Assembly (NCBI GenBank): GCA_964636325.1 | Contig: CAZWRV010000030.1 | Span: forward strand, 62-64,061 | DNA length: 64,000 nucleotides | Source: an uncultured Victivallaceae bacterium | GTDB lineage: Bacteria; Verrucomicrobiota; Lentisphaeria; Victivallales; GWF2-50-93 | Direction of reading: 5' to 3' | Shown here: positions 1 to 64,000 of the stretch, one piece after another | How positions within the stretch are numbered: position 1 is the stretch's first letter | Layout of the letters: each line of letters opens with the position of its first letter | Translations under genes and position numbers: made by a program | Notes under the pieces: generated by a model | Seen by the model: only the letters and a program-made list of their open reading frames with translations | The model's database searches: none | Told to the model about the DNA's origin: nothing

Positions 1-106
1 CCGCGGTTGAGCTTGGCTCAACCCTCCGGAAGACGACAAAGATAACGACAAAGATGGGCGAGTTTCAGAGGAATGCCAATCTGCGAACCTCGCAGTTTTG
101 TCGGGG
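1..106 (+). repeat. R2 composite dispersed element, copy 1 (5' part cut by window edge)
   Basis: Shares the CCGCGGTTGAGC-TTG-GCTCAACCCTCCGGAAGACGAC hairpin block with 4618-4772, 37764-37936(-) and 47891-47972(-). It has two 12-nt CGACAAAGATAA-type units, then ATGGGCGAGTTTCAGAGGA. Nt 73-106 begin a second CTGCGA-ACC-TCGCAG arm. Confidence 0.8.
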
Positions 107-209
107 TGAAACTTAATCGGCGTCGGGATCGGTATCGGAATCGGGGTCGAAAAGGCAAAGCTCGATAGCGATACCGATACCGACAGCGACCCCGATTAAC
201 AGGGAAGTT

Positions 210-2258
210 TCAGGGGATCGGGTCGATGTCCCACCTGAAGGGGAGGCCTGTGCAGTCGAGGCCGGCGCCGAGTAAGCGTGGGAGAGGCTTTTCCGGCTTC
301 TGGATCCAGGAGCGGTTGTTGCCCTTTTCGCCCTTGCCGCCGCCGGGATACTTGTCCTCGCCGTCCAGATCGATGAACAGAGCCCTGGTCAGTATCTCGG
401 ATCTCGTGCCAGTCTCGCTGAAGGTTGTCGATGAGCCTAAGGAGCCGCCCGCATAGCTGTCGTTTCCGGCGAAGTCGACGAACAGGGCGACGCTGTTGTT
501 GAGGGCCTGGCCGCATGCGGAGGCACCCTCGTATCGGTCGTCCCCGCCCTCCTCGACGAACAAACTTACGGAGAAGTCGTGAGCCGCGGCGACGTTGACG
601 CAGTTGGTGGAGGTGTAGAGATCGTTGCCGCCGCCGTCGCAGAGGTAGCTGATGCCGAAGTGCGCGGTGGCGGACTGCCCGTACCAGACAGAACGGTAGC
701 TGTCGTTTCCGGCGCGGTCGTCAAGTATCCCTATCCCGTACCAGTAACCGACGGCCTGGGAGAAGACTCCTCCGAAATATGCGTCGTTCCCTGCTGCGTC
801 CAGGAGCATGCCGACTCCGCCTGCGCCCGATTCGTTGTCGAGGTAGTCGCGTCGCTCGCCCGATGCGGCGCCCTGGGCCATGCTGCAGTTGTGCTCCTTG
901 GACTGTGCGCTGGGGTATCGGATGTCGGTGTCGTCGGCGGTATATCTGTCGTCGCCTTCGAAGTCCGCCAGCAGGCCCGCGCCGAGCGTGAGGGCGCTGC
1001 CCTGGGCGTAGCAGTATGCATGGTAGCTGTCGTTCCCTGACTTGTCGATCAGGATTCCGACCCCGAAACAGCCGAAGCCCTGCGCTGAGGCGAGCGAGTC
1101 GTAGGAGTCGTCGCCGGCGCCGTCGTAAAGGATGCCCATGCCCATGAAGCCGCAGCCCTGGCTATAGCCTCCGTCCGCCCTGTAGGAGTCGTTGCCAGCG
1201 AGATCCTCTAGGATGCCCCAGCCGAGCATGCCGGAACCGAAGGAGCCCCCCTGCCCCTTCATCTCATATTTGTCGCTTCCGCCCAAGTCTATGATTATTC
1301 CGATCGGATATTTTTCTCCGTCGGACGCGCCGCCGCAATCGTATACGTCGTCGCCGGAACTGTCTATCGTCAGGAGGTAGTGAAGGCCGGGCTGGTAGAT
1401 GTTTGCGGCGCCGCCGGACAGGAAGATGCGTCCGAACTTGGTGTCGCAGGCGAACTCGTATTTTTCCAGTATCTGCTCCTTGCCGAGTTCGGCGGCCGCG
1501 GCGTCCGTGACGGCGGCCAGGTCCTCTCCGGCCACCAGGAAAGCCTGCAGGTCGATCTTGGAGACAATGTCGGCCTGGTCCAGCGACTCCCTGCAGATCA
1601 CCGCCGAATTCAGGTTCTCCTCCTCCTTCTTCTGCTCCTCCTGGCTGGCGGAAATGCTCTTCAGATCCTTCTCGACGGCGTCATAAAGCGCCCTGCGCTC
1701 GGCCTGCGTGAGGCGGCGGAGTGCGCTCTCTCTCCATTTGACGGCCTCCGCCGCGGCGAAGACGATGGCCGCCGCCCATCTCTGAACCTTCTGCGGGACG
1801 ACCGAGTAGTCCGGCACTTTCGCATCCGGGTCAAGTGCGAGAATCGCAGCCTTAAGGGAGTCCGCCTTTTCGGCCTTGCCTTTGCATATCGACAGCGGCG
1901 CAGGATCGATCAGGTCGCGCGCCGACGAGAGGTTGATGAAGGACGCAGCCTCCTGGAATGTCTTATGCGTGGCGCCCTTGGCGGCGAGGATGTTGCCGCG
2001 CATGTGCCTTTCCCAGAACGGTATCCGCAGAGGATGGCAGAACCACCTGTCGAAGATCGGCGACTTGAAGAGCGTCGGATCCGCGCAGACCATCGCCTCC
2101 GGATCGACGCGGAAACCGCCGCGCGAGGTCGCGATCAGCCCGAGCGCATGGTCGAGCGCGTCGGACTGAGGCTCCGCCGCATCCTCGGCAAAAGCCCCCG
2201 GCATAATCGACAGCATCAGGAGCGCAGCCGCAGCCATCACTTTAATGTCAACCATCAT
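210..2258 (-). CDS. Secreted repeat protein of unknown function (12 G-[NDSE]-D-x-Y cores, beta-solenoid-like)
   Basis: 682-aa ORF with an N-terminal signal peptide (MMVDIKVMAAAALLMLSIMPGAFA). The C-terminal 400 aa consist of units of about 26-27 aa: [AS]G-x-D-x-Y ... QG ... G-x-G-[IL]L-x-D. Codon bias is strong; the opposite-strand ORFs look like GC shadows. Confidence 0.75.
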   Translation of the reverse strand: MMVDIKVMAAAALLMLSIMPGAFAEDAAEPQSDALDHALGLIATSRGGFRVDPEAMVCADPTLFKSPIFDRWFCHPLRIPFWERHMRGNILAAKGATHKTFQEAASFINLSSARDLIDPAPLSICKGKAEKADSLKAAILALDPDAKVPDYSVVPQKVQRWAAAIVFAAAEAVKWRESALRRLTQAERRALYDAVEKDLKSISASQEEQKKEEENLNSAVICRESLDQADIVSKIDLQAFLVAGEDLAAVTDAAAAELGKEQILEKYEFACDTKFGRIFLSGGAANIYQPGLHYLLTIDSSGDDVYDCGGASDGEKYPIGIIIDLGGSDKYEMKGQGGSFGSGMLGWGILEDLAGNDSYRADGGYSQGCGFMGMGILYDGAGDDSYDSLASAQGFGCFGVGILIDKSGNDSYHAYCYAQGSALTLGAGLLADFEGDDRYTADDTDIRYPSAQSKEHNCSMAQGAASGERRDYLDNESGAGGVGMLLDAAGNDAYFGGVFSQAVGYWYGIGILDDRAGNDSYRSVWYGQSATAHFGISYLCDGGGNDLYTSTNCVNVAAAHDFSVSLFVEEGGDDRYEGASACGQALNNSVALFVDFAGNDSYAGGSLGSSTTFSETGTRSEILTRALFIDLDGEDKYPGGGKGEKGNNRSWIQKPEKPLPRLLGAGLDCTGLPFRWDIDPIP

Positions 2259-2312
2259 ATAATCCTTTCATTTAAAATGTAGATCGCTCTGACAGCTATG
2301 CATAGAACAGTT

Positions 2313-3002
2313 CTAGGCCTCCTTGCTCAAGCAGCCCCTGGCTGCAAAAGCGAACGCAAGGCCGAACCATAATCCGATCAGCGCCCCCGCGAACACGTCA
2401 GAAGGGTAATGTGCAAGAATGTAAACCCTCGAGAAGGCGACAAGCGCTGTGCCGGCGAACGCTGGAACCGCAAGCGGCGCGGACACGAAGGCGACACCGG
2501 CCGCGGCGCCGAAGGAAGTCGCCGTGTGCGCCGACGGAAAGCTCTGGAAATCGCTCTTGAAAGAAGGCCCGTGGAACTTGTCCGGAAGCCTGTCCTCAAT
2601 CCTCGCCTTCGGACGCGGCCTTCCAGTCGAAAAGCGGACCGCGTTGTCAAAAAGCCCGGCCGCGGAGGCGGCAAGCAGCCCCGAAAGTCCGGCCAGCACA
2701 ATCCGCCGCCGTCCGAAATATTTTCCGGCGGCAAAGACAACCGCACACCCCGCCGCGACCCCGCCGAACCCGCCGTATCTGCTGACCATCTTCATCAGAT
2801 CATACGTCTGCCGGCTCTCCTTCTTGCAGTCCTTGAACCCGTCCGAAAGGCCGACATCCCAGGGGAAAAGCAGGTTTGCGCCAACTATGGCGGCAAGAGG
2901 CAGGACAACGAAAAATAAAATCTTCCGTCTCGAGACAATGCCAGCCGACAACTTCAGGAGATCAAGCAAGTCCGCCTTCAGTTCAAGCAAAAATGAACTC
3001 AT
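2313..3002 (-). CDS. PAP2-family (type 2 phosphatidic acid / undecaprenyl-PP) phosphatase, membrane protein
   Basis: PAP2 signature blocks RPRP..., PSAHTATSFGAAAG and SRVYILAHYPSDV, with several TM helices. The ORF is open to 3221, but the hydrophobic core starts at MSSFLL (3002). The start is uncertain (3002, 3041 or 3221). Confidence 0.8.
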   Translation of the reverse strand: MSSFLLELKADLLDLLKLSAGIVSRRKILFFVVLPLAAIVGANLLFPWDVGLSDGFKDCKKESRQTYDLMKMVSRYGGFGGVAAGCAVVFAAGKYFGRRRIVLAGLSGLLAASAAGLFDNAVRFSTGRPRPKARIEDRLPDKFHGPSFKSDFQSFPSAHTATSFGAAAGVAFVSAPLAVPAFAGTALVAFSRVYILAHYPSDVFAGALIGLWFGLAFAFAARGCLSKEA

Positions 3003-3246
3003 CCACTTTCCCCGTTTCTCCAATTCATTATTGAGGGACATGGCATTAAGGTATCTTGCTTGGCAAGTCGTTGCAATGCATTCTGCAAAATATACGGGCA
3101 ATAACTTGCCTGAATTATTCACACTGAAGGAGTATAATCCCACGGGGGGCGGATGAATGGGCGATTGTATGGTTGCGGAATGGATGGATTGAGTTACATT
3201 TCGTAAATGGATTTCATCCACGGCTTGACGTATGAAGAGATAATGA

Positions 3247-3396
3247 TTGTGGAAGGGACTTGAACCTTTATGGGATGAGCTGCAGCCGGATATAAGCGAC
3301 GAAGTGCCGTTCGTAAATCATAATCGTAAGCCGGGCCGGAACGAGCCGTGCCCCTGCGGAAGCGGGAAAAAATACAAGAAGTGCTGCCTGAAATAA
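3247..3396 (+). CDS. Small SEC-C metal-binding motif protein (49 codons, TTG start)
   Basis: Hand translation gives ..[41 protein letters not shown]. The [13 protein letters not shown] tail is the SecA-C-terminal/YecA-type zinc motif. Two in-frame stops lie directly upstream (3241, 3244) and only TTG is available as a start. It is below the ORF-track size cut-off. Confidence 0.35.
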
Positions 3397-3517
3397 ATGA
3401 CGGGATGATAAGAGGCGAATACTCGCACAAGTTGGGATCGCTGAAACCGCCTTCAATTTTGCAGCAAACGAAGTAGATATGGCAACTGCGGCCATTTGGT
3501 TAAGTATCAGAGGTCTT

Positions 3518-4606
3518 ATGCAATATATTCCGCTAGGCAGATCCGGCGTCCAGATTTCGCGTCTGAGCATGGGCTGCGGGCGTCTCCCGGAGAACGACGA
3601 CGAGTCTACGGAGCTCATCCATCGTGCGGTGGCCGCCGGGATAAACTTCTTCGAGACTGCGACATTCTACTGCAACAACCGCTGCCTTGAAAAGACTGGC
3701 ATGGGGTTGAAGGGGCTCCGCGACAAGGTGATGGTCCAGGTGAAGGTGGGAACCGGATGGGACGCGACTGCGGACAGCTTCCGCAAGGAGATGGAAATCC
3801 AGTTCCAGCGCCTGCAGATCGACCGGGCTGACTTCTTCCAGTTCGGCTGGCTCGCCTGGGAGCGCATGCCGGTCGTATTCAAGAAAGGCGGTCCGCTCGA
3901 AGGCGTCCGCAAGTTCATGGACGAAGGATTGATCAAGCACATCGGGTTCACCGGGCACGACACACCGGACAATTTCATTAAGATTCTGGAGACCGGCGTA
4001 TTCGAGAGCATGACCGTATCATACAACCTCTTGAGCCGCGCCTATGAAAAGACGATCGCCCGGGCTCATGAGCTGGGGGTCGGCGTGATCGTCATGAATC
4101 CCGTCGGCGGCGGCATGCTTGGCAATCCGAGCGCCACATTGCGCAAGCTCATACCCGGTTCGGCGACAACCGCGGCCGCAGCCTTGCGATTCGTCCTCGC
4201 CAATCCGGGCGTGTGCACGGCGAATTCAGGCATGAGCAGCATCTCCCAGCTGGAAGAAAACCTGGTTGTCGCCGAGACGGCCTCCGAGCTCAGCGCGGCG
4301 GAACTCGAGCAGATGCGGAAGATTATGGATGAATGCAAGGCCTTGGGCGACGCTTTCTGCACCGGATGCAAATACTGCATGCCCTGCCCCAACGGCGTGG
4401 ACATCCCGGCGAACTTCAACCTCCATAACTATTATAAGATATATGGATTTGAGGACTGGGCGCGGGGCCAGTATGCGGGGATGAAGGAGGAATGCCGCGC
4501 CGACAAGTGTAACGATTGCGCGCAGTGCGAAACCAAATGCCCGCAGAAAATACCCATCCGGCAACAGCTCAAACAGGTTTCCGGGCTGTTCGGCAAGCCG
4601 GAGTAG
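3518..4606 (+). CDS. Aldo/keto reductase with C-terminal 4Fe-4S cluster-binding domain
   Basis: Canonical AKR N-terminus MQYIPLGRSGVQISRLSMGCG. The C-terminus carries CTGCKYCMPCP and CNDCAQCETKCP ferredoxin-type Cys motifs. The ORF track starts at 3479, but MQY (3518) matches the usual family start. Confidence 0.85.
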   Translation: MQYIPLGRSGVQISRLSMGCGRLPENDDESTELIHRAVAAGINFFETATFYCNNRCLEKTGMGLKGLRDKVMVQVKVGTGWDATADSFRKEMEIQFQRLQIDRADFFQFGWLAWERMPVVFKKGGPLEGVRKFMDEGLIKHIGFTGHDTPDNFIKILETGVFESMTVSYNLLSRAYEKTIARAHELGVGVIVMNPVGGGMLGNPSATLRKLIPGSATTAAAALRFVLANPGVCTANSGMSSISQLEENLVVAETASELSAAELEQMRKIMDECKALGDAFCTGCKYCMPCPNGVDIPANFNLHNYYKIYGFEDWARGQYAGMKEECRADKCNDCAQCETKCPQKIPIRQQLKQVSGLFGKPE

Positions 4607-4617
4607 CCTGATTACAT

Positions 4618-4772
4618 GTGGCTGTCATCTGCGGAAATCGCAGTTATTTCGATGAGAAACTCCACGGAGGGCGAAGCCGTGCTGAGCCGCGGTTGAGCTC
4701 GGCTCAACCCTCCGGAAGACGACAAAGCCGGCGACAAAACTAACGACAAAGATGTTCACGTTGCAGAGGAGC
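4618..4772 (+). repeat. R2 composite dispersed element, copy 2
   Basis: Module order: CTGCGGAAATCGCAG hairpin, GGAGGGCGAAGCCGTGCTGAGCCGC, GGTTGAGC-TCG-GCTCAACC hairpin, three 12-nt CGACAAAG-type units, then ATGTTCACGTTGCAGAGGAG. It ends 6 nt before the GH36-like gene ATG. Confidence 0.85.
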
Positions 4773-4777
4773 TTTGC

Positions 4778-7210
4778 ATGAAACTAGAATGTGACGGCAA
4801 GAGCGGCATCCGCGTATTGATACCCGGATGGACAGGCTTCCACCTGGAAGGCCTGCGCCCGGCGTTATGCGTCGACGGGAACAGGATTGCCTGCGATGAA
4901 AATGCGGAAGTCAAACGCCGTTCGGACAGATTCGCCGTCACATGGAAACTTGGCCCATGCAGTCTAGAGATGCGTGCGGAAGGCCAAGTCGGCGGCGGCA
5001 CGGTAGTCACTTCCACCCTTATGAACACCGGCGATAGCGAACTCCGCCTGGATGACGTAGCGTTATTGCAGGCTGACTGCTCGTTATCAAGGCCGACGTT
5101 TGGAACCGACCATTCCCGTGTCCGTATACTTGAGCAAGGCAACTACTGGGGGCGTGTTCGGCCGTTGACGCATTCCTCCGCGGTGACTAGCTCCCTCGAC
5201 GCCGCGGAACCGGGCGGAGCGCCGGCCCGGCAGGAGCGCGCCTCGGACCTTGTCTCCGTCGTGTATGACCAGGACAGCCGACAGGCTCTGCTTGTCGGAT
5301 TCCTGGCAAGCGAACGTTGGCTTGGCCGCATCCTGGCGAACACCGGCCTGGACGGCTCGGTTTCCACATGGCGCATCGGTTTCGACGCAGGAGAACTGCT
5401 TGTCGAACCGAATGAAAGGCTTGAACTGGAGCCCATAATTTTTCTGTCCGGATCGGATCCGTGGCGCCTGTTGATTCAATATGCCGAACAAGCGGCCTTG
5501 AGGCACAGGCCCTGCATGCCTGTAGGACAAGTGGTCTCATGGTGCAGCTGGTATCCATACCGCCTGGGAGTGACCGAGGAACGAATCCTGGCGGAAGCGC
5601 GGATCGCCGCCCGGCGGCTGAAACCCCTCGGGCTGAAAATAATCGAAGTGGATCTCGGATGGGAAGAGCGGAACCTGCCATGCTCGTTCACTGAAAACGA
5701 ACGTTTCCCACATGGTCTGAAATGGCTTTCCGAGCGGCTCCAGGAATTTGGTTTTGAACTGGGGGCATGGAAGGCACCCTACACGATTTCCGAGTTCGAC
5801 CCACTGGTGAAAGAGCATCCTGAATGGCTGGTTTCCGACGAGACGGGGAGCCCTCTGGCGTATTGGGAATGGTTCTGGAAGCCGCACGGAAAAGTTCATA
5901 TCCTGGATCTGACGCATCCGGGTGCCCTTCAATGGCTGCGGGAAAAAGTGCAGAGCCTGACCGACCGCGGCGTACGCTACTTGAAGTTCGACTTCATCGG
6001 CTGCGCGGCGGATGGAAAGGCCAAGCGACGGCACAATCCCCGCATCGTAATGGGGGCCGGCACTGAGGCGGCGCGCAAGGCTGCAAGCCTGATCCGGGAA
6101 GCGGCGCCGGAAGCGCTGATCCTCAATTGTGGCGGACCGGAAATGCCGGGCACGGGCCACTGGCCACTGCTTTACGCATGCAACGACACCGGGAACTCAG
6201 GTTTCATCGGCCATGGGACGCAGTCTCTCAATTATGAAGCCGTGGCCTGCCATCTCTTCAAGAACCGCCGCTGGGGGCTCATCCAGCCTTCCTGCCTAGT
6301 GGTCGGCCTTCCCGGAACTGTAGAAGATGCCCGGCTGAGGGCGACAATCGCATTCCTTGCCGGAGGGCAGATCGACATATCAGACACTCTGACCACGCTA
6401 CCGGAGGAGCGCTGGCAGATCCTGACCGCGACGCTGCCGCCCGCGCCCGCCAGCGCCAGGCCGGTAGACTTGTTTGAGCCACTGGCCATGGTCCACTTCG
6501 ACTACGAAGGCACATGCCGCGGACAGCAGGGGCAGGCCCAGATCTTGCGGGAGCATCCTCCGGCGTCGGTCTGGCATCTGCGCATCAACGCCGGATGGGA
6601 CGAATGGGATCTTGTCGGAATTTTCTGCTACAGCCCGGGCAGCTCTTCGCCAAAGCCGGAGATATGCCGCTACGTGATTCCTTTGACAAAGCTTGGAATC
6701 TCCGAAGCGCTGCCGCTTTGGGGCTACGAGTTCTGGTCAGGGCAATTCCTGGGAAATGTCCCCGGCAAGCGGCACAATGCCGACGCCTACGTCCATCCTG
6801 GAGACTATCAGGATCTGAAAGTCGGAGGCACATCTGGCATACTTGATGTGGCATTCTTCGGGCCCTGCGCCAAGCTTATCTGCCTGCGCCGTCCAAAACC
6901 CCATCCTTGGGTGCTGGGCACCTCCTTCCACCAGAGCTGCGGCCTGGAACTTGCAGATGTCGCATGGGATCCGGCGGCGCGGCGCCTAAGCGGCGAACTG
7001 CGGCGCCCCGAAGGCGAATCGGGAACGATAATTTTCTCTTCTGACGGCCATGTCCCATTAAGAGCCGAGGCGGACGGACGGGAGATACCAGTTCGGCCTG
7101 GCGCATCAGGCAGCTATGCCTTGGCGCTCATAGCCGCCCGCTCCCCGCTGGAGTGGGCGGTATTTTTCTCGGAAGACTTATTTGTTTCAAAGACAAAGGA
7201 GGAAATGTGA
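4778..7210 (+). CDS. Glycoside hydrolase, GH36/clan GH-D alpha-galactosidase-like
   Basis: 810-aa ORF. The TIM-barrel region WCSWYPY..IIEVDLGWE and RGVRYLKFDF resembles the K-x-D nucleophile block of melibiase-type enzymes. No signal peptide. GAGGAG Shine-Dalgarno 6 nt upstream. Confidence 0.7.
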   Translation: MKLECDGKSGIRVLIPGWTGFHLEGLRPALCVDGNRIACDENAEVKRRSDRFAVTWKLGPCSLEMRAEGQVGGGTVVTSTLMNTGDSELRLDDVALLQADCSLSRPTFGTDHSRVRILEQGNYWGRVRPLTHSSAVTSSLDAAEPGGAPARQERASDLVSVVYDQDSRQALLVGFLASERWLGRILANTGLDGSVSTWRIGFDAGELLVEPNERLELEPIIFLSGSDPWRLLIQYAEQAALRHRPCMPVGQVVSWCSWYPYRLGVTEERILAEARIAARRLKPLGLKIIEVDLGWEERNLPCSFTENERFPHGLKWLSERLQEFGFELGAWKAPYTISEFDPLVKEHPEWLVSDETGSPLAYWEWFWKPHGKVHILDLTHPGALQWLREKVQSLTDRGVRYLKFDFIGCAADGKAKRRHNPRIVMGAGTEAARKAASLIREAAPEALILNCGGPEMPGTGHWPLLYACNDTGNSGFIGHGTQSLNYEAVACHLFKNRRWGLIQPSCLVVGLPGTVEDARLRATIAFLAGGQIDISDTLTTLPEERWQILTATLPPAPASARPVDLFEPLAMVHFDYEGTCRGQQGQAQILREHPPASVWHLRINAGWDEWDLVGIFCYSPGSSSPKPEICRYVIPLTKLGISEALPLWGYEFWSGQFLGNVPGKRHNADAYVHPGDYQDLKVGGTSGILDVAFFGPCAKLICLRRPKPHPWVLGTSFHQSCGLELADVAWDPAARRLSGELRRPEGESGTIIFSSDGHVPLRAEADGREIPVRPGASGSYALALIAARSPLEWAVFFSEDLFVSKTKEEM

Positions 7211-7236
7211 AGATCATAGGCAGCTACAGGCGGAAA

Positions 7237-8415
7237 ATGTCATTGGTTATTCGTTCGGCCCTGTGTCTGATTGCAGCCCTGTCCGTCCATGCGCTGACGG
7301 CGACCGAAAATCAGAGGCTTGCCGAGGACGACTTCAGCTACAAGAGTTCGTTCGACGGGGCGGAACCGCTGTTCGTCCATGCCGTCTATCCGGCAGACGC
7401 CAAGGATCTGCCGCTGATGGTTGTCCAGCACGGCTACTGGGGCAAGCGGCAGGACGTGCTCTACAGCCAGAAGCGCATCGCCGAACGCGGATATTTCGCC
7501 ATAGCCCTCGATACGCGCGGCTGGGATAAGGCCGGAGGGAAGCACGACGACGGCGGCGTGGAGATCATGGATATCTACGACGGCATCCAGGAGGCGCTGA
7601 AAAAATTCAAAGGAAAGATCAACCCTTCACGAATCTCGATCGTAGGCTACTCCAACGGCGGGGCGAACGTGTTCTTCTCCACAGTGCGCATGCCTTTCAT
7701 GTTCCGGGCGTCCATGGCGTTCTTCGGAATCCCCGACTACGGGATGTGGTATGAGCTGCAGCAGGGATTCAGGGGCGAGATGAACAAGGCTATCGGCGGC
7801 GAACCTAAGGCCTTACCCGACAAATATCTCGCGCGCAACTCGGCGCTGGCCGTCAAAAACATCGGGCAGACGCGCTTCCATATCGTATATGACGAGGAGG
7901 AGAAGCTCTGCCCCATCCCTATGGACGACGCCTTCGTGGAGGCGGCAAAGAAGGCCGGCCTGAAAAACGTCTTCGTCCATGTGAGCAAGAAAACCGACAA
8001 GAACCGCTGGAACCACGGCTACAACACCAACGGGCATCTTTCCCCGGCCGAGGACATCTTCATGGACGACATCGAAAAATCCAATGCCGCGCCACAGACG
8101 ATGCCGCCGGAAGGCGAACTCGTGGTCCTAGGCTTCGTGGTCACCCCGAAATTCACATGCGTCCTGGGAAGCGGCGAAGACACGGTCGCGACCATAAAAT
8201 ATGCCTTCAGAGGGGAAGGGGCGGGGCTTGAATTCTCAACTCCAGTCACATCTGTCAAGGATGCCAAAGTCCGTCTAATCATCCCCGCCGACGCCTTCAT
8301 GGGCGGGGCAGTCGCCATTATAGACGGCAAGGAGGCCGCATCTTCCAAGGCCGGAGAAGACCTGGCCTTCGAAACGTCGGTCACGAAGAAAATCGAAATC
8401 AGGCCGATAAAATGA
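7237..8415 (+). CDS. Secreted alpha/beta hydrolase (S9 peptidase / esterase-like)
   Basis: Signal peptide MSLVIRSALCLIAALSVHA. Nucleophile elbow G-Y-S-N-G-G in RISIVGYSNGGANVFF. Start moved from 7153 to 7237 to avoid overlapping the upstream gene and to begin at the signal peptide. Confidence 0.7.
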   Translation: MSLVIRSALCLIAALSVHALTATENQRLAEDDFSYKSSFDGAEPLFVHAVYPADAKDLPLMVVQHGYWGKRQDVLYSQKRIAERGYFAIALDTRGWDKAGGKHDDGGVEIMDIYDGIQEALKKFKGKINPSRISIVGYSNGGANVFFSTVRMPFMFRASMAFFGIPDYGMWYELQQGFRGEMNKAIGGEPKALPDKYLARNSALAVKNIGQTRFHIVYDEEEKLCPIPMDDAFVEAAKKAGLKNVFVHVSKKTDKNRWNHGYNTNGHLSPAEDIFMDDIEKSNAAPQTMPPEGELVVLGFVVTPKFTCVLGSGEDTVATIKYAFRGEGAGLEFSTPVTSVKDAKVRLIIPADAFMGGAVAIIDGKEAASSKAGEDLAFETSVTKKIEIRPIK

Positions 8416-8542
8416 AAAGACTGACGTATTATAAAAAATGGCATTTTTTTTACATGAACTCTTGCATTATAGAACAAAGCCGATAAATTATACGCTCAAA
8501 ATTAACTGATGAGCAGTTAAAAAACAAAACAAAGGGGAAAAG

Positions 8543-8752
8543 ATGAAGAAGCTCATGCTCCTCACAGCCGTCGCCGTCGCCACCGCCTTCACAGCCGGTA
8601 TCTACGCCGCCGAGGAAAAGGCCGCCGCCAAGTGCGCATGCGGACAGGAATGCACATGCGAGAAGGAGTGCAAGTGCACAGACAAGGACAAGGAATGCAA
8701 GTGCGAGAAGTGCGCTGAGCTCAAGAAGAAGGCCGAGAAGAAGGCTGAATAA
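8543..8752 (+). CDS. Small secreted Cys-rich (CxC) metallothionein-like protein
   Basis: 69 aa with a Sec signal peptide (MKKLMLLTAVAVATAFTAGIYA|AEE). The mature 47 aa carry 9 Cys arranged as CAC, CTC, CKC, CKC and C within a Lys/Glu-rich frame. AAAGGGGAAAAG RBS upstream and a strong terminator directly downstream. Confidence 0.7.
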   Translation: MKKLMLLTAVAVATAFTAGIYAAEEKAAAKCACGQECTCEKECKCTDKDKECKCEKCAELKKKAEKKAE

Positions 8753-8777
8753 GAATCTTCCGATTATCGACATAAAA

Positions 8778-8812
8778 AGACGACGCCTGCACAAGGCGTC
8801 GTCTTTTTTTTT
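8778..8812 (+). terminator. Rho-independent terminator
   Basis: AGACGACGCC-TGCACAA-GGCGTCGTCT: a perfect 10-bp GC-rich stem followed by T8. Confidence 0.8.
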
Positions 8813-8877
8813 GATCGGCTGCTGATTCACCGCATAGCTTCCAGCGCCTTAATCCCTTATTAAGAACACATGGTGGG

Positions 8878-8916
8878 ATAAATATTCAGTGAAAGGGCGT
8901 AGTTCACTGAATATTT
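8878..8916. repeat. R1 palindromic REP-like element, variant (TAAATATTCAGTGAA-AGGGCGTAG-TTCACTGAATATTTA)
   Basis: Same architecture and the same GGGCGTAG/CTACGCCC centre as the GTATGAATTCAGCAAA copies. Intergenic. Confidence 0.8.
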
Positions 8917-8948
8917 ACCGGCGGATGCCTATTACCCGCAGGAAAAAC

Positions 8949-10394
8949 TTAGTTCTTCCAAAGGGCGTTGAGAGATTTTACAGTCTCCTCGACTAGGACG
9001 TCGCCGGCCTCATGGCCGACCTCGTTGCAGTAGACGCATGCGCTGTAGCCCTGGCCCTCTTCGGCCTCGTCCGTGGGGAGGTAGCATATGTAGTCGTATC
9101 CCGCGCAGAGCTGGACGGTGAACGTCTGGACCGCCGGGCTCCGCGCCTGGATCCTTATCCCGAATTCTGAAAAGCATTCGAACGTATTTGTGGCGAAGGC
9201 GACATCGCCCACTCTGACGACATGCAGCTCCATGGGATAGGCCGTGTTTTCCTTCTGCTTCTCATAGCGTTCCAGAACCCTTCTGCAGCGCACCATCCTG
9301 GAATGGAGGATGGACTCCGACTCAAGATAGCTTTCCGAAACCTTTTTCTTCTCCAGCTCGCGGAGCCCCTTCCTCACCATGTCATATTCCTGCCTGGTCA
9401 CCTTTCTCGCGGGCAGCCTGACGGTCCTGACCAGATGGCCGGTCTCGGCCGAGCTTCTCATATCCTTCATGGCCGGCGGCAGGGCGTCGGCGAAGGCCGC
9501 GCATATCCTGTTTGCGATTTCCTGCCGCGGAGAGAGGCCTTTCAGCTCGAGCATGCGCTTCTCGGCGTTCTTGTTGAAGATGAGGTGGGGCGAGAGATCC
9601 CCGGAAGGGGCGCACTGCGGCAGCAGGAAGAGCTTCTTCCCGTATTTATTCCTGAGGCTCTGCCGGACCTCATGCCAGAAGTCCGCGGACATTTCGTTCA
9701 AGCACTCTGCCTGCTGGGACGGGCACGCGATGTTTACGACGGCGCCGGTAAGCCGTTTCGCAGTGTCGAAGGTGAAGAGGAAATGGGCGCTGTGGTCCGC
9801 ATATCCTTCGATCCCCTTGAATTTCGGATCGTTGGTATTGCCGTACATCCTGGCGTTCCTGTGGATGCTCATGCCCGCATGGTCGAAGTGGCCGGGCCTT
9901 TTGCTCAGATCGTCGGAATACAGGGCCCTTCTGCTGTGGCATGTCACGGCGTAGCCCATGGCCCAGGCGACATGGCCGGGCCTGCGCCCCTTCCAGCTCT
10001 CGGCGGCGGCCTCGGCGACGCGATCCGAGAAGAATTCAGAATATTCGTCCGGAGTCATGACTCCGTCCGGGACGGGCGGATACCATCGTCCCATCATATC
10101 CGGGGCGTCATGGGTATGCGTTGCGCTCAGGATCAGCCTGTCCGCCGGGAAATCTTCCGCGAGCTTCGCAAGCTTCCGCCTCACAAGCTCAAGGACATGA
10201 AGCGGGACATAGCAGGTGTCGCACGAAACCCAGATGAACGATCCGCCGTCCTTCCCCGAAGAGACCGCGAGCGCGGTGACAGTGAGCGGATCGTTCACCT
10301 TCGACGTTATCCGAGAGTGGAACTGCCCGAACAAGTTGACCGTTCTCCCTGGCGTCACATCCCGCGACGCCCAGCCGATTAGAATCTTTTCCAT
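8949..10394 (-). CDS. Hypothetical hydrolase, neutral/alkaline ceramidase N-terminal-domain-like
   Basis: 481 aa. The N-terminus ILIGWASRDVTPG...DPLTVTALAV...SATHTHDAPD follows the pattern I recall for ceramidase-like N-terminal domains (G.A..DITP ... ATHTHSGP). The family call is from memory only. Confidence 0.5.
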   Translation of the reverse strand: MEKILIGWASRDVTPGRTVNLFGQFHSRITSKVNDPLTVTALAVSSGKDGGSFIWVSCDTCYVPLHVLELVRRKLAKLAEDFPADRLILSATHTHDAPDMMGRWYPPVPDGVMTPDEYSEFFSDRVAEAAAESWKGRRPGHVAWAMGYAVTCHSRRALYSDDLSKRPGHFDHAGMSIHRNARMYGNTNDPKFKGIEGYADHSAHFLFTFDTAKRLTGAVVNIACPSQQAECLNEMSADFWHEVRQSLRNKYGKKLFLLPQCAPSGDLSPHLIFNKNAEKRMLELKGLSPRQEIANRICAAFADALPPAMKDMRSSAETGHLVRTVRLPARKVTRQEYDMVRKGLRELEKKKVSESYLESESILHSRMVRCRRVLERYEKQKENTAYPMELHVVRVGDVAFATNTFECFSEFGIRIQARSPAVQTFTVQLCAGYDYICYLPTDEAEEGQGYSACVYCNEVGHEAGDVLVEETVKSLNALWKN

Positions 10395-10410
10395 CTTAAC
10401 ACCTTCTGAT

Positions 10411-10440
10411 TACACTCATTTAACGTGAAAATCTACATTA
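10411..10440. repeat. Solo terminal repeat of the R3 MITE-like family
   Basis: TACACTCATTTAACGTGAAAATCTACATTA matches the left ends of R3 copies (TATACTCATTTGGCGTGGAAATTGACATTTTA; TATACTCTTTTAGCGTGAAAATTTACATTTTG) at about 25/32 positions. It lies 17 nt upstream of the 8949-10394 gene start. Confidence 0.5.
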
Positions 10441-10682
10441 TCGTCGCTAATTGAACGCTGCGCGATTGAGAGGACAAGAGTAAAAAATTGCGATTGATGA
10501 AACTCCGTTGCTTTTTCGTGCGGCCCTGCGCGCTTCCCGGCCTGCCCCGGAATAAGATCTCAATATGCCGGTCTTCGCCTTGAAAACCGCGTTTGCCGCA
10601 CTACAATACACACCCCGCGTATGCGGAACCAAAATTTGCAATCATCTCGACATATAAAAAATAGCAACGAAAGGTGGCTGCG

Positions 10683-11861
10683 ATGTTCGGAAACACATTC
10701 GGAAGGCTTTTCAGGATTACGTGCTGCGGCGAGTCCTACTCTGGAGGGTTCAGGAAGCACCTCCCCGTTCCGAAGGAGCTCTACGGCGGCCTGATGACCA
10801 TCGTCGACGGCGTGCCGGCCGGCATTAAGATCACCGCGGAGATGGTCCAGCACGAGCTCGACAAGCGCAAGCCCGGCCAGACGCCGCTAGATTCTCCTAG
10901 GAAGGAAATTGACAAAGTCTACATATTCTCCGGTGTCATGGAGGGCGACATAACCTCGGGCGCGCCTGTGGGAATGGTCATCCCCAACGTGGACATCCAG
11001 GACGTCCACATCGGCCAGTACCGCAGCTACAAGGACGAGATACGCCCCGGCCACGCCGAATACGGCTATTTCAAGAAATACGGCCGGCATGCGGACTGGG
11101 TCGGCGCCGGACGCGCCAGCGGTCGCGAGACCGCAAGCCGCGTCGCCGGCGGGGCCGTAGCCAAGGCCATACTCGACCGCATGGGCATCGACGTGATCGC
11201 ATACACCGTGGAGTCCAACGGCATCAAGGCGAAGCCCTTGAGCTACGTGGATGCGAAGAAGAACTACAGGAAGAACGATATCAACTGCCCAGACCTGGAG
11301 ATAGCCCCGAAAATGATCGAGGACGTCCTTAAGATCAAGGATGAAGGCGACACCGCCGCCGGAATCGTCGAGTGCGTCGCAGTCGGAGTCCCCGCCGGCC
11401 TCGGCGAACCGGTATTCGACAAGCTCAGCGCCATGCTGGCGCATGGGATATGTTCGATCGGCGCCATCAAGGGAATCGAGTTCGGAGCCGGCTTCGAACA
11501 TGCCCGGATGAAAGGCTCGCAGTCGAACGACAGGGCATACGTCGAAAAAAAGACCGGGCGCGTCCGGTTCAAGACCAACAATTCCGGAGGCATCCTCGGC
11601 GGGATTTCCAACGGGGAGGAGATACGGATCCGCTGCGCCGTCAAAGCGACCCCGACCGTCTCCGTCCCGCAGGAGACAGTCAACGTCGACAAGATGAAGG
11701 ACGTGATCCTCAAGCCCATCACGCGCAGGGATCCCAGCCTTCTGCCGAGGATATATCCAGTCATCGAGGCCATGGTCCGCTGCGTCCTCGTCGACGCCAT
11801 CTACATGGCCGAGGCCTACTGGAAGGTCGCCGAAGTCGAGAAGAAATGGCTGAAGATATGA
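10683..11861 (+). CDS. aroC: Chorismate synthase
   Basis: [23 protein letters not shown]-terminus and full-length collinear family pattern. Start set at MFGNTF rather than the MAAM extension. Confidence 0.95.
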
Positions 11862-13072
11862 TTGGAAAGGCGCTCATGAAGGTCGTAGTCGCATATTCGG
11901 GAGGGCTGGACACTTCGGTGATCCTGAGCTGGGTGAAGGAGAAATACAACGCCGAAGTAATCGCTTTCTGCGCGGACATCGGCCAGGAGGAGGAGCTGAA
12001 GGGGCTGGACAAGAAGGCCCTGAGGACCGGCGCAAGCAAGTGCTACATCGAGGATTTGCGCGAGGAGTTCGCCAGGGACTTTGTATTCCCCATGATGCAG
12101 GCGAACGCGATCTACGAGGGCAGCTACCTGCTCGGGACGTCCATCGCAAGGCCCCTCATCGCCAAGCACCTCATAGAAATCGCCCGCAAGGAGAAGGCGG
12201 ACGCCATCTGCCACGGCGCGACCGGCAAGGGCAACGACCAGGTCAGGTTCGAGCTGACAGCCTACGCCTTCCAGCCTAACATAAAGATCATCGCCCCATG
12301 GAGGATATGGAACTTCAAGGCGCGCTCCGACCTGATCGAGTACGCAAAGAAGCACAAGATCCCGGTGCCGGTGACCGCGTCAAAGCCCTACAGCATGGAC
12401 AGGAATCTGCTTCACATCAGCTTTGAAGGAGGTATCCTCGAGGATCCTTGGGCCGAGCCGCCGGCCGACCTTGGAGTCCTTACCAGCAGCATCGACAAGA
12501 CACCCGACAAAGGCGAGTATGTCGAGGTTGCATTTGAAAAGGGGATACCGGTCAAGGTCAACGGCAAGAAGCTCAGCCCCGCGAAGCTCATGACGGAGCT
12601 TAACAAAATCGGAGGAAAGCACGGCGTCGGCCGCGTGGACCTCGTAGAGAACCGCTTTGTCGGGATGAAGTCGCGCGGCGTCTACGAGACCCCCGGCGGA
12701 ACGATACTGCACGTCGCGCACCGCGCCATGGAGAGCATAACGATGGACAGGGAGGTCATGCACCTGCGCGACAGCTGGATCCCGACCTACGCCAGGCTCG
12801 TCTACAACGGATTCTGGTTCGCGCCCGAGCGGGAAGTCCTTCAGGCCGCGATCACCGAAGGCCAGAAGTTCGTCACCGGCGAAGTCAGGCTCAAGCTCTT
12901 CAAGGGCAGCTGCGTCGTCTGCGGAAGGCGCTCGCCGTTCAGCCTGTACGATCCGAACATCGCGACGTTCGAGAAGGATTCGGTCTACAACCAGGCCGAC
13001 GCGGAAGGCTTCATAAAGCTCAACGCGCTCCGCCTCAGGGTCAGGGCGAACAGCAGGCAGAAGAAGTATTGA
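11858..13072 (+). CDS. argG: Argininosuccinate synthase
   Basis: [22 protein letters not shown]..., ADIGQ, and the [13 protein letters not shown] signature. An ATGA overlap with the aroC stop gives a start at 11858; an alternative ATG is at 11875. The 566-aa track ORF from 11372 is an upstream out-of-gene extension. Confidence 0.95.
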
Positions 13073-13092
13073 TGCGGCAATTCCGCATCAAT
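13070..13092 (+). terminator. Hairpin overlapping argG stop codon (weak terminator candidate)
   Basis: TTGATGCGG-CAATT-CCGCATCAA: a perfect 9-bp stem, but no T-run follows. Confidence 0.3.
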
Positions 13093-13139
13093 AAAATTCA
13101 GAATACCGAAACCCGAAAGAATGATAAATTCCAAAATCC

Positions 13140-13172
13140 GGACGTCAAAAAGTTTTGTCCCTTTTTATTTTT
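13140..13172 (+). terminator. Weak intrinsic terminator candidate after argG
   Basis: GGAC...GTCC short stem followed by CTTTTTATTTTT. The surrounding spacer is AT-rich. Confidence 0.3.
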
Positions 13173-13232
13173 GATGTTTTGAAATTGTTTCGAAATTCGT
13201 AATTCGGATTTCGAATTTACCCGAGGATATAT

Positions 13233-14597
13233 ATGCAGCCCGTCAAAGTTCTTCTCTCCGACAAGGAGATTCCGCGCAGGTGGTACAACATCCAGGCCGA
13301 TCTTCCGAATCCGCTCCATCCGCCGCTGAACCCCGTGACCGGCAGGCCAGTCGGCCCGGATGATCTGGCGCCTGTCTTTCCGATGAACCTGATCGAGCAG
13401 GAGGTGAGCACGGAGCGCTGGATCGACATTCCGGAGCCGGTGCTTGGGAAATACGCACTCTACCGCCCTTCGCCGCTCTACCGGGCCGTGAACTTCGAGA
13501 AGGCGCTGGGAACTCCGGCGAAGATCTACTTCAAGAACGAGGGTGTCTCCCCGGCGGGCAGCCACAAGCCGAACTCCGCGCTGCCGCAGGCATACTACAA
13601 CAAGGTGTTTGGCATAAAGAGGCTGACGACCGAGACTGGCGCAGGACAGTGGGGCAGCGCGCTGAGCCTTGCATGCTGCCTCTTCGGCCTGAAGCTCAAG
13701 GTCTACATGGTTCGCATCAGCTTCGAGCACAAGCCCTTCCGAAAGCACATGATGAACATATGGGGCGCCGAGTGCGTGCCCAGCCCCAGCCGCGACACGG
13801 AGGCCGGACGGAAAGTCCTGGCCGAGATGCCTGACACCCCCGGCAGCCTCGGGATCGCCATAAGCGAGGCCGTAGAGGACGCCGTCACCTCCAAGGACAC
13901 GAAATACTCCCTCGGCAGCGTGCTCAACTTCGTCTGCCTGCACCAGACTGTCATCGGCCTCGAGGCGCAGAAGCAGATGAAGAAGATCGGCGAATACCCC
14001 GACACGGTGATCGGCTGCGTCGGAGGCGGCTCCAACTTCGCCGGGATATCCTTCCCGTTCGTCCAGGACAAGATAAACGGGAAGAAGGTCGCGGTGATCG
14101 GCGCCGAGCCGACCGCGTGCCCGACCATGACCAAGGGGCCCTTCATATACGACTACGGGGACAACTCGAAGATGACCCCGCTGCTGGCCATGCATTCGCT
14201 CGGGCACAACTTCATACCCGCGCCGCTGCACGCCGGCGGGCTCCGCTACCACGGAGTCGCGCCGCTCGTGAGCAGGCTCCTCGTGGACGGCCTGATCGAG
14301 GCGCGCTCCTACAACCAGCTCGAATGCTACAAGTATGCGTTGCTCTGGGCCAGGACCGAGGCGTTCATTCCCGCTCCGGAGGCCTCGCACGCCATCGCCG
14401 CAGTCGCGGCCGAGGCGCTGAAGGCGAAGGAGGAGGGCAAGGAAAAGACGATACTCTTCTGCTGGTCGGGCCACGGGCTCCTGGATCTTACCGGCTACGA
14501 GGCTTATATGGCCGGGAAGCTGACCGACTACGAGCTGCCGGACGAGGAGATCGCCAAGACCATCGCACGCCTGTCCTCCCATCCCAGGCCGGAATGA
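13233..14597 (+). CDS. trpB: TrpB-like PLP-dependent enzyme (tryptophan synthase beta chain, TrpB2 type)
   Basis: N-terminus [23 protein letters not shown].., GSHKPNSAL (PLP lysine region) and GGGSNFAGI are characteristic of the long TrpB2 subfamily. The 559-aa antisense ORF is a GC shadow. Confidence 0.9.
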
Positions 14598-14625
14598 GCT
14601 GAACTTCCTCTTTGTCTTAGCCTGA

Positions 14626-14687
14626 ATTATACATAAACGGTTGCCGTTTATGTATAATCCACTTCTGCGCAAAGAGTTGCGCAGAAG
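14626..14687. repeat. Two adjacent perfect hairpins 3' of trpB
   Basis: ATTATACATAAACGG-TTG-CCGTTTATGTATAAT (15-bp stem) followed by CTTCTGCGC-AAAGAGTT-GCGCAGAAG (9-bp stem). Confidence 0.6.
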
Positions 14688-14774
14688 CCGTGATGTTGGC
14701 AAAATGAAATTTGCCGACAAGCGGAGGTTGCCATGTTTCTCGTTGCAGCGCAACGAGATAGGGGGTGGATTATT

Positions 14775-14823
14775 CACAATTTCCGATTAGGGCACAGGAC
14801 ATATGCCCTAATCGGAAATTGTG
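14775..14823. repeat. 20-bp perfect inverted repeat
   Basis: CACAATTTCCGATTAGGGCA - 9-nt loop - TGCCCTAATCGGAAATTGTG. It is preceded by GGATTATTCACAA, which resembles the CTGAATTATTCACAA arm at 50104. Confidence 0.7.
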
Positions 14824-14896
14824 CAAAATGTTTATGCGCATATTTTGGACTTCGAACGCTCAACGCCGAATGAAGCTGAACAATCGGATTTAACAA

Positions 14897-14987
14897 TTCA
14901 GATTTCCGGCGCCCCTCGCTGAAAAGCCACAAGAGTATTTTCCAGCATTTCCAGCCGATTGATAGGTGCGGGTCAGGAAATCTGAAG
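14897..14987. repeat. R4 element (about 92 bp, terminal inverted repeats TTCAGATTTCC / GGAAATCTGAA)
   Basis: About 80% identical to 37262-37353. It starts immediately after the stop codon of the 14988-16568 gene. Confidence 0.75.
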
Positions 14988-16568
14988 CTACTTGATCTTC
15001 AGTGCGTCCCATCGCTTCTGGCCGCCGCCTATTGGAAGCTTGTAGCTGCCGCTCATGGTTGCGCCGGGGTTCATCATCTTGGAGCGGTTGTAGTAGACGA
15101 CTTCCCCGTTGACCACCTGCTTCTTGTTCCATGCGCGCAACTCCTCGACGTATTTGCCTTCGGGGGATAGGACTTCCTGCGGGACGAACTCGCGCTTGCC
15201 GCCTGGTGGGATCCATTCGAACTTCATGGTGATTATCCCGCAGACCTCGGTCAGGGAAATCTTTATGTCATATTTCTTTCCTGCCTCCAGGATGACCTTC
15301 TGGCTGTATTCTGTCGGAGCCTGCTCCTTCCATGCGTCTATAAGGACGCTGTCGCCGAGCCAGAAACGCGAACCGTCGTCCGCTGTTATGAAGAAAGTGT
15401 ATTCTCCGCCAACCTTTGGAATCAGCTGCCCTGCCCAGATCATCGATATTAGATCGGCCGTAAACTCCTCGTTCGGCTTCTTGGCCCCCCACTCGAAGTC
15501 CAGTTCAGGGTCGATCTTTTCGATGGTCTTCCCTCTAAAGGTCATCCATTCGAAATATGAGGCATAAAGCCCTCCTGCCCAAGCGCCGGTTACAGCTATG
15601 TCGCTGTCGTTGTATTCAGGATGGAAGGCCTTGGCCATGACCTTGCAGGGGCGGTTGAGGGTGATCGGCTCCTTGTAGAGCGGGGAGTCCTCGTTGGGCT
15701 CATCGCCGTTGAGCGTATATCGGATTTCCGCGTCAAGGGTTGGACAGCTTATGACGAACGGCTTCGACGGCTCGAAAATTCCGCCGTCGCACTCGAATAC
15801 CGGCGTGGCGGCCGCGGGATAAAGAATCCTGTCAGCTATCCTGGCGACCCTCTTCGCCTCCAGTTCCTGGAGCCTTTTCTCGTAAGCCTCGCGGTCGGCC
15901 TTGATCCATATCCTGCCGTCGACCAGGAGGAGCTCGTCATGCTTCTTGAGGAACTCGTCGGTCACGGCGGCGCCGAATTCGTCGAGCGTCCCCTTCACCG
16001 GTTCCTTGGAATAGTAGAAGTCGGTGTATTCCTGGATCAGGGCCGCCCTCTTCTCCTTGTCTCCGACCTTCGCGAAGAGGAGTGCGACCTCCTTGGAATT
16101 GATGATCGGATACTGCTGGAAAATCTCCATCTGGAGGTTTTCCCTGTATTCCAGAAGCTTGGCGTTGTATTCGTTCTTCTTCTTCCTGAGGTAGGCCTCC
16201 CTCTCCTTCTTGTTTTCCTCGGGAAAATATTTCAGCAAGTCCTTCCTGCCGAGGTCGTCGTTCAGTATCTTGGTGGAGCCGATCTGGACGAACCTTCCGT
16301 CAACGACGCCATTGTATTTACCCTTGGCGGTCTTCCTTCCGTTCATATAGGACAATGTGACCTCGGCGCCGAGCTGCGCCTGCGGAAAGGCCTCGTCGAA
16401 GTCCTTGTTGGCCTTGTCGGAGTCGAACTCAGGATACGTGGCCATCTTCTCGTCGTAGGCCTTCTGGCCGGCGGGCGAAAGGCTCTTGCTGGTGACGGCG
16501 ACCACGGAAGAGCAGGCGAAGACGGCGGCCGAGGCCGCCAAGGCGTGAACAAGTCTTAAATGTGGCAT
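14988..16568 (-). CDS. Secreted PA14-domain protein with chitobiase/hexosaminidase-C-like (FN3-associated) module
   Basis: Signal peptide. Central IRYTLNGDEPNEDSPLY module. C-terminal GLYASYFEW...FTADLISMIWAGQLIP..GGEYTFFITADDGSRFWLGD matches the PA14 pattern. Confidence 0.8.
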   Translation of the reverse strand: MPHLRLVHALAASAAVFACSSVVAVTSKSLSPAGQKAYDEKMATYPEFDSDKANKDFDEAFPQAQLGAEVTLSYMNGRKTAKGKYNGVVDGRFVQIGSTKILNDDLGRKDLLKYFPEENKKEREAYLRKKKNEYNAKLLEYRENLQMEIFQQYPIINSKEVALLFAKVGDKEKRAALIQEYTDFYYSKEPVKGTLDEFGAAVTDEFLKKHDELLLVDGRIWIKADREAYEKRLQELEAKRVARIADRILYPAAATPVFECDGGIFEPSKPFVISCPTLDAEIRYTLNGDEPNEDSPLYKEPITLNRPCKVMAKAFHPEYNDSDIAVTGAWAGGLYASYFEWMTFRGKTIEKIDPELDFEWGAKKPNEEFTADLISMIWAGQLIPKVGGEYTFFITADDGSRFWLGDSVLIDAWKEQAPTEYSQKVILEAGKKYDIKISLTEVCGIITMKFEWIPPGGKREFVPQEVLSPEGKYVEELRAWNKKQVVNGEVVYYNRSKMMNPGATMSGSYKLPIGGGQKRWDALKIK

Positions 16569-16667
16569 GTTGGAGGCACCCTCATTATTCCCTTACATAA
16601 AATTATGCAAGATGTTCTGCTGTCGTTTGAACATCCTACTTCGAACAAAATATTTCGGATTTGAATG

Positions 16668-16945
16668 TTATACTCTTTTAGCGTGAAAATTTACATTTTG
16701 ACGAGCAAGATTTGGGATTGGATTTTTTCGTTCCGACCGAGCGGCGACATGAATGTCGTCCGAGGAAGGAACGGAAAAATACGGCCCAAAGAAGCTCGCC
16801 GCAAGGCGGTTGCGGTCTTTCGGTTTTGCTCCGCCCCCTTCGAGAACCTTCGACACCTCGGTATCGGCGATCTCTCAGAATGCGAAGCAAATTCCAAAAT
16901 CCCAGCAATCAAAATGTAAATTTTTCAGCCTATAAGGAGTATATA
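16668..16945 (+). mobile_element. R3 MITE-like element, copy 1 (about 275 bp, about 35-bp terminal inverted repeats, no ORF)
   Basis: Collinear with 34659-34935 at about 85% identity. The ends TATACTCTTTTAGCGTGAAAATTTACATTTTGA and TCAAAATGTAAATTTTTCAGCCTATAAGGAGTATA are inverted repeats of each other. The many short overlapping track ORFs here are not protein-like. Confidence 0.65.
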
Positions 16946-16987
16946 TGTTGAACGATCAACGTTGGATTTTCAAGCTGTCGCGCCCTA

Positions 16988-19048
16988 TCACCCCAGGAAC
17001 TGTGCGATGACCTGCTGGAGGGTTGCCAGCTTGAAGGGCTTCGAGATATGGGCGTCCATGCCGCACTTCAGGCAGAGGCGCTTGTCCTCCTCCATCGCGT
17101 TCGCGGTCATGGCGACGATAGGGATCCTGCGCCCCGTGCCGGCTTCGAGCTTGCGAATCTCCTCGGTCGTCCTGTATCCGTCGAGGACCGGCATTTCGCA
17201 GTCCATGAAGACTATGTCGAACTGGCCGTCCTTGAACTTCTTCAGCGCCTCTTCGCCGTTGACGGCGATGGTGACCTTCACGCCGAGACGGTCGAGGAAG
17301 ATCTGCTCCATCTTCCTGTTCACGGGATCGTCCTCAGCGACGAGGGCCCTTATCTCCTTCGAGACCGGCTGCGCCTCCGCGGCGGGCTTCTCCTCCATCT
17401 TCCTTGCCTTCTTCTGGCGCATATCCCTTACGGTCTGTTCGTCCGAGAGACCGAAAGGCAGTTCGAAGACGAATTCGGAGCCCTTGCCCTTCTCGCTCCT
17501 GGCCGATATCCGCCCGCCCATCTGCTCGATCAGGTGCTTGCAGACCGCGAGGCCGAGGTTGACCGCGCCGAACTTGCGCGTGACGTCCACCTGCTCCTTG
17601 GTGAAGTCGAAGATGCGGTCCAGCTTCTCCGCGGAGATGCCCAGGCCCGTGTCCTTGACGGTGAAACGCATCCTCGCCTTCTGGCCGTCCTTCTCAAGGC
17701 ACACGAGGGAGACGGAGACGCCGCCGGCCTCGGTGAACTTGAGCCCGTTGGAGACGAGGACATACATAATCTGGCTTATCCTGGCCGGATCTCCGGAAAG
17801 GAAGACGGGCGCGCCGCACATATCCAGCTCCAGGCGGAGCCCCTTCTCCTTGGCCTTGACCGAAAGCATGTCGAGTGTCTCGTTCAGCACCTCCGCCAGA
17901 TCGAAAGGAACGGTCTTTATCTCGATTTTCCCGGTCTCTACCGCCTCGAAGTCCCTGATGCCGTCGATGACGTTCACGAGGACCTGGCTGGACTGGGCGA
18001 TGGTCTCCGCGTATTCCCTCTGCTTCGGGTCGAGCTTGGTCTCGAGGAGGAGGTCCGACATCCCGCAGATGCCGGTCATCGGCGTCCTGAGCTCATGGCT
18101 CATGCTAGCGAGGAAGTTGCTCTTGGCCTGGCTTCCAATCTCGGCCTGGATGGCGAGGTTTTTGACGGTCTGTATCAGCTCTTCGATCCTGTTCACCATG
18201 GATTCGGCGGACCTGCCGATGAAGCTCAGCTCGTCGAACTTCAGCCGTTCCGTGTCGAGCACGGCGTCCTTGCGCTCGGCGTATGCCTGGAAATAGCCGA
18301 GGAGCACGTCCATCTGCGTCTTGAGGTTCTTGGAGAACTTGACGGAGAACAGTATCGCCACGATGGCCAGGAATACGGAGATGCACATTATCAGCGCGAA
18401 GTCGGTGATGAGGTCTATCTTGAGCGCCAGGACGGAGATGGATCTTCCAACGTTGTAGCCGCTGTCGCCGAATTCTGCGCATATTATCCAGTTCCACTTC
18501 GGGTTCCGATACTTTTCGCCGTAGTATATGATGTCCTTGCCCGAGACGTTGTAGTTCGCGAGGGCGCGGCCGCCGCCCTCCTTCGCGTCCTTGATCAGCT
18601 TCAGGTAGGGTGCGGAGAGGCTCTCGTTGTTGGCGGCCTGTATCCTCTTGTTGGCCAGGGTCTTGTAGAGAGGATGGTAGAGCAGGACGCCTTCCTCGGT
18701 GAAGACGGAGACGTTCACATAGTTGTCGGAGCCGAACCTTATCCCGTTGAGCTGCTGGACTATCTCGCTCTGTACCTTGGAAAGCGCGCCGCCCTCCGGC
18801 TGCGGGGCGTCGGGATCCTCCCCGAGGTATCCGCGCTGGTAGTCGATGAACTTGACGACGTTGGCGACCTCGTTCTTTAGGAGGTTCAGCTTGAAGTCCT
18901 CGGTGAAGCTGTCGGAGAGCAGCCTCCTGTCCGTATAGGCCTGGTAGCGCAGGTAGAACAGGAACCCAGTGAAGATGACCGAGATGATGACGATGGTGCC
19001 TATCCACGAATAAAGGCTGGTCCTTACTATGCTGGTGTTCTTTTGCAC
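16988..19048 (-). CDS. Hybrid sensor histidine kinase / response regulator (periplasmic Cache-like sensor, HisKA, HATPase_c, REC)
   Basis: Two TM segments flank an extracytoplasmic domain. H-box [10 protein letters not shown] boxes, and a C-terminal receiver ([15 protein letters not shown], ..KPF). No HPt domain. Confidence 0.9.
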
Positions 19049-19094
19049 TTAAGTTCTCCTTGAGGAAAAACTCGCCGGGCGATGCATTATTCTA

Positions 19095-19610
19095 TCAGCT
19101 CTTGATGGCTTTTACAAGCCTTGGGATGACGAGCCACTTGAAGACGCAGCATCCGGGCCTGAACTTGTCCCAGGATGGGAGTTCCGCCTCGAAGCAGACG
19201 ATTGCCGACGTAGGAAGGGCGACCTTCGCCGTATATGAGGTGTCGCCGGAACAGAAGGCGCTGGCGGCCTGCTCCATGCAGGGGTTGTGGCCGACGAGCA
19301 TGACGACATTGATCTCCTGGCTGACCGTCTTCAGCCTTTCGAGCAATGCGTCTGCCCCCTCGGAGTAAAAGCTCTCGTCGAAGGAAATCTTACCTTTGTA
19401 TCCGCAGGTCTCGGCGAGGATCTCCGCGGTCTGCCGGGCGCGCTTCGCCGGCGACGAGATGATAAGCTCCGGGGCCGAGTTGTACGCCATCAGCACCCTG
19501 CCCATCTGCGGCACGTCCTTCAGGCCCCGGGGCGCAAGCGGCCTGTCGAAGTCCGGCACGTTCAGCTCCCTCTCCGACTTGCCGTGGCGCATCAGAAGGA
19601 TGTTCCTCAT
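19095..19610 (-). CDS. sixA: SixA-like phosphohistidine phosphatase (histidine phosphatase superfamily)
   Basis: MRNILLMRHGKSE...RPLAPRG...LVGHNP motifs. The track ORF start (19679) runs into an R1 repeat (MNSANYAPLLNS is repeat-encoded), so the start is set at MRNILL. Confidence 0.8.
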   Translation of the reverse strand: MRNILLMRHGKSERELNVPDFDRPLAPRGLKDVPQMGRVLMAYNSAPELIISSPAKRARQTAEILAETCGYKGKISFDESFYSEGADALLERLKTVSQEINVVMLVGHNPCMEQAASAFCSGDTSYTAKVALPTSAIVCFEAELPSWDKFRPGCCVFKWLVIPRLVKAIKS

Positions 19611-19640
19611 TCCGCCTCCTTTTAATGTTATACGCGGGCT

Positions 19641-19681
19641 GTATGAATTCAGCAAAGGGGCGTAGTTTGCCGAATTCATAC
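19641..19681. repeat. R1 palindromic REP-like element flanked by an 8-bp direct repeat
   Basis: GTATGAATTCAGCAAAGGGGCGTAGTTTGCCGAATTCATAC. CGCGGGCT occurs immediately on both sides (19633-19640 and 19682-19689). Confidence 0.85.
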
Positions 19682-19989
19682 CGCGGGCTTAACTCGCATG
19701 TAATTTAACGGGAGAGGGACACAATTCCACGGCGCGGATGAAGAAATCATCAACTTCAGGATAAATGCGCCCAGGAAGCAAAACATGAGGCACCTGCCTG
19801 GACATATCCGCAAATTCGACCTGAGATTGAAGCGGAACACCAGGCCATTAAAGCCGACTGACTCTTTCCTCCACATGCTTGACCGCGCGGACGCTATTGA
19901 TATTGCCACAATATGCTGTATAGGTTTTGCCACAGAAGCCGAAATACTGTCTTAATACGCAATTTCAAAAACCGTACATGATTTACTTG

Positions 19990-20018
19990 TTGATAAGCGT
20001 AAACATCCGTAGTAAAAT
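19990..20018 (+). promoter_or_regulatory. Sigma-70-like promoter candidate for the NarL-type regulator
   Basis: TTGATA - 17 nt - TAAAAT, with the -10 element ending 41 nt upstream of the ATG at 20060. Confidence 0.4.
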
Positions 20019-20059
20019 ATATACAAACGTGGCCGATGTACTTCCGGAATTGAGATCAA

Positions 20060-20725
20060 ATGGCGAAAAAAATCAGAATCTATGTTGTTGACGATCATCC
20101 CATGATAATCGAGGGGCTGAGAACGGTTTTCAGCAGAACCGCCGACCTTGAAATAATTGGTTCGAATACGGATGGCCCTTCGGCGCTGAAGGAAATACAG
20201 AAGCTCATGCCGGATCTGGCAATAATCGATCTTTACCTTCCCAGGTATGACGGGATTGCAATCTTGAAAGGGCTCACGGACGAGAAATATAAAGGAATAG
20301 GCAAGATCGTATTCTCCGGCTTCTATAATTTCAACGACATTGCCAGGGTTATCTCAAACGGGGCGAAAGGATATGTGATCAAAGGCTGCAGCCTTGACAT
20401 GATTGCCGACGCGGCCAGAACAGTAGGCAGGGGGAACTATTATTTCGACAGGGAAGTGGGCGATGTCATAACCAATAATTTCTCGTCCAGACCGGCTCCC
20501 GGAACTAAGGACGAAAGGGCTGAGCTGCTTAGTTCAAGGGAGAGGGAAGTCGTGGACTGCATCGCGGACGGGAAATCCTGCTCGGAAACCGCCGAAACTC
20601 TCGACATCAAGCTGAGCAGCGTCTATACATACCGCAACCGCCTGATGAACAAGCTGCGGGCGAAGAACCATGCAGATCTGCTCCGGATCGCGCTGAAGAT
20701 TGCGGGATACGAGAAACGGGGCTAA
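20060..20725 (+). CDS. NarL/LuxR-family response regulator (REC + HTH_LuxR)
   Basis: Receiver domain with DLAIIDLYLP phosphoacceptor region. C-terminal SSREREVVDCIADGKSCSETAETLDIKLSSVYTYRNRLMNKL. Confidence 0.9.
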   Translation: MAKKIRIYVVDDHPMIIEGLRTVFSRTADLEIIGSNTDGPSALKEIQKLMPDLAIIDLYLPRYDGIAILKGLTDEKYKGIGKIVFSGFYNFNDIARVISNGAKGYVIKGCSLDMIADAARTVGRGNYYFDREVGDVITNNFSSRPAPGTKDERAELLSSREREVVDCIADGKSCSETAETLDIKLSSVYTYRNRLMNKLRAKNHADLLRIALKIAGYEKRG

Positions 20726-23676
20726 ATCCCAGCCAAAGTCCCCTTGTAGCGTCCGAGCATATCTTCGAGGGAGAGAACAAGCTGCGAGCCGGGAAATCCG
20801 ATCTTAAGCGCCGGTCTTCGGATAACCTTGCCGATCTTTGCGAAAGGCAAATCTCCCAGTATCTTCGCGATCCTTGCGGCATCCTTTGGCGAAGCGGTCA
20901 TAATGAAGCGCGAAGACGACTCGGAGAATAGCTTCTCCAGGTCCGACATCGCGCCTTCTGCAGGAAGTTTTGAGAGATCGAGTTCAAGCCCGAGCCTTCC
21001 GGCCATGGCGGTCTTCGCCAATCCGACCGCGAGCCCGCCCAAACCCGGCGCGTGAAGCGAACGGGCAAGCCGGAGTTCCGTCAGCCTGTGGACGGCCTTG
21101 ATCGTTTTCAGGGCCAGAGCGGTGTCAGTCTTCGGGACGGCGTTGCCGACTGCGCCGAGCATGGCGTAGTATTCGCTGCCGCCGAGCTCCGCCCTGGTGG
21201 TGCCGACGACATAGACGTCGTCGCCTGCGGATTTCGCATCGAGTGTGACGGCCTTCGAGATGTCGCTGATCTTTGAGATTACGCTGAAGAGCACGCTCGG
21301 GGGTATTGAAATCTTCTTTCCGCCGCGTGTGCTGTCGTTCTTCATGCTGTCCTTGCCGGAGATGCATGGGACGCGGAAAGCCTTCGTGCAGTCGTAGAGG
21401 GCCCGGTTGGCGCGGACAAGCTGGGCGAGCTTGTATTCGCCGTCCGGGGTCTTGGCGCTCTTGACCGGATCCGGCCAGCAGAAGTTGTCAAGCCCGGCCA
21501 TGAGCTCCGGATCCGCGCCGGCCGCCACCGCCTTCCTGACGGCGAGGTCGATTGTCGCGGCCATCATGTGGTATGTGTCGATGTCGCTGTACCGCGGAAG
21601 GATGGCGGCCGAGAGCACAATCCCCTCCTTGGAAAGCTGCTCGGGCATGAAGACTGCCGCATCGCCCTGGACATCCGCGCATTTCCCGACGAACGGCTTG
21701 ATCACGCTGAGCCCCTTGACCTCGTGGTCGTACTGCCTGGCCTTGTATTCGTCGGAGCAGATGTTCAGGCGGCCCAGCATCTGGAGGATGTCCCTTCCAG
21801 GATTTCTGCCGTCCGTATTCGGCTCGCTCCAACTGGGCGGAACCCATTTGGCCTTCAGCTTCATCCTCGGCAGGCCGTCGTGCAGGAAGTCCATGTCCAA
21901 AAGCGCCACGGTTTTTCCGCCGAACAGTATGTGAAACTTGCCGCTGGCGGTGAATTCTCCGAGGACGGTGGCCTCAACATCCCTCTTCGCCGCAAGCGCC
22001 ATGAACTCTTCAATGTTCTCCGGGGGGACAGCGAAGCTCATCCTTTCCTGCGCCTCGGAGAGCAGTATCTCCCAGGGTTCCAGGCCGGCATACTTAAGAG
22101 GAGCCTTGGAAAGATCGATCCGGCATCCGCCTGAAACCCGCGCCATCTCGCCGACGCTTGAGGAGAGCCCGCCCGCGCCGTTGTCCGTGATGAAGCGGTA
22201 GAGGTTCCTGGCGCGGGCCTCGTATATGAAGTCGCTCATCTTCTTCTGAGTTATCGGGTCTCCGATCTGGACCGCCTGGCTGGGACTCTCGGTTCTCAGT
22301 TCCTCGCTGGAGAACGTCGCGCCGTGTATTCCGTCCTTTCCGATGCGCCCACCGGCCATCACCGCCAGGTCGCCCTTGCAGATTGCCTTAGACCAGCCCG
22401 GCACGCGCCCGATCTTCTTGGGCAGCGTCCCCACGGTCCCGCAGTATACCAGCGGCTTGCCGATGTAGCGTTCGTCGAAATATTCCCATCCGAGTCCGTA
22501 GGGGATTCCGCTCTGGTTGCCGCCGTCTATGACGCCCTTGTGGATGCCGTCGCGCAGGCGCCGGGGATGTATAAGCCCTTCCGGCACATCGCGTTCGGGC
22601 GTGAACGGCGACCCAAGGCAGTAGCCCCAGACGTTTACGAGGAGGTCGGCGCCCTGCCCCGTCCCCATCGGGTCGCGGTTCACCCCGACAATCCCGGTCA
22701 TGGCGCCGCCGTAGGGATCCAGCGCCGACGGGCTGTTGTGCGTCTCCACCTTGTACACCAGGTCGATTTTGTCGTTGAAAGCTATCACGCCGGCGTTGTC
22801 GTGGAAGACGGACACCAGCCAGGGTGCCTCCCTGCCTATCTCCTCAGTGCTCTTCCTGATGAAGCTCTTGAAGCAGGACACTATCTTATCCCTCCTGCCG
22901 GACTCGTCCTCGTAGTCTATCTCGGCGTCGAAGATCTTGTGCTTGCAGTGCTCGGACCAGGTCTGCGCTATCGCTTCGAGCTCAACGTCAGTCGGGGAAG
23001 ACCCGAGCCCGTATTTCGCGCGGCCCTTCGCCCCCCTGAAATATTTCTGGATCACCTTCATCTCGTCCAAGGTCAGCGCAAGTATCCCCTTCTCGCTGAT
23101 CTTCAAAAGCTCGCTGTCGGGAACTTCCAGGTCAATCGTCCTTACAGCCCCGCCGCCATGTTCGCGGACAAATGGCGTGTTGTGGGGCAGCTGCGCCTTG
23201 GATAACTCATCTGAGGAGTATATTGAAATCGTCTCGATGAGCCTGTTGGCCAGAAGATCCCACCCTATCCTTTCGACATCCTTGCGGGAGAGCCCCGGCG
23301 CATACAGCAGATATTCCACGGAGCTGAAAACCTGCTCCTCGTCCGAAAGCTTCCGCCCGACCACGTCGCCCACCGCCTCGTGCGCGGTCCTGCCGACATT
23401 GTCGGTGACGCCCGGCCTGAACCCTACGCTTATGAGCCAGTCGCAGCCGGTTCCGCGGGTCTCACCGACGATTCCCTTCTGCAGGATCGGATTGGCGATC
23501 TCTTCCGCCGCGGCCCGCGCCTCAGCGTCGGAAATATCCGCGCACACGGTGAAGACATCCCGCGTAACGACCTTGCGCACATTCAGCTTCAGGAACTCGC
23601 GTATCTGCCTGCGCACCCGCTCGCCGCGCACGTCGCGCCAGTTCCCCAGCGGCGAAATTTCGATCCTATACATCAT
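20722..23676 (-). CDS. purL: Phosphoribosylformylglycinamidine synthase, PurS-PurL fusion (FGAM synthase II)
   Basis: 984 aa. The N-terminal roughly 80-aa PurS-like domain is followed by PurL AIR-synthase-like repeats (HNSPSALDPYGGA, GKDSMKN). Its stop overlaps the convergent regulator's stop (CTAA). Confidence 0.93.
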   Translation of the reverse strand: MMYRIEISPLGNWRDVRGERVRRQIREFLKLNVRKVVTRDVFTVCADISDAEARAAAEEIANPILQKGIVGETRGTGCDWLISVGFRPGVTDNVGRTAHEAVGDVVGRKLSDEEQVFSSVEYLLYAPGLSRKDVERIGWDLLANRLIETISIYSSDELSKAQLPHNTPFVREHGGGAVRTIDLEVPDSELLKISEKGILALTLDEMKVIQKYFRGAKGRAKYGLGSSPTDVELEAIAQTWSEHCKHKIFDAEIDYEDESGRRDKIVSCFKSFIRKSTEEIGREAPWLVSVFHDNAGVIAFNDKIDLVYKVETHNSPSALDPYGGAMTGIVGVNRDPMGTGQGADLLVNVWGYCLGSPFTPERDVPEGLIHPRRLRDGIHKGVIDGGNQSGIPYGLGWEYFDERYIGKPLVYCGTVGTLPKKIGRVPGWSKAICKGDLAVMAGGRIGKDGIHGATFSSEELRTESPSQAVQIGDPITQKKMSDFIYEARARNLYRFITDNGAGGLSSSVGEMARVSGGCRIDLSKAPLKYAGLEPWEILLSEAQERMSFAVPPENIEEFMALAAKRDVEATVLGEFTASGKFHILFGGKTVALLDMDFLHDGLPRMKLKAKWVPPSWSEPNTDGRNPGRDILQMLGRLNICSDEYKARQYDHEVKGLSVIKPFVGKCADVQGDAAVFMPEQLSKEGIVLSAAILPRYSDIDTYHMMAATIDLAVRKAVAAGADPELMAGLDNFCWPDPVKSAKTPDGEYKLAQLVRANRALYDCTKAFRVPCISGKDSMKNDSTRGGKKISIPPSVLFSVISKISDISKAVTLDAKSAGDDVYVVGTTRAELGGSEYYAMLGAVGNAVPKTDTALALKTIKAVHRLTELRLARSLHAPGLGGLAVGLAKTAMAGRLGLELDLSKLPAEGAMSDLEKLFSESSSRFIMTASPKDAARIAKILGDLPFAKIGKVIRRPALKIGFPGSQLVLSLEDMLGRYKGTLAGI

Positions 23677-24427
23677 AATATCCTTATAAAATGGTTGTCG
23701 GAATATATGAGCCGGGTTACACCCAAGTTGCTACGCCCATGTTGAAATTGGATTCAATGAATTGCCGCTGAAAGAAGGAGGGAGATAATATAAATAATAG
23801 GTTTGACCCCGTATTCCCTCGTCTCCATCGGATACGCTGTTCTTTTCCCGACCCATTCGACTTTTTGTATTTTCCATCCTCTACCAAATCTCCGGTCCAG
23901 AATATTAGGCAAAGATCAAATATATGGGTTGAAGGACTACGATTTCAGCCTTACCAATATTTCCGTTTTTTTCCATCCAAATATTTTTGCCGAGAGAGTC
24001 GGCCAAATTGCACGGCATGTCTTGTCACAGGTTGCCTGCTGTCCTATCTCAACATGCCTTGTATGGCCTGTGGCGCTATCATTTAGTCGCCGAATGATTC
24101 ACGATCAGGTTTTTATATTCCTATATTCATTCAGCGTTGTGTGCATTATAGCCTTGTCTTCCATATTCTTAATCTCCGAGCGTCCGCTGTGGTGGATTCT
24201 TAGCTTTTCGATGGACAGGCTTCTATTGGTTGCCGGAGTTCCTGCATGGTTGGGTTGCGCATATGCCGCCAGCCGCCGGACGAAGTTATGGATCGACCGG
24301 TAGTATTCGATTCGCGCATTCGTCCAACCAGAATTCCACCAGATATAAACTTCCCCGAAATTCCGATTCAGGAGGAATTTCAATTCAGATTTCCCGCTAA
24401 CTGCCGCTTTCGGCGAAAGCGGCATAC

Positions 24428-24516
24428 TTCAGATTTTCCGGCGCGGGAGATTGCACAGGTGCACAATTTGTTATTTCCCGCAAACGCACCGAAATCCTCG
24501 GCGCGAAAAAATCTGA
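24428..24516. repeat. Diverged R4-like element 3' of the sigma-54 activator gene
   Basis: CTTCAGATTTTCCGGCGCGGG ... CGCGAAAAAATCTGAAAT. A second TTCAGATTTCC half-site lies at about 24383-24393. It abuts the stop codon at 24519. Confidence 0.45.
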
Positions 24517-24518
24517 AA

Positions 24519-26048
24519 TTACTTGAAGCTGTCCGCGTCGATCCCGTATTTCCCGATCTTGTAGTGCAGTATCCTCTGGGTGAGCTTGAGTGCCCTTCCG
24601 GCGGCGGCCACGTTGCCGCGGTTGTTCTTAAGGGCGTCGACGATTATCTCGCGCTCGAACGACGTCACCATGGTCTTGAAGTCGGCGCCGTCGGCGGGGA
24701 CTATCTGAGTGCCGGTCTCCTTGGCGGTCTGCAGCGACGGCGGCAGGTCGTAGGCCTTTATTACATCGTCGCGGCTGAGGAGCAGGGCGCGCTCCACGCA
24801 GTTCTCCAGCTCCCTCACGTTGCCGGGCCAGTGGTACATCATCATCATGTTGATCGCCGGAGTGGATATCCTGCGTATGTTCTTGCTGTAGAGCTTGTTG
24901 TATTTCCCGAGGAAGTGGTCCGCCAGCAGGAGTATGTCCGACTTGCGCTCCCTGAGGGGCGGGATCATTATGGGGAAGACGTTGAGCCTGTAGTAGAGGT
25001 CATCCCTGAAGCGGCCCTGCTGCATCTCCTCCTCCAGGTTCCTGCTCGTCGCAGTTATGATCCTGACGTTCGCCTTGATGGGCTGGTGCGACCCGACGCG
25101 TTCGAACTCGCGCTCCTGGAGCACTCTGAGGAGCCTGACCTGCACCGCGGGGCTGATGTCGCCGATCTCGTCGAGGAAGAGAGTGCCGCCGGAGGCCAGT
25201 TCGAAACGGCCTTTCCTCTGCTGTATCGCGCCGGTGAACGCGCCCTTCTCATGGCCGAAGAGCTCGCTCTCGATGAGCGCCTCGGGCAGGGCCGCGCAGT
25301 TCACCGCCACGAACGGGCCCGATTTCCTTGGGCTTGAATAATGAATCGCCCTTGCCACAAGCTCCTTGCCTGTTCCGGACTCGCCGCGTATCAGGACTGT
25401 CGCCGGACTCTCAGCCACCTGCGCGATCATCATGTAGATCTGCTTCATCGCCCCGCAGTTGCCGATTATATTGTTGGGGCGGAAGCGCTCGCCCAGCTCG
25501 AGTCGGAGGCGCTCGTTCTCGGACTTCAGCGTCTCCTTCTCCTCGATCTCCTTGCGGAGCGTCGCGACGGCGTCCGCGATGATGTTGGCCACTATCGTGA
25601 GGAGGTTCTCTATCTTCCTCAGCTCCTCCATGGGGGCGCTAGGATGGTCGATGCTCAAGGTGCCGACGACCTCGCCCTCGCTGCGGATGGGCACGCAGAT
25701 GAACGCTATCTGCCCCGACTTGCGCGCGCCGGTCCTGTTGAGGAACTCGCGGTCCTTCGATATGTCCTGTATGATCCTCGGCTTCCCGCTCTCCGCGACC
25801 TTCCCGGTGACACCCTCGCCGATCTTATACTGCCCCCGCCCGACTTCCTCTTCAGAAAAGCCGCTGGACGCCTCGATGACAAGCATGTCCCCGCGCCGCA
25901 GCGTCAGCGTGCCGCGCTCAAGCCCGAGCTCCTGCTTAAGGATGTCGAATACCTCGCGCAGAAGCGCCGACACATCCCTCTGGTGCACAAGCACATGGCT
26001 TATCTGATAGAGGACGTTCAGCTTGAGGTTTTCGTCGTTGCTGTTCAT
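24519..26048 (-). CDS. Sigma-54-dependent transcriptional activator (GAF - AAA+ - Fis-type HTH; NifA-like architecture)
   Basis: N-terminal GAF-like domain. Walker [15 protein letters not shown] motif (EKGAFTGA), and C-terminal HTH ([24 protein letters not shown]). Confidence 0.9.
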
Positions 26049-26093
26049 GGGGGTGGGAGTGTCCCTTATCCGTTATCCGAATACTTTATTAAT

Positions 26094-26113
26094 CGCGGTT
26101 AATAATAACCGCG
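26094..26113 (-). terminator. Hairpin 3' of rseP (terminator candidate)
   Basis: CGCGGTTA-ATAA-TAACCGCG: a perfect 8-bp stem followed on the minus strand by an AT-rich tract (ATTAATAAAGTATT). Confidence 0.35.
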
Positions 26114-26149
26114 CACGGTAACCATTCGCTATCCGCTATGCGGAATCTG

Positions 26150-27901
26150 TCATCTGCCCTCTTCCGACGGCTTTTCGGCGGCGGGCTGCGCCGAGGCCGG
26201 TTCCGCCTTATCCTTCTGCGCGGACTTCGCCGGCGGCGTCCTGGCCTTGCTCGGGGGCGCCCCCATGCGTGCAATGAGCCTTCCGATGTCGTGGTATGTC
26301 ACGAAGACCATCAGTGAAACCAGCAGGAACACGAAGAAATACATCACCGGCCTCAGTATCCACTCCGGCGGAGGACGCCTGAACATCGACTCGTAAAGGG
26401 CGATTACGATATGCCCTCCGTCCAGGATCGGGATAGGCAGGAGGTTGAAGACCGCAAGGCTGTAGGTGATTACGACGATGAAATAAAGCGCCCACAGGAC
26501 GCCGCGGTTGTAGACCACAAGCCATATCGTCGAAACTATCCCGACGGGCCCGCTCAGATGCCTCGCCCCCAGCGAGCTCTCCGTCTTCTTGGCCAGTATG
26601 CCCCTAAGCGCCTTGTAGCTCTTCACCATCACGTCATTGAAGAGCTGGACCGGATTAGGATGGTTGTAGAATATCACTTCGGCGTCAAGCTTGTAAAACT
26701 GCAGCACCGACGGGACAATCCCATCCAGCTCGAGCTTCTCGCCGTCCCTTTCCACGGTGAAAGTCATCTTGCCGCCGCGGCTGCAGGCTATAGCAGTCTG
26801 AAGCTGGTCTGACCCGCCCGAGCCGAAGAGCCTCCCCAAGAAATCCGAGATCCGCGCGGCAATCCCCCGCTTCTCCCCGGCGCCGTCCAGGCTCTTCCCG
26901 TTTACGGCGAGAATGACGTCGCCCACCTTCAGGCCGCCCCTTTCGGCCGGCGAATCCTTCTGGACGTCGGTGATCGTGAGAGGCATTTCCCGGTCATAGG
27001 CGATCCCGATCCTCGGCCTGCTGGAATCCCCCGCCTCAATCGGCACGACACCCTTGACATCCACGAGCTTCCCCTCCCTTTCGACCGTCAGATCCAGAGG
27101 CGCGCCATGTGCGTCGTTGACGATGTTGGCGTAGTCTTCTATGTCATTGACCGGAATTCCGTTGATCTTTACGACGATGTCGTTCTTTCGGATTCCCGCC
27201 TGGTAGGACTTGGATCCGGAAGGCGGGAAAAGCACCACCGGAATCCTAGGCCTGAAGAAAGGCAGCGCCAGACGGTCCGCCCCGGACACCCTCCTGTTCT
27301 CCGCGGGGTAGTAGCTGACGGTCTTTGTGTCCCCGCCGCTTTTCACCGTAAGTTTTATCTTGCCTATCGTGAAGAGAAGCTCCTCCATGATCTCGTGCCA
27401 GGTAAGGTAGAACTTCCTGCCGTTGATCTCGGTTATCCTGTCCCCGGGGCGCAGGCCGGCCTCGTACTCCGGGCTGGCCTCCTCGACTGACGCCACCTCG
27501 ACCGTGCTCATCTTAGGAGTGTCCTCGGGAATCCCGGTGACCCACAGCAGAAGTCCGAGCGCCACCCCGAAGAGGATGTTGAAGAAGGGGCCGGCGAACG
27601 CGGTGATTATCCTGTCCATCGGCTTCGCGGGCGGCAAAGGCGTGCCGTCCTCCTTCTTCGCCGAGCCGTGCGCGTCAAGCTGCGGAATATCCACGTAGCC
27701 GCCGAATGGAAGGCAGCCTATCCTGTATTCTATCCCGTTATGCTTGAAGGCCCACAGCTTCTTGAAGCCGAGCGAGAAGGCGACGATGTGGAGCCTGCGC
27801 CACTTCGCCGCCAGAAAATGCCCCAGCTCATGCACGAGTATGCAGAGCCCGAAGAACACCAGCACGAAAAAGGTTATCAGTATGTAGGTTATAAAAGCCA
27901 C
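26150..27901 (-). CDS. rseP: RIP metalloprotease RseP (site-2 protease, M50) with PDZ domains and a Pro/Ala/Lys-rich C-terminal tail
   Basis: HELGHFLAAK zinc motif in TM1, several PDZ-like segments, and the NLLPIPILDGGH motif. The last roughly 45 aa are low complexity (PPSKARTPPAKSAQKDKAEPASAQPAAEKPSEEGR). Confidence 0.92.
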   Translation of the reverse strand: MAFITYILITFFVLVFFGLCILVHELGHFLAAKWRRLHIVAFSLGFKKLWAFKHNGIEYRIGCLPFGGYVDIPQLDAHGSAKKEDGTPLPPAKPMDRIITAFAGPFFNILFGVALGLLLWVTGIPEDTPKMSTVEVASVEEASPEYEAGLRPGDRITEINGRKFYLTWHEIMEELLFTIGKIKLTVKSGGDTKTVSYYPAENRRVSGADRLALPFFRPRIPVVLFPPSGSKSYQAGIRKNDIVVKINGIPVNDIEDYANIVNDAHGAPLDLTVEREGKLVDVKGVVPIEAGDSSRPRIGIAYDREMPLTITDVQKDSPAERGGLKVGDVILAVNGKSLDGAGEKRGIAARISDFLGRLFGSGGSDQLQTAIACSRGGKMTFTVERDGEKLELDGIVPSVLQFYKLDAEVIFYNHPNPVQLFNDVMVKSYKALRGILAKKTESSLGARHLSGPVGIVSTIWLVVYNRGVLWALYFIVVITYSLAVFNLLPIPILDGGHIVIALYESMFRRPPPEWILRPVMYFFVFLLVSLMVFVTYHDIGRLIARMGAPPSKARTPPAKSAQKDKAEPASAQPAAEKPSEEGR

Positions 27902-28001
27902 AGAAATCCTATTGTTATTTTTACGGATGACTCAATGACCCGGTGACTTGACGACCCGATGGCGGCCTGAGCAAATCCGGCAACATCCATCAATCCATCA
28001 G

Positions 28002-29165
28002 CTATAAGTGCCCGGCGAATTCGGCCGCCTTCCTCCTGGCCCATAAGTCGGCTGATAGAATAGCATCAAGTGATGGACGGTCAAGCGTTTCAGCCGAGGA
28101 CATCGTGAATTCGATGATCCTCCAGATGTCCGTGAACCCGATCTCGCCCTTTCTGAAAAGCTCCACCGCCGTCTCGTTGGCCGCGTTCATGACGGCCGGC
28201 AGGCCCCCTCCTTTCCTCAGCGCCTCGTAGGCGAAGCCCAGAGAAGGGAAGCTCCTCCTGTCGGGGGCTTCGAAAGTCAGGCTTGCCAGCTTCGCGAAGT
28301 CGAGCGGCCTGAGCCCTCCCGGATGCTTTCCCGGATACGTAAGCGCATATTGTATGGGGAAGCGCATGTCCGGCTCGCTCATCTGCGCCAGCACCGTGCC
28401 GTCCACGAACTCAACCATCGAATGAATCACGCTCTGAGGATGTATCACGACATCTATCCCGGAGCCGGGCATGCCGAAGAGCCATCTCGCCTCGACGATC
28501 TCAAGTGCCTTGTTCATAAGCGTCGCGGAGTCGATGGTCACCTTCGGGCCCATTTCCCAGGTAGGATGCCTGAGCGCGTCCTCGACGCCGACCCTTCCGA
28601 GCTCCTCTGCCGTCATCCCCTTGAACGGGCCGCCGCTGGCAGTCAGGATTATCTTGGAGACATCCTCGCGCCTGCGCCCCTCCAGGCACTGGAAGATCGC
28701 GCTGTGCTCGCTGTCCACGGGAATCAGGCGGACGCCGTGCTTTCCGACCTCCGACATGATTATCTCCCCGGCCATGACAAGCACCTCCTTGCTCGCCAGC
28801 GCGACATCCTTGCCGGCCCTCACAGCCTCGAGCACCGGGCGCAGGCCCTCCGTCCCGACGATCGCGCAGAGGACGATGTCGACGTCGGGGCGCCTTACAA
28901 GCTCTATCTGCCCTTCGATGCCCGACAAGGCCGTGCAGCTCTTTGGAAGCAGAGCCTTCATCTCGTTGAAATGACGCGGGTCGCTCAGGACTGCGAACTT
29001 CGCGCCGCAGGAGGACGCCTGCTCGGCCAGCCGCCTGTAGCTGCTCCGCGCCGAGACCCCGACAAGCTCAAGCTCGCCCTGAAGATGCCTTATCACCTTC
29101 AGTGCATTGCACCCGATCGATCCGCTCGATCCAAGGACCGCGACCCTCTTCTTTTTACCGGGCAT
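28002..29165 (-). CDS. dxr: 1-deoxy-D-xylulose 5-phosphate reductoisomerase
   Basis: VAVLGSSGSIGCNALKV NADPH-binding N-terminus, PVDSEHSAIFQCL, and LTASGGPF motifs. Confidence 0.95.
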   Translation of the reverse strand: MPGKKKRVAVLGSSGSIGCNALKVIRHLQGELELVGVSARSSYRRLAEQASSCGAKFAVLSDPRHFNEMKALLPKSCTALSGIEGQIELVRRPDVDIVLCAIVGTEGLRPVLEAVRAGKDVALASKEVLVMAGEIIMSEVGKHGVRLIPVDSEHSAIFQCLEGRRREDVSKIILTASGGPFKGMTAEELGRVGVEDALRHPTWEMGPKVTIDSATLMNKALEIVEARWLFGMPGSGIDVVIHPQSVIHSMVEFVDGTVLAQMSEPDMRFPIQYALTYPGKHPGGLRPLDFAKLASLTFEAPDRRSFPSLGFAYEALRKGGGLPAVMNAANETAVELFRKGEIGFTDIWRIIEFTMSSAETLDRPSLDAILSADLWARRKAAEFAGHL

Positions 29166-29201
29166 CGCTCACCTATTCTTGACCCGCGGAACCAATAACC
29201 A

Positions 29202-30368
29202 TTAACCATTAACTCTCTCGCACCCCGCTCCGTCGCCGAGGCTGCAGATTACGGTCTCCGTCTCCTTACCTGTCCTCAGCTTGAACGCCGTCCTCAGGCG
29301 CCGGCTGTACGCCTCCGCCTCCTTTTCTTCGACGAAGTGTATCGAGATGCCGCCGAATCCGCCGCCGCTGAGGCGGGCGCCTATGCATCCGGGCAGGGAC
29401 TTTGCAAGCTCCACGAGGTAGTCCAGCTCCGGACAGCTGTTCTCGAAATTGCAGCGCGAACTCTCGTGAGACTCGTAGAGGAGCCTCCCGAAATCGGCGG
29501 CCTTCCCCTCCCCGAGCAGCCGGACGGCCTCCATCACCCTCTCGTCCTCGCCGACGATGTGCCTGGCCCTTAGGAAATCCTGATGGTCCAGATGCTCCCT
29601 GGCGGCTTCGAGCATCTTCATGTCCACGTCGCGGAGCGCGCTTATATCCGGATATTTTTTCCTGAGCGAGTCGAGCGCGCGGCGGCAGCTCTCGAACCTC
29701 AGATTGTAGTCGGAGTCCACAAGATCATGCTTCACCATGCTGTTGGCGACGACGATCGCGTAGCCTTCCGGAAGGGGGACGGTCTTCAGCACCTCCACCT
29801 TGCGGAAGTCGCACAATATCAATGAGTTCTTCCTGCCGAATATCGAGCTGAACTGGTCCAGCAGCCCAGACTTGACGCCGACGAAGTTGTTCTCGGCCCC
29901 CTGCCCTATCCTCGCCCAGTCCGTAAGCGGGAACTTCAGCCCGAAGGCCTCGCGGAACGCGAACCCCGCCGACATCTCCAGGGCCGCGGAACTGCTCATG
30001 CCCGCCGAGAGCGGCACGTCGCTCGACACCGCCGCGTCGAAGGCGCCGACCTCGCCGCCCCGCTTGCGGATTTCGCAGATCACCCCCACTACATAGGTCG
30101 TCCAGTCCTTCTTCCCGCCTCCTGCGCGGAGCTTGTCCAGATCCAAGATCCTCACATTTCCGTCCATCTCGCTGACTATCCTGCAGATACTGCCCTTGAC
30201 CGCACGCATGGCGAACTCGGTCCTCTGCGAAACCGCGCCGCTCAGCACGTAGCCCTGGTTGTAGTCGGTATGGTTCCCCAATATCTCCAGCCTTCCCGGG
30301 GCGCTGGCCAAGTATTCAGGAACCCCCTCGAAAACCTTTTTGAAAAGCTGCACCGACCTCGAACTCAT
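29202..30368 (-). CDS. galK: Galactokinase (GHMP kinase)
   Basis: Galactokinase signature GRLEILGNHTDYNQGYVL, GHMP motif PLSAGMSSSAALE, and C-terminal GARLSGGGFGG. Confidence 0.9.
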   Translation of the reverse strand: MSSRSVQLFKKVFEGVPEYLASAPGRLEILGNHTDYNQGYVLSGAVSQRTEFAMRAVKGSICRIVSEMDGNVRILDLDKLRAGGGKKDWTTYVVGVICEIRKRGGEVGAFDAAVSSDVPLSAGMSSSAALEMSAGFAFREAFGLKFPLTDWARIGQGAENNFVGVKSGLLDQFSSIFGRKNSLILCDFRKVEVLKTVPLPEGYAIVVANSMVKHDLVDSDYNLRFESCRRALDSLRKKYPDISALRDVDMKMLEAAREHLDHQDFLRARHIVGEDERVMEAVRLLGEGKAADFGRLLYESHESSRCNFENSCPELDYLVELAKSLPGCIGARLSGGGFGGISIHFVEEKEAEAYSRRLRTAFKLRTGKETETVICSLGDGAGCERVNG

Positions 30369-30540
30369 TCAAAATCTCCGTGTATAATTATTGAATTGGC
30401 AAATTATTAAGATAATTCTTAGTGCTTACAAATGCAAAAAGCGGATGCTATCTTAAGATGGTTATTCGTTATTGGTTACTCGTTATTCGTGTCTTGAGAG
30501 AGTCGCAGGTTGAGAATCGTCCGTTCACATTGTTTTTTAC

Positions 30541-31944
30541 ATGAATCAAAGCAGTACAGTTCAACCGCTTAAAGGCAAGACGGCCGCGATCGTCACCATA
30601 GGCTGCCGGCTCAACCAGGCGGACACGGCGCTCATCAACGGCCGCCTGGCCGACGCCGGCTGCAGAATAGTCCGTCTGGAAGACGGCTGCGAGCCCGACC
30701 ACATCATCGTCAACACCTGCTGCGTGACCGCAAGCGCGTCAAGCAAGGGACGCCAGACAGTCCGCGCTCTCAGGAAGAAACATCCCGCCGCCCACATAAC
30801 CGTCACCGGCTGCAGCACAAGCGCGGAAAGGAGCCTCTGGAAGGACGAGGGAGCCACCGACCTGGTCATTTCCGGAGACGAGAGGCTGGACATCGCAAGA
30901 AGGCTGGCGGAGCTTGACCTGGCAAACGCCGACATCCCTGCAATGCAAATGACTCGCGACGCGCGACACGCGACCGAAGATTACTCATCCCTGTCCTCAA
31001 GGGCCTCTCCGTCATCCTCCCCCGATCCCTCCCCGGTCTTCTCCGAGGGGACCACTGCGCGCTTCCCGTTCAGGAGCCGCGCGTTCCTCAAGATACAGGA
31101 CGGCTGCGGATCCGCCTGCACATACTGCATGGTCCCTCTCGCTCGCGGCAGGACGGAGCGCTCCCGCGACAGGGCGGAGATAATCCGCGAATTCCGCAGC
31201 CTCATGGACGAGGGACACAGGGAAGTCGTGATCGCCGGCGTCAACATCTGCGCATACAAGGACGGCGGCAGGTCGCTATATGATCTGCTGTCCGAGCTCG
31301 TTTCGATCACGCCGGACGGACGCAGGATCAGGCTGAGCTCCACCGAACCGCATCCCGAAACCTGGAAGATTCTGAAGATTATGGCGGGGAACCCTAAAAT
31401 CTGCCGGTTCCTGCATCTTCCGCTCCAGCACGGAACCGACGAAATCCTCAAGGCCATGGGAAGGAACTATGCCGCAGCGGATTTCACCGAGTTCATCCAT
31501 GCGGCGGCGGAAAGCGTTCCCGGGATACACCTCGGAACGGACGTCATCGCAGGCTTCCCCGGCGAGACAGACGCCCTCTTCGAGAGATCATGCCGCCTCA
31601 TCGAATCCCTCCCCCTGGCAAACCTCCACATCTTCCGCTTCTCGCCGCGCAAAGGGACCCCGGCCGCGGATTTCGCGGGGAAAATCCCGCAGAACACCAT
31701 AAAGAGGCGCGCCGCCGCCCTGGCGGCGCTGGAAGAAGCCCTTACCCGCAATTTCCTTCTCGCTCAGGTCGGCAGGCCGCTCGAAGTCCTGGTTGAAAAA
31801 AGCGGGAGCGGACACGCCGAAGGCTGGAGCGACAACTACGCCAAGGTCGTAATCGCCTCCAATCCGTCTCCGGCAAGGAACTCCATCGTCAAGGCCTTCA
31901 TCAAGGGGTTCGACGGGCAATCCTCGCTCGTGGCAGAAGCCTGA
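30541..31944 (+). CDS. mtaB: Radical-SAM methylthiotransferase, MiaB/MtaB-like
   Basis: N-terminal UPF0004 domain (TIGCRLNQADT..NTCCVT), radical SAM CxxxCxxC (GCGSACTYCMVP), and a TRAM-like C-terminus. A roughly 50-aa Ser/Pro-rich insert separates the first two domains. Confidence 0.8.
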   Translation: MNQSSTVQPLKGKTAAIVTIGCRLNQADTALINGRLADAGCRIVRLEDGCEPDHIIVNTCCVTASASSKGRQTVRALRKKHPAAHITVTGCSTSAERSLWKDEGATDLVISGDERLDIARRLAELDLANADIPAMQMTRDARHATEDYSSLSSRASPSSSPDPSPVFSEGTTARFPFRSRAFLKIQDGCGSACTYCMVPLARGRTERSRDRAEIIREFRSLMDEGHREVVIAGVNICAYKDGGRSLYDLLSELVSITPDGRRIRLSSTEPHPETWKILKIMAGNPKICRFLHLPLQHGTDEILKAMGRNYAAADFTEFIHAAAESVPGIHLGTDVIAGFPGETDALFERSCRLIESLPLANLHIFRFSPRKGTPAADFAGKIPQNTIKRRAAALAALEEALTRNFLLAQVGRPLEVLVEKSGSGHAEGWSDNYAKVVIASNPSPARNSIVKAFIKGFDGQSSLVAEA

Positions 31945-32001
31945 ACCAAGCCGTTTTGTAAAAAGACCGCCCCATATGTATATTGACGAAAATAATCCAC
32001 A

Positions 32002-32970
32002 TTGCAGCATATGCCTGAATCAAGCTTTTCAAAAAATTCGAGAGGATATTCCCGCCGCGGCGAAAAGAAGGGGGGCGTCCCATTCTGGCTGATCTTCATC
32101 GTCGTCACATCGATAATGACCTTCACAGTCTACTTCTTCATACCGAAAGGCGCTTCGAAGCCCCAGCCCGTTGAAGGGCAGCCCGGCGTAAAAGTGCCGC
32201 CCCCGAATCAGGATCCGGCGGATTCCAGGCTGCCGCAGAGCATCCAGGAAATGATTTCCCGGGCCAAGGACGCCTTGGCCAAGCAGGACTGGAGGACTGC
32301 AAGGGACATCATGAGAGGCGCCATGCCGCAGATTCCGCCCGACTCGCCCGACTGGGGACCTGCCGCCGAAATACTCGGCAAGGCCAATATTGAAATCTTC
32401 TATTCCAAGACTCCCGTCCCGGAAAAGGAGTCCTACGCCATCAAGCCCGGCGACAACCTCATCAAGATAGCCTCGAGGTTCAACATCAGCCTGGAGGCGC
32501 TCCAGAAGTCCAACGGCCTGGATCCCACCAGCCCAGTCATACACGCGGGGAAGATGCTCAGCATATACAAGGGGACATGGCAAGTGACGATAGACAAGTC
32601 CCGGTTCAGGCTCTGCCTCATGGACGGAATCAACCTTTTCAAGGCATACCGCATAGGGCTGGGGCCGCGCCTGTCTCCGCCGCCTGGAGTCTATGAAATA
32701 AGGGCAAAAGAAAAGGATCCGGTCTGGTATTCTGACGGCAAGGCTATACCTTATGGGGCTGACGGAAACATCATCGGAACCAGATGGATGTCCATCCGCG
32801 AGCTGAAGCCGTCCTCATCCCAGAAGAAAGGCACGGGCATCCACGGGACATGGCAGCCATCCGAAATCGGCAGGATCGCCGGGGGCGGCTCCGTGAAGAT
32901 GTTCAACTCCGACATCGAGGAGCTCTACTCCATCATCCCGGTCAAGGTCATAGTCATAGTGAAGGAATGA
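32002..32970 (+). CDS. LysM + YkuD (L,D-transpeptidase-like) domain protein, membrane anchored
   Basis: N-terminal TM helix. LysM domain (YAIKPGDNLIKIASRFNISLEALQKSNGL). YkuD-like domain with GIHGT, but GGGSVKM in place of the SHGC[IV]RM catalytic block. Confidence 0.8.
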   Translation: MQHMPESSFSKNSRGYSRRGEKKGGVPFWLIFIVVTSIMTFTVYFFIPKGASKPQPVEGQPGVKVPPPNQDPADSRLPQSIQEMISRAKDALAKQDWRTARDIMRGAMPQIPPDSPDWGPAAEILGKANIEIFYSKTPVPEKESYAIKPGDNLIKIASRFNISLEALQKSNGLDPTSPVIHAGKMLSIYKGTWQVTIDKSRFRLCLMDGINLFKAYRIGLGPRLSPPPGVYEIRAKEKDPVWYSDGKAIPYGADGNIIGTRWMSIRELKPSSSQKKGTGIHGTWQPSEIGRIAGGGSVKMFNSDIEELYSIIPVKVIVIVKE

Positions 32971-32976
32971 ATATAT

Positions 32977-33933
32977 ATGCCTAACGTAGTCCTGGACTTC
33001 GAAAAGCCGGTCAAGGAGCTGGAACAGAAAATAGACGAACTCCTCAAGATTGGCAATTCTACCAACGTCAATGTTGAGCATGAGATCGGCATGCTCAAGG
33101 GCAAGATCGAGGAGATGAAGAAGTCCATCTACGAGAACCTGACCCCCTGGCAGAGGGTGCAGCTGGCCCGGCATCCGGACAGGCCCTACACGCTCGACTA
33201 CGTCGACAGGATATTCACCGACTTCCTTGACTTCAAGGGGGACAGGCGCTACGCGGAGGATCCGGCCATTGTCGGCGGATTCGCCAAGCTGGACGGGAAG
33301 CCGGTCATGCTGATCGGCACGCAGAAGGGGCGCAACACTAAGGAGAACGTGTTCAGGAACTTCGGGTGCCCGCATCCGGAAGGCTACCGGAAGGCGCTGC
33401 GCCTAATGAAGATCGCCGACCGCGCGCGAGTGCCCATCGTCTCCCTTATCGACACGCCCGGGGCGTTCCCCGGAATCGCGTCGGAGGAAAGGCATATCGG
33501 CGAGGCCATCGCAGTCAACCTGAGGGAGATGTTTTCGCTCTCTGTCCCCTTTGTCGCCGTGGTCATTGGAGAGGGCGGCAGCGGCGGAGCGCTAGGCATT
33601 GGCGTCGGCAACAGGATATTGATCCTGGAAAATGCATACTATTCGGTCATAACACCGGAAGGGTGCGCCGCAATCCTGTGGAAAGATCGCTCCTACTCGG
33701 CCAAGGCCGCCGAGTCACTGAAGATTTCCGCAAGGGATCTGAAGGAGCTCGGCATAATAGACGAAATAGTGAAGGAGCCTTCCGGAGGCGCCCACAAGGA
33801 CATTGAGACTGCGGCGGCCCTCCTCAAGAGGGCGCTGAAGAAAAATCTCGCCGACCTGGAGGGTATGAAGCCCGACCAGCTAAGGGAGCAGCGTTATGCG
33901 AAATACCGCGCCATTGGAGTCTTCGTGCAGTAG
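32977..33933 (+). CDS. accA: Acetyl-CoA carboxylase carboxyltransferase subunit alpha
   Basis: Full-length AccA pattern: LTPWQRVQLARHPDRPYTLDY, IDTPGAFPG, GEGGSGGALG. Confidence 0.95.
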   Translation: MPNVVLDFEKPVKELEQKIDELLKIGNSTNVNVEHEIGMLKGKIEEMKKSIYENLTPWQRVQLARHPDRPYTLDYVDRIFTDFLDFKGDRRYAEDPAIVGGFAKLDGKPVMLIGTQKGRNTKENVFRNFGCPHPEGYRKALRLMKIADRARVPIVSLIDTPGAFPGIASEERHIGEAIAVNLREMFSLSVPFVAVVIGEGGSGGALGIGVGNRILILENAYYSVITPEGCAAILWKDRSYSAKAAESLKISARDLKELGIIDEIVKEPSGGAHKDIETAAALLKRALKKNLADLEGMKPDQLREQRYAKYRAIGVFVQ

Positions 33934-33960
33934 CCTCGCCGGCCACAGCCCCTTACCCAA

Positions 33961-34434
33961 ATGAAAAAGCCCCCCGCAGCAGCAAGAATACGTCCAGCCC
34001 GCAAGGGGGAGGCCGAGATCATTTCCCGGATATTGAACAAATACGCCAGGCGCAAGCTGCTCCTGCCAAGGACGGCCGACGACATACTCAGGCACATCTC
34101 CAACTTCTGCGTCGCAGTGTCCGGCGGGGAAATCGTCGGCTGCTGCGCCACAAGGAGCTACGGGAGGGGACTTTTCGAAGTAAGATCCCTGGCCGTAGTC
34201 CCCGGATTCACCGGCCAGGGCATCGGCAGCAGGCTCGTGAAGCACTGCGTCCGCAGAATCGGACGGCAGCCCGGCACCAGGATATTCGCCCTGACCTACA
34301 GGGCCGACCTTTTCAGGCGGCTCGGATTCAGGGACGTGGAAAAGGAGATGTTCCCCGAGAAGATCTGGAGCGACTGCTCCATCTGCCCCAAGCGGTCCCG
34401 CTGCGACGAGGAGGCGTTGCTGCTGGAGATCTGA
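33961..34434 (+). CDS. GNAT-family N-acetyltransferase (ArgA C-terminal-like)
   Basis: 157 aa with the acetyl-CoA-binding motif VVPGFTGQGIGSRLV (Q/RxxGxG/A). Confidence 0.75.
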   Translation: MKKPPAAARIRPARKGEAEIISRILNKYARRKLLLPRTADDILRHISNFCVAVSGGEIVGCCATRSYGRGLFEVRSLAVVPGFTGQGIGSRLVKHCVRRIGRQPGTRIFALTYRADLFRRLGFRDVEKEMFPEKIWSDCSICPKRSRCDEEALLLEI

Positions 34435-34521
34435 ACCTCATGGAACTTCGTTTCGGTTCTCCGTCATTCGTTATCAGCTATTCGCGAACCGTAATCGCCG
34501 TCCGCAAGCGTCCGCCGAAAA

Positions 34522-34560
34522 GTGAATTCAGCGAACTACGCCCTTTTGCTGAATTCATAC
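34522..34560. repeat. R1 palindromic REP-like element
   Basis: GTGAATTCAGCGAACTACGCCCTTTTGCTGAATTCATAC. Confidence 0.85.
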
Positions 34561-34600
34561 TTAAAGACACAAGACTAAGAGGTGCGACAAATCCGCCTAG

Positions 34601-34655
34601 GCGGACGCCCTCAACCGAGTTTCTGATCAACAAAACTGCGAATCTCGCAGAGCGG
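34601..34655 (-). repeat. R2 element, partial copy (5' arm only)
   Basis: ..GCCCTCAACCGAGTTTCTGATCAACAAAACTGCGAATCTCGCAGAGCGG aligns with 37880-37934 (GCCCTCCATCGAGTTTCTGATCGACAGAACTGCAAATTTCGCAGATGG). Confidence 0.7.
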
Positions 34656-34658
34656 CAT

Positions 34659-34935
34659 TTATACTCATTTGGCGTGGAAATTGACATTTTACGAGCGAGA
34701 TTTGGAATTGGATTTTTTTGTTCCGACCGAGCGGCGACATGAATCTCGTCCGAGGAAGGAACGGAAAAATACGGCCCAAAGATACTCGTCCGCCTTGGCG
34801 GATTGCGGTCTTTCGGTTTTGCCTCGCACCCTTCGAGAGCCTTCGATACCTCGGTATCGGCGGCCTCCCAGAATACGGAGCGATTCCCGAAATCTCCGCA
34901 ATCAAAATGCTCAATTTTCAGCCTAAAGGAGCATA
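34659..34935 (+). mobile_element. R3 MITE-like element, copy 2
   Basis: Collinear with 16668-16945. Terminal inverted repeats TATACTCATTTGGCGTGGAAATTGACATTTTA / TCAAAATGCTCAATTTTCAGCCTAAAGGAGCATAT. Confidence 0.65.
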
Positions 34936-34997
34936 TCTCTGACCCGGGAATATCCAAAAGCCGGCACTCAATACCGCCAGAGGCCGGGATTGGACAT

Positions 34998-35816
34998 TCA
35001 AACTCCTGCCTTCCGCAGGTGCTCCACGGAACGCTTCAGAGCCTTCCGGATGTTTTCCGGAGTGGCGGCTTCGCCCAGCGCGGCCGGCCCCTCTATTTCG
35101 ATCGACGAATTTCCTTTGAATCCGCCTTCGTCCAAGATATCGAATATCTTCTTGAAGTCGATCGTCCCGTCGCCTAGAGCGGGGAAGAAGTTCTCTAGAT
35201 ATCCCTTGCGGCTGTCCTTGACGTGGAGGTGCGCCACATGCTTCACGAGCCTGCGCAGTTCAGCGTCGCCGTCTATCCCCTGGGTGTAGTAGTAGATGTT
35301 GGCCGTGTCGAAATTGAGCATGATGCTCGGATGCCCGACGTCCATGAGCGTCCAGAGCGAGTAGATGGAGTTGTGCCCCATCGGAGGATGCGTCTCCATG
35401 GCCACGGTCAGACCGCACTTCTCCGCGGCTCCGCCGATCTCCTTGAGGGCAGGTATGGCCTTCATCGGATCCTGGCCGCTGCCGGTGACAAGCGTGGAGG
35501 CCCCGAGCATCCGCCCGACGTCAAGGCAGAGCTTCAAAATCTGCCGCTGCTCATCCTTCTCGAAGTCCACGAAGCACGAGACCGTGCTTATCTTCACACC
35601 TTTAGCCTCGGCCATGCCCCTGACCGACTCCGCCCTGCGCGCAATCTCCTTCCTCGGAATCTCAAGAGGCTTCTCCCCGGGTTTCGCGATGCTCCACAGA
35701 TCCCCCCCGAGGTTCAAGTCAAGGTTGGAAAGGCCCGCCTTCTTCAGCTCGTCAAGCGCCCCCTCGTATCCAAACATGGAAAGCAGAGGGCTGAACACCT
35801 CGATCACATGCTTCAT
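34998..35816 (-). CDS. Sugar phosphate isomerase/epimerase (xylose isomerase-like TIM barrel)
   Basis: 272 aa. AP-endonuclease-2/TIM-barrel pattern (ETHPP..., HLHVKD, ...EIEGP). Confidence 0.8.
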   Translation of the reverse strand: MKHVIEVFSPLLSMFGYEGALDELKKAGLSNLDLNLGGDLWSIAKPGEKPLEIPRKEIARRAESVRGMAEAKGVKISTVSCFVDFEKDEQRQILKLCLDVGRMLGASTLVTGSGQDPMKAIPALKEIGGAAEKCGLTVAMETHPPMGHNSIYSLWTLMDVGHPSIMLNFDTANIYYYTQGIDGDAELRRLVKHVAHLHVKDSRKGYLENFFPALGDGTIDFKKIFDILDEGGFKGNSSIEIEGPAALGEAATPENIRKALKRSVEHLRKAGV

Positions 35817-36056
35817 CTTTTTCCGCCTCCTTATTTTTTTTGCCTACATAAATATATGGCGGCGGGCCATATCGCAAATGGCCGGAATAAAAATATCTTC
35901 CTTTGAGCCGGTCAGAAAATCTGAAAGATTGGAGCATTACCTTGATTTTACGGCAGACACAGCTTTAAAAACGACCCTTTGCATGCTATCATTACACGAT
36001 CTCTGAAACATGCGAATCGTCCGGCTGAGGCCTCAAACAATCCGGGATGTCAAATC

Positions 36057-37196
36057 ATGCACAAGGAAGGCGTGGTAAAGGTTCGGCTCTATCTTCTGCT
36101 CTGCCTCATATTCCTCTCAATCAACCTACTCTTCGTCAACTTCAAGCCGTACATAGACGGTTTCAGCAGAAGCATCTTCGCCTTCACCGGCGAGCTTTCT
36201 CCACGGCAGTCCCCCGATGACAAGCCTGCGCCCGGCAAGCCTGCCGCCGCCAAGCCTGCGCCGCAGGCTAAAAACACACCCGCACAACCGAAGGAGGCGC
36301 AGAAGCCCAAGGAGGAACCCAAGGCGAAACCTCCTCCGCCCCCTCCTCCTCCGCCGCCCGACTTGAACAATCCGGTGGTCAGGGATCTGCCAAAGACCAA
36401 GCCGCCCGTCATAGCGTTCACAGCTTCCGTCCCGGACTTCAACGACCCCAAGATTCCGACCTTCCCGGAGCTTAGAAACTTCACCGGCGACAGATGGGGG
36501 CAGGAAAACACTGACATCAGGATGGCCACCACAGGCCCGCTGCTCTACGTCCACATCACATGCTTCGACAAAAATCCATACGGGCTCATAACCAAAAACG
36601 CGAAGGCGAAGCCCAGCGAAGCATGGAAGGACGACTGCATACAGATATTCCTCATGAAGGACGCCGACGCGGACCACTATTGCCAGTATGTCGCATCGGC
36701 CGCAGGAATACACTTCATATTCTACATGAAGGCCGACCCGGAAAATCCTCTAAAAGGAACGTCGGCCAAGCTACCCGAGGGATTCGTGGACGCCAAGAGC
36801 GTCATAAAGGTCACATACAACGCCTTCACCGTAGACATGATAATAGACATCTCGAACAACCTGGGACTGGAGGCCGCGCCTGGCAAGACGGTGCTGATGC
36901 AGATCGTCAGGGGCTACCGCGGCAACCAAGCATCCCTCCAGCTCTTCCCCAACCACATCTACTGCGACAGCCGGAACAAGATGAACAACCACGACAGACG
37001 CGCATTCATACCGGTCGAGATAAGAGACCTCTCAGCACCCGCACCCGAGCCGCAGACCGGCAAAGCCGACGACACTGGCGCCGATCCGAAGGACAAGAAA
37101 ACGGTTCCGTACCACGACCCGCTGGCCCCCAAGCCGCAGGCCCAGAAAAAGCAGGGCGACGACCCGGGTATACTCGACCTCCCGCCCCTTGACTGA
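36057..37196 (+). CDS. Membrane-anchored proline-rich protein with CBM9/DOMON-like domain
   Basis: TM helix (LYLLLCLIFLSINLLFV), a Pro/Ala/Lys linker including P10, then a domain with YVHITCFDKNP...WKDDCIQIFL resembling carbohydrate-binding family-9-like modules. Start set at MHKEG (36057). Confidence 0.55.
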   Translation: MHKEGVVKVRLYLLLCLIFLSINLLFVNFKPYIDGFSRSIFAFTGELSPRQSPDDKPAPGKPAAAKPAPQAKNTPAQPKEAQKPKEEPKAKPPPPPPPPPPDLNNPVVRDLPKTKPPVIAFTASVPDFNDPKIPTFPELRNFTGDRWGQENTDIRMATTGPLLYVHITCFDKNPYGLITKNAKAKPSEAWKDDCIQIFLMKDADADHYCQYVASAAGIHFIFYMKADPENPLKGTSAKLPEGFVDAKSVIKVTYNAFTVDMIIDISNNLGLEAAPGKTVLMQIVRGYRGNQASLQLFPNHIYCDSRNKMNNHDRRAFIPVEIRDLSAPAPEPQTGKADDTGADPKDKKTVPYHDPLAPKPQAQKKQGDDPGILDLPPLD

Positions 37197-37261
37197 GAAC
37201 AGACATCCCGAGCCATGCGAAAAGAGATGTGGTGAGATACCGACTCCTGAAGGTATTTCAG

Positions 37262-37353
37262 TTCAGATTTCCGGCGCCCCGCCCTGAAAAACCACAAGGT
37301 TATTCCCCCCCCGTTTCTTGCATTTCCAAAGTAGCGGGTCAGGAAATCTGAAG
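37262..37353. repeat. R4 element (TTCAGATTTCC...GGAAATCTGAAG)
   Basis: About 80% identical to 14897-14987. The mutT stop codon (37339-37341) and its last 4 codons lie inside the right terminal repeat. Confidence 0.75.
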
Positions 37354-37728
37354 CCTGAGGAACTCCCCAAGCGGCCTGTCGGCGGGGACAAGCTCGTCGA
37401 CTTGAAGACCTGCTAACATCACCCATCTCATCCGCTGGCCCTCCTTAGGATGCAGCATGGCCGGATCCGACAGCAGGAAAGTCCGGTAGAAGCATATGAC
37501 GATCGGCCTTTCACTGGTGAGGTTCTGGAACCTGTAGATGCGGTCGGCGACGGCGATTTCGACGCCCAGCTCCTCACGGATCTCCCTGCGAAGGCAGGCC
37601 GCATCGCCCTCATGCGGTTCCCTCTTGCCGCCTGGAAACTCCCAGAAACCCGCCATGTAGGAGCCTTCCGGCCTCGAACATATCAGCACCTCGCCGCCAC
37701 GCCTGAATACGGCGGCGCAGACGTTCAT
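37339..37728 (-). CDS. mutT: NUDIX hydrolase, MutT-type 8-oxo-dGTP diphosphatase
   Basis: Nudix box GGKREPHEGDAACLRREIREELGVEI. ATG at 37728 is preferred over the TTG at 37758. Confidence 0.85.
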   Translation of the reverse strand: MNVCAAVFRRGGEVLICSRPEGSYMAGFWEFPGGKREPHEGDAACLRREIREELGVEIAVADRIYRFQNLTSERPIVICFYRTFLLSDPAMLHPKEGQRMRWVMLAGLQVDELVPADRPLGEFLRLQIS

Positions 37729-37763
37729 TGTCTTAACTTTGCCAACTGTCACGCTCAAATCGC

Positions 37764-37936
37764 CTCCTCTGAAACTCGCCCATCTTTGTCGCGAACTTTG
37801 TCGTTATCTTTGTCGTTATTTTTGTCGTTATTTTTGTCGTCTTCCGAAGGGTTGAGCCAAGCTCAACCGCGGCTCAGCACGGCTTCGCCCTCCATCGAGT
37901 TTCTGATCGACAGAACTGCAAATTTCGCAGATGGCC
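37764..37936 (-). repeat. R2 composite dispersed element, copy 3 (most complete; five 12-nt units)
   Basis: In element orientation: CTGCGAAATTTGCAG hairpin, GATCAGAAACTCGATGGAGGGCGAAGCCGTGCTGAGCCGC, GGTTGAGC-TTG-GCTCAACC, CTTCGGAAGACGAC, (AAAAATAACGAC)x2, AAAGATAACGAC, AAAGTTCGCGAC, AAAGATGGGCGAGTTTCAGAGGAGG. Confidence 0.85.
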
Positions 37937-38084
37937 ACTCCTCCTGAAACTTGATAATCGGTCCTCAGGTCTTCGTCTCCGTTCTTCGTCTGCTTCATAA
38001 AAGACAAAGACATAAGACGAAGAGTTGCGACAAAGAATTCCGCCATCCACGCCCGAAACGGGCATAGGAAATGGAGGGTTGAGT

Positions 38085-38125
38085 GTATGAATTCAGCAAA
38101 CTACGCCCTTTTGCTGAATTCATAC
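38085..38125. repeat. R1 palindromic REP-like element
   Basis: GTATGAATTCAGCAAACTACGCCCTTTTGCTGAATTCATAC, followed by a partial extra arm GCTGAGTTCAGCA. Confidence 0.85.
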
Positions 38126-38302
38126 TGCTGAGTTCAGCATAACGGGAAGCCTGAATCATCACCCTTCAACTTCGAGCACAGCCCCCTCTCCATCGGTAAG
38201 GCTGAACCGGACTGCCACTTCCTCACCGGCGAAGTCGTGCTGGACTGGCTTGCCATCGCGGCGGACTTCGAACTTCGCGCTGCATGCGGCGTATAACGTC
38301 TG

Positions 38303-39184
38303 CTACTCCTTGATCGGCATCTTGCCAGCCTTCTTCATGTCCTCGCAATATTTATCCTTCTGCGAGGAGCTGAGCCACATCAAAAGGCCGTCACCCTCAA
38401 GATCCAAGGCCATGGCATGCGTGCCCTCGGCTGTGAAATCGGCATGCACCATGATACAGTGTAGGCCGATGTCCCAAGGCAGCTCAATGGCTTCGCCTGG
38501 CTTCTTGGGGGCCAGCTCCTGGAAATCTGCGTAGAGGAAGGTCGGAATCTTTTGTTTTTTAGGCGTCTGAAGACGCAGAGTCACAGTCTGCTTTCTCTCG
38601 GACACGAACCAAAACAGGCTGAAGGCCTGGGTTCCGGCCTGCTGCTGTGACACGAAGCAAGGGGGAGGCTCGGCCTTGCCCTTCGCCTTTCCAGCCGCAG
38701 GCGCGCCGGGCTTGCTCTTTGCCTGCGCCTCCAGGAACTTTTCGACGCCCTCGACACCGCCCGGAACCGGAACGGCTGTCAACATCTGCATCGCGATCTC
38801 CTTGCCGTCGTCCTGGTAGACCCAATGCATTGTCTTCTTGCACCACTCCATGAACTTATCGCGAGAGACAGGCGTGTCCGCGGGTGCCACCATGCCGTAG
38901 CCATAACGTATCGGACCGGACTCAAGGCGCTTGTACCAGCTATGGCTGCCGCTGGCCGCGATATACGCCGGAGAAAATGCGCTGCGGTTGTTGGTCTTGA
39001 GCCACTCCTGCATGGCGGGATTATCAATCGCCCCCCAGCAGTTCACCTCGACCGGTGCCGACTCCTCGGCCTTGTCCTTCTTCTTCCCCTTCCCCTCCGC
39101 GGCGTCGATAAGCGGAGAACAAAATATGACAAGGGCAGACAAAACTAATACGGACATCCACATGCTGTGAGCAAATCTCAACAT
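38303..39184 (-). CDS. Secreted hypothetical protein
   Basis: 293 aa with a signal peptide (MWMSVLVLSALVIFCSPLIDA) and Lys-rich linkers. No recognisable family. It ends at a TAG that is followed in frame by 47 coding-like codons (see findings). Confidence 0.7.
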   Translation of the reverse strand: MLRFAHSMWMSVLVLSALVIFCSPLIDAAEGKGKKKDKAEESAPVEVNCWGAIDNPAMQEWLKTNNRSAFSPAYIAASGSHSWYKRLESGPIRYGYGMVAPADTPVSRDKFMEWCKKTMHWVYQDDGKEIAMQMLTAVPVPGGVEGVEKFLEAQAKSKPGAPAAGKAKGKAEPPPCFVSQQQAGTQAFSLFWFVSERKQTVTLRLQTPKKQKIPTFLYADFQELAPKKPGEAIELPWDIGLHCIMVHADFTAEGTHAMALDLEGDGLLMWLSSSQKDKYCEDMKKAGKMPIKE

Positions 39185-39324
39185 AAGATACCTCTTGAAA
39201 AAAACATCCTGAACCTTTATATTGCTTCAGCATTGAGCATGGTCAAGTGCAATATTAGAAGGCACCTATCCTCCTGCTGTCCCGACTGGGACGCCAGTAG
39301 CTGGCGGCGTAGAGAATTATCGGT

Positions 39325-39365
39325 GTAAATATTCAGTGAACTACGACCTTTCACTGAATATTTAC
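39325..39365. repeat. R1 variant element (GTAAATATTCAGTGAA-CTACGACC-TTTCACTGAATATTTAC)
   Basis: Palindromic, with the same centre as the other R1 copies. Confidence 0.8.
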
Positions 39366-39471
39366 CATGGAAAAATGCAAAATCCAAATGGTTTCTGCCA
39401 AATACTGGTGGAGGACCGTGAAAATTATCGGCTTTGGGTATAAAAACGAACGATTTTGCTTTTTTCTTTAA

Positions 39472-39512
39472 GTGTGAGTTCAGCAAAAGGGCGTAGTTTG
39501 CTGAATTCATAC
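39472..39512. repeat. R1 palindromic REP-like element
   Basis: GTGTGAGTTCAGCAAAAGGGCGTAGTTTGCTGAATTCATAC. Confidence 0.8.
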
Positions 39513-39740
39513 CTTGATCGGCTCGCCCGAGTCCAGCTTCTTCTTCACGTCGGTGGTCTCCGACCACGGACACGCCATTTCGACAATCCCAGTGTTGCCG
39601 TCACGCATCATCGAGAGCTTGCCCTCGTCGACCGGACCTCCGTCGCGCTCCGCCTTGGGCTGTCGCGGATAGAAATGCTTGCGCGGCACCCCGGGCGCGA
39701 ACAGACGGAATATTTCAGCCCCGCCTACGAACTTTTCCGC
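39507..39740 (-). pseudogene. Possible 3' remnant of a truncated gene
   Basis: The coding-like frame NFQPKAEKFVGGAEIFRLFAPGVPRKHFYPRQPKAERDGGPVDEGKLSMMRDGNTGIVEMACPWSETTDVKKKLDSGEPIKV* is open from a TAA inside the solo R3 end. Only an internal GTG start is available (track ORF 39507-39689). The stop lies inside an R1 copy. Confidence 0.3.
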
Positions 39741-39764
39741 TTTAGGCTGAAAATTTTACATTTC
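39741..39764. repeat. Solo R3 terminal repeat (inverted orientation)
   Basis: TTTAGGCTGAAAATTTTACATTTC matches the reverse complement of the R3 right ends (AAAATGTAAATTTTTCAGCCTA). Confidence 0.5.
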
Positions 39765-39831
39765 TCTTACGGAGCGACTTGGAAAATCTTTCTGCCGAAA
39801 AGATAGTTTGCACGCGCCGCGCGCAAACTAC

Positions 39832-39872
39832 CTGCGCGCCGCAAGGGCGCATTTTTCCCGCAGGGAAAAACC
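39832..39872 (+). repeat. R5 double-hairpin element
   Basis: CTGCGCGCCGCAAGGGCGCATTTTTCCCGCAGGGAAAAACC is nearly identical to 46983-47023. The hairpins are GCGCC-GCAAG-GGCGC and TTCCC-GCA-GGGAA. Confidence 0.75.
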
Positions 39873-39955
39873 TAGTATCTTACTGGACAATATATAATGC
39901 CACCGCCCTGTGGGGGGATTGAATATATGCAATCTCAGGTAAAGAAAAGATGCCT

Positions 39956-40813
39956 TCAGTTCCTGTATCCCCAGGCTTCTCGGAGGATTTCCTTGGTCTG
40001 TGCGGCGCAGGCGTCGCTGAGTCCCGGAGGGAAACGCAGGGATATTACGGAGCAGTCGTTGTTCCCGAAGTTGACGGAGCGTCGGCGTATATGCGCCGGA
40101 ATATAGCCCCAGTTGGCGCCCATCCCCTGCGGGAAGTTGTATGAGCCGTACAGCGCCACAAGCGGCTGTATATGAACCGGCGGGCATGAAAGTATCGGCA
40201 TGGTCCAGGTGCTCTTGATTGAAGTCATCCACCTGGCCCAGTTTGCCTCGGTCTGTGCGATGTTGATGCCGGCGCCTCCGTTCGCAAGTATCCCGTGTAT
40301 CGGAGAAGGGGCCCATGGGCCGTAGGCGATCGGTTCGTTGACGACACCCGCGCCGGCGGCGTTGACGGTCGGGCGCGGCAGCCCTATCGCCCTCGCAGTG
40401 AAGATGTAATATGCGTTATGGCGCTTGTCGGCTGGGACGACTTCGCTGGTTGCGGGATTGTATCCGGCAATATACGTGGCGAACCCGTAGTTCTCGGGCA
40501 GTGCCGTGCATTGTGCTACTTCGGGGTTTGGAAGATAGCGCAGTTCTACGAGGCCTTGGCTCAGCCAGGCATAGAACATGCCGCTGTTCGTGCCGGGAGG
40601 GCTCTGCTGGCAGCTGAACCATGGATAGCCCTGCTCGGTATCGCCGGCATAGCCAGCCAGAGCTACTGTCACCTGCTTCTGGAGGCTCTTGCAGCTTATC
40701 ATGTGCGCCTGCTCCTTCGCAGAACGAAGGCTCGGCATGAGGATCGACAGCAGGATTGCGATTATGGCGATGACGACGAGCAGTTCTATCAACGTAAACT
40801 TCCTTGCGTACAT
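39956..40813 (-). CDS. Prepilin-type N-terminal cleavage/methylation domain protein (DUF1559-like pseudopilin)
   Basis: [29 protein letters not shown] is a class III signal / N-methylation motif. The C-terminal H-X9-DG region is degenerate ([17 protein letters not shown]). Start set at MYARK (40813); the ORF is open to 40855. Confidence 0.85.
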
Positions 40814-40987
40814 ATGCGTCTCCCACCTGGACCGCAGCTGTTCATCTGATGGCAAGCGCCGGGAAAGGCGTCCAAAGCCTACGGTCTGATTTAATGTTTT
40901 AAAACATTATCGCGAGACATGTGAAAAGTCAAGGACAGCCAGCTTTTTTCGTGCATTCGGCTCCGACCCCGCATCATGCACCTGGGC

Positions 40988-41971
40988 CTATTCTTCCTTC
41001 GGCGAATCCTTCAATTCCAGGTAGATCTCATCAGGAGATATCTTCAGAAGCTTAACGCCCGGAGTTCCGACATGGCATTCGGGCCTGAGCGAATACGTCC
41101 CTGAGGCCTTTATGGACGATGCGTCCACATATGCGCTGAGGTCGTCCTCGGCCATGGTCTCGATCACGCTCTTCAAGCCCTGGACGGAGACGTCGACGTT
41201 GGTGGGCGAGAGCCTCCGCGGGGAAAGCGGCGATGCGGACGGCATCAATACGCGCAGGGGAAGGCTCTTGAACTCCCTGGAGTCAAGCTTCTTGTATATT
41301 TCCACCTGGATTTTCACCTTTTCAGGGGAGACTCTCAGTCCTTCTGGTGCGACGACGGCCGAAACACATTCGAAGTCCTCGACCGTCCTCTTGTCGAGAA
41401 TTACAGGCTCGGTCTGCAGCTCCGCGACGCGCCTCAGGATGCTCATAGGCCCGGTAACGGTCGCCCTCGGCGGGTCGACGACGACTTCTCCGCAGGCGTA
41501 GTTTTCCTGGGTCGAACCGGAGAAACGAACCTTGACGGGGAGATCCGCCGAGCCACGGCGGTCAAGCCTCACAGATACGGTGTCGGGCCTTGCCCCGAGC
41601 ACCTCGACGCCTTGGGGGGCCGTTATCTTGGCGTTGTCCAATATCCTGCAGCTGAAAGGCTTGTCCATGCTGGAATAGTTCTCCGGTATCTCGATCAGGA
41701 GCTTGAAGTCAGAGGGGGAGATGCCGTTGAGGATGTCCTTCGATTTCGCCCTGATCATAAGCTTTACGAGCCTTGGGCTGTCGTCCAGGACCATTACGCT
41801 GCCGTATGAGAGTATGTCCAGCCTGACGTTTTCGACGGTGTCCTCGACGCCGATCTGCAGCGAGACCTTCCAGTAGATTATGACGGCGAAAAGCACGGCG
41901 ATGAGCTTCCTGAAGAGGTCGTGCCTGATGGCTCCCGGCATACGGAAGCCGCTTGACTGCCTGTCATCCAT
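40988..41971 (-). CDS. cdaR: YbbR-domain protein (CdaR, diadenylate cyclase regulator)
   Basis: N-terminal TM segment plus repeated YbbR-like beta-rich modules. Positioned immediately downstream of cdaA with an 8-nt overlap (ATGGATGA). Start set at MDDRQ (41971). Confidence 0.8.
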   Translation of the reverse strand: MDDRQSSGFRMPGAIRHDLFRKLIAVLFAVIIYWKVSLQIGVEDTVENVRLDILSYGSVMVLDDSPRLVKLMIRAKSKDILNGISPSDFKLLIEIPENYSSMDKPFSCRILDNAKITAPQGVEVLGARPDTVSVRLDRRGSADLPVKVRFSGSTQENYACGEVVVDPPRATVTGPMSILRRVAELQTEPVILDKRTVEDFECVSAVVAPEGLRVSPEKVKIQVEIYKKLDSREFKSLPLRVLMPSASPLSPRRLSPTNVDVSVQGLKSVIETMAEDDLSAYVDASSIKASGTYSLRPECHVGTPGVKLLKISPDEIYLELKDSPKEE

Positions 41972-42815
41972 GGCGGAAAATCTCCTTGTCCTGGTCGTCC
42001 AGCTCCCTCTGCTCATCCCCGGAGCCATTGGTGCTGGACTCGAGAAAATCCTTCGCGTCGACGAGGATCGACTGCAGGAGGGCCGAAAGCTTCTCCGGCG
42101 ACACGTTCCTCGCGAGCTCGCCCCTGCAGGCGACGCTTATCTGGCCGTTCGTCTCGGAGACGACCACGGCTACGGCGTCGGTCTCCTCGCTTATCCCCAG
42201 CGCGGCCCGGTGCCGCGTGCCGAACGACTGCGCGATGGCCTCGTCCTGGGAGAGCGGGAATATGATATGCGCGGCGACGATCTTGTTGTCGCCGATTATG
42301 ATTCCGCCGTCGTGCAGCGGGGTGCCGGGATGGAATATCGTCTCGATGAGGGAATGCGAGATGCCGGCGTCGAGCACCGTGCCGCTGGCGAAGAGGGCTC
42401 TCATGCCGATCTGGCGCTGAAAGACGATGAGCGCGCCGGTCCTGCTCTTGGAGAGGTTCTGTGCCGCCGTGACGACCTCGTGTATGGCCTCCTCCTGGCG
42501 GATCCTCCTTGCGAAGGGGCGGCTTCCGAGCTGCGCGAACGCCCTCCGCAGATCCGGCTGGAATATTATGAGCAGAGCCACCGGGAACACCGCCCAGAGC
42601 CCGTTCAGCAGCCAGCTGAGAACGCTCAGCTTCAGGTTCTCGGTGACGAACGTGAGGAGAGTTATCGCGATGATGATGCCCGCGAGTATGTTGGCGCTCC
42701 TCGTTCCGCGGAGGTAGTAGAGGATGTAGTAGATGAGCAAAGCAAGGATGGCGATCTCAAGCGCCGGACCGCCGTAAGCCAGGATGTTCCGGAAGAGTTC
42801 GGCCGCCCTGTCCAT
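41964..42815 (-). CDS. cdaA: Diadenylate cyclase CdaA (c-di-AMP synthase)
   Basis: Three N-terminal TM helices. DAC domain motifs TGALIVF, HPGTPLHDGGIII, and LGTRHRAALGISEETDAVAVVVSETNG. Confidence 0.92.
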   Translation of the reverse strand: MDRAAELFRNILAYGGPALEIAILALLIYYILYYLRGTRSANILAGIIIAITLLTFVTENLKLSVLSWLLNGLWAVFPVALLIIFQPDLRRAFAQLGSRPFARRIRQEEAIHEVVTAAQNLSKSRTGALIVFQRQIGMRALFASGTVLDAGISHSLIETIFHPGTPLHDGGIIIGDNKIVAAHIIFPLSQDEAIAQSFGTRHRAALGISEETDAVAVVVSETNGQISVACRGELARNVSPEKLSALLQSILVDAKDFLESSTNGSGDEQRELDDQDKEIFRHG

Positions 42816-42859
42816 TCACTAAACCTCAATGTTAAAGATGCAAGATGCCGGACAACGGA

Positions 42860-43789
42860 TTACTGATTTCCCCTCTTCAGCGCTTCCAGTACTTTGACGA
42901 GATCGGCCATCTCCCTTACATCATGGACTCTGACGAATTCCACGCCGCGGCAGACCAGCCATGCCACCGCCCCGGCGGTGCCCCAGATTCTGTCCGACGG
43001 TGCCCTGCCACCGAGCAGATGCCCTATGAACGACTTCCGCGAAGGGCCTGCGAAGAGCGGATGACCGAGCTTCCTGAAAAAGTCTATTTGGGAAATAATC
43101 TCGACGCTCTGCTCCGGCGTCTTTGCAAATCCGATACCCGGGTCGAGGGCAATCGATTCCGCCCGCACACCTGCGGCGCGCGCCTTCCGGGCCGCCTCGC
43201 CAAGTCCGGATGCAACTTCGTCCAGCAGGTTCCCGTAATTGGCGAGGCCCGCCATGGTCGCCGGCGTGCCCTTCATGTGCATGAGGACGAGGCCGGCGCC
43301 TTTCTGCGCGACCAGATCCGCCATGCCTTCTGAAAGGCTCAGTCCCGAAATGTCGTTTATTATGTCGGCGCCGGCGTCGAGGGCGGCCCTTGCGACGGAG
43401 ACCTTGTAGGTGTCCGCGCTGATGACCGCGTCCGGCCTAAGCTTTCTGATGTCCGATATGACCGGAACTATCCTGCGGCACTCCTCTCCTGCGTCCACAG
43501 GCGGGGCGCCGGGCCTGGTGGACTCCCCCCCGACGTCGACGAGGTCGGCTCCGCCGTCGAGCATCTCCATGGCACGTCCGACCGCAGCCTTCCGATCCAG
43601 GAAGAGGCCGCCGTCGCTGAACGAGTCCGGCGTGACGTTGAGGATTCCCACGATACGGCTTCCGGAGCCCAACGAGATCGAGCGCCCCCTGAAGACGAAT
43701 TCGCCGAGCCGTCCCTCCTGAGAGCCGGCGCACAGGCGTCTCTCAGCCCCCCTCCTCCTTCTTATCTCCTTCTCCGCCATCTTCGCCAT
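42860..43789 (-). CDS. folP: Dihydropteroate synthase
   Basis: GILNVTPDSFSDGG, DVGGESTRPG, DPGIGFAKT motifs. The start is uncertain: the ATG at 43789 overlaps the gyrA 3' end by 47 nt. Confidence 0.9.
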   Translation of the reverse strand: MAKMAEKEIRRRRGAERRLCAGSQEGRLGEFVFRGRSISLGSGSRIVGILNVTPDSFSDGGLFLDRKAAVGRAMEMLDGGADLVDVGGESTRPGAPPVDAGEECRRIVPVISDIRKLRPDAVISADTYKVSVARAALDAGADIINDISGLSLSEGMADLVAQKGAGLVLMHMKGTPATMAGLANYGNLLDEVASGLGEAARKARAAGVRAESIALDPGIGFAKTPEQSVEIISQIDFFRKLGHPLFAGPSRKSFIGHLLGGRAPSDRIWGTAGAVAWLVCRGVEFVRVHDVREMADLVKVLEALKRGNQ

Positions 43790-46301
43790 CTTTCCCGGCC
43801 TTTATGATCTTTGTTATGTCGGAAATTCTGTCGTCGTCGGCGAGATTGATTATCTTCACGCCCTTCGAGGCCCTTCCGACAGTGCGGATTTCGTCGACCG
43901 GGATCCTCACCATCTGCCCGTTCACAGTCATGACGAGTACTTCGTCGCCGGGCGCGATGAGGAGCGTGCCCTTGACCAGTTCGCCCTCCTTCAGCTTGAT
44001 GTTGAGGACTCCTTTCGCTCCCCTCCGAGTCTTGCGGTAGCCCGCCACATAGCTTCTCTTGCCCATGCCGCCGTCAGTGACGACGAGCAGCTCGGGCCCG
44101 CCCTTCCGCTCGGCCTCCTCGTCGCTGACCTCATCCGAGGCCTCCACGACCTGCATGCTGACCAGGCTGTCGCCGGGGATCTTGAATCTGATGCCGATGA
44201 CCCCTATCGCCGTCCTGCCCATCGGCCGGATCTCGTATTCGGAGAAGCGGCACGCCATGCCCATCGCGCTTGACAGGATGACCTCGCTGGTCCCGTTTGT
44301 GATCGCCGCATCGATCAGGTCGTCGCCCTCCTCTATCACAAGCGCCCTGATCCCGGTCTTGCGCAGGTTCTTGAACGCGGAGAGCCGGGTCTTCTTGATG
44401 CAGCCCCGGCGGGTCGCCATGAGTATATATAGGCCTTCATTGTCGAAGTCGTCCTTCGAAACCGTCATCATCGCCCTTATCTTCTCGCCGGGCTCGACCT
44501 TGATCAGGTTGATCACGGCCTTGCCCTTGCCGGAGCGCGAGCCCTCGGGTATCTCGAATACGTTGAGCCAGTGCATGAAGCCCTTGTCGGTGAAGAAGAA
44601 GATGAGGTCGTGGCTGTCGGCGTTGAAAAGGTGCTCCACAATGTCCTCGTCCTTGGTCTCCATGCCGATGACGCCCTTGCCGCCCCTGTGCTGGACCTCG
44701 TAGGTGTCCGCCGGAACCCGCTTGACGTATCCGGACTTCGAGACGGTTATCACGCACATGTGCCTGGGAATGAGGTCCGCGATGTTGAAGTCGCCGTCGT
44801 CCATCGTGATCTCCGTCCTGCGTTCGTCGGCATACTTCTTCCTGATCTCGAGCAGCTCGTCCTTGATGACCTTCAGAAGGAGGCCCCTGTTGGCGAGCAG
44901 TGAGCTGAGGTACGCTATGCGCTCCTGTATCTCATGGTACTCCCTCTCAAGATCGTCGATGGCGAGGCCGGTGAGCTGGTGCAGCCTCATGTCGAGAATG
45001 GCGTCGGCCTGCCTCTGCGAAAGGGAGAACTTCGACATGAGGGCCTCCGCGGCGACCTCGCGCGTCCTTGACTCCCTGATGGTCCTGACGACCTCGTCGA
45101 TGTTCCTCACCGCGATGAGGAGTCCTTCCAGGATGTGCGCGCGCGCCTTGGCCTTGTCGAGCTCGAAAACGCACCGGCGCGTCACCACTTCCTCCCTGTG
45201 GTCCAGGTAGGCCTGGATAAGCTCCTTGAGGTTGAGGATGCGGGGACGCTTCTTGTCGACGACCATGAGGATGGCGCCGAACGTGCTTTCGAGGAGCGTG
45301 TGGGCGTAGAGCTGGTTGAGGACGACGGAGCCCATGGCGCCCTTCTTGATGTCGACGACGATCCTGATTCCAACGCGCCTGCTGGTCTCGTCTCGCAGGG
45401 CCGAGATGCCAGTCAGCTTCTTCTCATTGACCAGCTCGCCTATCTTTTCGAGGAGCGTCTCCTTGTTGACAGCGTATGGGATTTCCGTGATTATTATCTG
45501 CTCCTTGCCCTCCTTTTCGACGATGTCGGCCTTGGCGCGTATCCTTATCGTCCCCCTGCCGGTCTCGTAAAGGTTGCGGATCTCGCCCATGCCGCGAATT
45601 ACTGCTCCCGTCGGAAAGTCCGGCCCCTTTATGAAGCCCATGAGATCGGAGACGGCTGCCTGCGGATTTTCAAGGAGGTGGACCGTCGCGTCGACGACTT
45701 CGCCGAGGTTGTGCGGAGGGATGTTGGTCGCCATTCCGACCCCTATGCCGGTCGAGCCGTTTACCAGGAGGTTGGGGAAGTTGGAGGGCAATACTTCCGG
45801 CTCCTGGTTCTGCTCGTCGAAGGTCGGCAGCATGTTCACCGTGTCCTTCTCGATGTCCATCAGGAGCTCCTCGGCTATCCTCTCGAGGCGGCATTCAGTA
45901 TACCTGTAGGCGGCCGGTGGGTCGCCGTCGATGCTGCCGAAATTCCCCTGCCCGTCGATAAGGACCATCCGCATGGAGAAGTCCTGGGCCATGCGCACGA
46001 GAGTGTCGTAGACCGACTGGTCGCCGTGGGGATGGTAGTTTCCGATGACCTCTCCGACCACCTTCGCGCTCTTGGTATAGGCGTGCGACTTGCCCAGGCC
46101 GAGCTTGTGCATCGCGTAGAGGATGCGCCGGTTCGCCGGCTTCAGGCCGTCGCGGACGTCAGGTATCGCACGCCCCACGTTGACGCTCAGCGAATACTGG
46201 AGATACGCGGTGTGCATTATGTTTTCGATATTGATGGGATAGTCGTTCTGGCTGACCCTGCCAGTGGTCTGCGTGCTTTCGTTGTCGCTCATTTCGCCCA
46301 A
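43743..46301 (-). CDS. gyrA: DNA gyrase subunit A
   Basis: Full-length GyrA pattern (RAIPDVRDGLKP, NYHPHGD, AAYRYTE active-site Tyr region, GyrA-box beta-pinwheel repeats). Acidic Gly/Glu C-terminal tail. Confidence 0.97.
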   Translation of the reverse strand: MGEMSDNESTQTTGRVSQNDYPINIENIMHTAYLQYSLSVNVGRAIPDVRDGLKPANRRILYAMHKLGLGKSHAYTKSAKVVGEVIGNYHPHGDQSVYDTLVRMAQDFSMRMVLIDGQGNFGSIDGDPPAAYRYTECRLERIAEELLMDIEKDTVNMLPTFDEQNQEPEVLPSNFPNLLVNGSTGIGVGMATNIPPHNLGEVVDATVHLLENPQAAVSDLMGFIKGPDFPTGAVIRGMGEIRNLYETGRGTIRIRAKADIVEKEGKEQIIITEIPYAVNKETLLEKIGELVNEKKLTGISALRDETSRRVGIRIVVDIKKGAMGSVVLNQLYAHTLLESTFGAILMVVDKKRPRILNLKELIQAYLDHREEVVTRRCVFELDKAKARAHILEGLLIAVRNIDEVVRTIRESRTREVAAEALMSKFSLSQRQADAILDMRLHQLTGLAIDDLEREYHEIQERIAYLSSLLANRGLLLKVIKDELLEIRKKYADERRTEITMDDGDFNIADLIPRHMCVITVSKSGYVKRVPADTYEVQHRGGKGVIGMETKDEDIVEHLFNADSHDLIFFFTDKGFMHWLNVFEIPEGSRSGKGKAVINLIKVEPGEKIRAMMTVSKDDFDNEGLYILMATRRGCIKKTRLSAFKNLRKTGIRALVIEEGDDLIDAAITNGTSEVILSSAMGMACRFSEYEIRPMGRTAIGVIGIRFKIPGDSLVSMQVVEASDEVSDEEAERKGGPELLVVTDGGMGKRSYVAGYRKTRRGAKGVLNIKLKEGELVKGTLLIAPGDEVLVMTVNGQMVRIPVDEIRTVGRASKGVKIINLADDDRISDITKIIKAGKDGEDGGEGDKKEEGG

Positions 46302-46369
46302 GCTCCGGATATGTTGTTGTCACCCAAAGTACGAAAGAATAATATAGCTTCCTCAATTATTTTCATCAA

Positions 46370-46867
46370 TTAGGATTTCCAGTTTTTCCTTATTATCTCC
46401 GCGGTTTCCACCAGCGCCTCCGGGACGACGCGGACATCCGCAAGCACCGGCATGAAGTTGGTGTCGCCAGCCCACCTCGGAACCAGGTGGAAATGTATGT
46501 GGTCCTCGACTCCGGCGCCGGCCGCGGTGCCGAGGTTGAATCCGGCGTTGAAGCCGTCCGGGCTCATGATGCTCTGGAGGACATTTTTCGCGACCACGGT
46601 CAGATCCATTATCTCGTGGAGCTCATCCTTCGACAGCGCCGAGATGTCGCCCGCGTGCCTGTACGGGCAGATCATCAGGTGGCCCGAATTGTATGGATAC
46701 CTGTTCAGCATGACAAAGGCCTTCGCCCCCCGGAAGACCACAAGCTTCCCGTCCGGAGCGGCCTGCCCGCCATCCTTTCCGCAAAGGAAGCAGCCTTTGC
46801 CCTTGTGCCCCCTTATATATTCGATCCTCCACGGCGCCCATACGGGCCTTCTCCTCCTCGATGCCAT
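46370..46867 (-). CDS. HIT-family nucleotide hydrolase/transferase
   Basis: Histidine triad HIHFHLVPR and NRYPYNSGHLMI. GGGAG RBS before the ATG at 46867; the track start at 46978 adds a non-conserved leader. Confidence 0.85.
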   Translation of the reverse strand: MASRRRRPVWAPWRIEYIRGHKGKGCFLCGKDGGQAAPDGKLVVFRGAKAFVMLNRYPYNSGHLMICPYRHAGDISALSKDELHEIMDLTVVAKNVLQSIMSPDGFNAGFNLGTAAGAGVEDHIHFHLVPRWAGDTNFMPVLADVRVVPEALVETAEIIRKNWKS

Positions 46868-46982
46868 CTTTATTTCTCCCTTGATTCTATTCGGTGCAAC
46901 TTGGAAAACGTTTTTATCAAAGTATGCCGCGTTCGCCTGTAGCGGCAGTGGCGACTTTTGCGAAGTCGCCATACTCAAGCTC

Positions 46983-47023
46983 CTGCGCGCCGCAAGGGCG
47001 CCTTTTTCCCGCAGGGAATAACC
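46983..47023 (+). repeat. R5 double-hairpin element
   Basis: CTGCGCGCCGCAAGGGCGCCTTTTTCCCGCAGGGAATAACC. It is preceded by another hairpin, GGCGACTT-TTGCG-AAGTCGCC. Confidence 0.75.
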
Positions 47024-47132
47024 TGGCTTTTTACGGCTAACCGCGCCAATATTTTGGGGCTTCCGCCGGAAATCCGGTATAAGCCTTCCGCGAGCTGCTT
47101 CGTTATCTCTTGTCCGTTATCCGGCATCCCCC

Positions 47133-48044
47133 TCACACTATCCTCGTCCATTTCGGACGAATCTCGCCGAGGAAATTCATAAGCCTTAACCCGTTTGCGT
47201 TCAGCCACTTGCGATGTTCACGGCATTCCGGGACAAGATCCGCCACCTGCTTCCAGAACTCGGAGCCGTGATCGGCCCTTCGGAGATGGGAGAGCTCGTG
47301 CGCCACCACATATTCGCATACCTTCTCCGGCGCCATCACAAGCCTCCAGTTGAGGCTTATCCTGCGGTTCCGCTTCGAGCAGGTCCCCCAGCTAGTGCGA
47401 AGATCCTTCAGCCAGAGCGAGACGCTTCCGCCTGGCGCGGCCGGCTCAAGGCGCAACCATATCTGCCTGATCAGTTCAGCGCTCCGCCTGAAATACCATG
47501 ATGCCAGCATGGAGGCCATAAGGCGTTCCTGCTCCCGGGCGTCAAGACGATCCAGGCCGGACTTGAAGATCGCTATCCGTCCACCGTCTGCCGCCACGGA
47601 ATGCGAAAAGCCGGTCCCCTTCTCCAGGCGGAGCTCCACCATCTCCCCGCGGAATGGGACCATTACCGTCCCTCCTGCGAGAATCGGCGAAAGGCTGATG
47701 CGGCTCCCTCGGTATTCGGCGAGCTTCCTTCGTATCCAGGCGCCGTGGCGCTCAAGGAAGCGGGCCACCTCGCCTTCGCCGCAGCCGCAGGGAACTCTTA
47801 CGCTTACGCCGCCCGCTCCCACTGAGAGCGAAAGCCTTCTGAACCTTGTGTCCCGTAGGTATGAAATTTCGCAGTTGTCGATGTGAAATGTCTCCTGAAA
47901 CTCACATATCTCTGTCGGTATCTTTGTCGCGAACTTTCTCGTCTTCCGGAGGGTTGAGCCAAGCGCCGCGCCGTAGTCCGACGAAGACGGGAGTAAAATG
48001 ATTTCATGGCGGGCTTGCTGAGGCCGCCATGAAATCATCCTCAA
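47133..48044 (-). CDS. YgjP/DUF45-like M48-type zinc metallopeptidase (start uncertain)
   Basis: HELSHL (HExxH) and WGTCS motifs. The family core begins near [21 protein letters not shown]. The N-terminal roughly 45 codons (TTG start) are a translation of an R2 repeat copy. Confidence 0.7.
47891..47972 (-). repeat. R2 composite dispersed element, copy 4 (degenerate, inside the ygjP-like ORF 5' end)
   Basis: In element orientation: GGCGCGGCGCTTGGCTCAACCCTCCGGAAGACGAGAAAGTTCGCGACAAAGATACCGACAGAGATATGTGAGTTTCAGGAGA. The left arm of the GGTTGAGC hairpin is lost. Confidence 0.7.
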
Positions 48045-49519
48045 TATCCGTCGAGGAACTTCCTGCGCTCTGGATGCCGCAGCTTCTCGAGCGCCCGGTT
48101 CTCGATCTGGCGCACCCGCTCCTTGGATATCTTGAAGTGCGCGCCCAGCTCCTCGAGCGTGCGCTCCTTCTCCCCGAGCAGCCCGAAGCGCATCATGAGC
48201 ACCTGCTGCTCCCTCTCGGAAAGAGTGTCCAGCGCCAGGCGGACCTTCTCCTTGAGGAAGTCGTACGACACCTTCTGCGCGGGATCAAGGCTGTCGGAGT
48301 CGGCGATCAGATCCTCTATCGAAGCGTCCTCGCCCTCCTTGACGGTTGACTGCAGCGAAATCGTCTGCTGCGCCATCTTCTTCAAGGCCCTGATGCGCTC
48401 CTTCGGCATATCGAGGAGGGCGGCCAGCTCCTCCGGCTCCGGCTCCCTGCCGTGCTCCTGCAGGAAGCGCTGCTCCATCTGGAACATCCTGCTTATGGTC
48501 GAAATCATGTGGACCGGCAGGCGTATCACGCGCGACTGGTCTGCTATCGCCCTTGAAATCGCCTGCTTTATCCACCAGGTCGCGTAAGTGCTGAACTTGT
48601 GGCCCAGCCTGTAGTCGAACTTCTCCACGGCCTTCATGAGGCCGATGTTCCCCTCCTGTATGAGATCGTTGAAGTGAAGCCCCTTGCCCTTGTATTTTCT
48701 AGCGACGCTGACCACCAGGCGGAGGTTACCCTCGAGCATCCTCTTCCGCGCCGCGAACGCCTCGTCCCTCAGGCTGCCGATCCTCGACATCTCGGCCTTG
48801 AAAAGTTCCATGCCCATCAGAACCTTGTCCTCCACGGCGCGCGCCTCCACCAGGGGCGCGCCTCCTGCGGGCCGCGGCTCTTGAGCGGCGGAGAAGCGCT
48901 TGAGGTATTCAGAAGCAACCTCGTACCATTCGTCCACATATTCCGCCTGCATCCTGTACCTTCCAAGGACGCAGGCAAGCCTGTCCCTCAGCTTCTGCGC
49001 GGGCGCATCGGGGCCGCGGTAGGCCTTGGCGAGCGCCGCATGGCATGCCAGTATCTCCTTGTTCCAGCCTGCAAGCTTCGGGAGCAGCGACTCGGGGCAG
49101 CGGATTGCGTCGGAATCCGCATGGAGCTGGAAATGTTCAGCAAGATTCTCGGCGTTGCAGTCAGCTATTATCCTCGAGTGCTCAAGCGCCACGAACCCGA
49201 ACCGGTAGACCGCGGCGCGTATCTTCTCGAAGGAGTCGAAGTATCTCTTCGAAAGCGACTGCTCCTCCTCGAACGTCAAAAGGGGATTCTGCCCCATCTG
49301 CTTGAGATAGATGTCGAGGACCTCGGCCTCCCCAAGCCCTGCCGGACCGGAATCAATCTCCGGGAGGGTTCCCGTCCCGTCCATGTCGAACATGGAGCTG
49401 ACCACGTCCCCGCCGTCCGGATCCGCGGAGGATGCCGCATCCACGGCACCGCCGGAATTCCTTTTCTTCCTAGCGTTCAAAAGAAACCTCGACAATTCGC
49501 GCCTAAAGTTCCGCATCAA
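48041..49519 (-). CDS. rpoD: RNA polymerase primary sigma factor (sigma-70)
   Basis: Region 1.2, 2.x ([29 protein letters not shown]), 3 and 4.2 ([24 protein letters not shown]) are all present. Confidence 0.95.
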
Positions 49520-49531
49520 GCTGTTGAATAA

Positions 49532-49571
49532 TAAAAATTCAGCGAGAGGGCGTAGTTCACTGAATATTTAC
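49532..49571. repeat. R1 variant element
   Basis: TAAAAATTCAGCGAGAGGGCGTAGTTCACTGAATATTTAC, flanked by TTGAATA on both sides (49524-49530 and 49573-49579). Confidence 0.7.
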
Positions 49572-49881
49572 ATTGAATATACATCCGCCGCCCCCCCTTG
49601 AAAACCTCGCGGGCCTCCTATTTCTTATGTTTTGTTCATATTTCAGGCTTTCCTGCCCCGCCTCCATGAAGTGCCTGAAAACGCTGGAGGATACTGTTTG
49701 CCTTTTCAAAGCGGGGCACCGGAAATCCGAAATGAAACACCTTCCCGGTGTCCCTACTCCCCACATGTTTATTTTCCACGGATTAACATGTCTGTATTTC
49801 GGGCAAAGGGCGCGGATGGGTTTGACTTGGGCGAAAGCGGGAATAGATTACACCCAATTCCAAGGAAAGCACTCACCTCAA

Positions 49882-49958
49882 GGGGCAGTAGCTCAGTTGG
49901 CTAGAGCGGTACGTTCGCAACGTACAGGCCAGGGGTTCGAATCCCCTCTGCTCCACCA
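49882..49958 (+). tRNA. tRNA-Ala (anticodon CGC), CCA encoded
   Basis: Hand-folded cloverleaf: acceptor GGGGCAG/CTGCTCC with the G3:U70 Ala identity pair, D arm GCTC-AGTTGGCTA-GAGC, anticodon arm GTACG-TTCGCAA-CGTAC, T arm AGGGG-TTCGAAT-CCCCT, then ACCA. Confidence 0.95.
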
Positions 49959-50103
49959 TTTATAACTACCTGCGAATGAATGAGTTAACTCTCATACTTG
50001 TAGAATCTTGCATACCCCTCCTTTACCCCTGATTTCAGACGTTTTCACGTCCAAAAAGCAAGCATAAAGGAAGCACCATTTTTCCCGCCATACTCCCTCT
50101 AGT

Positions 50104-50156
50104 CTGAATTATTCACAAACTTTTTTACATGCAAAAAACGCTTGTGAATAATTCAG
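50104..50156 (-). terminator. Long hairpin 3' of the hydrolase operon (terminator candidate / repeat)
   Basis: CTGAATTATTCACAA ... TTGTGAATAATTCAG (perfect 15-bp arms) with an inner TTTTTT-ACATGC-AAAAAA palindrome. It lies 9 nt beyond the stop at 50165. Confidence 0.45.
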
Positions 50157-50164
50157 GTTAGTCA

Positions 50165-53100
50165 TCATTCAATGCCGAACTCGAAGAGGCGGTAGTCATG
50201 GCGGCGAACAGGGCAGCTCAATACTCCGTCCTTCCACTCGAACTTGCCGTCGGGATCGTTGGCGCGGCGCTGCTCTACTGGCAGATCATCCGGGTTCTCA
50301 TCGGGCTTCATGTCTGCGACCGCCGACTCGATATTGTCATATGTCCCATTTGATTCGCTCAGTTTCGGCTTCGCGGTCGTCGTCACGTCGTCCCTGAAAT
50401 ATGTCAAAATATCCTGATCGGCCTGCCTTGCTGTGATTTTTGCAGGGGATACGTCTCCGAACCCCATTGCCATAGGATCAAGCTTCACGGAGGCATTGAA
50501 GCGTTCCGCGCCGATGTTGACAAGAATGACAACACATTTCCCAGGACATTTCCATGCCGAAACAAGGAGGTTCTTGTGGGTGTGTGACGCGAGCCCATGA
50601 AGATTCCAGTAGGGGACAAATTCTGTGTCGGGCATGTTGATCCGCGTCTCCTTGAGGACTGATTCGGGAAAGGGGCGAGCGATGTCGTGGACGGCAAGGT
50701 TGGCCGCGTAGGCGCGTTCCTGGCGGAATATCCAAGATTCATACTTCTTCTTCTCTATCGGGCCGGAATACCCGAGCCAGATAGAGGGGATGCCCCACTT
50801 CTCCGAATTCATGAAACGTATTCGGTCCGGAGGCCAGTGGTCGATGAAATCGTCCTGGCTGCAAGGATGGGAATATTTATCCTCGCCGTCCAATATTGAT
50901 GTGAAGAAAGAATGATAGGGGATGAAATACGTATGTGTTGTGTGCGCAGTCAGGCGAGGCGGATAGATTCCATGGCCGACGCAGATCTGGTATGCGCGTT
51001 TTATGCGTTCCCTGAATCCCCTGAACTCAAAGCCAGGCTGGACATGACCGTCGGCAAGCGCATATGTGTGGGGCCCACCTGCCTTGGTGTGCGGACGGTT
51101 CCAGCAGTCATCCATATAAAAACCTTGTATGAATTTGTCCGTATGTTCGATCCATTCGTTCCAAGCCCATGAGATATAGTCCAAGAACTCCGGGGTGTAA
51201 TATAGGTAGTCGTCGACATTCGGATACCCTGGATACCAAGCTTCCGCCCATTCGCGCATCTCTTTTGGAAAACCGACCCAGTTCAAGTCCCAGTAGAGTC
51301 CGGGAACCTTCTCATATTCATCCTGAGCGGGTTCGCGCCCAAGTTCCTTCCGCCATTCCGCCTTGAGCCGTGAAAACAGGATTTTCAACCCTGCCGCTTT
51401 CTTCGTCAACCCTTCGCCGTCAATCCTTCGCCGCACCGCATCCCAGTCATCCTCGGGATAGGCATGAAATACTGTGGATCTGTCTCCTTTCAGGTTGTTG
51501 CCGGTGAAGGTGTCGGGCATTACCCCGCCGCCGCGTCGCCAGTATTTGGTCAACGGGCGGACCGGCACAGGATGGAGGCCGAATTCGAAGGCCCGCAAAT
51601 CGAAGTTAACAGGTTCCGAGATGATGTTCAGCACAAGAGTAACAACTCCGTCCCCGCGTTCAACGCTGACAGCCGCATTCTCAATGCTCTGAGTCCATCC
51701 CTGGTCGTTTTCAGCGAACCATGCCATGCCTCTTTTGTCGCCAACCAGAGACATGTATGGGATGAAGCTGCCGCGAAGTTCTGGCGGACGTTCGACTATC
51801 TTGTCGTCGTTGCTGCGGAAGACAATGCCTGTGCCTTCGGGCACTGTACCAATGTGGACTACTTTCGGATTACGGAAATCACGCTGACCGCTCCACCAGT
51901 GGAACATTCCGGCATTTTCCGACCGGAATGGGATATGCATTGCAAGCCTCCCTATCCGCGCAGTTTTCCCGGCCTCAGCAGCTTTCATGGCCAGGCGGAA
52001 CCAGATCATGCCGTCGAATTCGATGCTCGCCTCGGTTTCGAAACTGACCTCTGCCGCAGAAACAGTTCCGCGCACATCGACTCTTGCCTCCTTTGCCGAG
52101 ACGATCTCGAATTTACCATTCTCCATGGGGAGAGGTTTTCCGTCAAGTAGTATCTTGATCGGACCTCCGAGGATATCTTCGCCTGCAGAGACAATATTCT
52201 CCGGGAGTCCGACGGAACTGAAGACAATCTCGCGCCCCCAGACCCTGACTGTTCGATCCCCGGCCTGAATGGGCGTCCACGGCGGCGGCACTTTGTCCGA
52301 CAATCCAGCCCTGCATTTCCACCATGGCGGCTGTTTGCGGACAATCGCCTGTTCTGCATTACCAATCACCTTGCCGTCGGTATTCTTTACTTCGGCCTTG
52401 AGAACATATTTTGCGAATTCCAGAACCGGCGTCCGGAACTCGACCATGGCCAGCTTGCGATCATTCATTGAAGCTGTTCCTCGGCCGACAGGCTTAGTGT
52501 CGCCTTCCTTGAAAAGCGCGGCCGAAACATAGGCGGCCGAGGCGTAGTCCTTCATGAGAGCTGTGATTTTCACCTTGACCAGGCCGGTCGCACCGTTGCA
52601 GTCAACGTCCATGTCCATATCCGGTAGAGGCAGCAATGGTTTGCGATGATCGCAGATACGCACCAGATTGCGGAGTTCGCTGCGGGAGAGGGCCCGTCGG
52701 TATACCCTGAAGTCATCAATCGCCGAGCGTGGAGCAGGAAGATTCAGCTTGTCCCAATACATCATGGTTCCGAATCTGAGCGCGTCCGGAAGCGACTTGA
52801 GCCACCATTCCGGAACCGGTTTTTCTCCCGTGGTGTTATTGTTCGGATACATCGCGGCCACAATCCGCCATTCTCCATGCGTGGCGTCGAAGTTTAGATC
52901 ATGCTTCTCGCCGTTCACATAGGTTGAGAACAGGCTTTTCTCGTCCCAGGTGATTGTGATGTGCGTCCAAATACCAGGGGTAAGCTGGGCCGGATTGTGC
53001 AGCGTCTCGTTCAAATCCTTGTTGATGTTGAACTCAAGGAGCCAGCCTTTCCGGCTGAAGCGGGAGTAATAAGAATCGTCAGGATAGACACCGTCGATCT

Positions 53101-54361
53101 GTAAGAGGCCGAATGTCAAAGGGCTGATGTTGTCATAAGGATTGTCACGGCTGAGGTTATCCCAGTCGAGTGGTCGCAGCCAGAAGGCGATTGTGCCTTC
53201 TTGGGGAAGGACATTGCCGATTCCCCTATAAACCGGAGAAAGCGAGCCCTCGCCCAGCATCAGCGCAGTTCCTTCGACACCGTCCGGAAATAGTTCTCTA
53301 ACCTTGGCTGGATTCAAATCGCAATCGGCCTTTGTGACGGTATGTTCTTTAAAGGCCGTCCCTGGAACGCACAGATCCGGAGTCAAGGTCCTGTTGAATC
53401 CAGCCCTGAAGATCAGGTCGGATTCGTCGCGGAAATAAGGTTGGCCGATGCGTACCGGTGCCTGTTTGTTCAACTCGACCCAGTCCAGGTCGTATTCATA
53501 GAACTCGCGTATAGTCTTGGAAATCCTGACCTCATCGATGATTCCCTTGATGCCGGACTTCATGCTTGGATCATTTCCGACTGTGACCATGTTCAGGCGG
53601 CATTCCGGCCCCAAGTCGGGCTTGCCGATCGGTTGGCGTTGCCGCCAAATCTCTTTCCCTTGCGCGAAAAGTATGACATTGTTCTCATACGGATATCTGT
53701 CTACAGTCCACTGCAGGCAGAGATGCGTCCATTGGCATACGGACAGCTTGTGGGTTCCGACTAGATATTTATTCCTGCGGATATCGACTTCGAGCGCCCC
53801 GTCCGCAAGAACGCGCAATATAATTGGACTTAACGGGAACGAGTCGGGGGTTTTAATCTGGGGATTGTCCCAGTATATGATGGTCGCGGCGGAGAGAGGC
53901 ATCTCATCAAGCTTAAGCCATAGTTCAGTGCTGTGGCTAGATAGAGACTTTGCTCCGGTGTCGAACATGAGTGCACCGCCCTTGTCGCCAAACCTGAGAC
54001 CGCCCCCGAGCCGCCCTTCGGAGACCGGAGCAGCATCTCCTTGAAGCAGACCGGGCGGTCCCATCTTGTTTGCGTTGAGAACGATTCCCGGGGCAGTCAC
54101 GGACTCGATCTTGATATCCATGCAGGGAACCTCATTATCATCGGTCAGCTCAAGCTCTTTGGAAGTCTCGTCTTTTTCGTCGAGATGGAACAGCGCCAGC
54201 GTGTAGCCGTCCCATTGATAAGGTATCCATGGCGCGGAGCGGGTCAGCAGCGGATAGTGCGGGACAGGCATTTTATTTTCCGCTCCGGAGAAAAGGCTTA
54301 AGGAAAACAGGAAACCGGTTGCCATCAATATCGTCTTATGCCTGTGTTTGTATTCGGTCAT
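50165..54361 (-). CDS. Giant secreted LamG/concanavalin-like lectin-domain protein with C-terminal glycoside-hydrolase-like (DUF4091/GH123-like) region
   Basis: 1398 aa with a signal peptide. The N-terminal half has LamG-like blocks (LHLDE.., GRLGGGLRFGD.., IDEVRIS, IDDFRVYRRALS). The C-terminal half is paralogous to 56487-60056 (shared VWGR and I-[QN]-G-x-[YW]-x-D-[DN] blocks). The family name is from memory and unverified. Confidence 0.6.
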   Translation of the reverse strand: MTEYKHRHKTILMATGFLFSLSLFSGAENKMPVPHYPLLTRSAPWIPYQWDGYTLALFHLDEKDETSKELELTDDNEVPCMDIKIESVTAPGIVLNANKMGPPGLLQGDAAPVSEGRLGGGLRFGDKGGALMFDTGAKSLSSHSTELWLKLDEMPLSAATIIYWDNPQIKTPDSFPLSPIILRVLADGALEVDIRRNKYLVGTHKLSVCQWTHLCLQWTVDRYPYENNVILFAQGKEIWRQRQPIGKPDLGPECRLNMVTVGNDPSMKSGIKGIIDEVRISKTIREFYEYDLDWVELNKQAPVRIGQPYFRDESDLIFRAGFNRTLTPDLCVPGTAFKEHTVTKADCDLNPAKVRELFPDGVEGTALMLGEGSLSPVYRGIGNVLPQEGTIAFWLRPLDWDNLSRDNPYDNISPLTFGLLQIDGVYPDDSYYSRFSRKGWLLEFNINKDLNETLHNPAQLTPGIWTHITITWDEKSLFSTYVNGEKHDLNFDATHGEWRIVAAMYPNNNTTGEKPVPEWWLKSLPDALRFGTMMYWDKLNLPAPRSAIDDFRVYRRALSRSELRNLVRICDHRKPLLPLPDMDMDVDCNGATGLVKVKITALMKDYASAAYVSAALFKEGDTKPVGRGTASMNDRKLAMVEFRTPVLEFAKYVLKAEVKNTDGKVIGNAEQAIVRKQPPWWKCRAGLSDKVPPPWTPIQAGDRTVRVWGREIVFSSVGLPENIVSAGEDILGGPIKILLDGKPLPMENGKFEIVSAKEARVDVRGTVSAAEVSFETEASIEFDGMIWFRLAMKAAEAGKTARIGRLAMHIPFRSENAGMFHWWSGQRDFRNPKVVHIGTVPEGTGIVFRSNDDKIVERPPELRGSFIPYMSLVGDKRGMAWFAENDQGWTQSIENAAVSVERGDGVVTLVLNIISEPVNFDLRAFEFGLHPVPVRPLTKYWRRGGGVMPDTFTGNNLKGDRSTVFHAYPEDDWDAVRRRIDGEGLTKKAAGLKILFSRLKAEWRKELGREPAQDEYEKVPGLYWDLNWVGFPKEMREWAEAWYPGYPNVDDYLYYTPEFLDYISWAWNEWIEHTDKFIQGFYMDDCWNRPHTKAGGPHTYALADGHVQPGFEFRGFRERIKRAYQICVGHGIYPPRLTAHTTHTYFIPYHSFFTSILDGEDKYSHPCSQDDFIDHWPPDRIRFMNSEKWGIPSIWLGYSGPIEKKKYESWIFRQERAYAANLAVHDIARPFPESVLKETRINMPDTEFVPYWNLHGLASHTHKNLLVSAWKCPGKCVVILVNIGAERFNASVKLDPMAMGFGDVSPAKITARQADQDILTYFRDDVTTTAKPKLSESNGTYDNIESAVADMKPDENPDDLPVEQRRANDPDGKFEWKDGVLSCPVRRHDYRLFEFGIE

Positions 54362-56481
54362 GCCTGCAATTCCCGGGATGAGAGCGCCTTTTTTGCATCA
54401 ATGCTCCTTGCGAAATCCGCAGTTTTAAGTAGCGGATTGGAATTCTCCCGGTTCTGCCAAGCGCGCCCCCATCCTTCGAGCTTCCTGATTCGTTCATAAA
54501 GGGGGGTACTTGCACGAGCCTCCGTCTCTATTGCTTTGAATGCCGCGCGCAGTTCTTCACGGAAATTGTTCCACGGCCCCTTGCAGAGATCCCAGCTCTT
54601 CTCGCGGCAGTTCACGTAGTAGGCCCATGCGATATTGTGGCTGATGCGCATGACGTGGAGCAGGTAACGGCATCTGAGGCGGAAGAGCTCATCCCCGTCC
54701 GCATCGGCCAAGGCCAGCGCCTTCTCCAGATCCGAGATAGCGTCCGCAAGAGCCGGAAGCTCCTCTTCCTCCATATTGTCCGCGAGAATCATCATGAGTT
54801 CATCCACCTTGTCGTTCGCCTTGATGCGTTCAAGCATATTGTAGAACCGGGAAAAGACGCCGAATGGATGGCCGATGCCCGTCTTGTCCAGTGACGCCTG
54901 GCAGAGCGTGGCCAGATCGTAGAGGGCATATGCCATGGCCTGGCTCCGAACGTCCTTGACATCCTGCGATAAGGCATAGCTGCGCAGAGTTTCATCAAGT
55001 CCGCGTCCGCAACTGTTCCAGGAATATTCCGCTGCGACGAAAAGGCCCATCTGGTCCGCGGGATAAGCGAAGGACATGGAGTTGATTCCCCTGAACCGTC
55101 CGTCGATGGCATGGGCAATGTTACGGCGGATGACTTCGAGAACAGCCGGACGCGCAATTCCGCCGACAACTGTATTGCATAGAGACAGCCAATGGCCTTC
55201 GGCTGCAGCCTGAGAAAGCTCGGGAGGGATAGGATTGAATTTCCGAGTCGTATACGTGCCGCGCCGTTCGCCGGAATAGAAGCTCCACTTGGTGTCTTTC
55301 GGGAAACTTCTTATTATCTGGGGATTTTCAGGATACGAACCCTGCGTCAGAAGTATCTTCAGGCCGACGTCGGATTTAGACTCATGCCGGACGCGGTCGA
55401 TGATCTTGTGGAAGACCTGTGCCTCCTTTAAGAAATAGCTTTCCTTGGAATTGGAGATCGCATGCAGGCGGTTTTCAGCCATCCAGAAGCAGATTTCATC
55501 AGGGGAATATGCGTCACACAGCCCCACGGCGAGATCACCCATGAGGCGCACCGCCTTGTCATCGTAGTAATTTATTGGCAACCCGAGGCTGTGCCCATGA
55601 TGCCATATGGACACTCCCGGCTTCAGCTCAGGATGCAACTTGCGTATCAAAGCGAAATGATCCGTATGCGACACCGTCGGAACGATCCTTATGCCCCTTG
55701 AACGGGCGTAGGCCATCATCCTGCCCATAAGAACCTGAGTGCTTTTGGCATCCGTGGCGGACAGCCTTGGATCCTTCTTGTTAACCCATGAGCAACCATT
55801 GCCGGCAAGGGCAATCACTTCAATCAGATTTATCTTGTGGTCGCTCAACCAGTCTATCAAATTACGGTAATGCTTTTCCGCATCCACCAGTCTTGTTGCG
55901 GATGCCCCATCTAGCGTGAAAGTGTTTGTCCAGATACCACGATCCTCCAAGTCGGCGCCGTCGAGGATTCTGACCATCGGAATCCTGACTGTCCTACCGT
56001 TATAACTAATGAGCTGTTTCAACGTCTTCATGCCCCAGTATACACCCTGCCGGTCAAGCCCCTGCAGGACAAGCTCATCCTGTCCGACGGAGCAGATTCG
56101 ATAAGAGTGGAAGCCGACAGGGCCTTTAGCTCCTGAAAAGAAGGGTGCTTGAAAGACGGCGGAATATTTGCCGCAGCCATTGCCAGATAACAGATGTATA
56201 TGAAAGGGGCGCACCCGGCCGGGCTTTGCGTCCATTCGAGGCTTGCATCCTGTTCTCGACTGGAAGAATCCAGCCAGCTCGTCGGCCGCCCTCAGCGTCC
56301 ACAGCTCCTTATCATGACATTTTACGACAAGCCTCTTCGACTCGACTCCAATAGCGCCATTGATTTCGATCCGACGTGGCATTGGCGACAGCCCCTGCAT
56401 GGATTCAATTTCCAACATATATTCACCGGTCTTATTGCTGACGTTGCAGTCGTGGTTTATTCTCCGTGAGAGTTTGCCCAT
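54358..56481 (-). CDS. Putative glycoside hydrolase (GH20-like fold), cytoplasmic or start mis-set
   Basis: The roughly 700-aa ORF has an ATGA overlap with the downstream gene. N-terminal P-M-P-R-R-I-E-I-N-G module, then VRILDGADLEDRGIW, reminiscent of the GH20 domain-2/catalytic junction. Candidate starts are 56526, 56481 and 56418. Confidence 0.45.
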   Translation of the reverse strand: MGKLSRRINHDCNVSNKTGEYMLEIESMQGLSPMPRRIEINGAIGVESKRLVVKCHDKELWTLRAADELAGFFQSRTGCKPRMDAKPGRVRPFHIHLLSGNGCGKYSAVFQAPFFSGAKGPVGFHSYRICSVGQDELVLQGLDRQGVYWGMKTLKQLISYNGRTVRIPMVRILDGADLEDRGIWTNTFTLDGASATRLVDAEKHYRNLIDWLSDHKINLIEVIALAGNGCSWVNKKDPRLSATDAKSTQVLMGRMMAYARSRGIRIVPTVSHTDHFALIRKLHPELKPGVSIWHHGHSLGLPINYYDDKAVRLMGDLAVGLCDAYSPDEICFWMAENRLHAISNSKESYFLKEAQVFHKIIDRVRHESKSDVGLKILLTQGSYPENPQIIRSFPKDTKWSFYSGERRGTYTTRKFNPIPPELSQAAAEGHWLSLCNTVVGGIARPAVLEVIRRNIAHAIDGRFRGINSMSFAYPADQMGLFVAAEYSWNSCGRGLDETLRSYALSQDVKDVRSQAMAYALYDLATLCQASLDKTGIGHPFGVFSRFYNMLERIKANDKVDELMMILADNMEEEELPALADAISDLEKALALADADGDELFRLRCRYLLHVMRISHNIAWAYYVNCREKSWDLCKGPWNNFREELRAAFKAIETEARASTPLYERIRKLEGWGRAWQNRENSNPLLKTADFARSIDAKKALSSRELQA

Positions 56482-56486
56482 TGGCC

Positions 56487-59400
56487 TTATTCCGCCTCGA
56501 TCGCCAGCACGACATATTCGTGCCATGGCACGACGAGCACCTGATTAATCCGCCACTTCCCGTCCTGTGCGGCCACGGCTACGTCCCGCTCTGTTTCCAA
56601 GTCGTATATGCGTTTGATCTTGCGCGGTGCATCAGGCAGAGGATGCCCGGAGATTATCTTGTTCACGTCAAGTACGGTTCCTTCCAGGGACAAGTCCTTT
56701 CTTGAGATGTTGCCGAATATGACGGCGGTGCTGAGCGTTGCAGTGTTGGAGTAGAACGAAACCTTTATGTCGGCATCCGGCGGTGTTATGAACGCCGTGG
56801 AGTTCCAATAGCCGGTGAAGAGGCAGCGGATGCAGTCAGGAAGGTCGACCAGCGCGTCAAGCCTGCGACGAAGAGGATATAGGAAGGAATTAATGTTAGT
56901 GTAGTCGACTATAGGAACGATATCGTGCAGCAATTGGATTGCGGCCAGGCTACGCCCTATTTTCAGCCCGCGTGAGGGATCTGGATGTTTCTCCCAGCTT
57001 CTAAAAAAACCGCCGTAGGAAGGCTTGGGAACAAGCATTGTGGTCTTGGTCCTCGTAAGGGCACGATACTGATCCAGGGACCACACATCAAAAGACGTGT
57101 AGTCGGCGTTTGATGAGAACCAGAGGTTCTCTATCTGCCATGCCATCTGGTTGAACGACATGTCGGAGCAATGCATGTTGCTTGTCCAAAAAGGCGGGCG
57201 CATGAGTTCCCATCCAAGATGATTCAGGCGTTTTAAAAGCTGGCGCCTCTGCCAGAGGTTGAATGACAGTTCCATGTGCCCGGTTTCGGGGTTGTATTCC
57301 CTTATAGTTCCGATCGAGGCGTTGTCCCACCATGTACCGTTGATGCCGCACTTCTCCATCAGAGGCTTGTGGTACCATATGAAGAAGTCGTTATAGCTGG
57401 CCGTCCAGTTATACCACCAAGGGGTCAGCTGCTCTTCGCTGGTCCACTTTATTGTTCCGCCGTCGTTCAATTGGTTGGCATAGCTTGGATCCGGACGCGG
57501 CTTCCAGTCGCTCCTCCCAAGCCATTCACCGCCGAAAGTCTTATGTTCGGGGGCGCCAACGCCGCCCATGAAAGTGGAACCGTATAGGACAATCCGGTTG
57601 GCGTTGCGGAATCGTTCGTGAAAAATATTCATGTTCCCTGCTGTGATTTCCGGATATTTCGTCCCATATAGCAGATGCCTGCGCAAAGCCGTGAAATCTC
57701 TCTCATCATGCAACGCATAGCCGTCCACGGAATCGCCATAAGTCCTGTAGCCTGGGGTGGCATGGGCGATACCGCCCTCCTGCACCAAAGTCCGGTAGCG
57801 CGGGTTGTTGGGCTTCATGGGTGCCGCCTGGAAGGCGAAACGCAGATTCCGGGGTTTGTCGACCGTGACCGGCCCGGCCAGGAGACGAACGGTCATGCGC
57901 ACCTGCCCATTCTCAAGGCGTTCCAAGCACATCATGGGCTGTTCAGCGCGCAGTTCCCATCCGGCATCAGACCAAGCGAAGAACCACAGGCCGCGGTCAC
58001 CGCTGCCGACATACGAAACCGGCACGAAGGAGAGCCAGTCCTTGCCACGGTCGCAGTAGGCTGCCAGCTCAGTGCTTTCAAAAAACAGACCCGGACTCGA
58101 CGGAATCGCTCCGAAACGGTTGCCTGCCCAAGAATCGCCGTTGCGCTGGATGTACAAGGTATCAGCCGGGATGTCGGCCAGTTCGAGAAGCAGATCTAGC
58201 GACTCGACCACGAGATGCTTTTCAGGAGTCAGCGTAAGTTTCACTCCATACCATCCATCGTATTCGAGGGTTCCCGATATATCGGCACGGATATCCCCCA
58301 GCTTCTGGCTGCCGGCGATTTCGACGGCATGAGCAGCCACACACGGGAACTTGACTTCGGCATCCGCCGCCGCCACCATCTTGTTGTCGGTCTTCAGCAG
58401 CAATCGCATTGGAGATGCCAACAAGCCAGCCTCAAGGCCGCGCTGTCCTGTAGGCATTCTGGCGCTGATGCCGTCAAGCAAACCTCCCTTTCCGACCAAA
58501 TAGCTGCGACCCCACACTGAAAGCCGGCGGTCTTTAACAGCAATGGGGGAGAAGGGCGGAATGACCTCCTCGTTTATTCCAAGAGTATTGTGCTCAAATG
58601 GGTAATGGCGACGTTCGAACTTGGATGTCTGCTCGGCAATCCGTCCGCCTTCCGAGTCAAGGAGCTGGAAAACAGCTTCATAGTCCCCATCATCAAGGGA
58701 TGGAACGTCGAGCAACAGCGATCCTGTCCTATCCCGGATGGGCGCTGCGCCAAACGCCAAAGTGCTGCGGAACCAGCCGTTTACGGGACGGATCGCCACC
58801 TTGAAAGATGCCGCCGCCTGAATTTCGGCAGGAACTCCGAAGAAGTCCAAATCCACTCCGGCCTCGGCCTTTCCACTGTATGGAAGATAAGCCAAGTGCG
58901 ACTCCCATGCGCCGCTCTGTGGTCTGCCTGCAAGCCACTTGACGAGATACTCCGTCCGGTAAGATCCGTTTAGAGCTACAAAAGGCTGGCGATTATGGTA
59001 GAGCACCGTATTGCCAGACAATGCCTTTATTTCCATCCAGTTGCGCTTGGAATCCTTCTGGGTTATTTGAGTTATCGGAATGCCTGTTTTCTTGAAATGC
59101 GCTTCCGCAGACTCGCCAGGATTCAGCTTTAGGGTTCGGTTTTCCCGGAAGATATTCTTGCCCTCAGCGTTTTCAACCGAGACCTCAATGAATGCTTCAG
59201 CGGGCTTGCTTCCGCCGGCAACTGAGATCATCGTGTCGAGCATGCCGTCCATGACTTCTCCGGTTTTCGTGTAGCGGAAGACCGGAGCGTCCGGGGCGAA
59301 ATCAACACGTGCGAATCGCTTCCATTCGGTCCAGCAGCCAGGCACCAGACCGGCAAAGTAGAAACCGCCCGACTCGTCGGCGCGCACAAGTTGCATCACC

Positions 59401-60056
59401 AGGCTTCGGCCATCCAGTGAATCAATGTTCATGCGCTTGAGCTCCACAGCCATTTCGAGCTGCCATGCATCCTCCGTAACATGACATTTGAGCGGTCCTC
59501 CCATCGACCAAAGCGTTTCCGATCCGGGCGTGCCGTTGAAAAACCACATGTCTGTCACAGCGCCCTTGGGATTGGCCATGATCTTATAAAAACCCTTCCC
59601 CTCGAACATTGCATCCTTACGTTCGTTAGTCAGTATCTGCACCTCGACGTGATCCTCGAAAAGCAAAGCTTCACTCTCGTTTTCCTTCACACGTGCCTTG
59701 GGATACGTCCCCTTGGGGTTTGGAGAATGCATCGCCAGATAAAGATATTTGCTGTCGTAGCCGATATACCAGATAACCTGCTGGACTTCCGCAACCATCG
59801 AGAAGGGGCCTACGCCGCCGGTCGACGCAAGGCCGGTGATAGCCGCCGCCCCCCGCCATTCCTCCTGTCCGATCACTCCGTCTATATTCGGCGGCACCTT
59901 CATCTTCGGCGCCAGCAACACGGGATACTCGAATTTTCCGGATTCATCCTCTTCCGCCCAAGCAACTCCCCCCAGGATAATCGCTCCTAAGGCGCAGGTC
60001 ACTATTGGAGTCCAGAAGGCGCATGATGCATCCTTATGCCATCCAAATCTTCTCAT
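56487..60056 (-). CDS. Giant secreted CBM9-like + glycoside-hydrolase-like (DUF4091/GH123-like) protein
   Basis: 1189 aa with a signal peptide and AAGGGGG RBS. N-terminal PNIDGVIGQEEWRGAA...YLYLAMHSPNP...EDHVEVQIL (CBM9/DOMON-like). The C-terminal region is paralogous to 50165-54361. Confidence 0.6.
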   Translation of the reverse strand: MRRFGWHKDASCAFWTPIVTCALGAIILGGVAWAEEDESGKFEYPVLLAPKMKVPPNIDGVIGQEEWRGAAAITGLASTGGVGPFSMVAEVQQVIWYIGYDSKYLYLAMHSPNPKGTYPKARVKENESEALLFEDHVEVQILTNERKDAMFEGKGFYKIMANPKGAVTDMWFFNGTPGSETLWSMGGPLKCHVTEDAWQLEMAVELKRMNIDSLDGRSLVMQLVRADESGGFYFAGLVPGCWTEWKRFARVDFAPDAPVFRYTKTGEVMDGMLDTMISVAGGSKPAEAFIEVSVENAEGKNIFRENRTLKLNPGESAEAHFKKTGIPITQITQKDSKRNWMEIKALSGNTVLYHNRQPFVALNGSYRTEYLVKWLAGRPQSGAWESHLAYLPYSGKAEAGVDLDFFGVPAEIQAAASFKVAIRPVNGWFRSTLAFGAAPIRDRTGSLLLDVPSLDDGDYEAVFQLLDSEGGRIAEQTSKFERRHYPFEHNTLGINEEVIPPFSPIAVKDRRLSVWGRSYLVGKGGLLDGISARMPTGQRGLEAGLLASPMRLLLKTDNKMVAAADAEVKFPCVAAHAVEIAGSQKLGDIRADISGTLEYDGWYGVKLTLTPEKHLVVESLDLLLELADIPADTLYIQRNGDSWAGNRFGAIPSSPGLFFESTELAAYCDRGKDWLSFVPVSYVGSGDRGLWFFAWSDAGWELRAEQPMMCLERLENGQVRMTVRLLAGPVTVDKPRNLRFAFQAAPMKPNNPRYRTLVQEGGIAHATPGYRTYGDSVDGYALHDERDFTALRRHLLYGTKYPEITAGNMNIFHERFRNANRIVLYGSTFMGGVGAPEHKTFGGEWLGRSDWKPRPDPSYANQLNDGGTIKWTSEEQLTPWWYNWTASYNDFFIWYHKPLMEKCGINGTWWDNASIGTIREYNPETGHMELSFNLWQRRQLLKRLNHLGWELMRPPFWTSNMHCSDMSFNQMAWQIENLWFSSNADYTSFDVWSLDQYRALTRTKTTMLVPKPSYGGFFRSWEKHPDPSRGLKIGRSLAAIQLLHDIVPIVDYTNINSFLYPLRRRLDALVDLPDCIRCLFTGYWNSTAFITPPDADIKVSFYSNTATLSTAVIFGNISRKDLSLEGTVLDVNKIISGHPLPDAPRKIKRIYDLETERDVAVAAQDGKWRINQVLVVPWHEYVVLAIEAE

Positions 60057-60437
60057 GTTTCCCCCTTTCTTTATTTAATATCCTAAGGCGGGCTTCGCCC
60101 GCAACCCAAAATTCAATGAATTCCATAGACACATGCATGCTTTTGTGATAGAAGTTTTTAAGAAAGTATCCTAATTTCTTTGGCAATGAATCATATGAGT
60201 GCCCTCGCATAATCTGCCCCGTCAAATAAAGATTTTCTTTGATGGCTTGGACAAGGCCTCGGGATGCCGTAGAATCATACCGGACCGGAAGCCAAGCCCA
60301 AGCGAGAGCATGATTCAATAAGCTATGGAATCCGATCATAAACGCCACCTTTTTCCACTGCCTACGTTCAAATCAGGCATGGCATATTGCTTTTGGCATC
60401 CCAAGGATTAAACTCACTGTATTCAAAGATGCTTGAT

Positions 60438-61373
60438 TCACTTCTGTCCCATGTATGTGGCATACGACCATAGTCCACCAGTTCCTCCCTGGGAAAAGTA
60501 CCCGTTCCCATAATTCAGGACATTCGAATCAAGATTCAGGATGACATATGCGGGCGTTGAGAACCACTGGACATGCCCGTCAATATATGTGCAATTAATT
60601 CCTTTCTTCCAATGGGTGATCGGAGAATACTGGCTGGGCGTATCTAGGGATGCCTTGAATCGAAAACACTGGATGTATGCTGTCAAATGATCAATTTTCC
60701 CATAGAACGACTTGTCTGGATCCCAGTTTGCCGCATTTCTACCGGGCATCCCGAAACGGCCTTTGGCCGTATTGCTTGGAGTATTTTCATAGAATACACA
60801 GGTGTTGGTTGCATATGATCCCCAATAGTCGGTGGCAGGATTCGCAAGAACTTTCTCATACATTTCTTTAAAGGACTTGACCGTTTGATCTTTCTGCTCC
60901 GAGGGACATGTGAAAGCATCGGACGGTACCATGTAGTCAGGAGCAAGCTTGGCAATACCCCACCACGCTCTTATCAGAGTATCAGGAGGGGTTGGAGAGT
61001 TATATGTCACGTATCCATTATTCCCGAAAAATCCGGTTCCGAAATAATTGTTGCTCCTGTATCCGCTCCATGCATTTGTTTCAGGAAGCATCTGGCTGTA
61101 GTCGTTGGAATAGTTCGCAAGCCCAGTATAAAGCTGCTTGTGGTTGCTGATGCATACCGCCCGTCTCCCCATCTCCTTGGCGACTTTCAGCGCGGGGAGT
61201 AAAATCGCCATAAGAATCGCGATAATCGCAATCACCACCAGAAGTTCTATTAGGGTGAATGCCGCCCGATGAAACGGGGAGTTTTCTAGCCATAGGCCAA
61301 AACGTGCATGAAGTTTCCCCTCATGCGGCTTCCCCACTGGAATTTCCTTTAGGATTTCGACATTCCGCCTCAT
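60438..61373 (-). CDS. Prepilin-type N-terminal cleavage/methylation domain protein (DUF1559 / H-X9-DG-type pseudopilin)
   Basis: [26 protein letters not shown] methylation motif. C-terminal [18 protein letters not shown] (H-X10-DG). The ORF is open to 61709 (ATGA overlap with the regulator's stop). Other candidate starts are ATG 61373 and GTG 61337 (AGGA RBS). Confidence 0.8.
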
Positions 61374-61705
61374 ACCCGCGCTTATCCCCGGCCGGGAGAA
61401 CCGTGTCAGACCTCCCCCGTTGCTTGAGGTCGCTTCCTCTTCGTGCCGCCCCCTTTTACACTGTCGGACAGACGGGCGCTGCCCATTCCCTTCCCGCGGC
61501 TTTGTCGCCATGCTTAGTGACGGAGCATGGCTGTCCGCCATGACGGTCAGGCGACCTGCCTGAATTGGGCAATTGGCAGGGACATAGCTTGAATATGTCA
61601 AGTGACTCCAGCCTTCGCTGGGCACATGTTCGATCAGTGTGAAAGCGGCACTTCTCGCTCCGGTAGCGCCGGTGACATCCGGCAGAATTGAAGAAACTTG
61701 AGTTC

Positions 61706-63172
61706 TCATGCAATCAACCTTTCAGCTTTTACCGCAGGCAGATAGCTTGTTTCAGCCAGGAGGTGCTTGAGTCTTGCGATACATTCACTCCTTGTGAGTT
61801 TCCCCGCCATGAAATCCCTGTTGCAGGCTTCTATGTTCATGATGAACCAGTAGTAGGCTGCGGTCATCGGATGAAGAAGCGTGCATTTCCGCAGATTCTC
61901 CCCTATCAGGGTTTCAGGCAGATGATGGTTTCTCACATAGGTCCCGTCTATCAACTCCTGGTATATGGGCAGGTTCAAATGCAGGGATGCAAAGAGATTC
62001 TGGACTTCTCTAGAGCAGAGATACTTCACCAAGCTTATACATTCGCTCATATATTTCGCTCCAGATGAAATGGCAAAGCACGATAGTGTTACTTCCTGCT
62101 TGGCACCGGGTGCGAGCGGTTTCTCTATGACATCCCAGCCGCCCTCCTTCCTGTTGTTCAATTCGGTGAAGAGATGAGATGTGTTTCTCAGGAGCAGAAG
62201 CCGATCGTCGAAAAACTCCCGCAACTGGTCGGGATTGATAGCATTGCGGCCTTTAAGGGTGAGACCATCGACAAATGATATGAAATCCTCGGTTTTCTGC
62301 CAGTCGATTGCAGGCAGGCCGTTGCTCTTCCACAAAAGTGCTCCGGAATTGACCAGGTTGTAGTAAAGACCGCTAGGGTAAAAGCCATACTCGTCCACAT
62401 TTGCATATTTTTTTTCAAATAGCTCCCCAAGTCTGAAAATATCATCATATGTTCTTGGCTCCCGGAACTCTTTGAATTTGGCCTTGAGACTCCTATTTAT
62501 GAATAGAAATGGCAGGGAGACAGCAAAGGGAATGACGCATTGATGGCTATATGGACTTTTCACGAACTCATGCAGTATGCATGCAAGTTCTGCTTCCTGT
62601 ATCCCGATTTCGGCAAGATCCTCGAACTGGACGAATTTGTCGTATCCTATACTGTCCAGTATATGCGGGGTCGTGTTGAGGATGTCAAAATGTTCTTTCT
62701 TCCAGGCATCTTCAATATGGTTGCTGGCGCAGCTTGAATATGAGATATCCACATTGTTTTTCCTCCCGTACTCCTTCAGCACCACATCCCACAGCATCGA
62801 TATGTTTGAGTCATAGTCCGAAATGAAAATGCGCAGACTGGGCCTACTGTTGAAAAAAACAGGGGTAAGATATTCCGAGAAGTCAGTGATCTTCTCGTTG
62901 CCTGGATTCGCTCCCTTTGAAAGAACTCCTTCCCCGGAACAGATTTTCCGCGAGACAGAATAGCCTTTACCACCTTTAACGAGGACAGATCTAGAAACCA
63001 AGATATGGAGGGCGGACAGGACTATTCTCTGGCTTACCTTGTAGAACTTGACAAGTTCTCTGATAGACAGTATCCTGTCACCGGGGGCAAGCCTGCCCGT
63101 CCGAATCTGTAGGTTGATATCATCAACAAGCTCTTTCACTTTGTCGGGTTTCTTTATATTTCCTAATGGCAT
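61706..63172 (-). CDS. GntR-family winged-HTH regulator fused to a periplasmic solute-binding-protein-like sensor domain
   Basis: N-terminus [38 protein letters not shown] (GntR wHTH). The remaining roughly 400 aa resemble an SBP fold. Start at 63172 is supported by a GGGAGG RBS and an upstream consensus promoter. GC is about 42%. Confidence 0.8.
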
Positions 63173-63200
63173 GGCGGTGAAAACCTCCCTTTTTCCATTT

Positions 63201-63229
63201 ATTGTAGCATTATGTTTACAAATTGTCAA
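63201..63229 (-). promoter_or_regulatory. Near-consensus sigma-70 promoter of the GntR/SBP regulator
   Basis: On the minus strand: TTGACA - 17 nt (ATTTGTAAACATAATGC) - TACAAT, then a roughly 22-nt leader with GGGAGG before the ATG at 63172. Confidence 0.6.
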
Positions 63230-63250
63230 CATAATGATTGCATTATGTCA
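63208..63250. promoter_or_regulatory. Candidate operator (inverted plus direct repeats of CATTATGT) overlapping the promoter
   Basis: CATTATGTT-N11-AACATAATG is a perfect 9-bp inverted repeat (63208-63236), with a third GCATTATGTCA copy at 63240-63250. It contains the GT..AC cores typical of GntR operators. Confidence 0.35.
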
Positions 63251-63524
63251 TTTTTTATTCATTGCGGCAGTAGCCATGCCCCTTTTGAAGTGAGCCGCAA
63301 AAAGCGGCAAAACTCTGTCTTTTTCCGCATTTATAGCTCGCTTGTTATGCTGCGGCGCCCCCCCTGCCGACAATGTCCTGCGAGTTCCTGCACCATGCTG
63401 TGATTTCCCGCGACACCGAGAGTGTTGGAGATTGCGCGCAATGTAAGGGCTGCATGAAGCCATCCTAACCCATCTTTCGCCATCCCCGATCTGATGGAAG
63501 AAGGGGTGCAGCACGAGGTCGCTT

Positions 63525-63761
63525 TTGAGTATCCGGAAGGCGCATGCGGAGCGCGCGGCCAGATTCGAAAGAATAATCTACCAGATAGAGGACAAGGCCG
63601 GAAAGGAAAGTTTCGCGAGCAGGAGGGACGCCTGCCTGTGGCTGTCGGAAAACGCACGCGGGCTTGCAGCTTGCTTCGCCGTAAAAAACGGCGAAGGCGG
63701 AAAAGCGAAGATAGCCAGAAAGGCGCGGGCCGTCGCCAGCGCGACCGCTCACTTCGGATAA
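63525..63761 (+). CDS. Hypothetical small protein (weak call)
   Basis: The 78-codon TTG-start ORF (SIRKAHAERAARFERIIYQIEDKAGKESF...) is the only frame in 63.25-63.9 kb with protein-like composition and GC3 bias. No family was recognised. Confidence 0.25.
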   Translation: MSIRKAHAERAARFERIIYQIEDKAGKESFASRRDACLWLSENARGLAACFAVKNGEGGKAKIARKARAVASATAHFG

Positions 63762-63972
63762 GCGGTAGTGCTGACCGATAGAAAGGGACGGACGGGCGAG
63801 GAGGTGCTTGCCGACCACCGGAGCAGGGACTTGGCCGATCGGCAGTGAATATCCCGTTGCCAGTATAGATACCACAATTTTTTTAGTTTAGGTTCCACGG
63901 CTGGACGCTCACGGTGTTCCGCTGATACGGAAGGCGCATTTCAATGATGCGGATTCTACAGCCCGGTGCAGA

Positions 63973-64000
63973 GTATGAATTCAGCAAACTACGCCCTTTT
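63973..64000. repeat. R1 palindromic REP-like element (cut by window end)
   Basis: GTATGAATTCAGCAAACTACGCCCTTTT is identical to the first 28 nt of the copy at 38085. Confidence 0.8.

Follow-up and report, generated by a model that had tools for sequence, protein, structure and literature searches.

Copies and modular organization of R2

The 64-kb stretch of DNA analyzed here (the window) carries the repeat family R2 in four copies and one fragment, and all five loci were found where an earlier note on this DNA had placed them. The 22-nt core of the family, GGCTCAACCCTYCGGAAGACGA, has four matches in the window (15-36 and 4701-4722 on the plus strand, 37837-37858 and 47939-47960 on the minus strand), against 0.00 expected in shuffles. 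The copies lie at unlinked loci beside functionally unrelated housekeeping genes (GH36, NUDIX, YgjP/RpoD and aldo-keto reductase), and Pfam searches of the flanking genes returned GH36/melibiase, NUDIX and YgjP, which bears out the GH36-like, mutT and ygjP-like identities read earlier. R2 is 155-190 nt long, intergenic and present in multiple copies, with no coding signal found, as expected of a MITE (below 300 bp). The identity among copies ranges from 88 to 100% (88% across 128 nt between copies 2 and 3, 95-96% across 52-55 nt between copies 1 and 3), and nhmmer profiles of the modules found no additional copies in the window. The overall plan comprises modules A-D, then two, three, five and three 12-nt units in copies 1 to 4 (module E, with the counts given before), and then module F, which is a plan of the BOX/BrickBuilt type. 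The features of the loci are as follows.

1-33, plus: copy 1, 3' half of the B-D core, with palindrome 5-23 and then CCTCCGGAAGA; 5' side cut by the window start; 47 bits with the covariance model, 5' end incomplete
34-55, plus: copy 1, E array, 2 units of CGACAAAGATAA
54-72, plus: copy 1, F module, ATGGGCGAGTTTCAGAGGA
73-113, plus: A module after the F of copy 1; hairpin 81-95, T-tract 96-101, GAAACT 108-113
106-217, plus: H element after copy 1; long hairpin, hexamer arrays and their inverse; ends GAAACTTAATCGG and CCGATTAACAGGGAAGTTTC
206-217: F-like AGTTTCAGGGGA closing the H element; overlaps the stop of the minus-strand gene 210-2258
4618-4663, plus: copy 2, A module, starting 12 nt past the aldo-keto reductase stop; hairpin 4629-4643, T-tract, GAAACTC 4656-4662
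4664-4722, plus: copy 2, B-D core; long hairpin 4666-4713
4720-4753, plus: copy 2, E array, 3 units
4752-4781, plus: copy 2, F module; ATG 4752, AGAGGAG 4765-4771
34606-34660, minus: fragment 5, A module; hairpin 34636-34650, GAAACTC 34617-34623, B-like start GGTTGAGGGCG
37733-37783, minus: copy 3, F and mini-ORF; ATG 37783, GAGTTTCAGAGGAG 37764-37777, AGGAGG 37763-37768, TAA 37733-37735
37782-37839, minus: copy 3, E array, 5 units; 55% A, mean unpaired probability 0.63
37837-37895, minus: copy 3, B-D core; long hairpin 37846-37893
37896-37938, minus: copy 3, A module; hairpin 37916-37930, T-tract, GAAACTC 37897-37903
37939-37951, minus: second F motif, upstream of copy 3, AGTTTCAGGAGGA
37939-38040, minus: mosaic upstream of copy 3; inverted E-like array (G module), hairpin H, CCGATTATCA
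47864-47874, minus: copy 4, truncated A remnant, CTGCGAAATTT; inside the ygjP reading frame
47891-47907, minus: copy 4, F, ATGTGAGTTTCAGGAGA; then a 16-nt spacer
47908-47941, minus: copy 4, E array, 3 units
47939-47964, minus: copy 4, 5'-truncated core; 3' arm of the palindrome and D

Some extents given before had to be adjusted: copy 1 reaches 113, a second AGTTTCAGGAGGA precedes copy 3, and the partial copy near 34.6 kb exists at 34606-34660, with the minus strand as its sense strand, like copy 3. The set thus includes one truncated copy and one fragment.

R2 is a mosaic of modules A, B-D, E and F, not one fixed unit. Module A comes after F in copy 1, upstream of copy 3 and in copy 4, and the order is cyclic (...F-A-B-C-D-E-F-A...). 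Therefore, the linear order proposed earlier for the five copies is one view onto the mosaic; the composite repeat is genuine, and its anatomy is revised here. The left boundary of A (RTGSC..AT) is identical in 4/4 copies, and its left neighbors are F in two cases, the end of a MITE in one and unique DNA in one. The F module reads AGTTTCAGRGGAG; the motif occurs five times exactly and as the variant GTTGCAGAGGAG in copy 2, in all cases at R2 loci and 3' of a GA-rich short-repeat array, and AGTTTCAGGGGA at 206-217 is a third F-type motif, after the hairpin element of copy 1. F, its inverse GAAACTC and E-like arrays are also found in hairpin elements nearby. The modules differ in conservation: between copies 2 and 3, B-D is identical at 55/57 positions and A at 33/43 (Fisher p=0.004), which shows modules of different age or constraint and speaks against all R2 copies being recent insertions. 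The near-invariance of B-D could reflect function rather than youth.

R2 belongs to the genome of an uncultured Lentisphaerota bacterium, and its surroundings are rich in repeats. At least four other small repeat families share the 64 kb, and about one quarter of the intergenic DNA of the window consists of at least five small repeat families. The same 8.3 kb of intergenic DNA holds about eight REP-like 41-nt palindromes, a MITE-like element of about 290 nt with terminal inverted repeats of about 35 nt, the end of which adjoins fragment 5, and a 53-nt hairpin repeat.

Searches for relatives and hallmarks of mobility

In Rfam 15 only a tRNA passed, and nothing overlapped any R2 copy even at E<5. 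The 22-nt core had no matches in GTDB species genomes or in viral contigs, and its single match in JGI metagenomes was rejected as a 24-nt chance match within an unrelated CDS. Copy 3 had no blastn match among plasmids and phages, and no copy had a blastn-short match in 85 loci (1.39 Mb, including Lentisphaerae and Victivallales MAGs). A 20-bit match of the B-D covariance model (L005) was considered a false positive, since it lies within an ORF that reads, by eye, like a CoaBC-type gene.

Terminal inverted repeats of about 10 bp or more are absent from R2, and the inverted words that do occur are short and imperfect: GAAACTC/GAGTTTC (7 bp) brackets B-E and is perfect in copy 3 only, and the ends TCTGCG and CAGAGG have about 6 nt in common. 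No target-site duplication is consistent across the copies; copy 3 is flanked by AGTTTCAGGAGGA and AGTTTCAGAGGAG, whereas the left flank of copy 2 has no comparable sequence. No transposase or RAYT gene, Y1 transposase included, was found in the 64-kb window. Therefore, the mobility of R2 is deduced from its distribution only. Several other identities were tried and dropped. The core sites do not fit an integron attC, the right-end hairpin of IS200/IS605-type ends is absent, sigma-54 and sigma-70 promoters gave no match, and an ECF-like GAAAC-N17-CGTG at the A-B junction is absent from copy 4.

Predicted folding of the modules

Module A, 65-81% identical among copies, is composed of a weak hairpin (hairpin 1) and a T-tract. 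The hairpin has 6-bp stems with a dG of -5 to -8 kcal/mol and a non-significant z; its pairing is kept at 100% in four copies, with two one-sided G-U changes, so that the sequence variants and kept pairing described before were found again. On the sense strand the T-tract stands 3' of hairpin 1 in 4/4 A modules, of which a terminator scan flags two, and the weak fold makes a terminator role doubtful. If R2 were a family of small RNA genes in the order B-C-D-E-F-A, with an unrecognised promoter of their own and termination at the A hairpin and U-tract, their RNA would begin with a stable stem-loop and continue as an unstructured stretch; the position of A after F in copies 1 and 4 and the terminator-like hairpin 1 and T-tract in 2/4 copies agree with this. 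Such genes are nevertheless highly improbable, as a promoter-like site is absent, copies 2 and 3 run into a gene and have no A after F, hairpin 1 is weak, and there is no relative in Rfam.

The B-D module is a 57-nt core, 96-100% identical among copies, that folds on the sense strand as a single 17-bp hairpin (GGAGGG...CCCTCC). In both full copies the fold of lowest energy is this hairpin (-32.7 kcal/mol, z -4.2 in copy 2; -25.1 kcal/mol, z -2.1 in copy 3), and in copy 3 it is lost on the antisense strand. It includes the palindrome GGTTGAGC-N3-GCTCAACC (8-3-8), which is perfect and invariant in three copies; what had been described as a perfect 8-bp hairpin is therefore present, but only as part of the longer stem. 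All four stem substitutions seen in R2, those of hairpin 1 included, pair as G-U on the sense strand and become A-C on the opposite one. The strand asymmetry claimed earlier as an argument for an RNA-level structure thus holds, whereas compensatory pairs are not seen: the stem changes are four one-sided G-U and no two-sided ones, in a set of 2-4 sequences that has no statistical power. The fold of 1-220 has a z of -5.2.

The 13 E units have a conserved core, CGACAAAGAT, followed by two variable bases, and the arrays of copies 3 and 4 have the junction AAAGTTCGCGACAAAGAT in common. The array is A-rich (41-55%) and largely unpaired (mean unpaired probability 0.63-0.67). DnaA, IHF and Hfq-ARN motifs in the array were dropped because of a poor fit by inspection, and pairing of the A tail with the E unit (TTTTGTCG with CGACAAAG) was dropped as it is good in copy 1 only. 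The conserved 10-bp core with variable spacers and fixed 12-bp spacing, the invariant palindrome in three copies and the location of the element 40-110 bp 5' of gene starts would also suit a DNA-level protein-binding site, in which the palindrome is the operator of a dimeric regulator and/or the array a set of iteron-like sites, together defining a regulon. This explanation is very unlikely: it fails to account for why the remaining ~150 nt are conserved, for the G-U strand asymmetry and for the copy facing a convergent gene, copy 4 keeps D, E and F despite the loss of half of the palindrome, no promoter lies nearby for a regulator to act on, and a 12-bp period mismatches the helical repeat.

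Position of R2 relative to neighboring genes

The three gene-adjacent copies sit in short spacers between co-directional genes, and the copy 2 spacer measures about 16 nt without the element. The upstream gene is co-oriented with R2 in 4/4 known cases. A convergent gene faces copy 1 and the 34.6-kb fragment, in agreement with the earlier description of copy 1 as an exception followed by no co-oriented start. Co-orientation with the upstream gene is a more consistent relation than placement before a downstream start. With only four copies and one fragment, orientation and distance statistics are not meaningful; the bias in placement against start codons that was claimed before was overstated, as 3-4 cases cannot show it.

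The AGGAG of module F lies 4-10 nt 5' of the likely start in 3/3 gene-adjacent copies: AGAGGAG is 6 nt from the GH36 ATG 4778 in copy 2, AGGAGG is 4 or 10 nt from the mutT TTG or GTG in copy 3, and AGGAGA is 8 nt from where YgjP homology begins in copy 4. A Shine-Dalgarno sequence at 5-9 nt is common among the genes of the window. Judged by this spacing, the gene that follows R2 appears to take its ribosome-binding site from the end of the element, which supports the leader-like placement proposed for these three copies. The regularity of the spacing fits a dedicated leader as well as the survivorship of insertions.

The mini-ORFs of R2 are less uniform. In copy 3, the 37783 to 37733 frame ends, as described before, with a TAA 4 nt before ATG 37728, and its standing as an upstream ORF depends on the true start of mutT, which is ambiguous (TTG 37758, GTG 37752 or ATG 37728; the public gene call is GTG 37752). 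If mutT starts at GTG 37752, the frame is an out-of-frame overlap. In copy 2, the mini-ORF has nine codons from ATG 4752 and its TGA overlaps the GH36 ATG as ATGA, and in copy 4 it is ATG-TGA. The ATG of these mini-ORFs has no Shine-Dalgarno sequence of its own. Moreover, promoter scans of the 64-kb window found no promoter-like site in any R2 copy.

These observations bear on the view, essentially that of the earlier note, that R2 serves as a dedicated, portable 5' leader, in the form of a cis-acting RNA cassette under selection for function. In such a leader, B-D would protect the mRNA, the tunable A-rich array would form a ribosome standby or enhancer region, and translation would be coupled to the downstream gene by a short ORF that opens at the conserved ATG and by the embedded Shine-Dalgarno sequence. 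The conservation of the B-D core at 96-100% while the flanks drift, pairing kept on the sense strand only, the A-rich unpaired array, AGGAG at ribosome-binding distance in the three gene-adjacent copies, and mini-ORFs that end at the ATGA of GH36 (copy 2) or 4 nt before ATG 37728 (copy 3) all point in this direction, as do array units that keep a 10-nt core with variable spacers, unlike identical products of slippage. However, copy 1 and the 34.6-kb fragment are followed by a convergent gene rather than a co-oriented start, no copy has a promoter-like site, the mini-ORF ATG has no Shine-Dalgarno sequence (with ATG-TGA in copy 4 and, if the GTG is right, an out-of-frame overlap in copy 3), the downstream genes are unrelated in function, compensatory covariation is not seen, and the modules recur in other arrangements. 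A portable leader is possible but unproven with n=4, and a dedicated one is rather unlikely. Leader-peptide attenuation was dropped, since the alternative F-A pairing occurs only where no gene follows. That the stem-loop, A-rich array, mini-ORF ATG and AGGAG form a self-contained portable translation-initiation cassette is less probable still. If this were true, downstream translation would be coupled to the mini-ORF, as in synthetic bicistronic designs, and expression would be tuned or switched by how many 12-nt units are present.

In the public gene call, YgjP is read in a sense frame through copy 4 and a terminator hairpin. The annotated start lies inside a hairpin of -27.7 kcal/mol, and the extension has no homology. 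Candidate ygjP starts are ATG 48038 and a non-canonical codon near 47882. The closest relatives of the neighboring proteins are distant (GH36 72%, YgjP 31%, RpoD 53%) and not syntenic. The YgjP call, the ORF 37450-37947 (plus) spanning copy 3 and an antisense frame (containing [IV]EFLI) that is open in all four copies would be expected if that antisense frame encoded, or derived from, a small protein. Openness of the frame is not independent evidence, because the copies are homologous. The copies have no common start or stop and no Pfam match, the antisense ORF overlaps mutT, and the YgjP extension begins in the hairpin and lacks homology, as noted. No protein among 5.8 billion resembles any frame, and the six-frame peptide search of these proteins gave no match for ORFs read through other R2 copies either; a coding origin is thus scarcely credible, and there is no sign of a high genome-wide copy number.

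Discussion

The repeat, its modules, the strand asymmetry of its structure and the position of its Shine-Dalgarno motif are established by the present results. R2 is probably a new, lineage-restricted family of small non-coding dispersed mosaic repeats of the BOX/BrickBuilt/BIME/Correia class. The composite repeat, conserved hairpins and variable array of the first interpretation are supported, while the leader role is unproven with n=4. The accompanying statement that no described element has this architecture does not hold, as the same plan is found in BOX (PMC3049150) and BrickBuilt (PMC4596501).

BOX, a boxA-(boxB)n-boxC composite, is known from Streptococcus pneumoniae and S. suis (Croucher et al., 2011; PMC3049150). 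Like R2, it is a composite modular repeat with an internal tandem module variable in number, it is intergenic and often co-transcribed with its neighbors, and it has predicted stable RNA stem-loops to whose fold the tandem module adds little. Both overlap CDS annotations, with spurious ORFs on both strands, and both are clustered and nested with other small repeats. The two, compared by description, have no apparent sequence similarity; the tandem unit has 45 nt in BOX and 12 nt in R2, the inverted repeat shared by the ends of R2 measures only 6-7 nt, the R2 terminus carries a Shine-Dalgarno-like AGGAG that the gene after it apparently uses, and the hosts are Firmicutes and Lentisphaerota, respectively. 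BrickBuilt, a MITE of Porphyromonas gingivalis, consists of a leader, a 23-nt minisatellite and a tail (Klein et al., 2015; PMC4596501), and occurs in about 19 copies, always intergenic, in one species only (PMC4596501). It shares with R2 the leader, the spacer-free tandem minisatellite and the tail, the small inverted-repeat ends and the intergenic location. It differs in the length of the unit (23 nt against 12 nt), has no sequence similarity to R2 when the two are compared by description, and shows promoter activity, whereas R2 has no sigma-70-like site. Composite repeats with a variable tandem array are co-transcribed, overlap CDS calls and are clustered with other repeats (PMC3049150; PMC4596501; PMC10969869). 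The likeness of R2 to BOX and BrickBuilt is one of analogy, not of membership, because the hosts belong to different phyla.

The BIME/REP mosaics of enterobacteria resemble R2 in that they combine a small set of motifs and palindromes within intergenic spacers that are transcribed, and some of them act between cistrons as attenuators or mRNA stabilizers. REP units are GC-rich palindromes of about 35 nt linked to RAYT transposases, whereas R2 is built on an imperfect hairpin of 57 nt and an array of 12-nt units, and no RAYT gene lies in the window; the R2 units are thus not of the REP/BIME type. The 26-bp terminal inverted repeats, TA duplication, IHF site and sigma-70 promoters of the Correia elements of Neisseria are all absent from R2. 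Correia/NEMIS and R2 are alike in often lying just 5' of genes. Correia/NEMIS elements are co-transcribed, their long hairpins are processed, and they can alter the expression of the next gene (PMC3049150; PMC10969869). With the leaders and riboswitches of Rfam, R2 shares conserved sense-strand hairpins 5' of a Shine-Dalgarno sequence and the possibility of alternative pairings (the 8-bp palindrome against the B-D hairpin; F against GAAACTC), but it has no Rfam match, unrelated downstream genes and no covariation, and some copies have no following gene.

For the mosaic repeat, we infer transcription, RNA roles and mobility as follows. Copies in spacers 3' of co-oriented genes would most likely be read through into intercistronic or 5'-UTR RNA. 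In this RNA, the weak hairpin and U-tract of module A may act as an attenuator or 3' stabilizer, B-D is predicted to form one stable 17-bp stem-loop, and the E array would be an unstructured A-rich spacer whose length shifts by gain or loss of 12-nt units through slippage. The AGGAG of F may now serve the downstream gene as its Shine-Dalgarno sequence. Modules bracketed by the 6-7-nt inverted words GAAACT/AGTTTC may recombine or insert side by side, which is proposed to explain the cyclic F-A-B...F order and why some copies are truncated.

Good descriptions of small dispersed repeats exist for a few model pathogens but hardly for the PVC superphylum or uncultured lineages. Repeats of the R2 type break assemblies: the window start falls inside R2, and an independent 1,255-nt Logan contig of the same organism, which occurs in SRR12969846 and one further run, has both ends within REP-like palindromes. 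They also mislead gene callers, as seen in the read-through of YgjP and the ambiguous start of mutT. If transcription and strain comparison confirm the proposed picture, R2 would clearly exemplify how a repeat can rewire translation-initiation regions in genes that are unrelated, and its length-variable spacer would be a natural system for the evolution of 5'-UTR architecture.

Results

The five loci of R2, the short modular intergenic repeat family, were read again and followed with repeat detection and blastn, which confirmed that the repeat is real and that its earlier description was largely accurate.

R2 copies in the window (reading of the locus, repeat detection and blastn)
4618-4772, plus strand: copy 2, full
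37764-37951, minus strand: copy 3, full
1-113, plus strand: copy 1, cut by the window start
47864-47964, minus strand: copy 4, 5'-truncated
34606-34660, sense strand minus: fragment 5

The modules are A (hairpin 1, T-tract, GAAACTC), the B-D core, the array E and the terminal motif F with its AGGAG. A 22-nt stretch of the core, GGCTCAACCCTYCGGAAGACGA, occurs four times, with 0.00 occurrences expected. The array consists of 2, 3, 5 and 3 units of 12 nt in copies 1-4, as counted previously, and the 13 units compared have a constant part, CGACAAAGAT, and two variable bases. The junction AAAGTTCGCGACAAAGAT is common to copies 3 and 4; the arrays therefore share a common ancestry, and units have been gained or lost between them.

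R2 has a mosaic make-up. Copies 2 and 3 agree at 33 of 43 positions in the A module and at 55 of 57 in the B-D core (Fisher p=0.004), and over all copies identity reaches 65-81% in A and 96-100% in the core. The F motif AGTTTCAGRGGAG has five exact occurrences, copy 2 carries the variant GTTGCAGAGGAG, and a GA-rich short-repeat array precedes every F instance. Two instances sit in neighbouring H elements (long hairpins ending in F; 106-217 and 37939-38040), where the array pairs with its own inverse (z -5.2). The A module closes with GAAACTC, the inverse word of F, so that B-E lies between the arms of a 7-nt inverted repeat. Moreover, A comes after F in copies 1, 3-upstream and 4, and B comes after A in copies 2, 3 and fragment 5; the module order is therefore cyclic. 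The left edge of A is constant (RTGSC..AT), while its left neighbours vary (F twice, the end of a MITE-like element once, unique DNA once).

At 115-195 and 37965-38030, short tandem repeats and their inverted counterparts form the two arms of long hairpins. One hairpin is built from TCGGKA hexamers and the other from GACGAAGA-type units, and in both cases CCGATTAWCA and the F motif come next; the E array resembles one arm of such hairpins. A 682-aa ORF (210-2258, minus strand) with 27-residue (81-nt) internal repeats of the …DGAGDDSY… kind and no Pfam match has its stop codon within the F-like motif of an H element.

The core had been described as containing an isolated 8-bp hairpin. Instead, on the sense strand of both full copies it folds as a single long imperfect hairpin, GGAGGG-AGCCG-GCU-AGC / GUU-AGC-YGGCU-CCCUYC (-32.7 and -25.1 kcal/mol; z-scores -4.2 and -2.1), and this fold is lost on the antisense strand of copy 3 (-18.8 kcal/mol). 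Hairpin 1 is weak (-5 to -8 kcal/mol, non-significant z-scores); a T-rich tail lies 3' of it on the sense strand in all four A modules, two of which are marked by the terminator scan. The E array is A-rich (41-55%) and predicted to be mostly unpaired (mean unpaired probability 0.63-0.67). The earlier argument from G-U pairs for an RNA-level structure held in part: all four stem substitutions (two each in hairpin 1 and the long B-D hairpin) keep G-U on the sense strand and leave A-C on the opposite one, while no base pair in the R2 stems shows compensatory change among the copies of this window. The pattern is suggestive of RNA structure (roughly p=0.06 counting transitions only), with the long hairpin picked after the fold had been seen and G-T pairs also tolerated in single-stranded DNA. 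No Rfam family matched R2, even at E<5.

Pfam upheld the flanking genes, with matches to melibiase/GH36, NUDIX, YgjP, RpoD and aldo-keto reductase. The upstream gene is co-oriented with R2 in all four copies whose upstream neighbour is known, and a co-oriented gene lies downstream of three of the five copies. In all three, the AGGAG of F stands at ribosome-binding distance.

Position of the F AGGAG
copy 2: 6 nt before the GH36 ATG 4778
copy 3: 4 nt before the mutT TTG 37758, 10 nt before GTG 37752
copy 4: 8 nt before codon 47882, the onset of YgjP homology

The public mutT call (P0203) starts at GTG 37752. A Shine-Dalgarno sequence at 5-9 nt serves many genes of the window, so the AGGAG of F is plausibly functional as one. 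In and around the R2 copies of the window, the search for sigma-70-like promoters gave none; thus transcription of R2 would most simply come from the upstream gene by read-through. Copy 3 has its mini-ORF as reported (ATG 37783, TAA 37733-37735, 4 nt, mutT ATG 37728), that of copy 2 ends as ATGA on the GH36 start, and that of copy 4 is ATG-TGA. The mini-ORF lacks its own Shine-Dalgarno sequence, and in copy 3, should mutT really start at the called GTG, the two overlap in different frames. The near-invariant core and the regular Shine-Dalgarno placement speak for the earlier note's view that R2 is a dedicated portable leader. However, some copies face convergent genes, no promoter was found, the downstream genes are unrelated and the modules recombine promiscuously, which makes this reading, the main rival of a dispersed-repeat family, unlikely.

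The ygjP frame contains no ATG, GTG or TTG between ATG 48038 and GTG 47822. The public call (301 aa) begins at ATG 48038, 2 nt past the rpoD stop and within the 5' arm of a strong terminator-like hairpin (-27.7 kcal/mol, z -6.0). It crosses this hairpin and all of R2 copy 4, a stretch over which there is no homology, and is probably wrong. The truncated A remnant CTGCGAAATTT sits within the reading frame. The gene may have a non-canonical start (ATC 47882) or be damaged. YgjP homologues start near codon 47885 ('HID').

RpoD is closest to its counterparts in Lentisphaerae and Victivallales MAGs (45-53% identity). The window is ordinary chromosome (gyrA, folP, cdaA, accA, miaB, dxr, purL, argG, rpoD, glycoside hydrolases), and no transposase was found within it. 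After a ceramidase-like gene, about 1.4 kb (10395-11850) lack a confident gene, their ORFs on either strand having no Pfam match; the right limit is the onset of argininosuccinate synthase homology (residue 170, ORF 11372-13072). The 8.3 kb of intergenic DNA house other repeat families, so R2 is one of several small families in a repeat-rich genome.

Other repeats of the window
8878-8918, 19641-19681, 34523-34561, 38085-38126, 39325-39365, 39472-39513, 49531-49571, 63965-64000: REP-like palindrome, 41 nt, about eight copies
16655-16965, 34648-34945: MITE-like element, ~290 nt, 87% identical
39831-39883, 46982-47034: 53-nt hairpin repeat, 89-95% identical
14886-14939, 24373-24397, 37251-37304: 25-46-nt repeat (…TTCAGATTTCCGGCGCCCC.C.CTGAAAA.CCACAAG…)

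The REP-like palindromes form two subtypes, GTATGAATTCAGCAAA-CTACGCCC-TTTTGCTGAATTCATAC and ATAAATATTCAGTGAA-...-TTCACTGAATATTTAC, with the loop in either orientation (-21 kcal/mol, z -5.6); no T-run follows them and no RAYT gene was found in the window. The window starts within R2 and ends within such a palindrome, and a Logan contig (L086, SRR12969846) that is 100% identical to 38097-39351 breaks off at both ends inside them. At 19625-19681, the longest ORF of a histidine-phosphatase gene begins at ATG 19679 within a palindrome, which encodes its N-terminus 'MNSANYAPLL'; this ATG is probably spurious and the true start further downstream. The MITE-like element has ~35-nt terminal inverted repeats (TATACTCNTTTRGCGTGRAAATTKACATTTT...) and, on both strands, folds from end to end. 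The R2 A-module fragment adjoins one copy, and a decayed A-like stretch lies alongside the other. The 53-nt repeat, GC-rich hairpins with a T/A run (CCTGCGCGCCGCAAGGGCGC-TTTTTCCCGCAGGGAA), has its copies directly downstream of the minus-strand ygjP and prepilin-type genes, respectively. It could be a terminator module in repeated form, reminiscent of the pneumococcal SPRITE element. The 25-46-nt repeat is found at gene ends, once directly downstream of mutT.

The R2 core had no match in 185,579 GTDB species genomes or in IMG/VR. A single JGI metagenome match was rejected as a 24-nt coincidence within an unrelated CDS, the core being effectively absent there. Blastn found no R2 in plasmids, phages or the Lentisphaerae/Victivallales loci compared, and the only match of a core covariance model in those loci fell inside an ORF and was not R2. 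A peptide search with the three frames open through the core and one further sense-frame stretch gave no ORFs reading through other copies. These searches support a lineage-restricted R2. Its interpretation as a coding sequence, a small-RNA gene or a DNA operator/iteron is less likely than a portable leader.

Discussion

The earlier note knew of no described element with this architecture, which is incorrect. In architecture, R2 comes nearest to pneumococcal BOX, boxA-(boxB)n-boxC, a co-transcribed repeat that overlaps CDS calls and is found in clusters with other repeats (PMC3049150), and to Porphyromonas BrickBuilt, with a leader, a 23-nt minisatellite and a tail (PMC4596501). BIME and Correia elements parallel it in function. 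By sequence, R2 belongs to none of the four. Neither the long terminal inverted repeats nor the target duplication of MITEs was found in R2. A leader function is unproven; we lean towards R2 being a new family within a known class, that of small dispersed mosaic repeats. R2 RNA would be part of an intercistronic or 5'-UTR transcript, whose termination, processing or stability the B-D stem-loop may affect, perhaps together with the A hairpin. The E array would be an unstructured spacer prone to slippage, and F would provide the Shine-Dalgarno sequence.

Follow-up and report, generated by a model that had tools for sequence, protein, structure and literature searches.

Why does a pilin-like gene stand between a sugar-sensor-type regulator and genes for giant secreted proteins? 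We addressed this question at one locus of an uncultured Victivallaceae bacterium, within the 64,000-nt stretch of DNA analysed here (the window). The reading we favour, with a probability of roughly 0.6, is a sugar-inducible glycan-degradation operon in which the pilin is a co-induced accessory.

The gene string and its regulator

Five ORFs lie on the minus strand (61706–63232, 60438–61709, 56487–60056, 54358–56526 and 50165–54361), bearing out the gene set described in the initial annotation (Table 1). In this order, the first carries a GntR wHTH and the second an N_methyl prepilin motif with a sub-threshold DUF1559 match. The 1189-aa and 1398-aa proteins (E1 and E3) both match GH123_N (formerly DUF6067), the latter also LamG, and the 722-aa ORF (E2) matches GH20 domain 2. 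The genes had been called tightly packed; gaps of ~368 nt between regulator and pilin and of 381 nt between pilin and E1 show that they are not. The 381-nt gap has no Rfam match and holds a single weak promoter-like site (60364–60335, 9/12 matches).

Table 1 Features of the locus, in window coordinates
Feature	Coordinates	Strand	Details
Candidate GntR operator palindrome	63208..63236	.	14-nt arms ATTATGTTTACAA A TTGTCAACATAAT
Regulator promoter, sigma-70-like	63201..63229	-	TTGACA-17 nt-TACAAT, TG-extended, 11/12 matches
Regulator	61706..63172	-	488 aa; GntR wHTH (aa 13-70) and ~380-aa MalE-like (SBP_bac_8-type) sugar-binding domain
Decayed pilin 5' stub	61626..61709	-	ATG overlaps regulator stop (ATGA); ~21-aa leader and AAFTLIEH; flat codon-position GC
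Pilin-like gene	60438..61337	-	~299 aa; DUF1559-related; probable start GTG 61337
Non-coding gap, pilin to E1	60057..60437	-	381 nt
E1	56487..60056	-	1189 aa; DUF6067/'GH123_N' family; signal peptide
E2	54358..56418	-	about 686 aa; longest ORF 722 aa, start 56526
E3	50165..54361	-	1398 aa; signal peptide, LamG domains, E1-type core; start overlaps E2 stop (ATGA)
AT-rich hairpin directly 3' of E3 stop	50099..50161	-	28-nt arms; -27.9 kcal/mol, z = -3.5
tRNA-Ala(CGC) at cassette border	49882..49958	+	adjoins GC-content drop

The GntR domain of the regulator scores 29 bits against a cut-off of 27. The C-terminal domain of the window protein itself has no direct Pfam match, and the sensor proposed for it was confirmed at the level of the family. 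This family is small (78 relatives among 1.84e9 representatives), with GntR matches in 52 of 53 relatives and SBP_bac_8 matches in 41 of 53, and its profile matches sugar ABC binding proteins over positions 109–473 (E = 1e-20). By these profile comparisons, the family is a GntR wHTH fused to a MalE-like sugar-binding domain.

The consensus promoter and the palindrome ascribed to the regulator are both real. From the promoter position, the regulator starts at 63172, in agreement with the initial annotation, and the ribosome-binding site AAGGGAGG precedes this ATG. The palindrome overlaps the -35 box and spacer of the promoter and occurs in a single copy in the window (0 matches expected by chance, 1 found). 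No consensus promoter was detected in the two gaps (regulator–pilin and pilin–E1), and no terminator between the regulator and the final hairpin. This long hairpin, likewise part of the initial annotation, is real and is the probable end of transcription.

Because the operator is single-copy, the two gaps hold no consensus promoter and no terminator precedes the final hairpin, we infer control by read-through, with the five genes presumably co-transcribed. A cytoplasmic GntR repressor with a MalE-like sensor would sit on the palindrome across its own promoter. Once a breakdown product is bound, the regulator would release its own transcription and, by read-through, that of the downstream genes, making the operon sugar-inducible.

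The three putative glycan-active proteins

E1 had been described as a secreted, CBM9-like and hydrolase-like protein. Its N-terminus, like that of E3, is signal-peptide-like, but Pfam did not detect CBM9 at E ≤ 1. The structure model of E1 (pLDDT 89, pTM 0.84) shows many β-sandwich domains (aa 45–745), an α/β barrel-like region (aa ~780–1070) and a C-terminal β-sandwich. Foldseek matched this model to GH2 β-galactosidases at E ≈ 1e-12, yet with a TM of only 0.16, and the E1 sequence has no match in the PDB. The family is conserved at ~1180 aa, with 45 full-length homologues at 33–62% identity. E3 shares 22% identity with the E1 core, and its description as a secreted LamG protein whose gene overlaps the preceding one as ATGA stands.

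E2 is probably 686 aa long. The GH20-like label given to it holds for its N-terminal domain, which resembles GH20 domain 2 (Glyco_hydro_20b, E = 3e-7), but not for a catalytic GH20 domain, which was undetected; aa 146–303 match the GH20 structure 6yhh (E = 7.6e-4). Beyond this N-terminal domain E2 has no domain assignment, and no signal peptide was found in it. Pfam searches with sub-fragments of E1, E2 and E3 at E ≤ 1 detected neither CBM9 nor a catalytic GH20 or GH123 domain, and none of the three has a catalytic domain recognised by sequence. Elsewhere, the CAZyme neighbours of E1-like genes are GH42, melibiase, GH35, GH2, GH28, β-helix, sulfatase and GH127.

These families and neighbours are consistent with glycosidase activity. 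E1 and E3 would most likely be exo- or endo-glycosidases acting outside the cytoplasm, and imported fragments would be the substrate of E2, which is GH20b-like and lacks a signal peptide. The conserved working core is predicted to be the regulator type together with the two giant secreted, multi-domain DUF6067-family proteins, E1 and E3.

The pilin, its stub and its place in other loci

The 423-aa pilin ORF that starts at the regulator stop is a longest-ORF artefact. Its prepilin motif lies at residues 148–171, homologues are 275–324 aa long, and the 5' extension (61338–61709) has flat codon-position GC (.573/.573/.573), unlike every real gene there. The ATGA overlap with the regulator, taken initially for the pilin start, thus belongs to a decayed pilin stub, in which no hydrophobic helix follows AAFTLIEH. 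The real pilin start lies ~370 nt downstream, probably at GTG 61337, and of the ATGA overlaps the one joining the 722-aa and 1398-aa ORFs is genuine. L021 has a comparable pilin stub. A second pilin-like gene of the window sits amid housekeeping genes.

Every residue invariant in its subfamily is retained by the live pilin, which combines a small β head and conserved Cys residues with a long α1 helix and a class III signal motif that includes Glu5. The initial assignment as a DUF1559/H-X9-DG pseudopilin stands as to the N_methyl motif (E = 2e-8; TIGR02532, E = 1.3e-6) and DUF1559 relatedness; the DUF1559 score is below the Pfam cut-off (22.6 versus 23.3 bits) and the spacing is H-X10-DG. TIGR04294 does not match, and NCBIfam matches are confined to the N-terminal 25–57 residues. 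The structure model (pLDDT 68, helix 29–79) has no significant structural match.

These features bear on an alternative in which the pilin-like protein stays bitopic in the inner membrane, unassembled, its head binding periplasmic oligosaccharides for an importer or sensor. Phe1 is preceded by Ala instead of Gly, and this position varies among close homologues (A/N/V/G/S), which makes prepilin-peptidase processing uncertain. The cassette has no pilus or T2SS genes, and no T2SS or T4P machinery was found among the scanned window ORFs. DUF1559 bears the Pfam label SBP_bac_10 and has been called a solute-binding family (PMC2754498), and sugar sensing by the regulator in the cytoplasm implies import. 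However, the cassette has no transporter gene, and the head does not resemble any known SBP fold. Moreover, strict conservation of Glu5 and of the pilin-type helix marks pilins that are competent for assembly. We regard this alternative as quite improbable.

Whether the pilin belongs with the enzymes at all is best judged from other loci. Its nearest homologues stand in the same layout (L003, L001 and L004), with the order regulator, pilin, β-helix, E1-like and GH2 in L003. The window's type of regulator adjoins E1-like genes in L003 and L091. GntR–Peripla_BP_3, LacI or AraC lies directly before a pilin, with enzymes after it, in L021, L053, L056, L061, L075, L077, L079 and L084. In all of these but L077, GntR–PBP3 or LacI immediately precedes the pilin and glycosidases follow. 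The enzymes behind these pilins are GH78, GH39/42-like, DUF4838/GH67N, GH123_cat or β-helix proteins. Across a broad PVC sample, Peripla_BP_3 is present in 7 of 70 genes immediately upstream of a pilin. An E1-like gene is preceded by three pilins in L087, and L088 holds three pilin–enzyme units in 19 kb. Viewed from the enzyme side, a pilin lies immediately upstream on the same strand at 8 of 29 unique homologous-enzyme loci, against 8 of 141 (5.7%) in the local background (P = 1.6e-4).

The main rival holds that this is an ordinary regulator and CAZyme cluster, and that the pilin comes from a hugely expanded, recombination-prone paralogue family without functional tie to the enzymes, its conserved 5' sequence promoting recombination into flexible CAZyme islands. 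Pilin-like genes are indeed common in the examined loci (89 of 937 ORFs), and the second pilin-like gene of the window, with its housekeeping neighbours, fits such mobility. Against this reading, the frequency at enzyme loci exceeds the local background, and pilins recur on the same strand in precisely the slot that separates a sugar regulator from its enzymes, across several regulator and many enzyme families. Pilin and enzyme genes in other loci overlap by 4 nt at the closest and lie 115 nt apart at the widest, distances typical of operons, and the intact invariant residues of the window copy also speak against a mere passenger.

Other observations weigh for this rival or against the favoured reading. 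L090, the closest syntenic locus, has the same regulator type and orthologues of both E1 (51% identity) and, in the next gene, E3 (45% full-length identity), and it has no pilin. Nor was one found at L089, L091, L132 or L134; none was seen at L133, where the E1-like gene lies at a contig end. E1-type enzymes, as L090, L089, L091, L132 and L134 show, need no adjacent pilin. No similarity was detectable among the heads of pilins that adjoin homologous enzymes, which speaks against close pairing of a pilin with a particular enzyme. The ~370–380-nt gaps and the dead stub around the window pilin would fit the arrival of this gene by recombination, and the stub in L021 points the same way. The cassette is lower in GC and adjoins a tRNA; no repeated, att-like copy of the tRNA-Ala(CGC) 3' end occurs within the window. 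On balance, we consider it unlikely that the pilin is unconnected with the enzymes.

The arrangement noted initially, with the pilin between a sugar regulator and enzymes, thus recurs and is enriched, but the pilin is optional. The regulator–pilin–enzyme operon is a real, recurrent and facultative design. In Lentisphaerota, the regulator-proximal slot repeatedly holds one to three pilin-like genes ahead of very different CAZymes. On our preferred reading, the pilin is most likely an accessory subunit that is specific to its cassette and induced together with it. The class III signal/anchor helix would insert this subunit into the inner membrane, and perhaps into a common T2SS/T4P-like fibre whose genes lie elsewhere. 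There it may help to keep the co-expressed enzymes in place, to display them or to export them, or it may bind the glycan they act on. We found no description in the searchable literature of DUF1559-like pilins embedded in sugar-regulated CAZyme operons; the recurrent layout offers a lead, open to experiment, on what a huge family of pilin-like proteins without a known function may do.

Comparison with known systems

The cassette resembles SusC/SusD-type PULs of Bacteroidota in that a substrate-specific regulator and a non-catalytic accessory protein are co-localised with glycan-degrading enzymes that are secreted or at the surface, with many variant cassettes per genome. It differs in having no TonB-dependent transporter or SusD-like gene, and its accessory is pilin-like and optional. 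Cassette regulators are cytoplasmic one-component GntR, LacI or AraC proteins, whereas PULs use SusR, HTCS or ECF/anti-sigma systems. AraR-type regulators likewise control glycan-utilisation genes through a GntR wHTH fused to a sugar sensor with a periplasmic-binding-protein fold. Their sensor is a LacI-type Peripla_BP domain, while the window regulator has a MalE-like SBP_bac_8 domain, as in ABC-transporter binding proteins. True AraR-like regulators precede pilins in L021, L053, L056, L061, L075, L079 and L088.

In the Klebsiella Pul secreton, the T2SS genes pulC-O, including pseudopilins PulG-K, lie beside the pullulanase gene pulA under maltose control. Co-localisation of pseudopilin genes with a secreted glycan-degrading enzyme is common to both systems, as sugar induction would be. 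Here, one to three pilin genes stand without ATPase, platform or secretin genes, and the pilin is DUF1559-like rather than a GspG-K orthologue, its NCBIfam matches being limited to the N-terminus.

The DUF1559/H-X9-DG family of PVC bacteria shares with the window pilin the N-terminal prepilin motif, small head and C-terminal His...Asp-Gly, from which the window protein departs in its sub-threshold score, missing TIGR04294 match and H-X10-DG spacing. The family is massively expanded: Planctopirus limnophila has 68 paralogues, of which two are essential (PMC10632474). In Caldicellulosiruptor, a type IV pilus locus and tapirins lie upstream of the glucan degradation locus; this pilus-related locus immediately precedes genes for giant multi-domain glycoside hydrolases and is linked to polysaccharide attachment (bioRxiv 10.1101/622977). 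The placement resembles the one described here, but that locus is full T4P machinery in a Gram-positive organism and occurs once per genome, whereas here a single cassette-specific pilin stands behind a dedicated regulator.

Organization of the cassette, its regulator and its chromosomal setting

The ORF scan of the window identified five ORFs at 50165-63232, all on the minus strand: a regulator, a pilin-like gene related to DUF1559 (hereafter the pilin) and three genes for large proteins, termed E1, E2 and E3 (see table). The regulator is preceded by a near-consensus promoter overlapped by a palindrome. As this promoter falls inside the longest possible ORF, the start of the regulator must be ATG 63172, which is preceded by the ribosome-binding site AAGGGAGG. 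The promoter, the palindrome and this start coordinate had all been proposed in the initial annotation and were recovered here, as were an ATGA overlap joining E2 and E3 and the long hairpin that ends the gene string. By contrast, its description of the genes as tightly packed is contradicted by gaps of ~368 nt and 381 nt on either side of the pilin. These two gaps contain one weak promoter-like site and no terminator-like site, and an Rfam scan of them gave no match and no riboswitch. No second copy of the palindrome, a candidate operator, was found in the window. Upstream of the regulator promoter, ~770 nt carry no convincing ORF or Rfam match, and the GC content rises to 0.565.

Features of the cassette and its surroundings in the window
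Feature	Position	Strand	Remarks
Melibiase/GH31-like protein	4778-7207	+	810 aa
PA14 protein with chitobiase/hexosaminidase C-terminal domain	14991-16568	-	526 aa
Second pilin-like gene	39956-40855	-	Lys at -1
tRNA-Ala(CGC)	49882-49958	+	Directly borders cassette
Hairpin			3′ of E3; 28-nt arms; -27.9 kcal/mol, z = -3.5
E3	50165-54361	-	1398 aa
E2	from 54358	-	GH20b-like
E1	56487-60056	-	1189 aa
Pilin	60438-61337	-	~299 aa; probable start
Decayed pilin stub	61626-61709	-	Overlaps regulator stop
Regulator	61706-63172	-	GntR and MalE-like sugar-binding protein
Promoter	63229-63201		TTGACA-17-TACAAT, TG-extended; upstream of regulator
Palindrome			14-nt arms; single occurrence in window
Region without convincing ORF	63233-64000		Upstream of regulator promoter

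The N terminus of the regulator is a winged helix–turn–helix (wHTH) domain of the GntR family (PF00392, 29 bits; cut-off 27). A word-index search returned the query alone; its relatives, 78 in number and mostly 455-530 aa long, were retrieved only when 1.84 billion representatives were searched exhaustively with HMMER. GntR is present in 52 of the 53 aligned family members, SBP_bac_8 in 41 and SBP_bac_1 in 7. The family profile matches GntR HTH structures at its N terminus and, over positions 109-473, MalE-like binding proteins of sugar ABC transporters (for example SmoF, 1.4e-20). The earlier reading of a GntR/SBP-like regulator is therefore correct at the family level, while the C-terminal domain of the window's own regulator has no Pfam match. 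We rejected the AraR subfamily of GntR, since the family carries SBP_bac_8 or SBP_bac_1 and not a LacI-type Peripla_BP domain. GntR-SBP_bac_8 regulators adjoin E1-like genes in four independent loci: the window and three homologous loci from other genomes or metagenomes, L003 (8500-9975), L090 (648-2207) and L091 (3-962). To our knowledge, a GntR wHTH joined to a MalE-like SBP_bac_8 domain is not among the classical GntR subfamilies, and the fusion apparently represents a small, undescribed regulator class.

The window is chromosomal, and its genes include purL, rseP, gyrA, folP, rpoD and ybbR. To judge by the named relatives, its source is probably a Lentisphaerota-like MAG. The GC content of the cassette (50165-63400) is 0.45-0.56, compared with 0.58-0.62 in the flanking housekeeping genes; together with the bordering tRNA gene, this hints at horizontal acquisition. 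A genomic island was rejected, as no att repeat was found and no integrase was seen in the window. A partial tmRNA match reported by Rfam beside the cassette is really the tRNA-Ala. Elsewhere in the window are a melibiase/GH31-like protein and a PA14 protein with a chitobiase/hexosaminidase C-terminal domain.

The pilin-like protein and a decayed pilin 5′ stub

Near its N terminus the pilin has Phe1, Glu5 and then a hydrophobic stretch of ~20 residues, the class III signature of type IV pilins and pseudopilins, and it matches Pfam N_methyl (E = 2e-8, 33.9 bits; cut-off 21.2) and TIGR02532 (E = 1.3e-6). Within its subfamily the hydrophobic helix is strictly conserved, three Cys are conserved and H242-X10-D253-G254 is invariant. 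Position -1 is Ala instead of Gly and is A, N, V, G or S in close homologues, which makes prepilin processing uncertain. In Pseudomonas PilA, Ala at -1 permits partial cleavage. The structural model, with a pLDDT of 68, consists of a helix (residues 29-79) and short strands forming a small sheet; it has no significant match among PDB structures, the best being the FimA pilin at E = 3.

The protein had been labelled a DUF1559/H-X9-DG pseudopilin. The prepilin motif bears out part of this label, but the DUF1559 match (PF07596, SBP_bac_10) stays below threshold (22.6 bits; cut-off 23.3) and covers only profile positions 3-35 of 268, TIGR04294 (the H-X9-DG prepilin-associated domain) gave no NCBIfam match at E <= 0.01, and the spacing is H-X10-DG. 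As more distant homologues retrieved with phmmer carry PF07596, the pilin is a divergent DUF1559 relative. Its NCBIfam matches to GspG, ComGC or PilA span the N-terminal 25-57 residues only, and it is an orthologue of no named pseudopilin. Neither a prepilin peptidase nor an assembly ATPase or platform was found among the scanned ORFs of the 64-kb window; likewise, neither the cassette nor any other large ORF scanned in the window encodes the T2SS components GspD (secretin), GspE (ATPase) or GspF (platform). The second pilin-like gene of the window lies among housekeeping genes, between ybbR on its upstream side and an unannotated ORF of 293 aa, outside any CAZyme cassette.

The initial annotation let the pilin ORF start in an ATGA overlap with the regulator stop, which corresponds to a 423-aa ORF. 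Several observations led us to reject this coupled form. The pilin motif would occupy residues 148-171, lengths of 275-324 aa and short, unrelated leaders are found in the five closest homologues, and long N-terminal extensions found elsewhere (loci L021 and L044) are not conserved. Moreover, the 372-nt extension has a GC content of.573/.573/.573 at codon positions 1/2/3, unlike the genuine cassette genes, which all show GC1 > GC2 < GC3, so that it is non-coding. GTG 61337, preceded by AAGGAA, is the probable start of the live pilin. The public contig annotation (protein P0002, NCBI source) also has the pilin at 423 aa and is very probably over-extended by ~124 codons.

The sequence that does overlap the regulator stop is a decayed 5′ stub of a pilin gene, consisting of a 21-aa leader and AAFTLIEH, after which the hydrophobic helix is absent. 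A stub of the same kind, ending in a stop, lies directly 3′ of the regulator in L021 (5100-5199, plus strand). Dead pilin 5′ stubs (a leader and FTLIE, after which the frame decays or stops) are thus found immediately behind sugar regulators in two unrelated loci. They suggest that the highly conserved 5′ sequence of pilin genes undergoes deletion or recombination, by which cassettes may be shuffled.

Giant proteins and recurrence of the regulator–pilin–enzyme layout

E1 has a partial match to PF19543 (GH123_N, formerly DUF6067), located on β-sandwich domains. E3 carries a LamG domain and the same PF19543 segment, and over the core that it has in common with E1 the two are 22% identical. Both N termini are signal-peptide-like, in line with the secretion proposed for them; E2, 686 aa in an independent gene call (722 aa as longest ORF), has no signal peptide. 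The 45 full-length homologues of E1 (33-62% identity) carry no annotation beyond "DUF6067 family", and E1 matched nothing in the PDB by sequence or by profile. In its AlphaFold model (pLDDT 89, pTM 0.84), a signal helix leads into many successive β-sandwiches; a stretch of alternating α and β elements follows at ~780-1070, and another β-sandwich makes up the C terminus. The top Foldseek matches are GH2 β-galactosidases (E ~1e-12 to 1e-13, probability 1.0) at a TM of ~0.16, so that E1 shares domain types with GH2 enzymes and not their overall fold.

More specific assignments fell away in whole or in part. E1 was rejected as a GH123 β-N-acetylgalactosaminidase: sub-fragments gave no PF13320 match at E <= 1, the family alignment, in which D911 and E976 of E1 are invariant, contains no invariant adjacent Asp-Glu pair, as is catalytic in GH123, and hhalign of the family against a GH123_cat-bearing protein gave a probability of 0.1%. 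The CBM9 resemblance ascribed to E1 was not borne out either, no such domain being detected even on sub-fragments at E <= 1. For E2, described as GH20-like, GH20 domain 2 is present (PF02838, E = 3e-7), and aa 146-303 weakly match the structure 6yhh, but the catalytic PF00728 TIM barrel of GH20 β-hexosaminidases was not detected, even on sub-fragments at E <= 1, and aa 190-722 have no match. Of the LamG/hydrolase-like description of E3, the LamG domain stands; neither PF13320 (GH123 catalytic) nor PF00728 was detected.

Adjacent pairs of an E1-like gene (~1170 aa) and a LamG-bearing E3-like gene (1260-1600 aa) occur in the window (50165-60056) and in L090, L094, L107, L111, L132 and L134, which suggests that the two form a two-enzyme functional unit. 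The ~1180-aa DUF6067 family is conserved, has a confident multi-domain model and no assigned activity, and is often paired with a LamG-bearing paralogue. Because E1-like genes elsewhere adjoin genes for CAZymes and sulfatases (GH42, melibiase, GH35, GH2, GH28, β-helix lyase-like, GH127 and sulfatase), the giant proteins likely degrade glycans. In L087, two glycyl-radical enzymes and a radical-SAM activase are encoded between two E1-like genes (11521-17659, minus strand), a hint that a deoxy-sugar or related product of the E1-like enzymes may be catabolized anaerobically.

The layout of the cassette recurs in other loci. L003 contains, in order, a GntR+SBP_bac_8 regulator, a pilin (~40% identity), a β-helix protein, an E1 homologue (33.5% over 1149 aa) and GH2; L001 has GntR, a β-helix protein, two pilins and an E1-like gene; and in L004 two pilins precede a GDSL protein, which the E1-family profile matches as well. 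We sampled 80 loci across PVC phyla with the pilin alignment, which matches mostly the generic N terminus. Immediately upstream of the pilins in this broad sample are Peripla_BP_3 (7/70) and GntR (6/70); regulators adjoin ~10% of the pilins (odds ratio with local HMMs 4.8, P = 0.035). In the Lentisphaerota-type subset, GntR-Peripla_BP_3 regulators lie directly upstream of the pilin in L021, L053, L056, L061, L075 and L079, a LacI regulator does so in L084, and an AraC regulator is divergent in L077. Downstream of these regulator–pilin pairs are GH78, GH39/42-like, DUF4838/GH67N/CBM9, GH123_cat, β-helix and LamG/GH42-like genes.

From the enzyme side, we fetched 42 metagenome loci with the E1 alignment and labelled their genes with local HMMs. 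A pilin lies directly upstream on the same strand in 8 of the 29 unique E1 loci with an upstream gene; of 141 genes in the same loci that do not neighbour an E1-like gene, 8 are pilins (binomial P 1.6e-4). Three pilins precede the E1-like gene of L087, and the pilin-to-enzyme spacing in other loci ranges from a 4-nt overlap up to 115 nt. Cassette multiplication is striking in L088/L098 (whole locus, 19.6 kb), which holds three units of GntR-Peripla_BP_3, pilin and GH123_N-type gene in 19 kb, with melibiase and GH35.

The closest syntenic locus, L090, encodes orthologues of E1 (51%) and E3 (45%, full-length) and a divergently transcribed GntR-SBP regulator, with no pilin motif in any frame. L089, L091, L132 and L134 have no adjacent pilin; none was seen in L133, where the E1-like gene sits at the contig end and most of its upstream side is outside the view. 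The head of the window pilin resembles only those of L001-L005, L088/L098, L106/L111 and, marginally, L009, and pilins ahead of other E1 homologues resemble it at the N terminus only. Given the E1 loci without a pilin and the non-conserved heads, the regulator type, E1 and E3 make up the conserved core, and the pilin, which is facultative and changes fast, often fills the slot next to the regulator. Its facultative presence and variable heads, the stubs and the gaps that flank it would also fit a recombination-prone passenger, a reading that we consider rather unlikely.

Proposed role and comparison with known systems

We favour, with a probability of roughly 0.6, an autoregulated, sugar-inducible operon that would yield secreted giant glycosidase-like proteins together with a co-induced, cassette-specific pilin-like accessory. 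Confidence in the specific role of the pilin is much lower. Anchored by its class III helix, it may join a fibre encoded elsewhere, and it could help the enzymes to be retained, exported or presented, or could itself bind the glycan. That it instead acts as a membrane-anchored periplasmic glycan binder, not built into a fibre, seems decidedly improbable.

In several PVC genomes no paralogue family is larger than that of the DUF1559-type pilin-like proteins: Planctopirus limnophila has 68 copies, of which two are essential (PMC10632474), and Rhodopirellula baltica has 74 (PMC2754498); the literature treats DUF1559 as an expanded family of unknown function. Their repeated occurrence at the head of the structural genes in sugar-regulated CAZyme operons indicates inducers and partner enzymes to try. 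It also bears on the uptake or processing of polysaccharides by PVC bacteria in the absence of SusC/D; fibre-mediated uptake is still described as mechanistically unknown (PMC12673574). More speculatively, and unlikely on present indications, the PVC DUF1559/HX9DG family may be a repertoire of sugar-induced modules, each belonging to one cassette, that attach to a shared pseudopilus or pilus and adapt the fibre to the capture of one glycan or to the export or tethering of neighbouring enzymes. Such a repertoire would amount to a PUL-like logic without SusC/D and might underlie, at the molecular level, the fibre-mediated uptake of macromolecules that has been proposed for Planctomycetes.

Searches of open-access papers and preprints found no description of this operon design, a prepilin or pseudopilin with CAZymes in PVC bacteria. 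Its logic is similar to that of Bacteroidota PULs, but none of the five genes encodes a SusC-like TonB-dependent transporter or SusD-like domains. In the Klebsiella Pul secreton, pseudopilins are co-localized with a sugar-induced enzyme; this co-localization is common to both systems, whereas the machinery genes are absent from the cassette. AraR-type GntR regulators carry a LacI-type domain where the family of the window regulator has a MalE-like SBP. In Caldicellulosiruptor, a type IV pilus locus and tapirins lie upstream of a glucan degradation locus (10.1101/622977); unlike the cassette, that pilus locus encodes the full machinery and occurs once per genome. What is new here is an accessory component in an otherwise known type of sugar-regulated CAZyme gene cluster.
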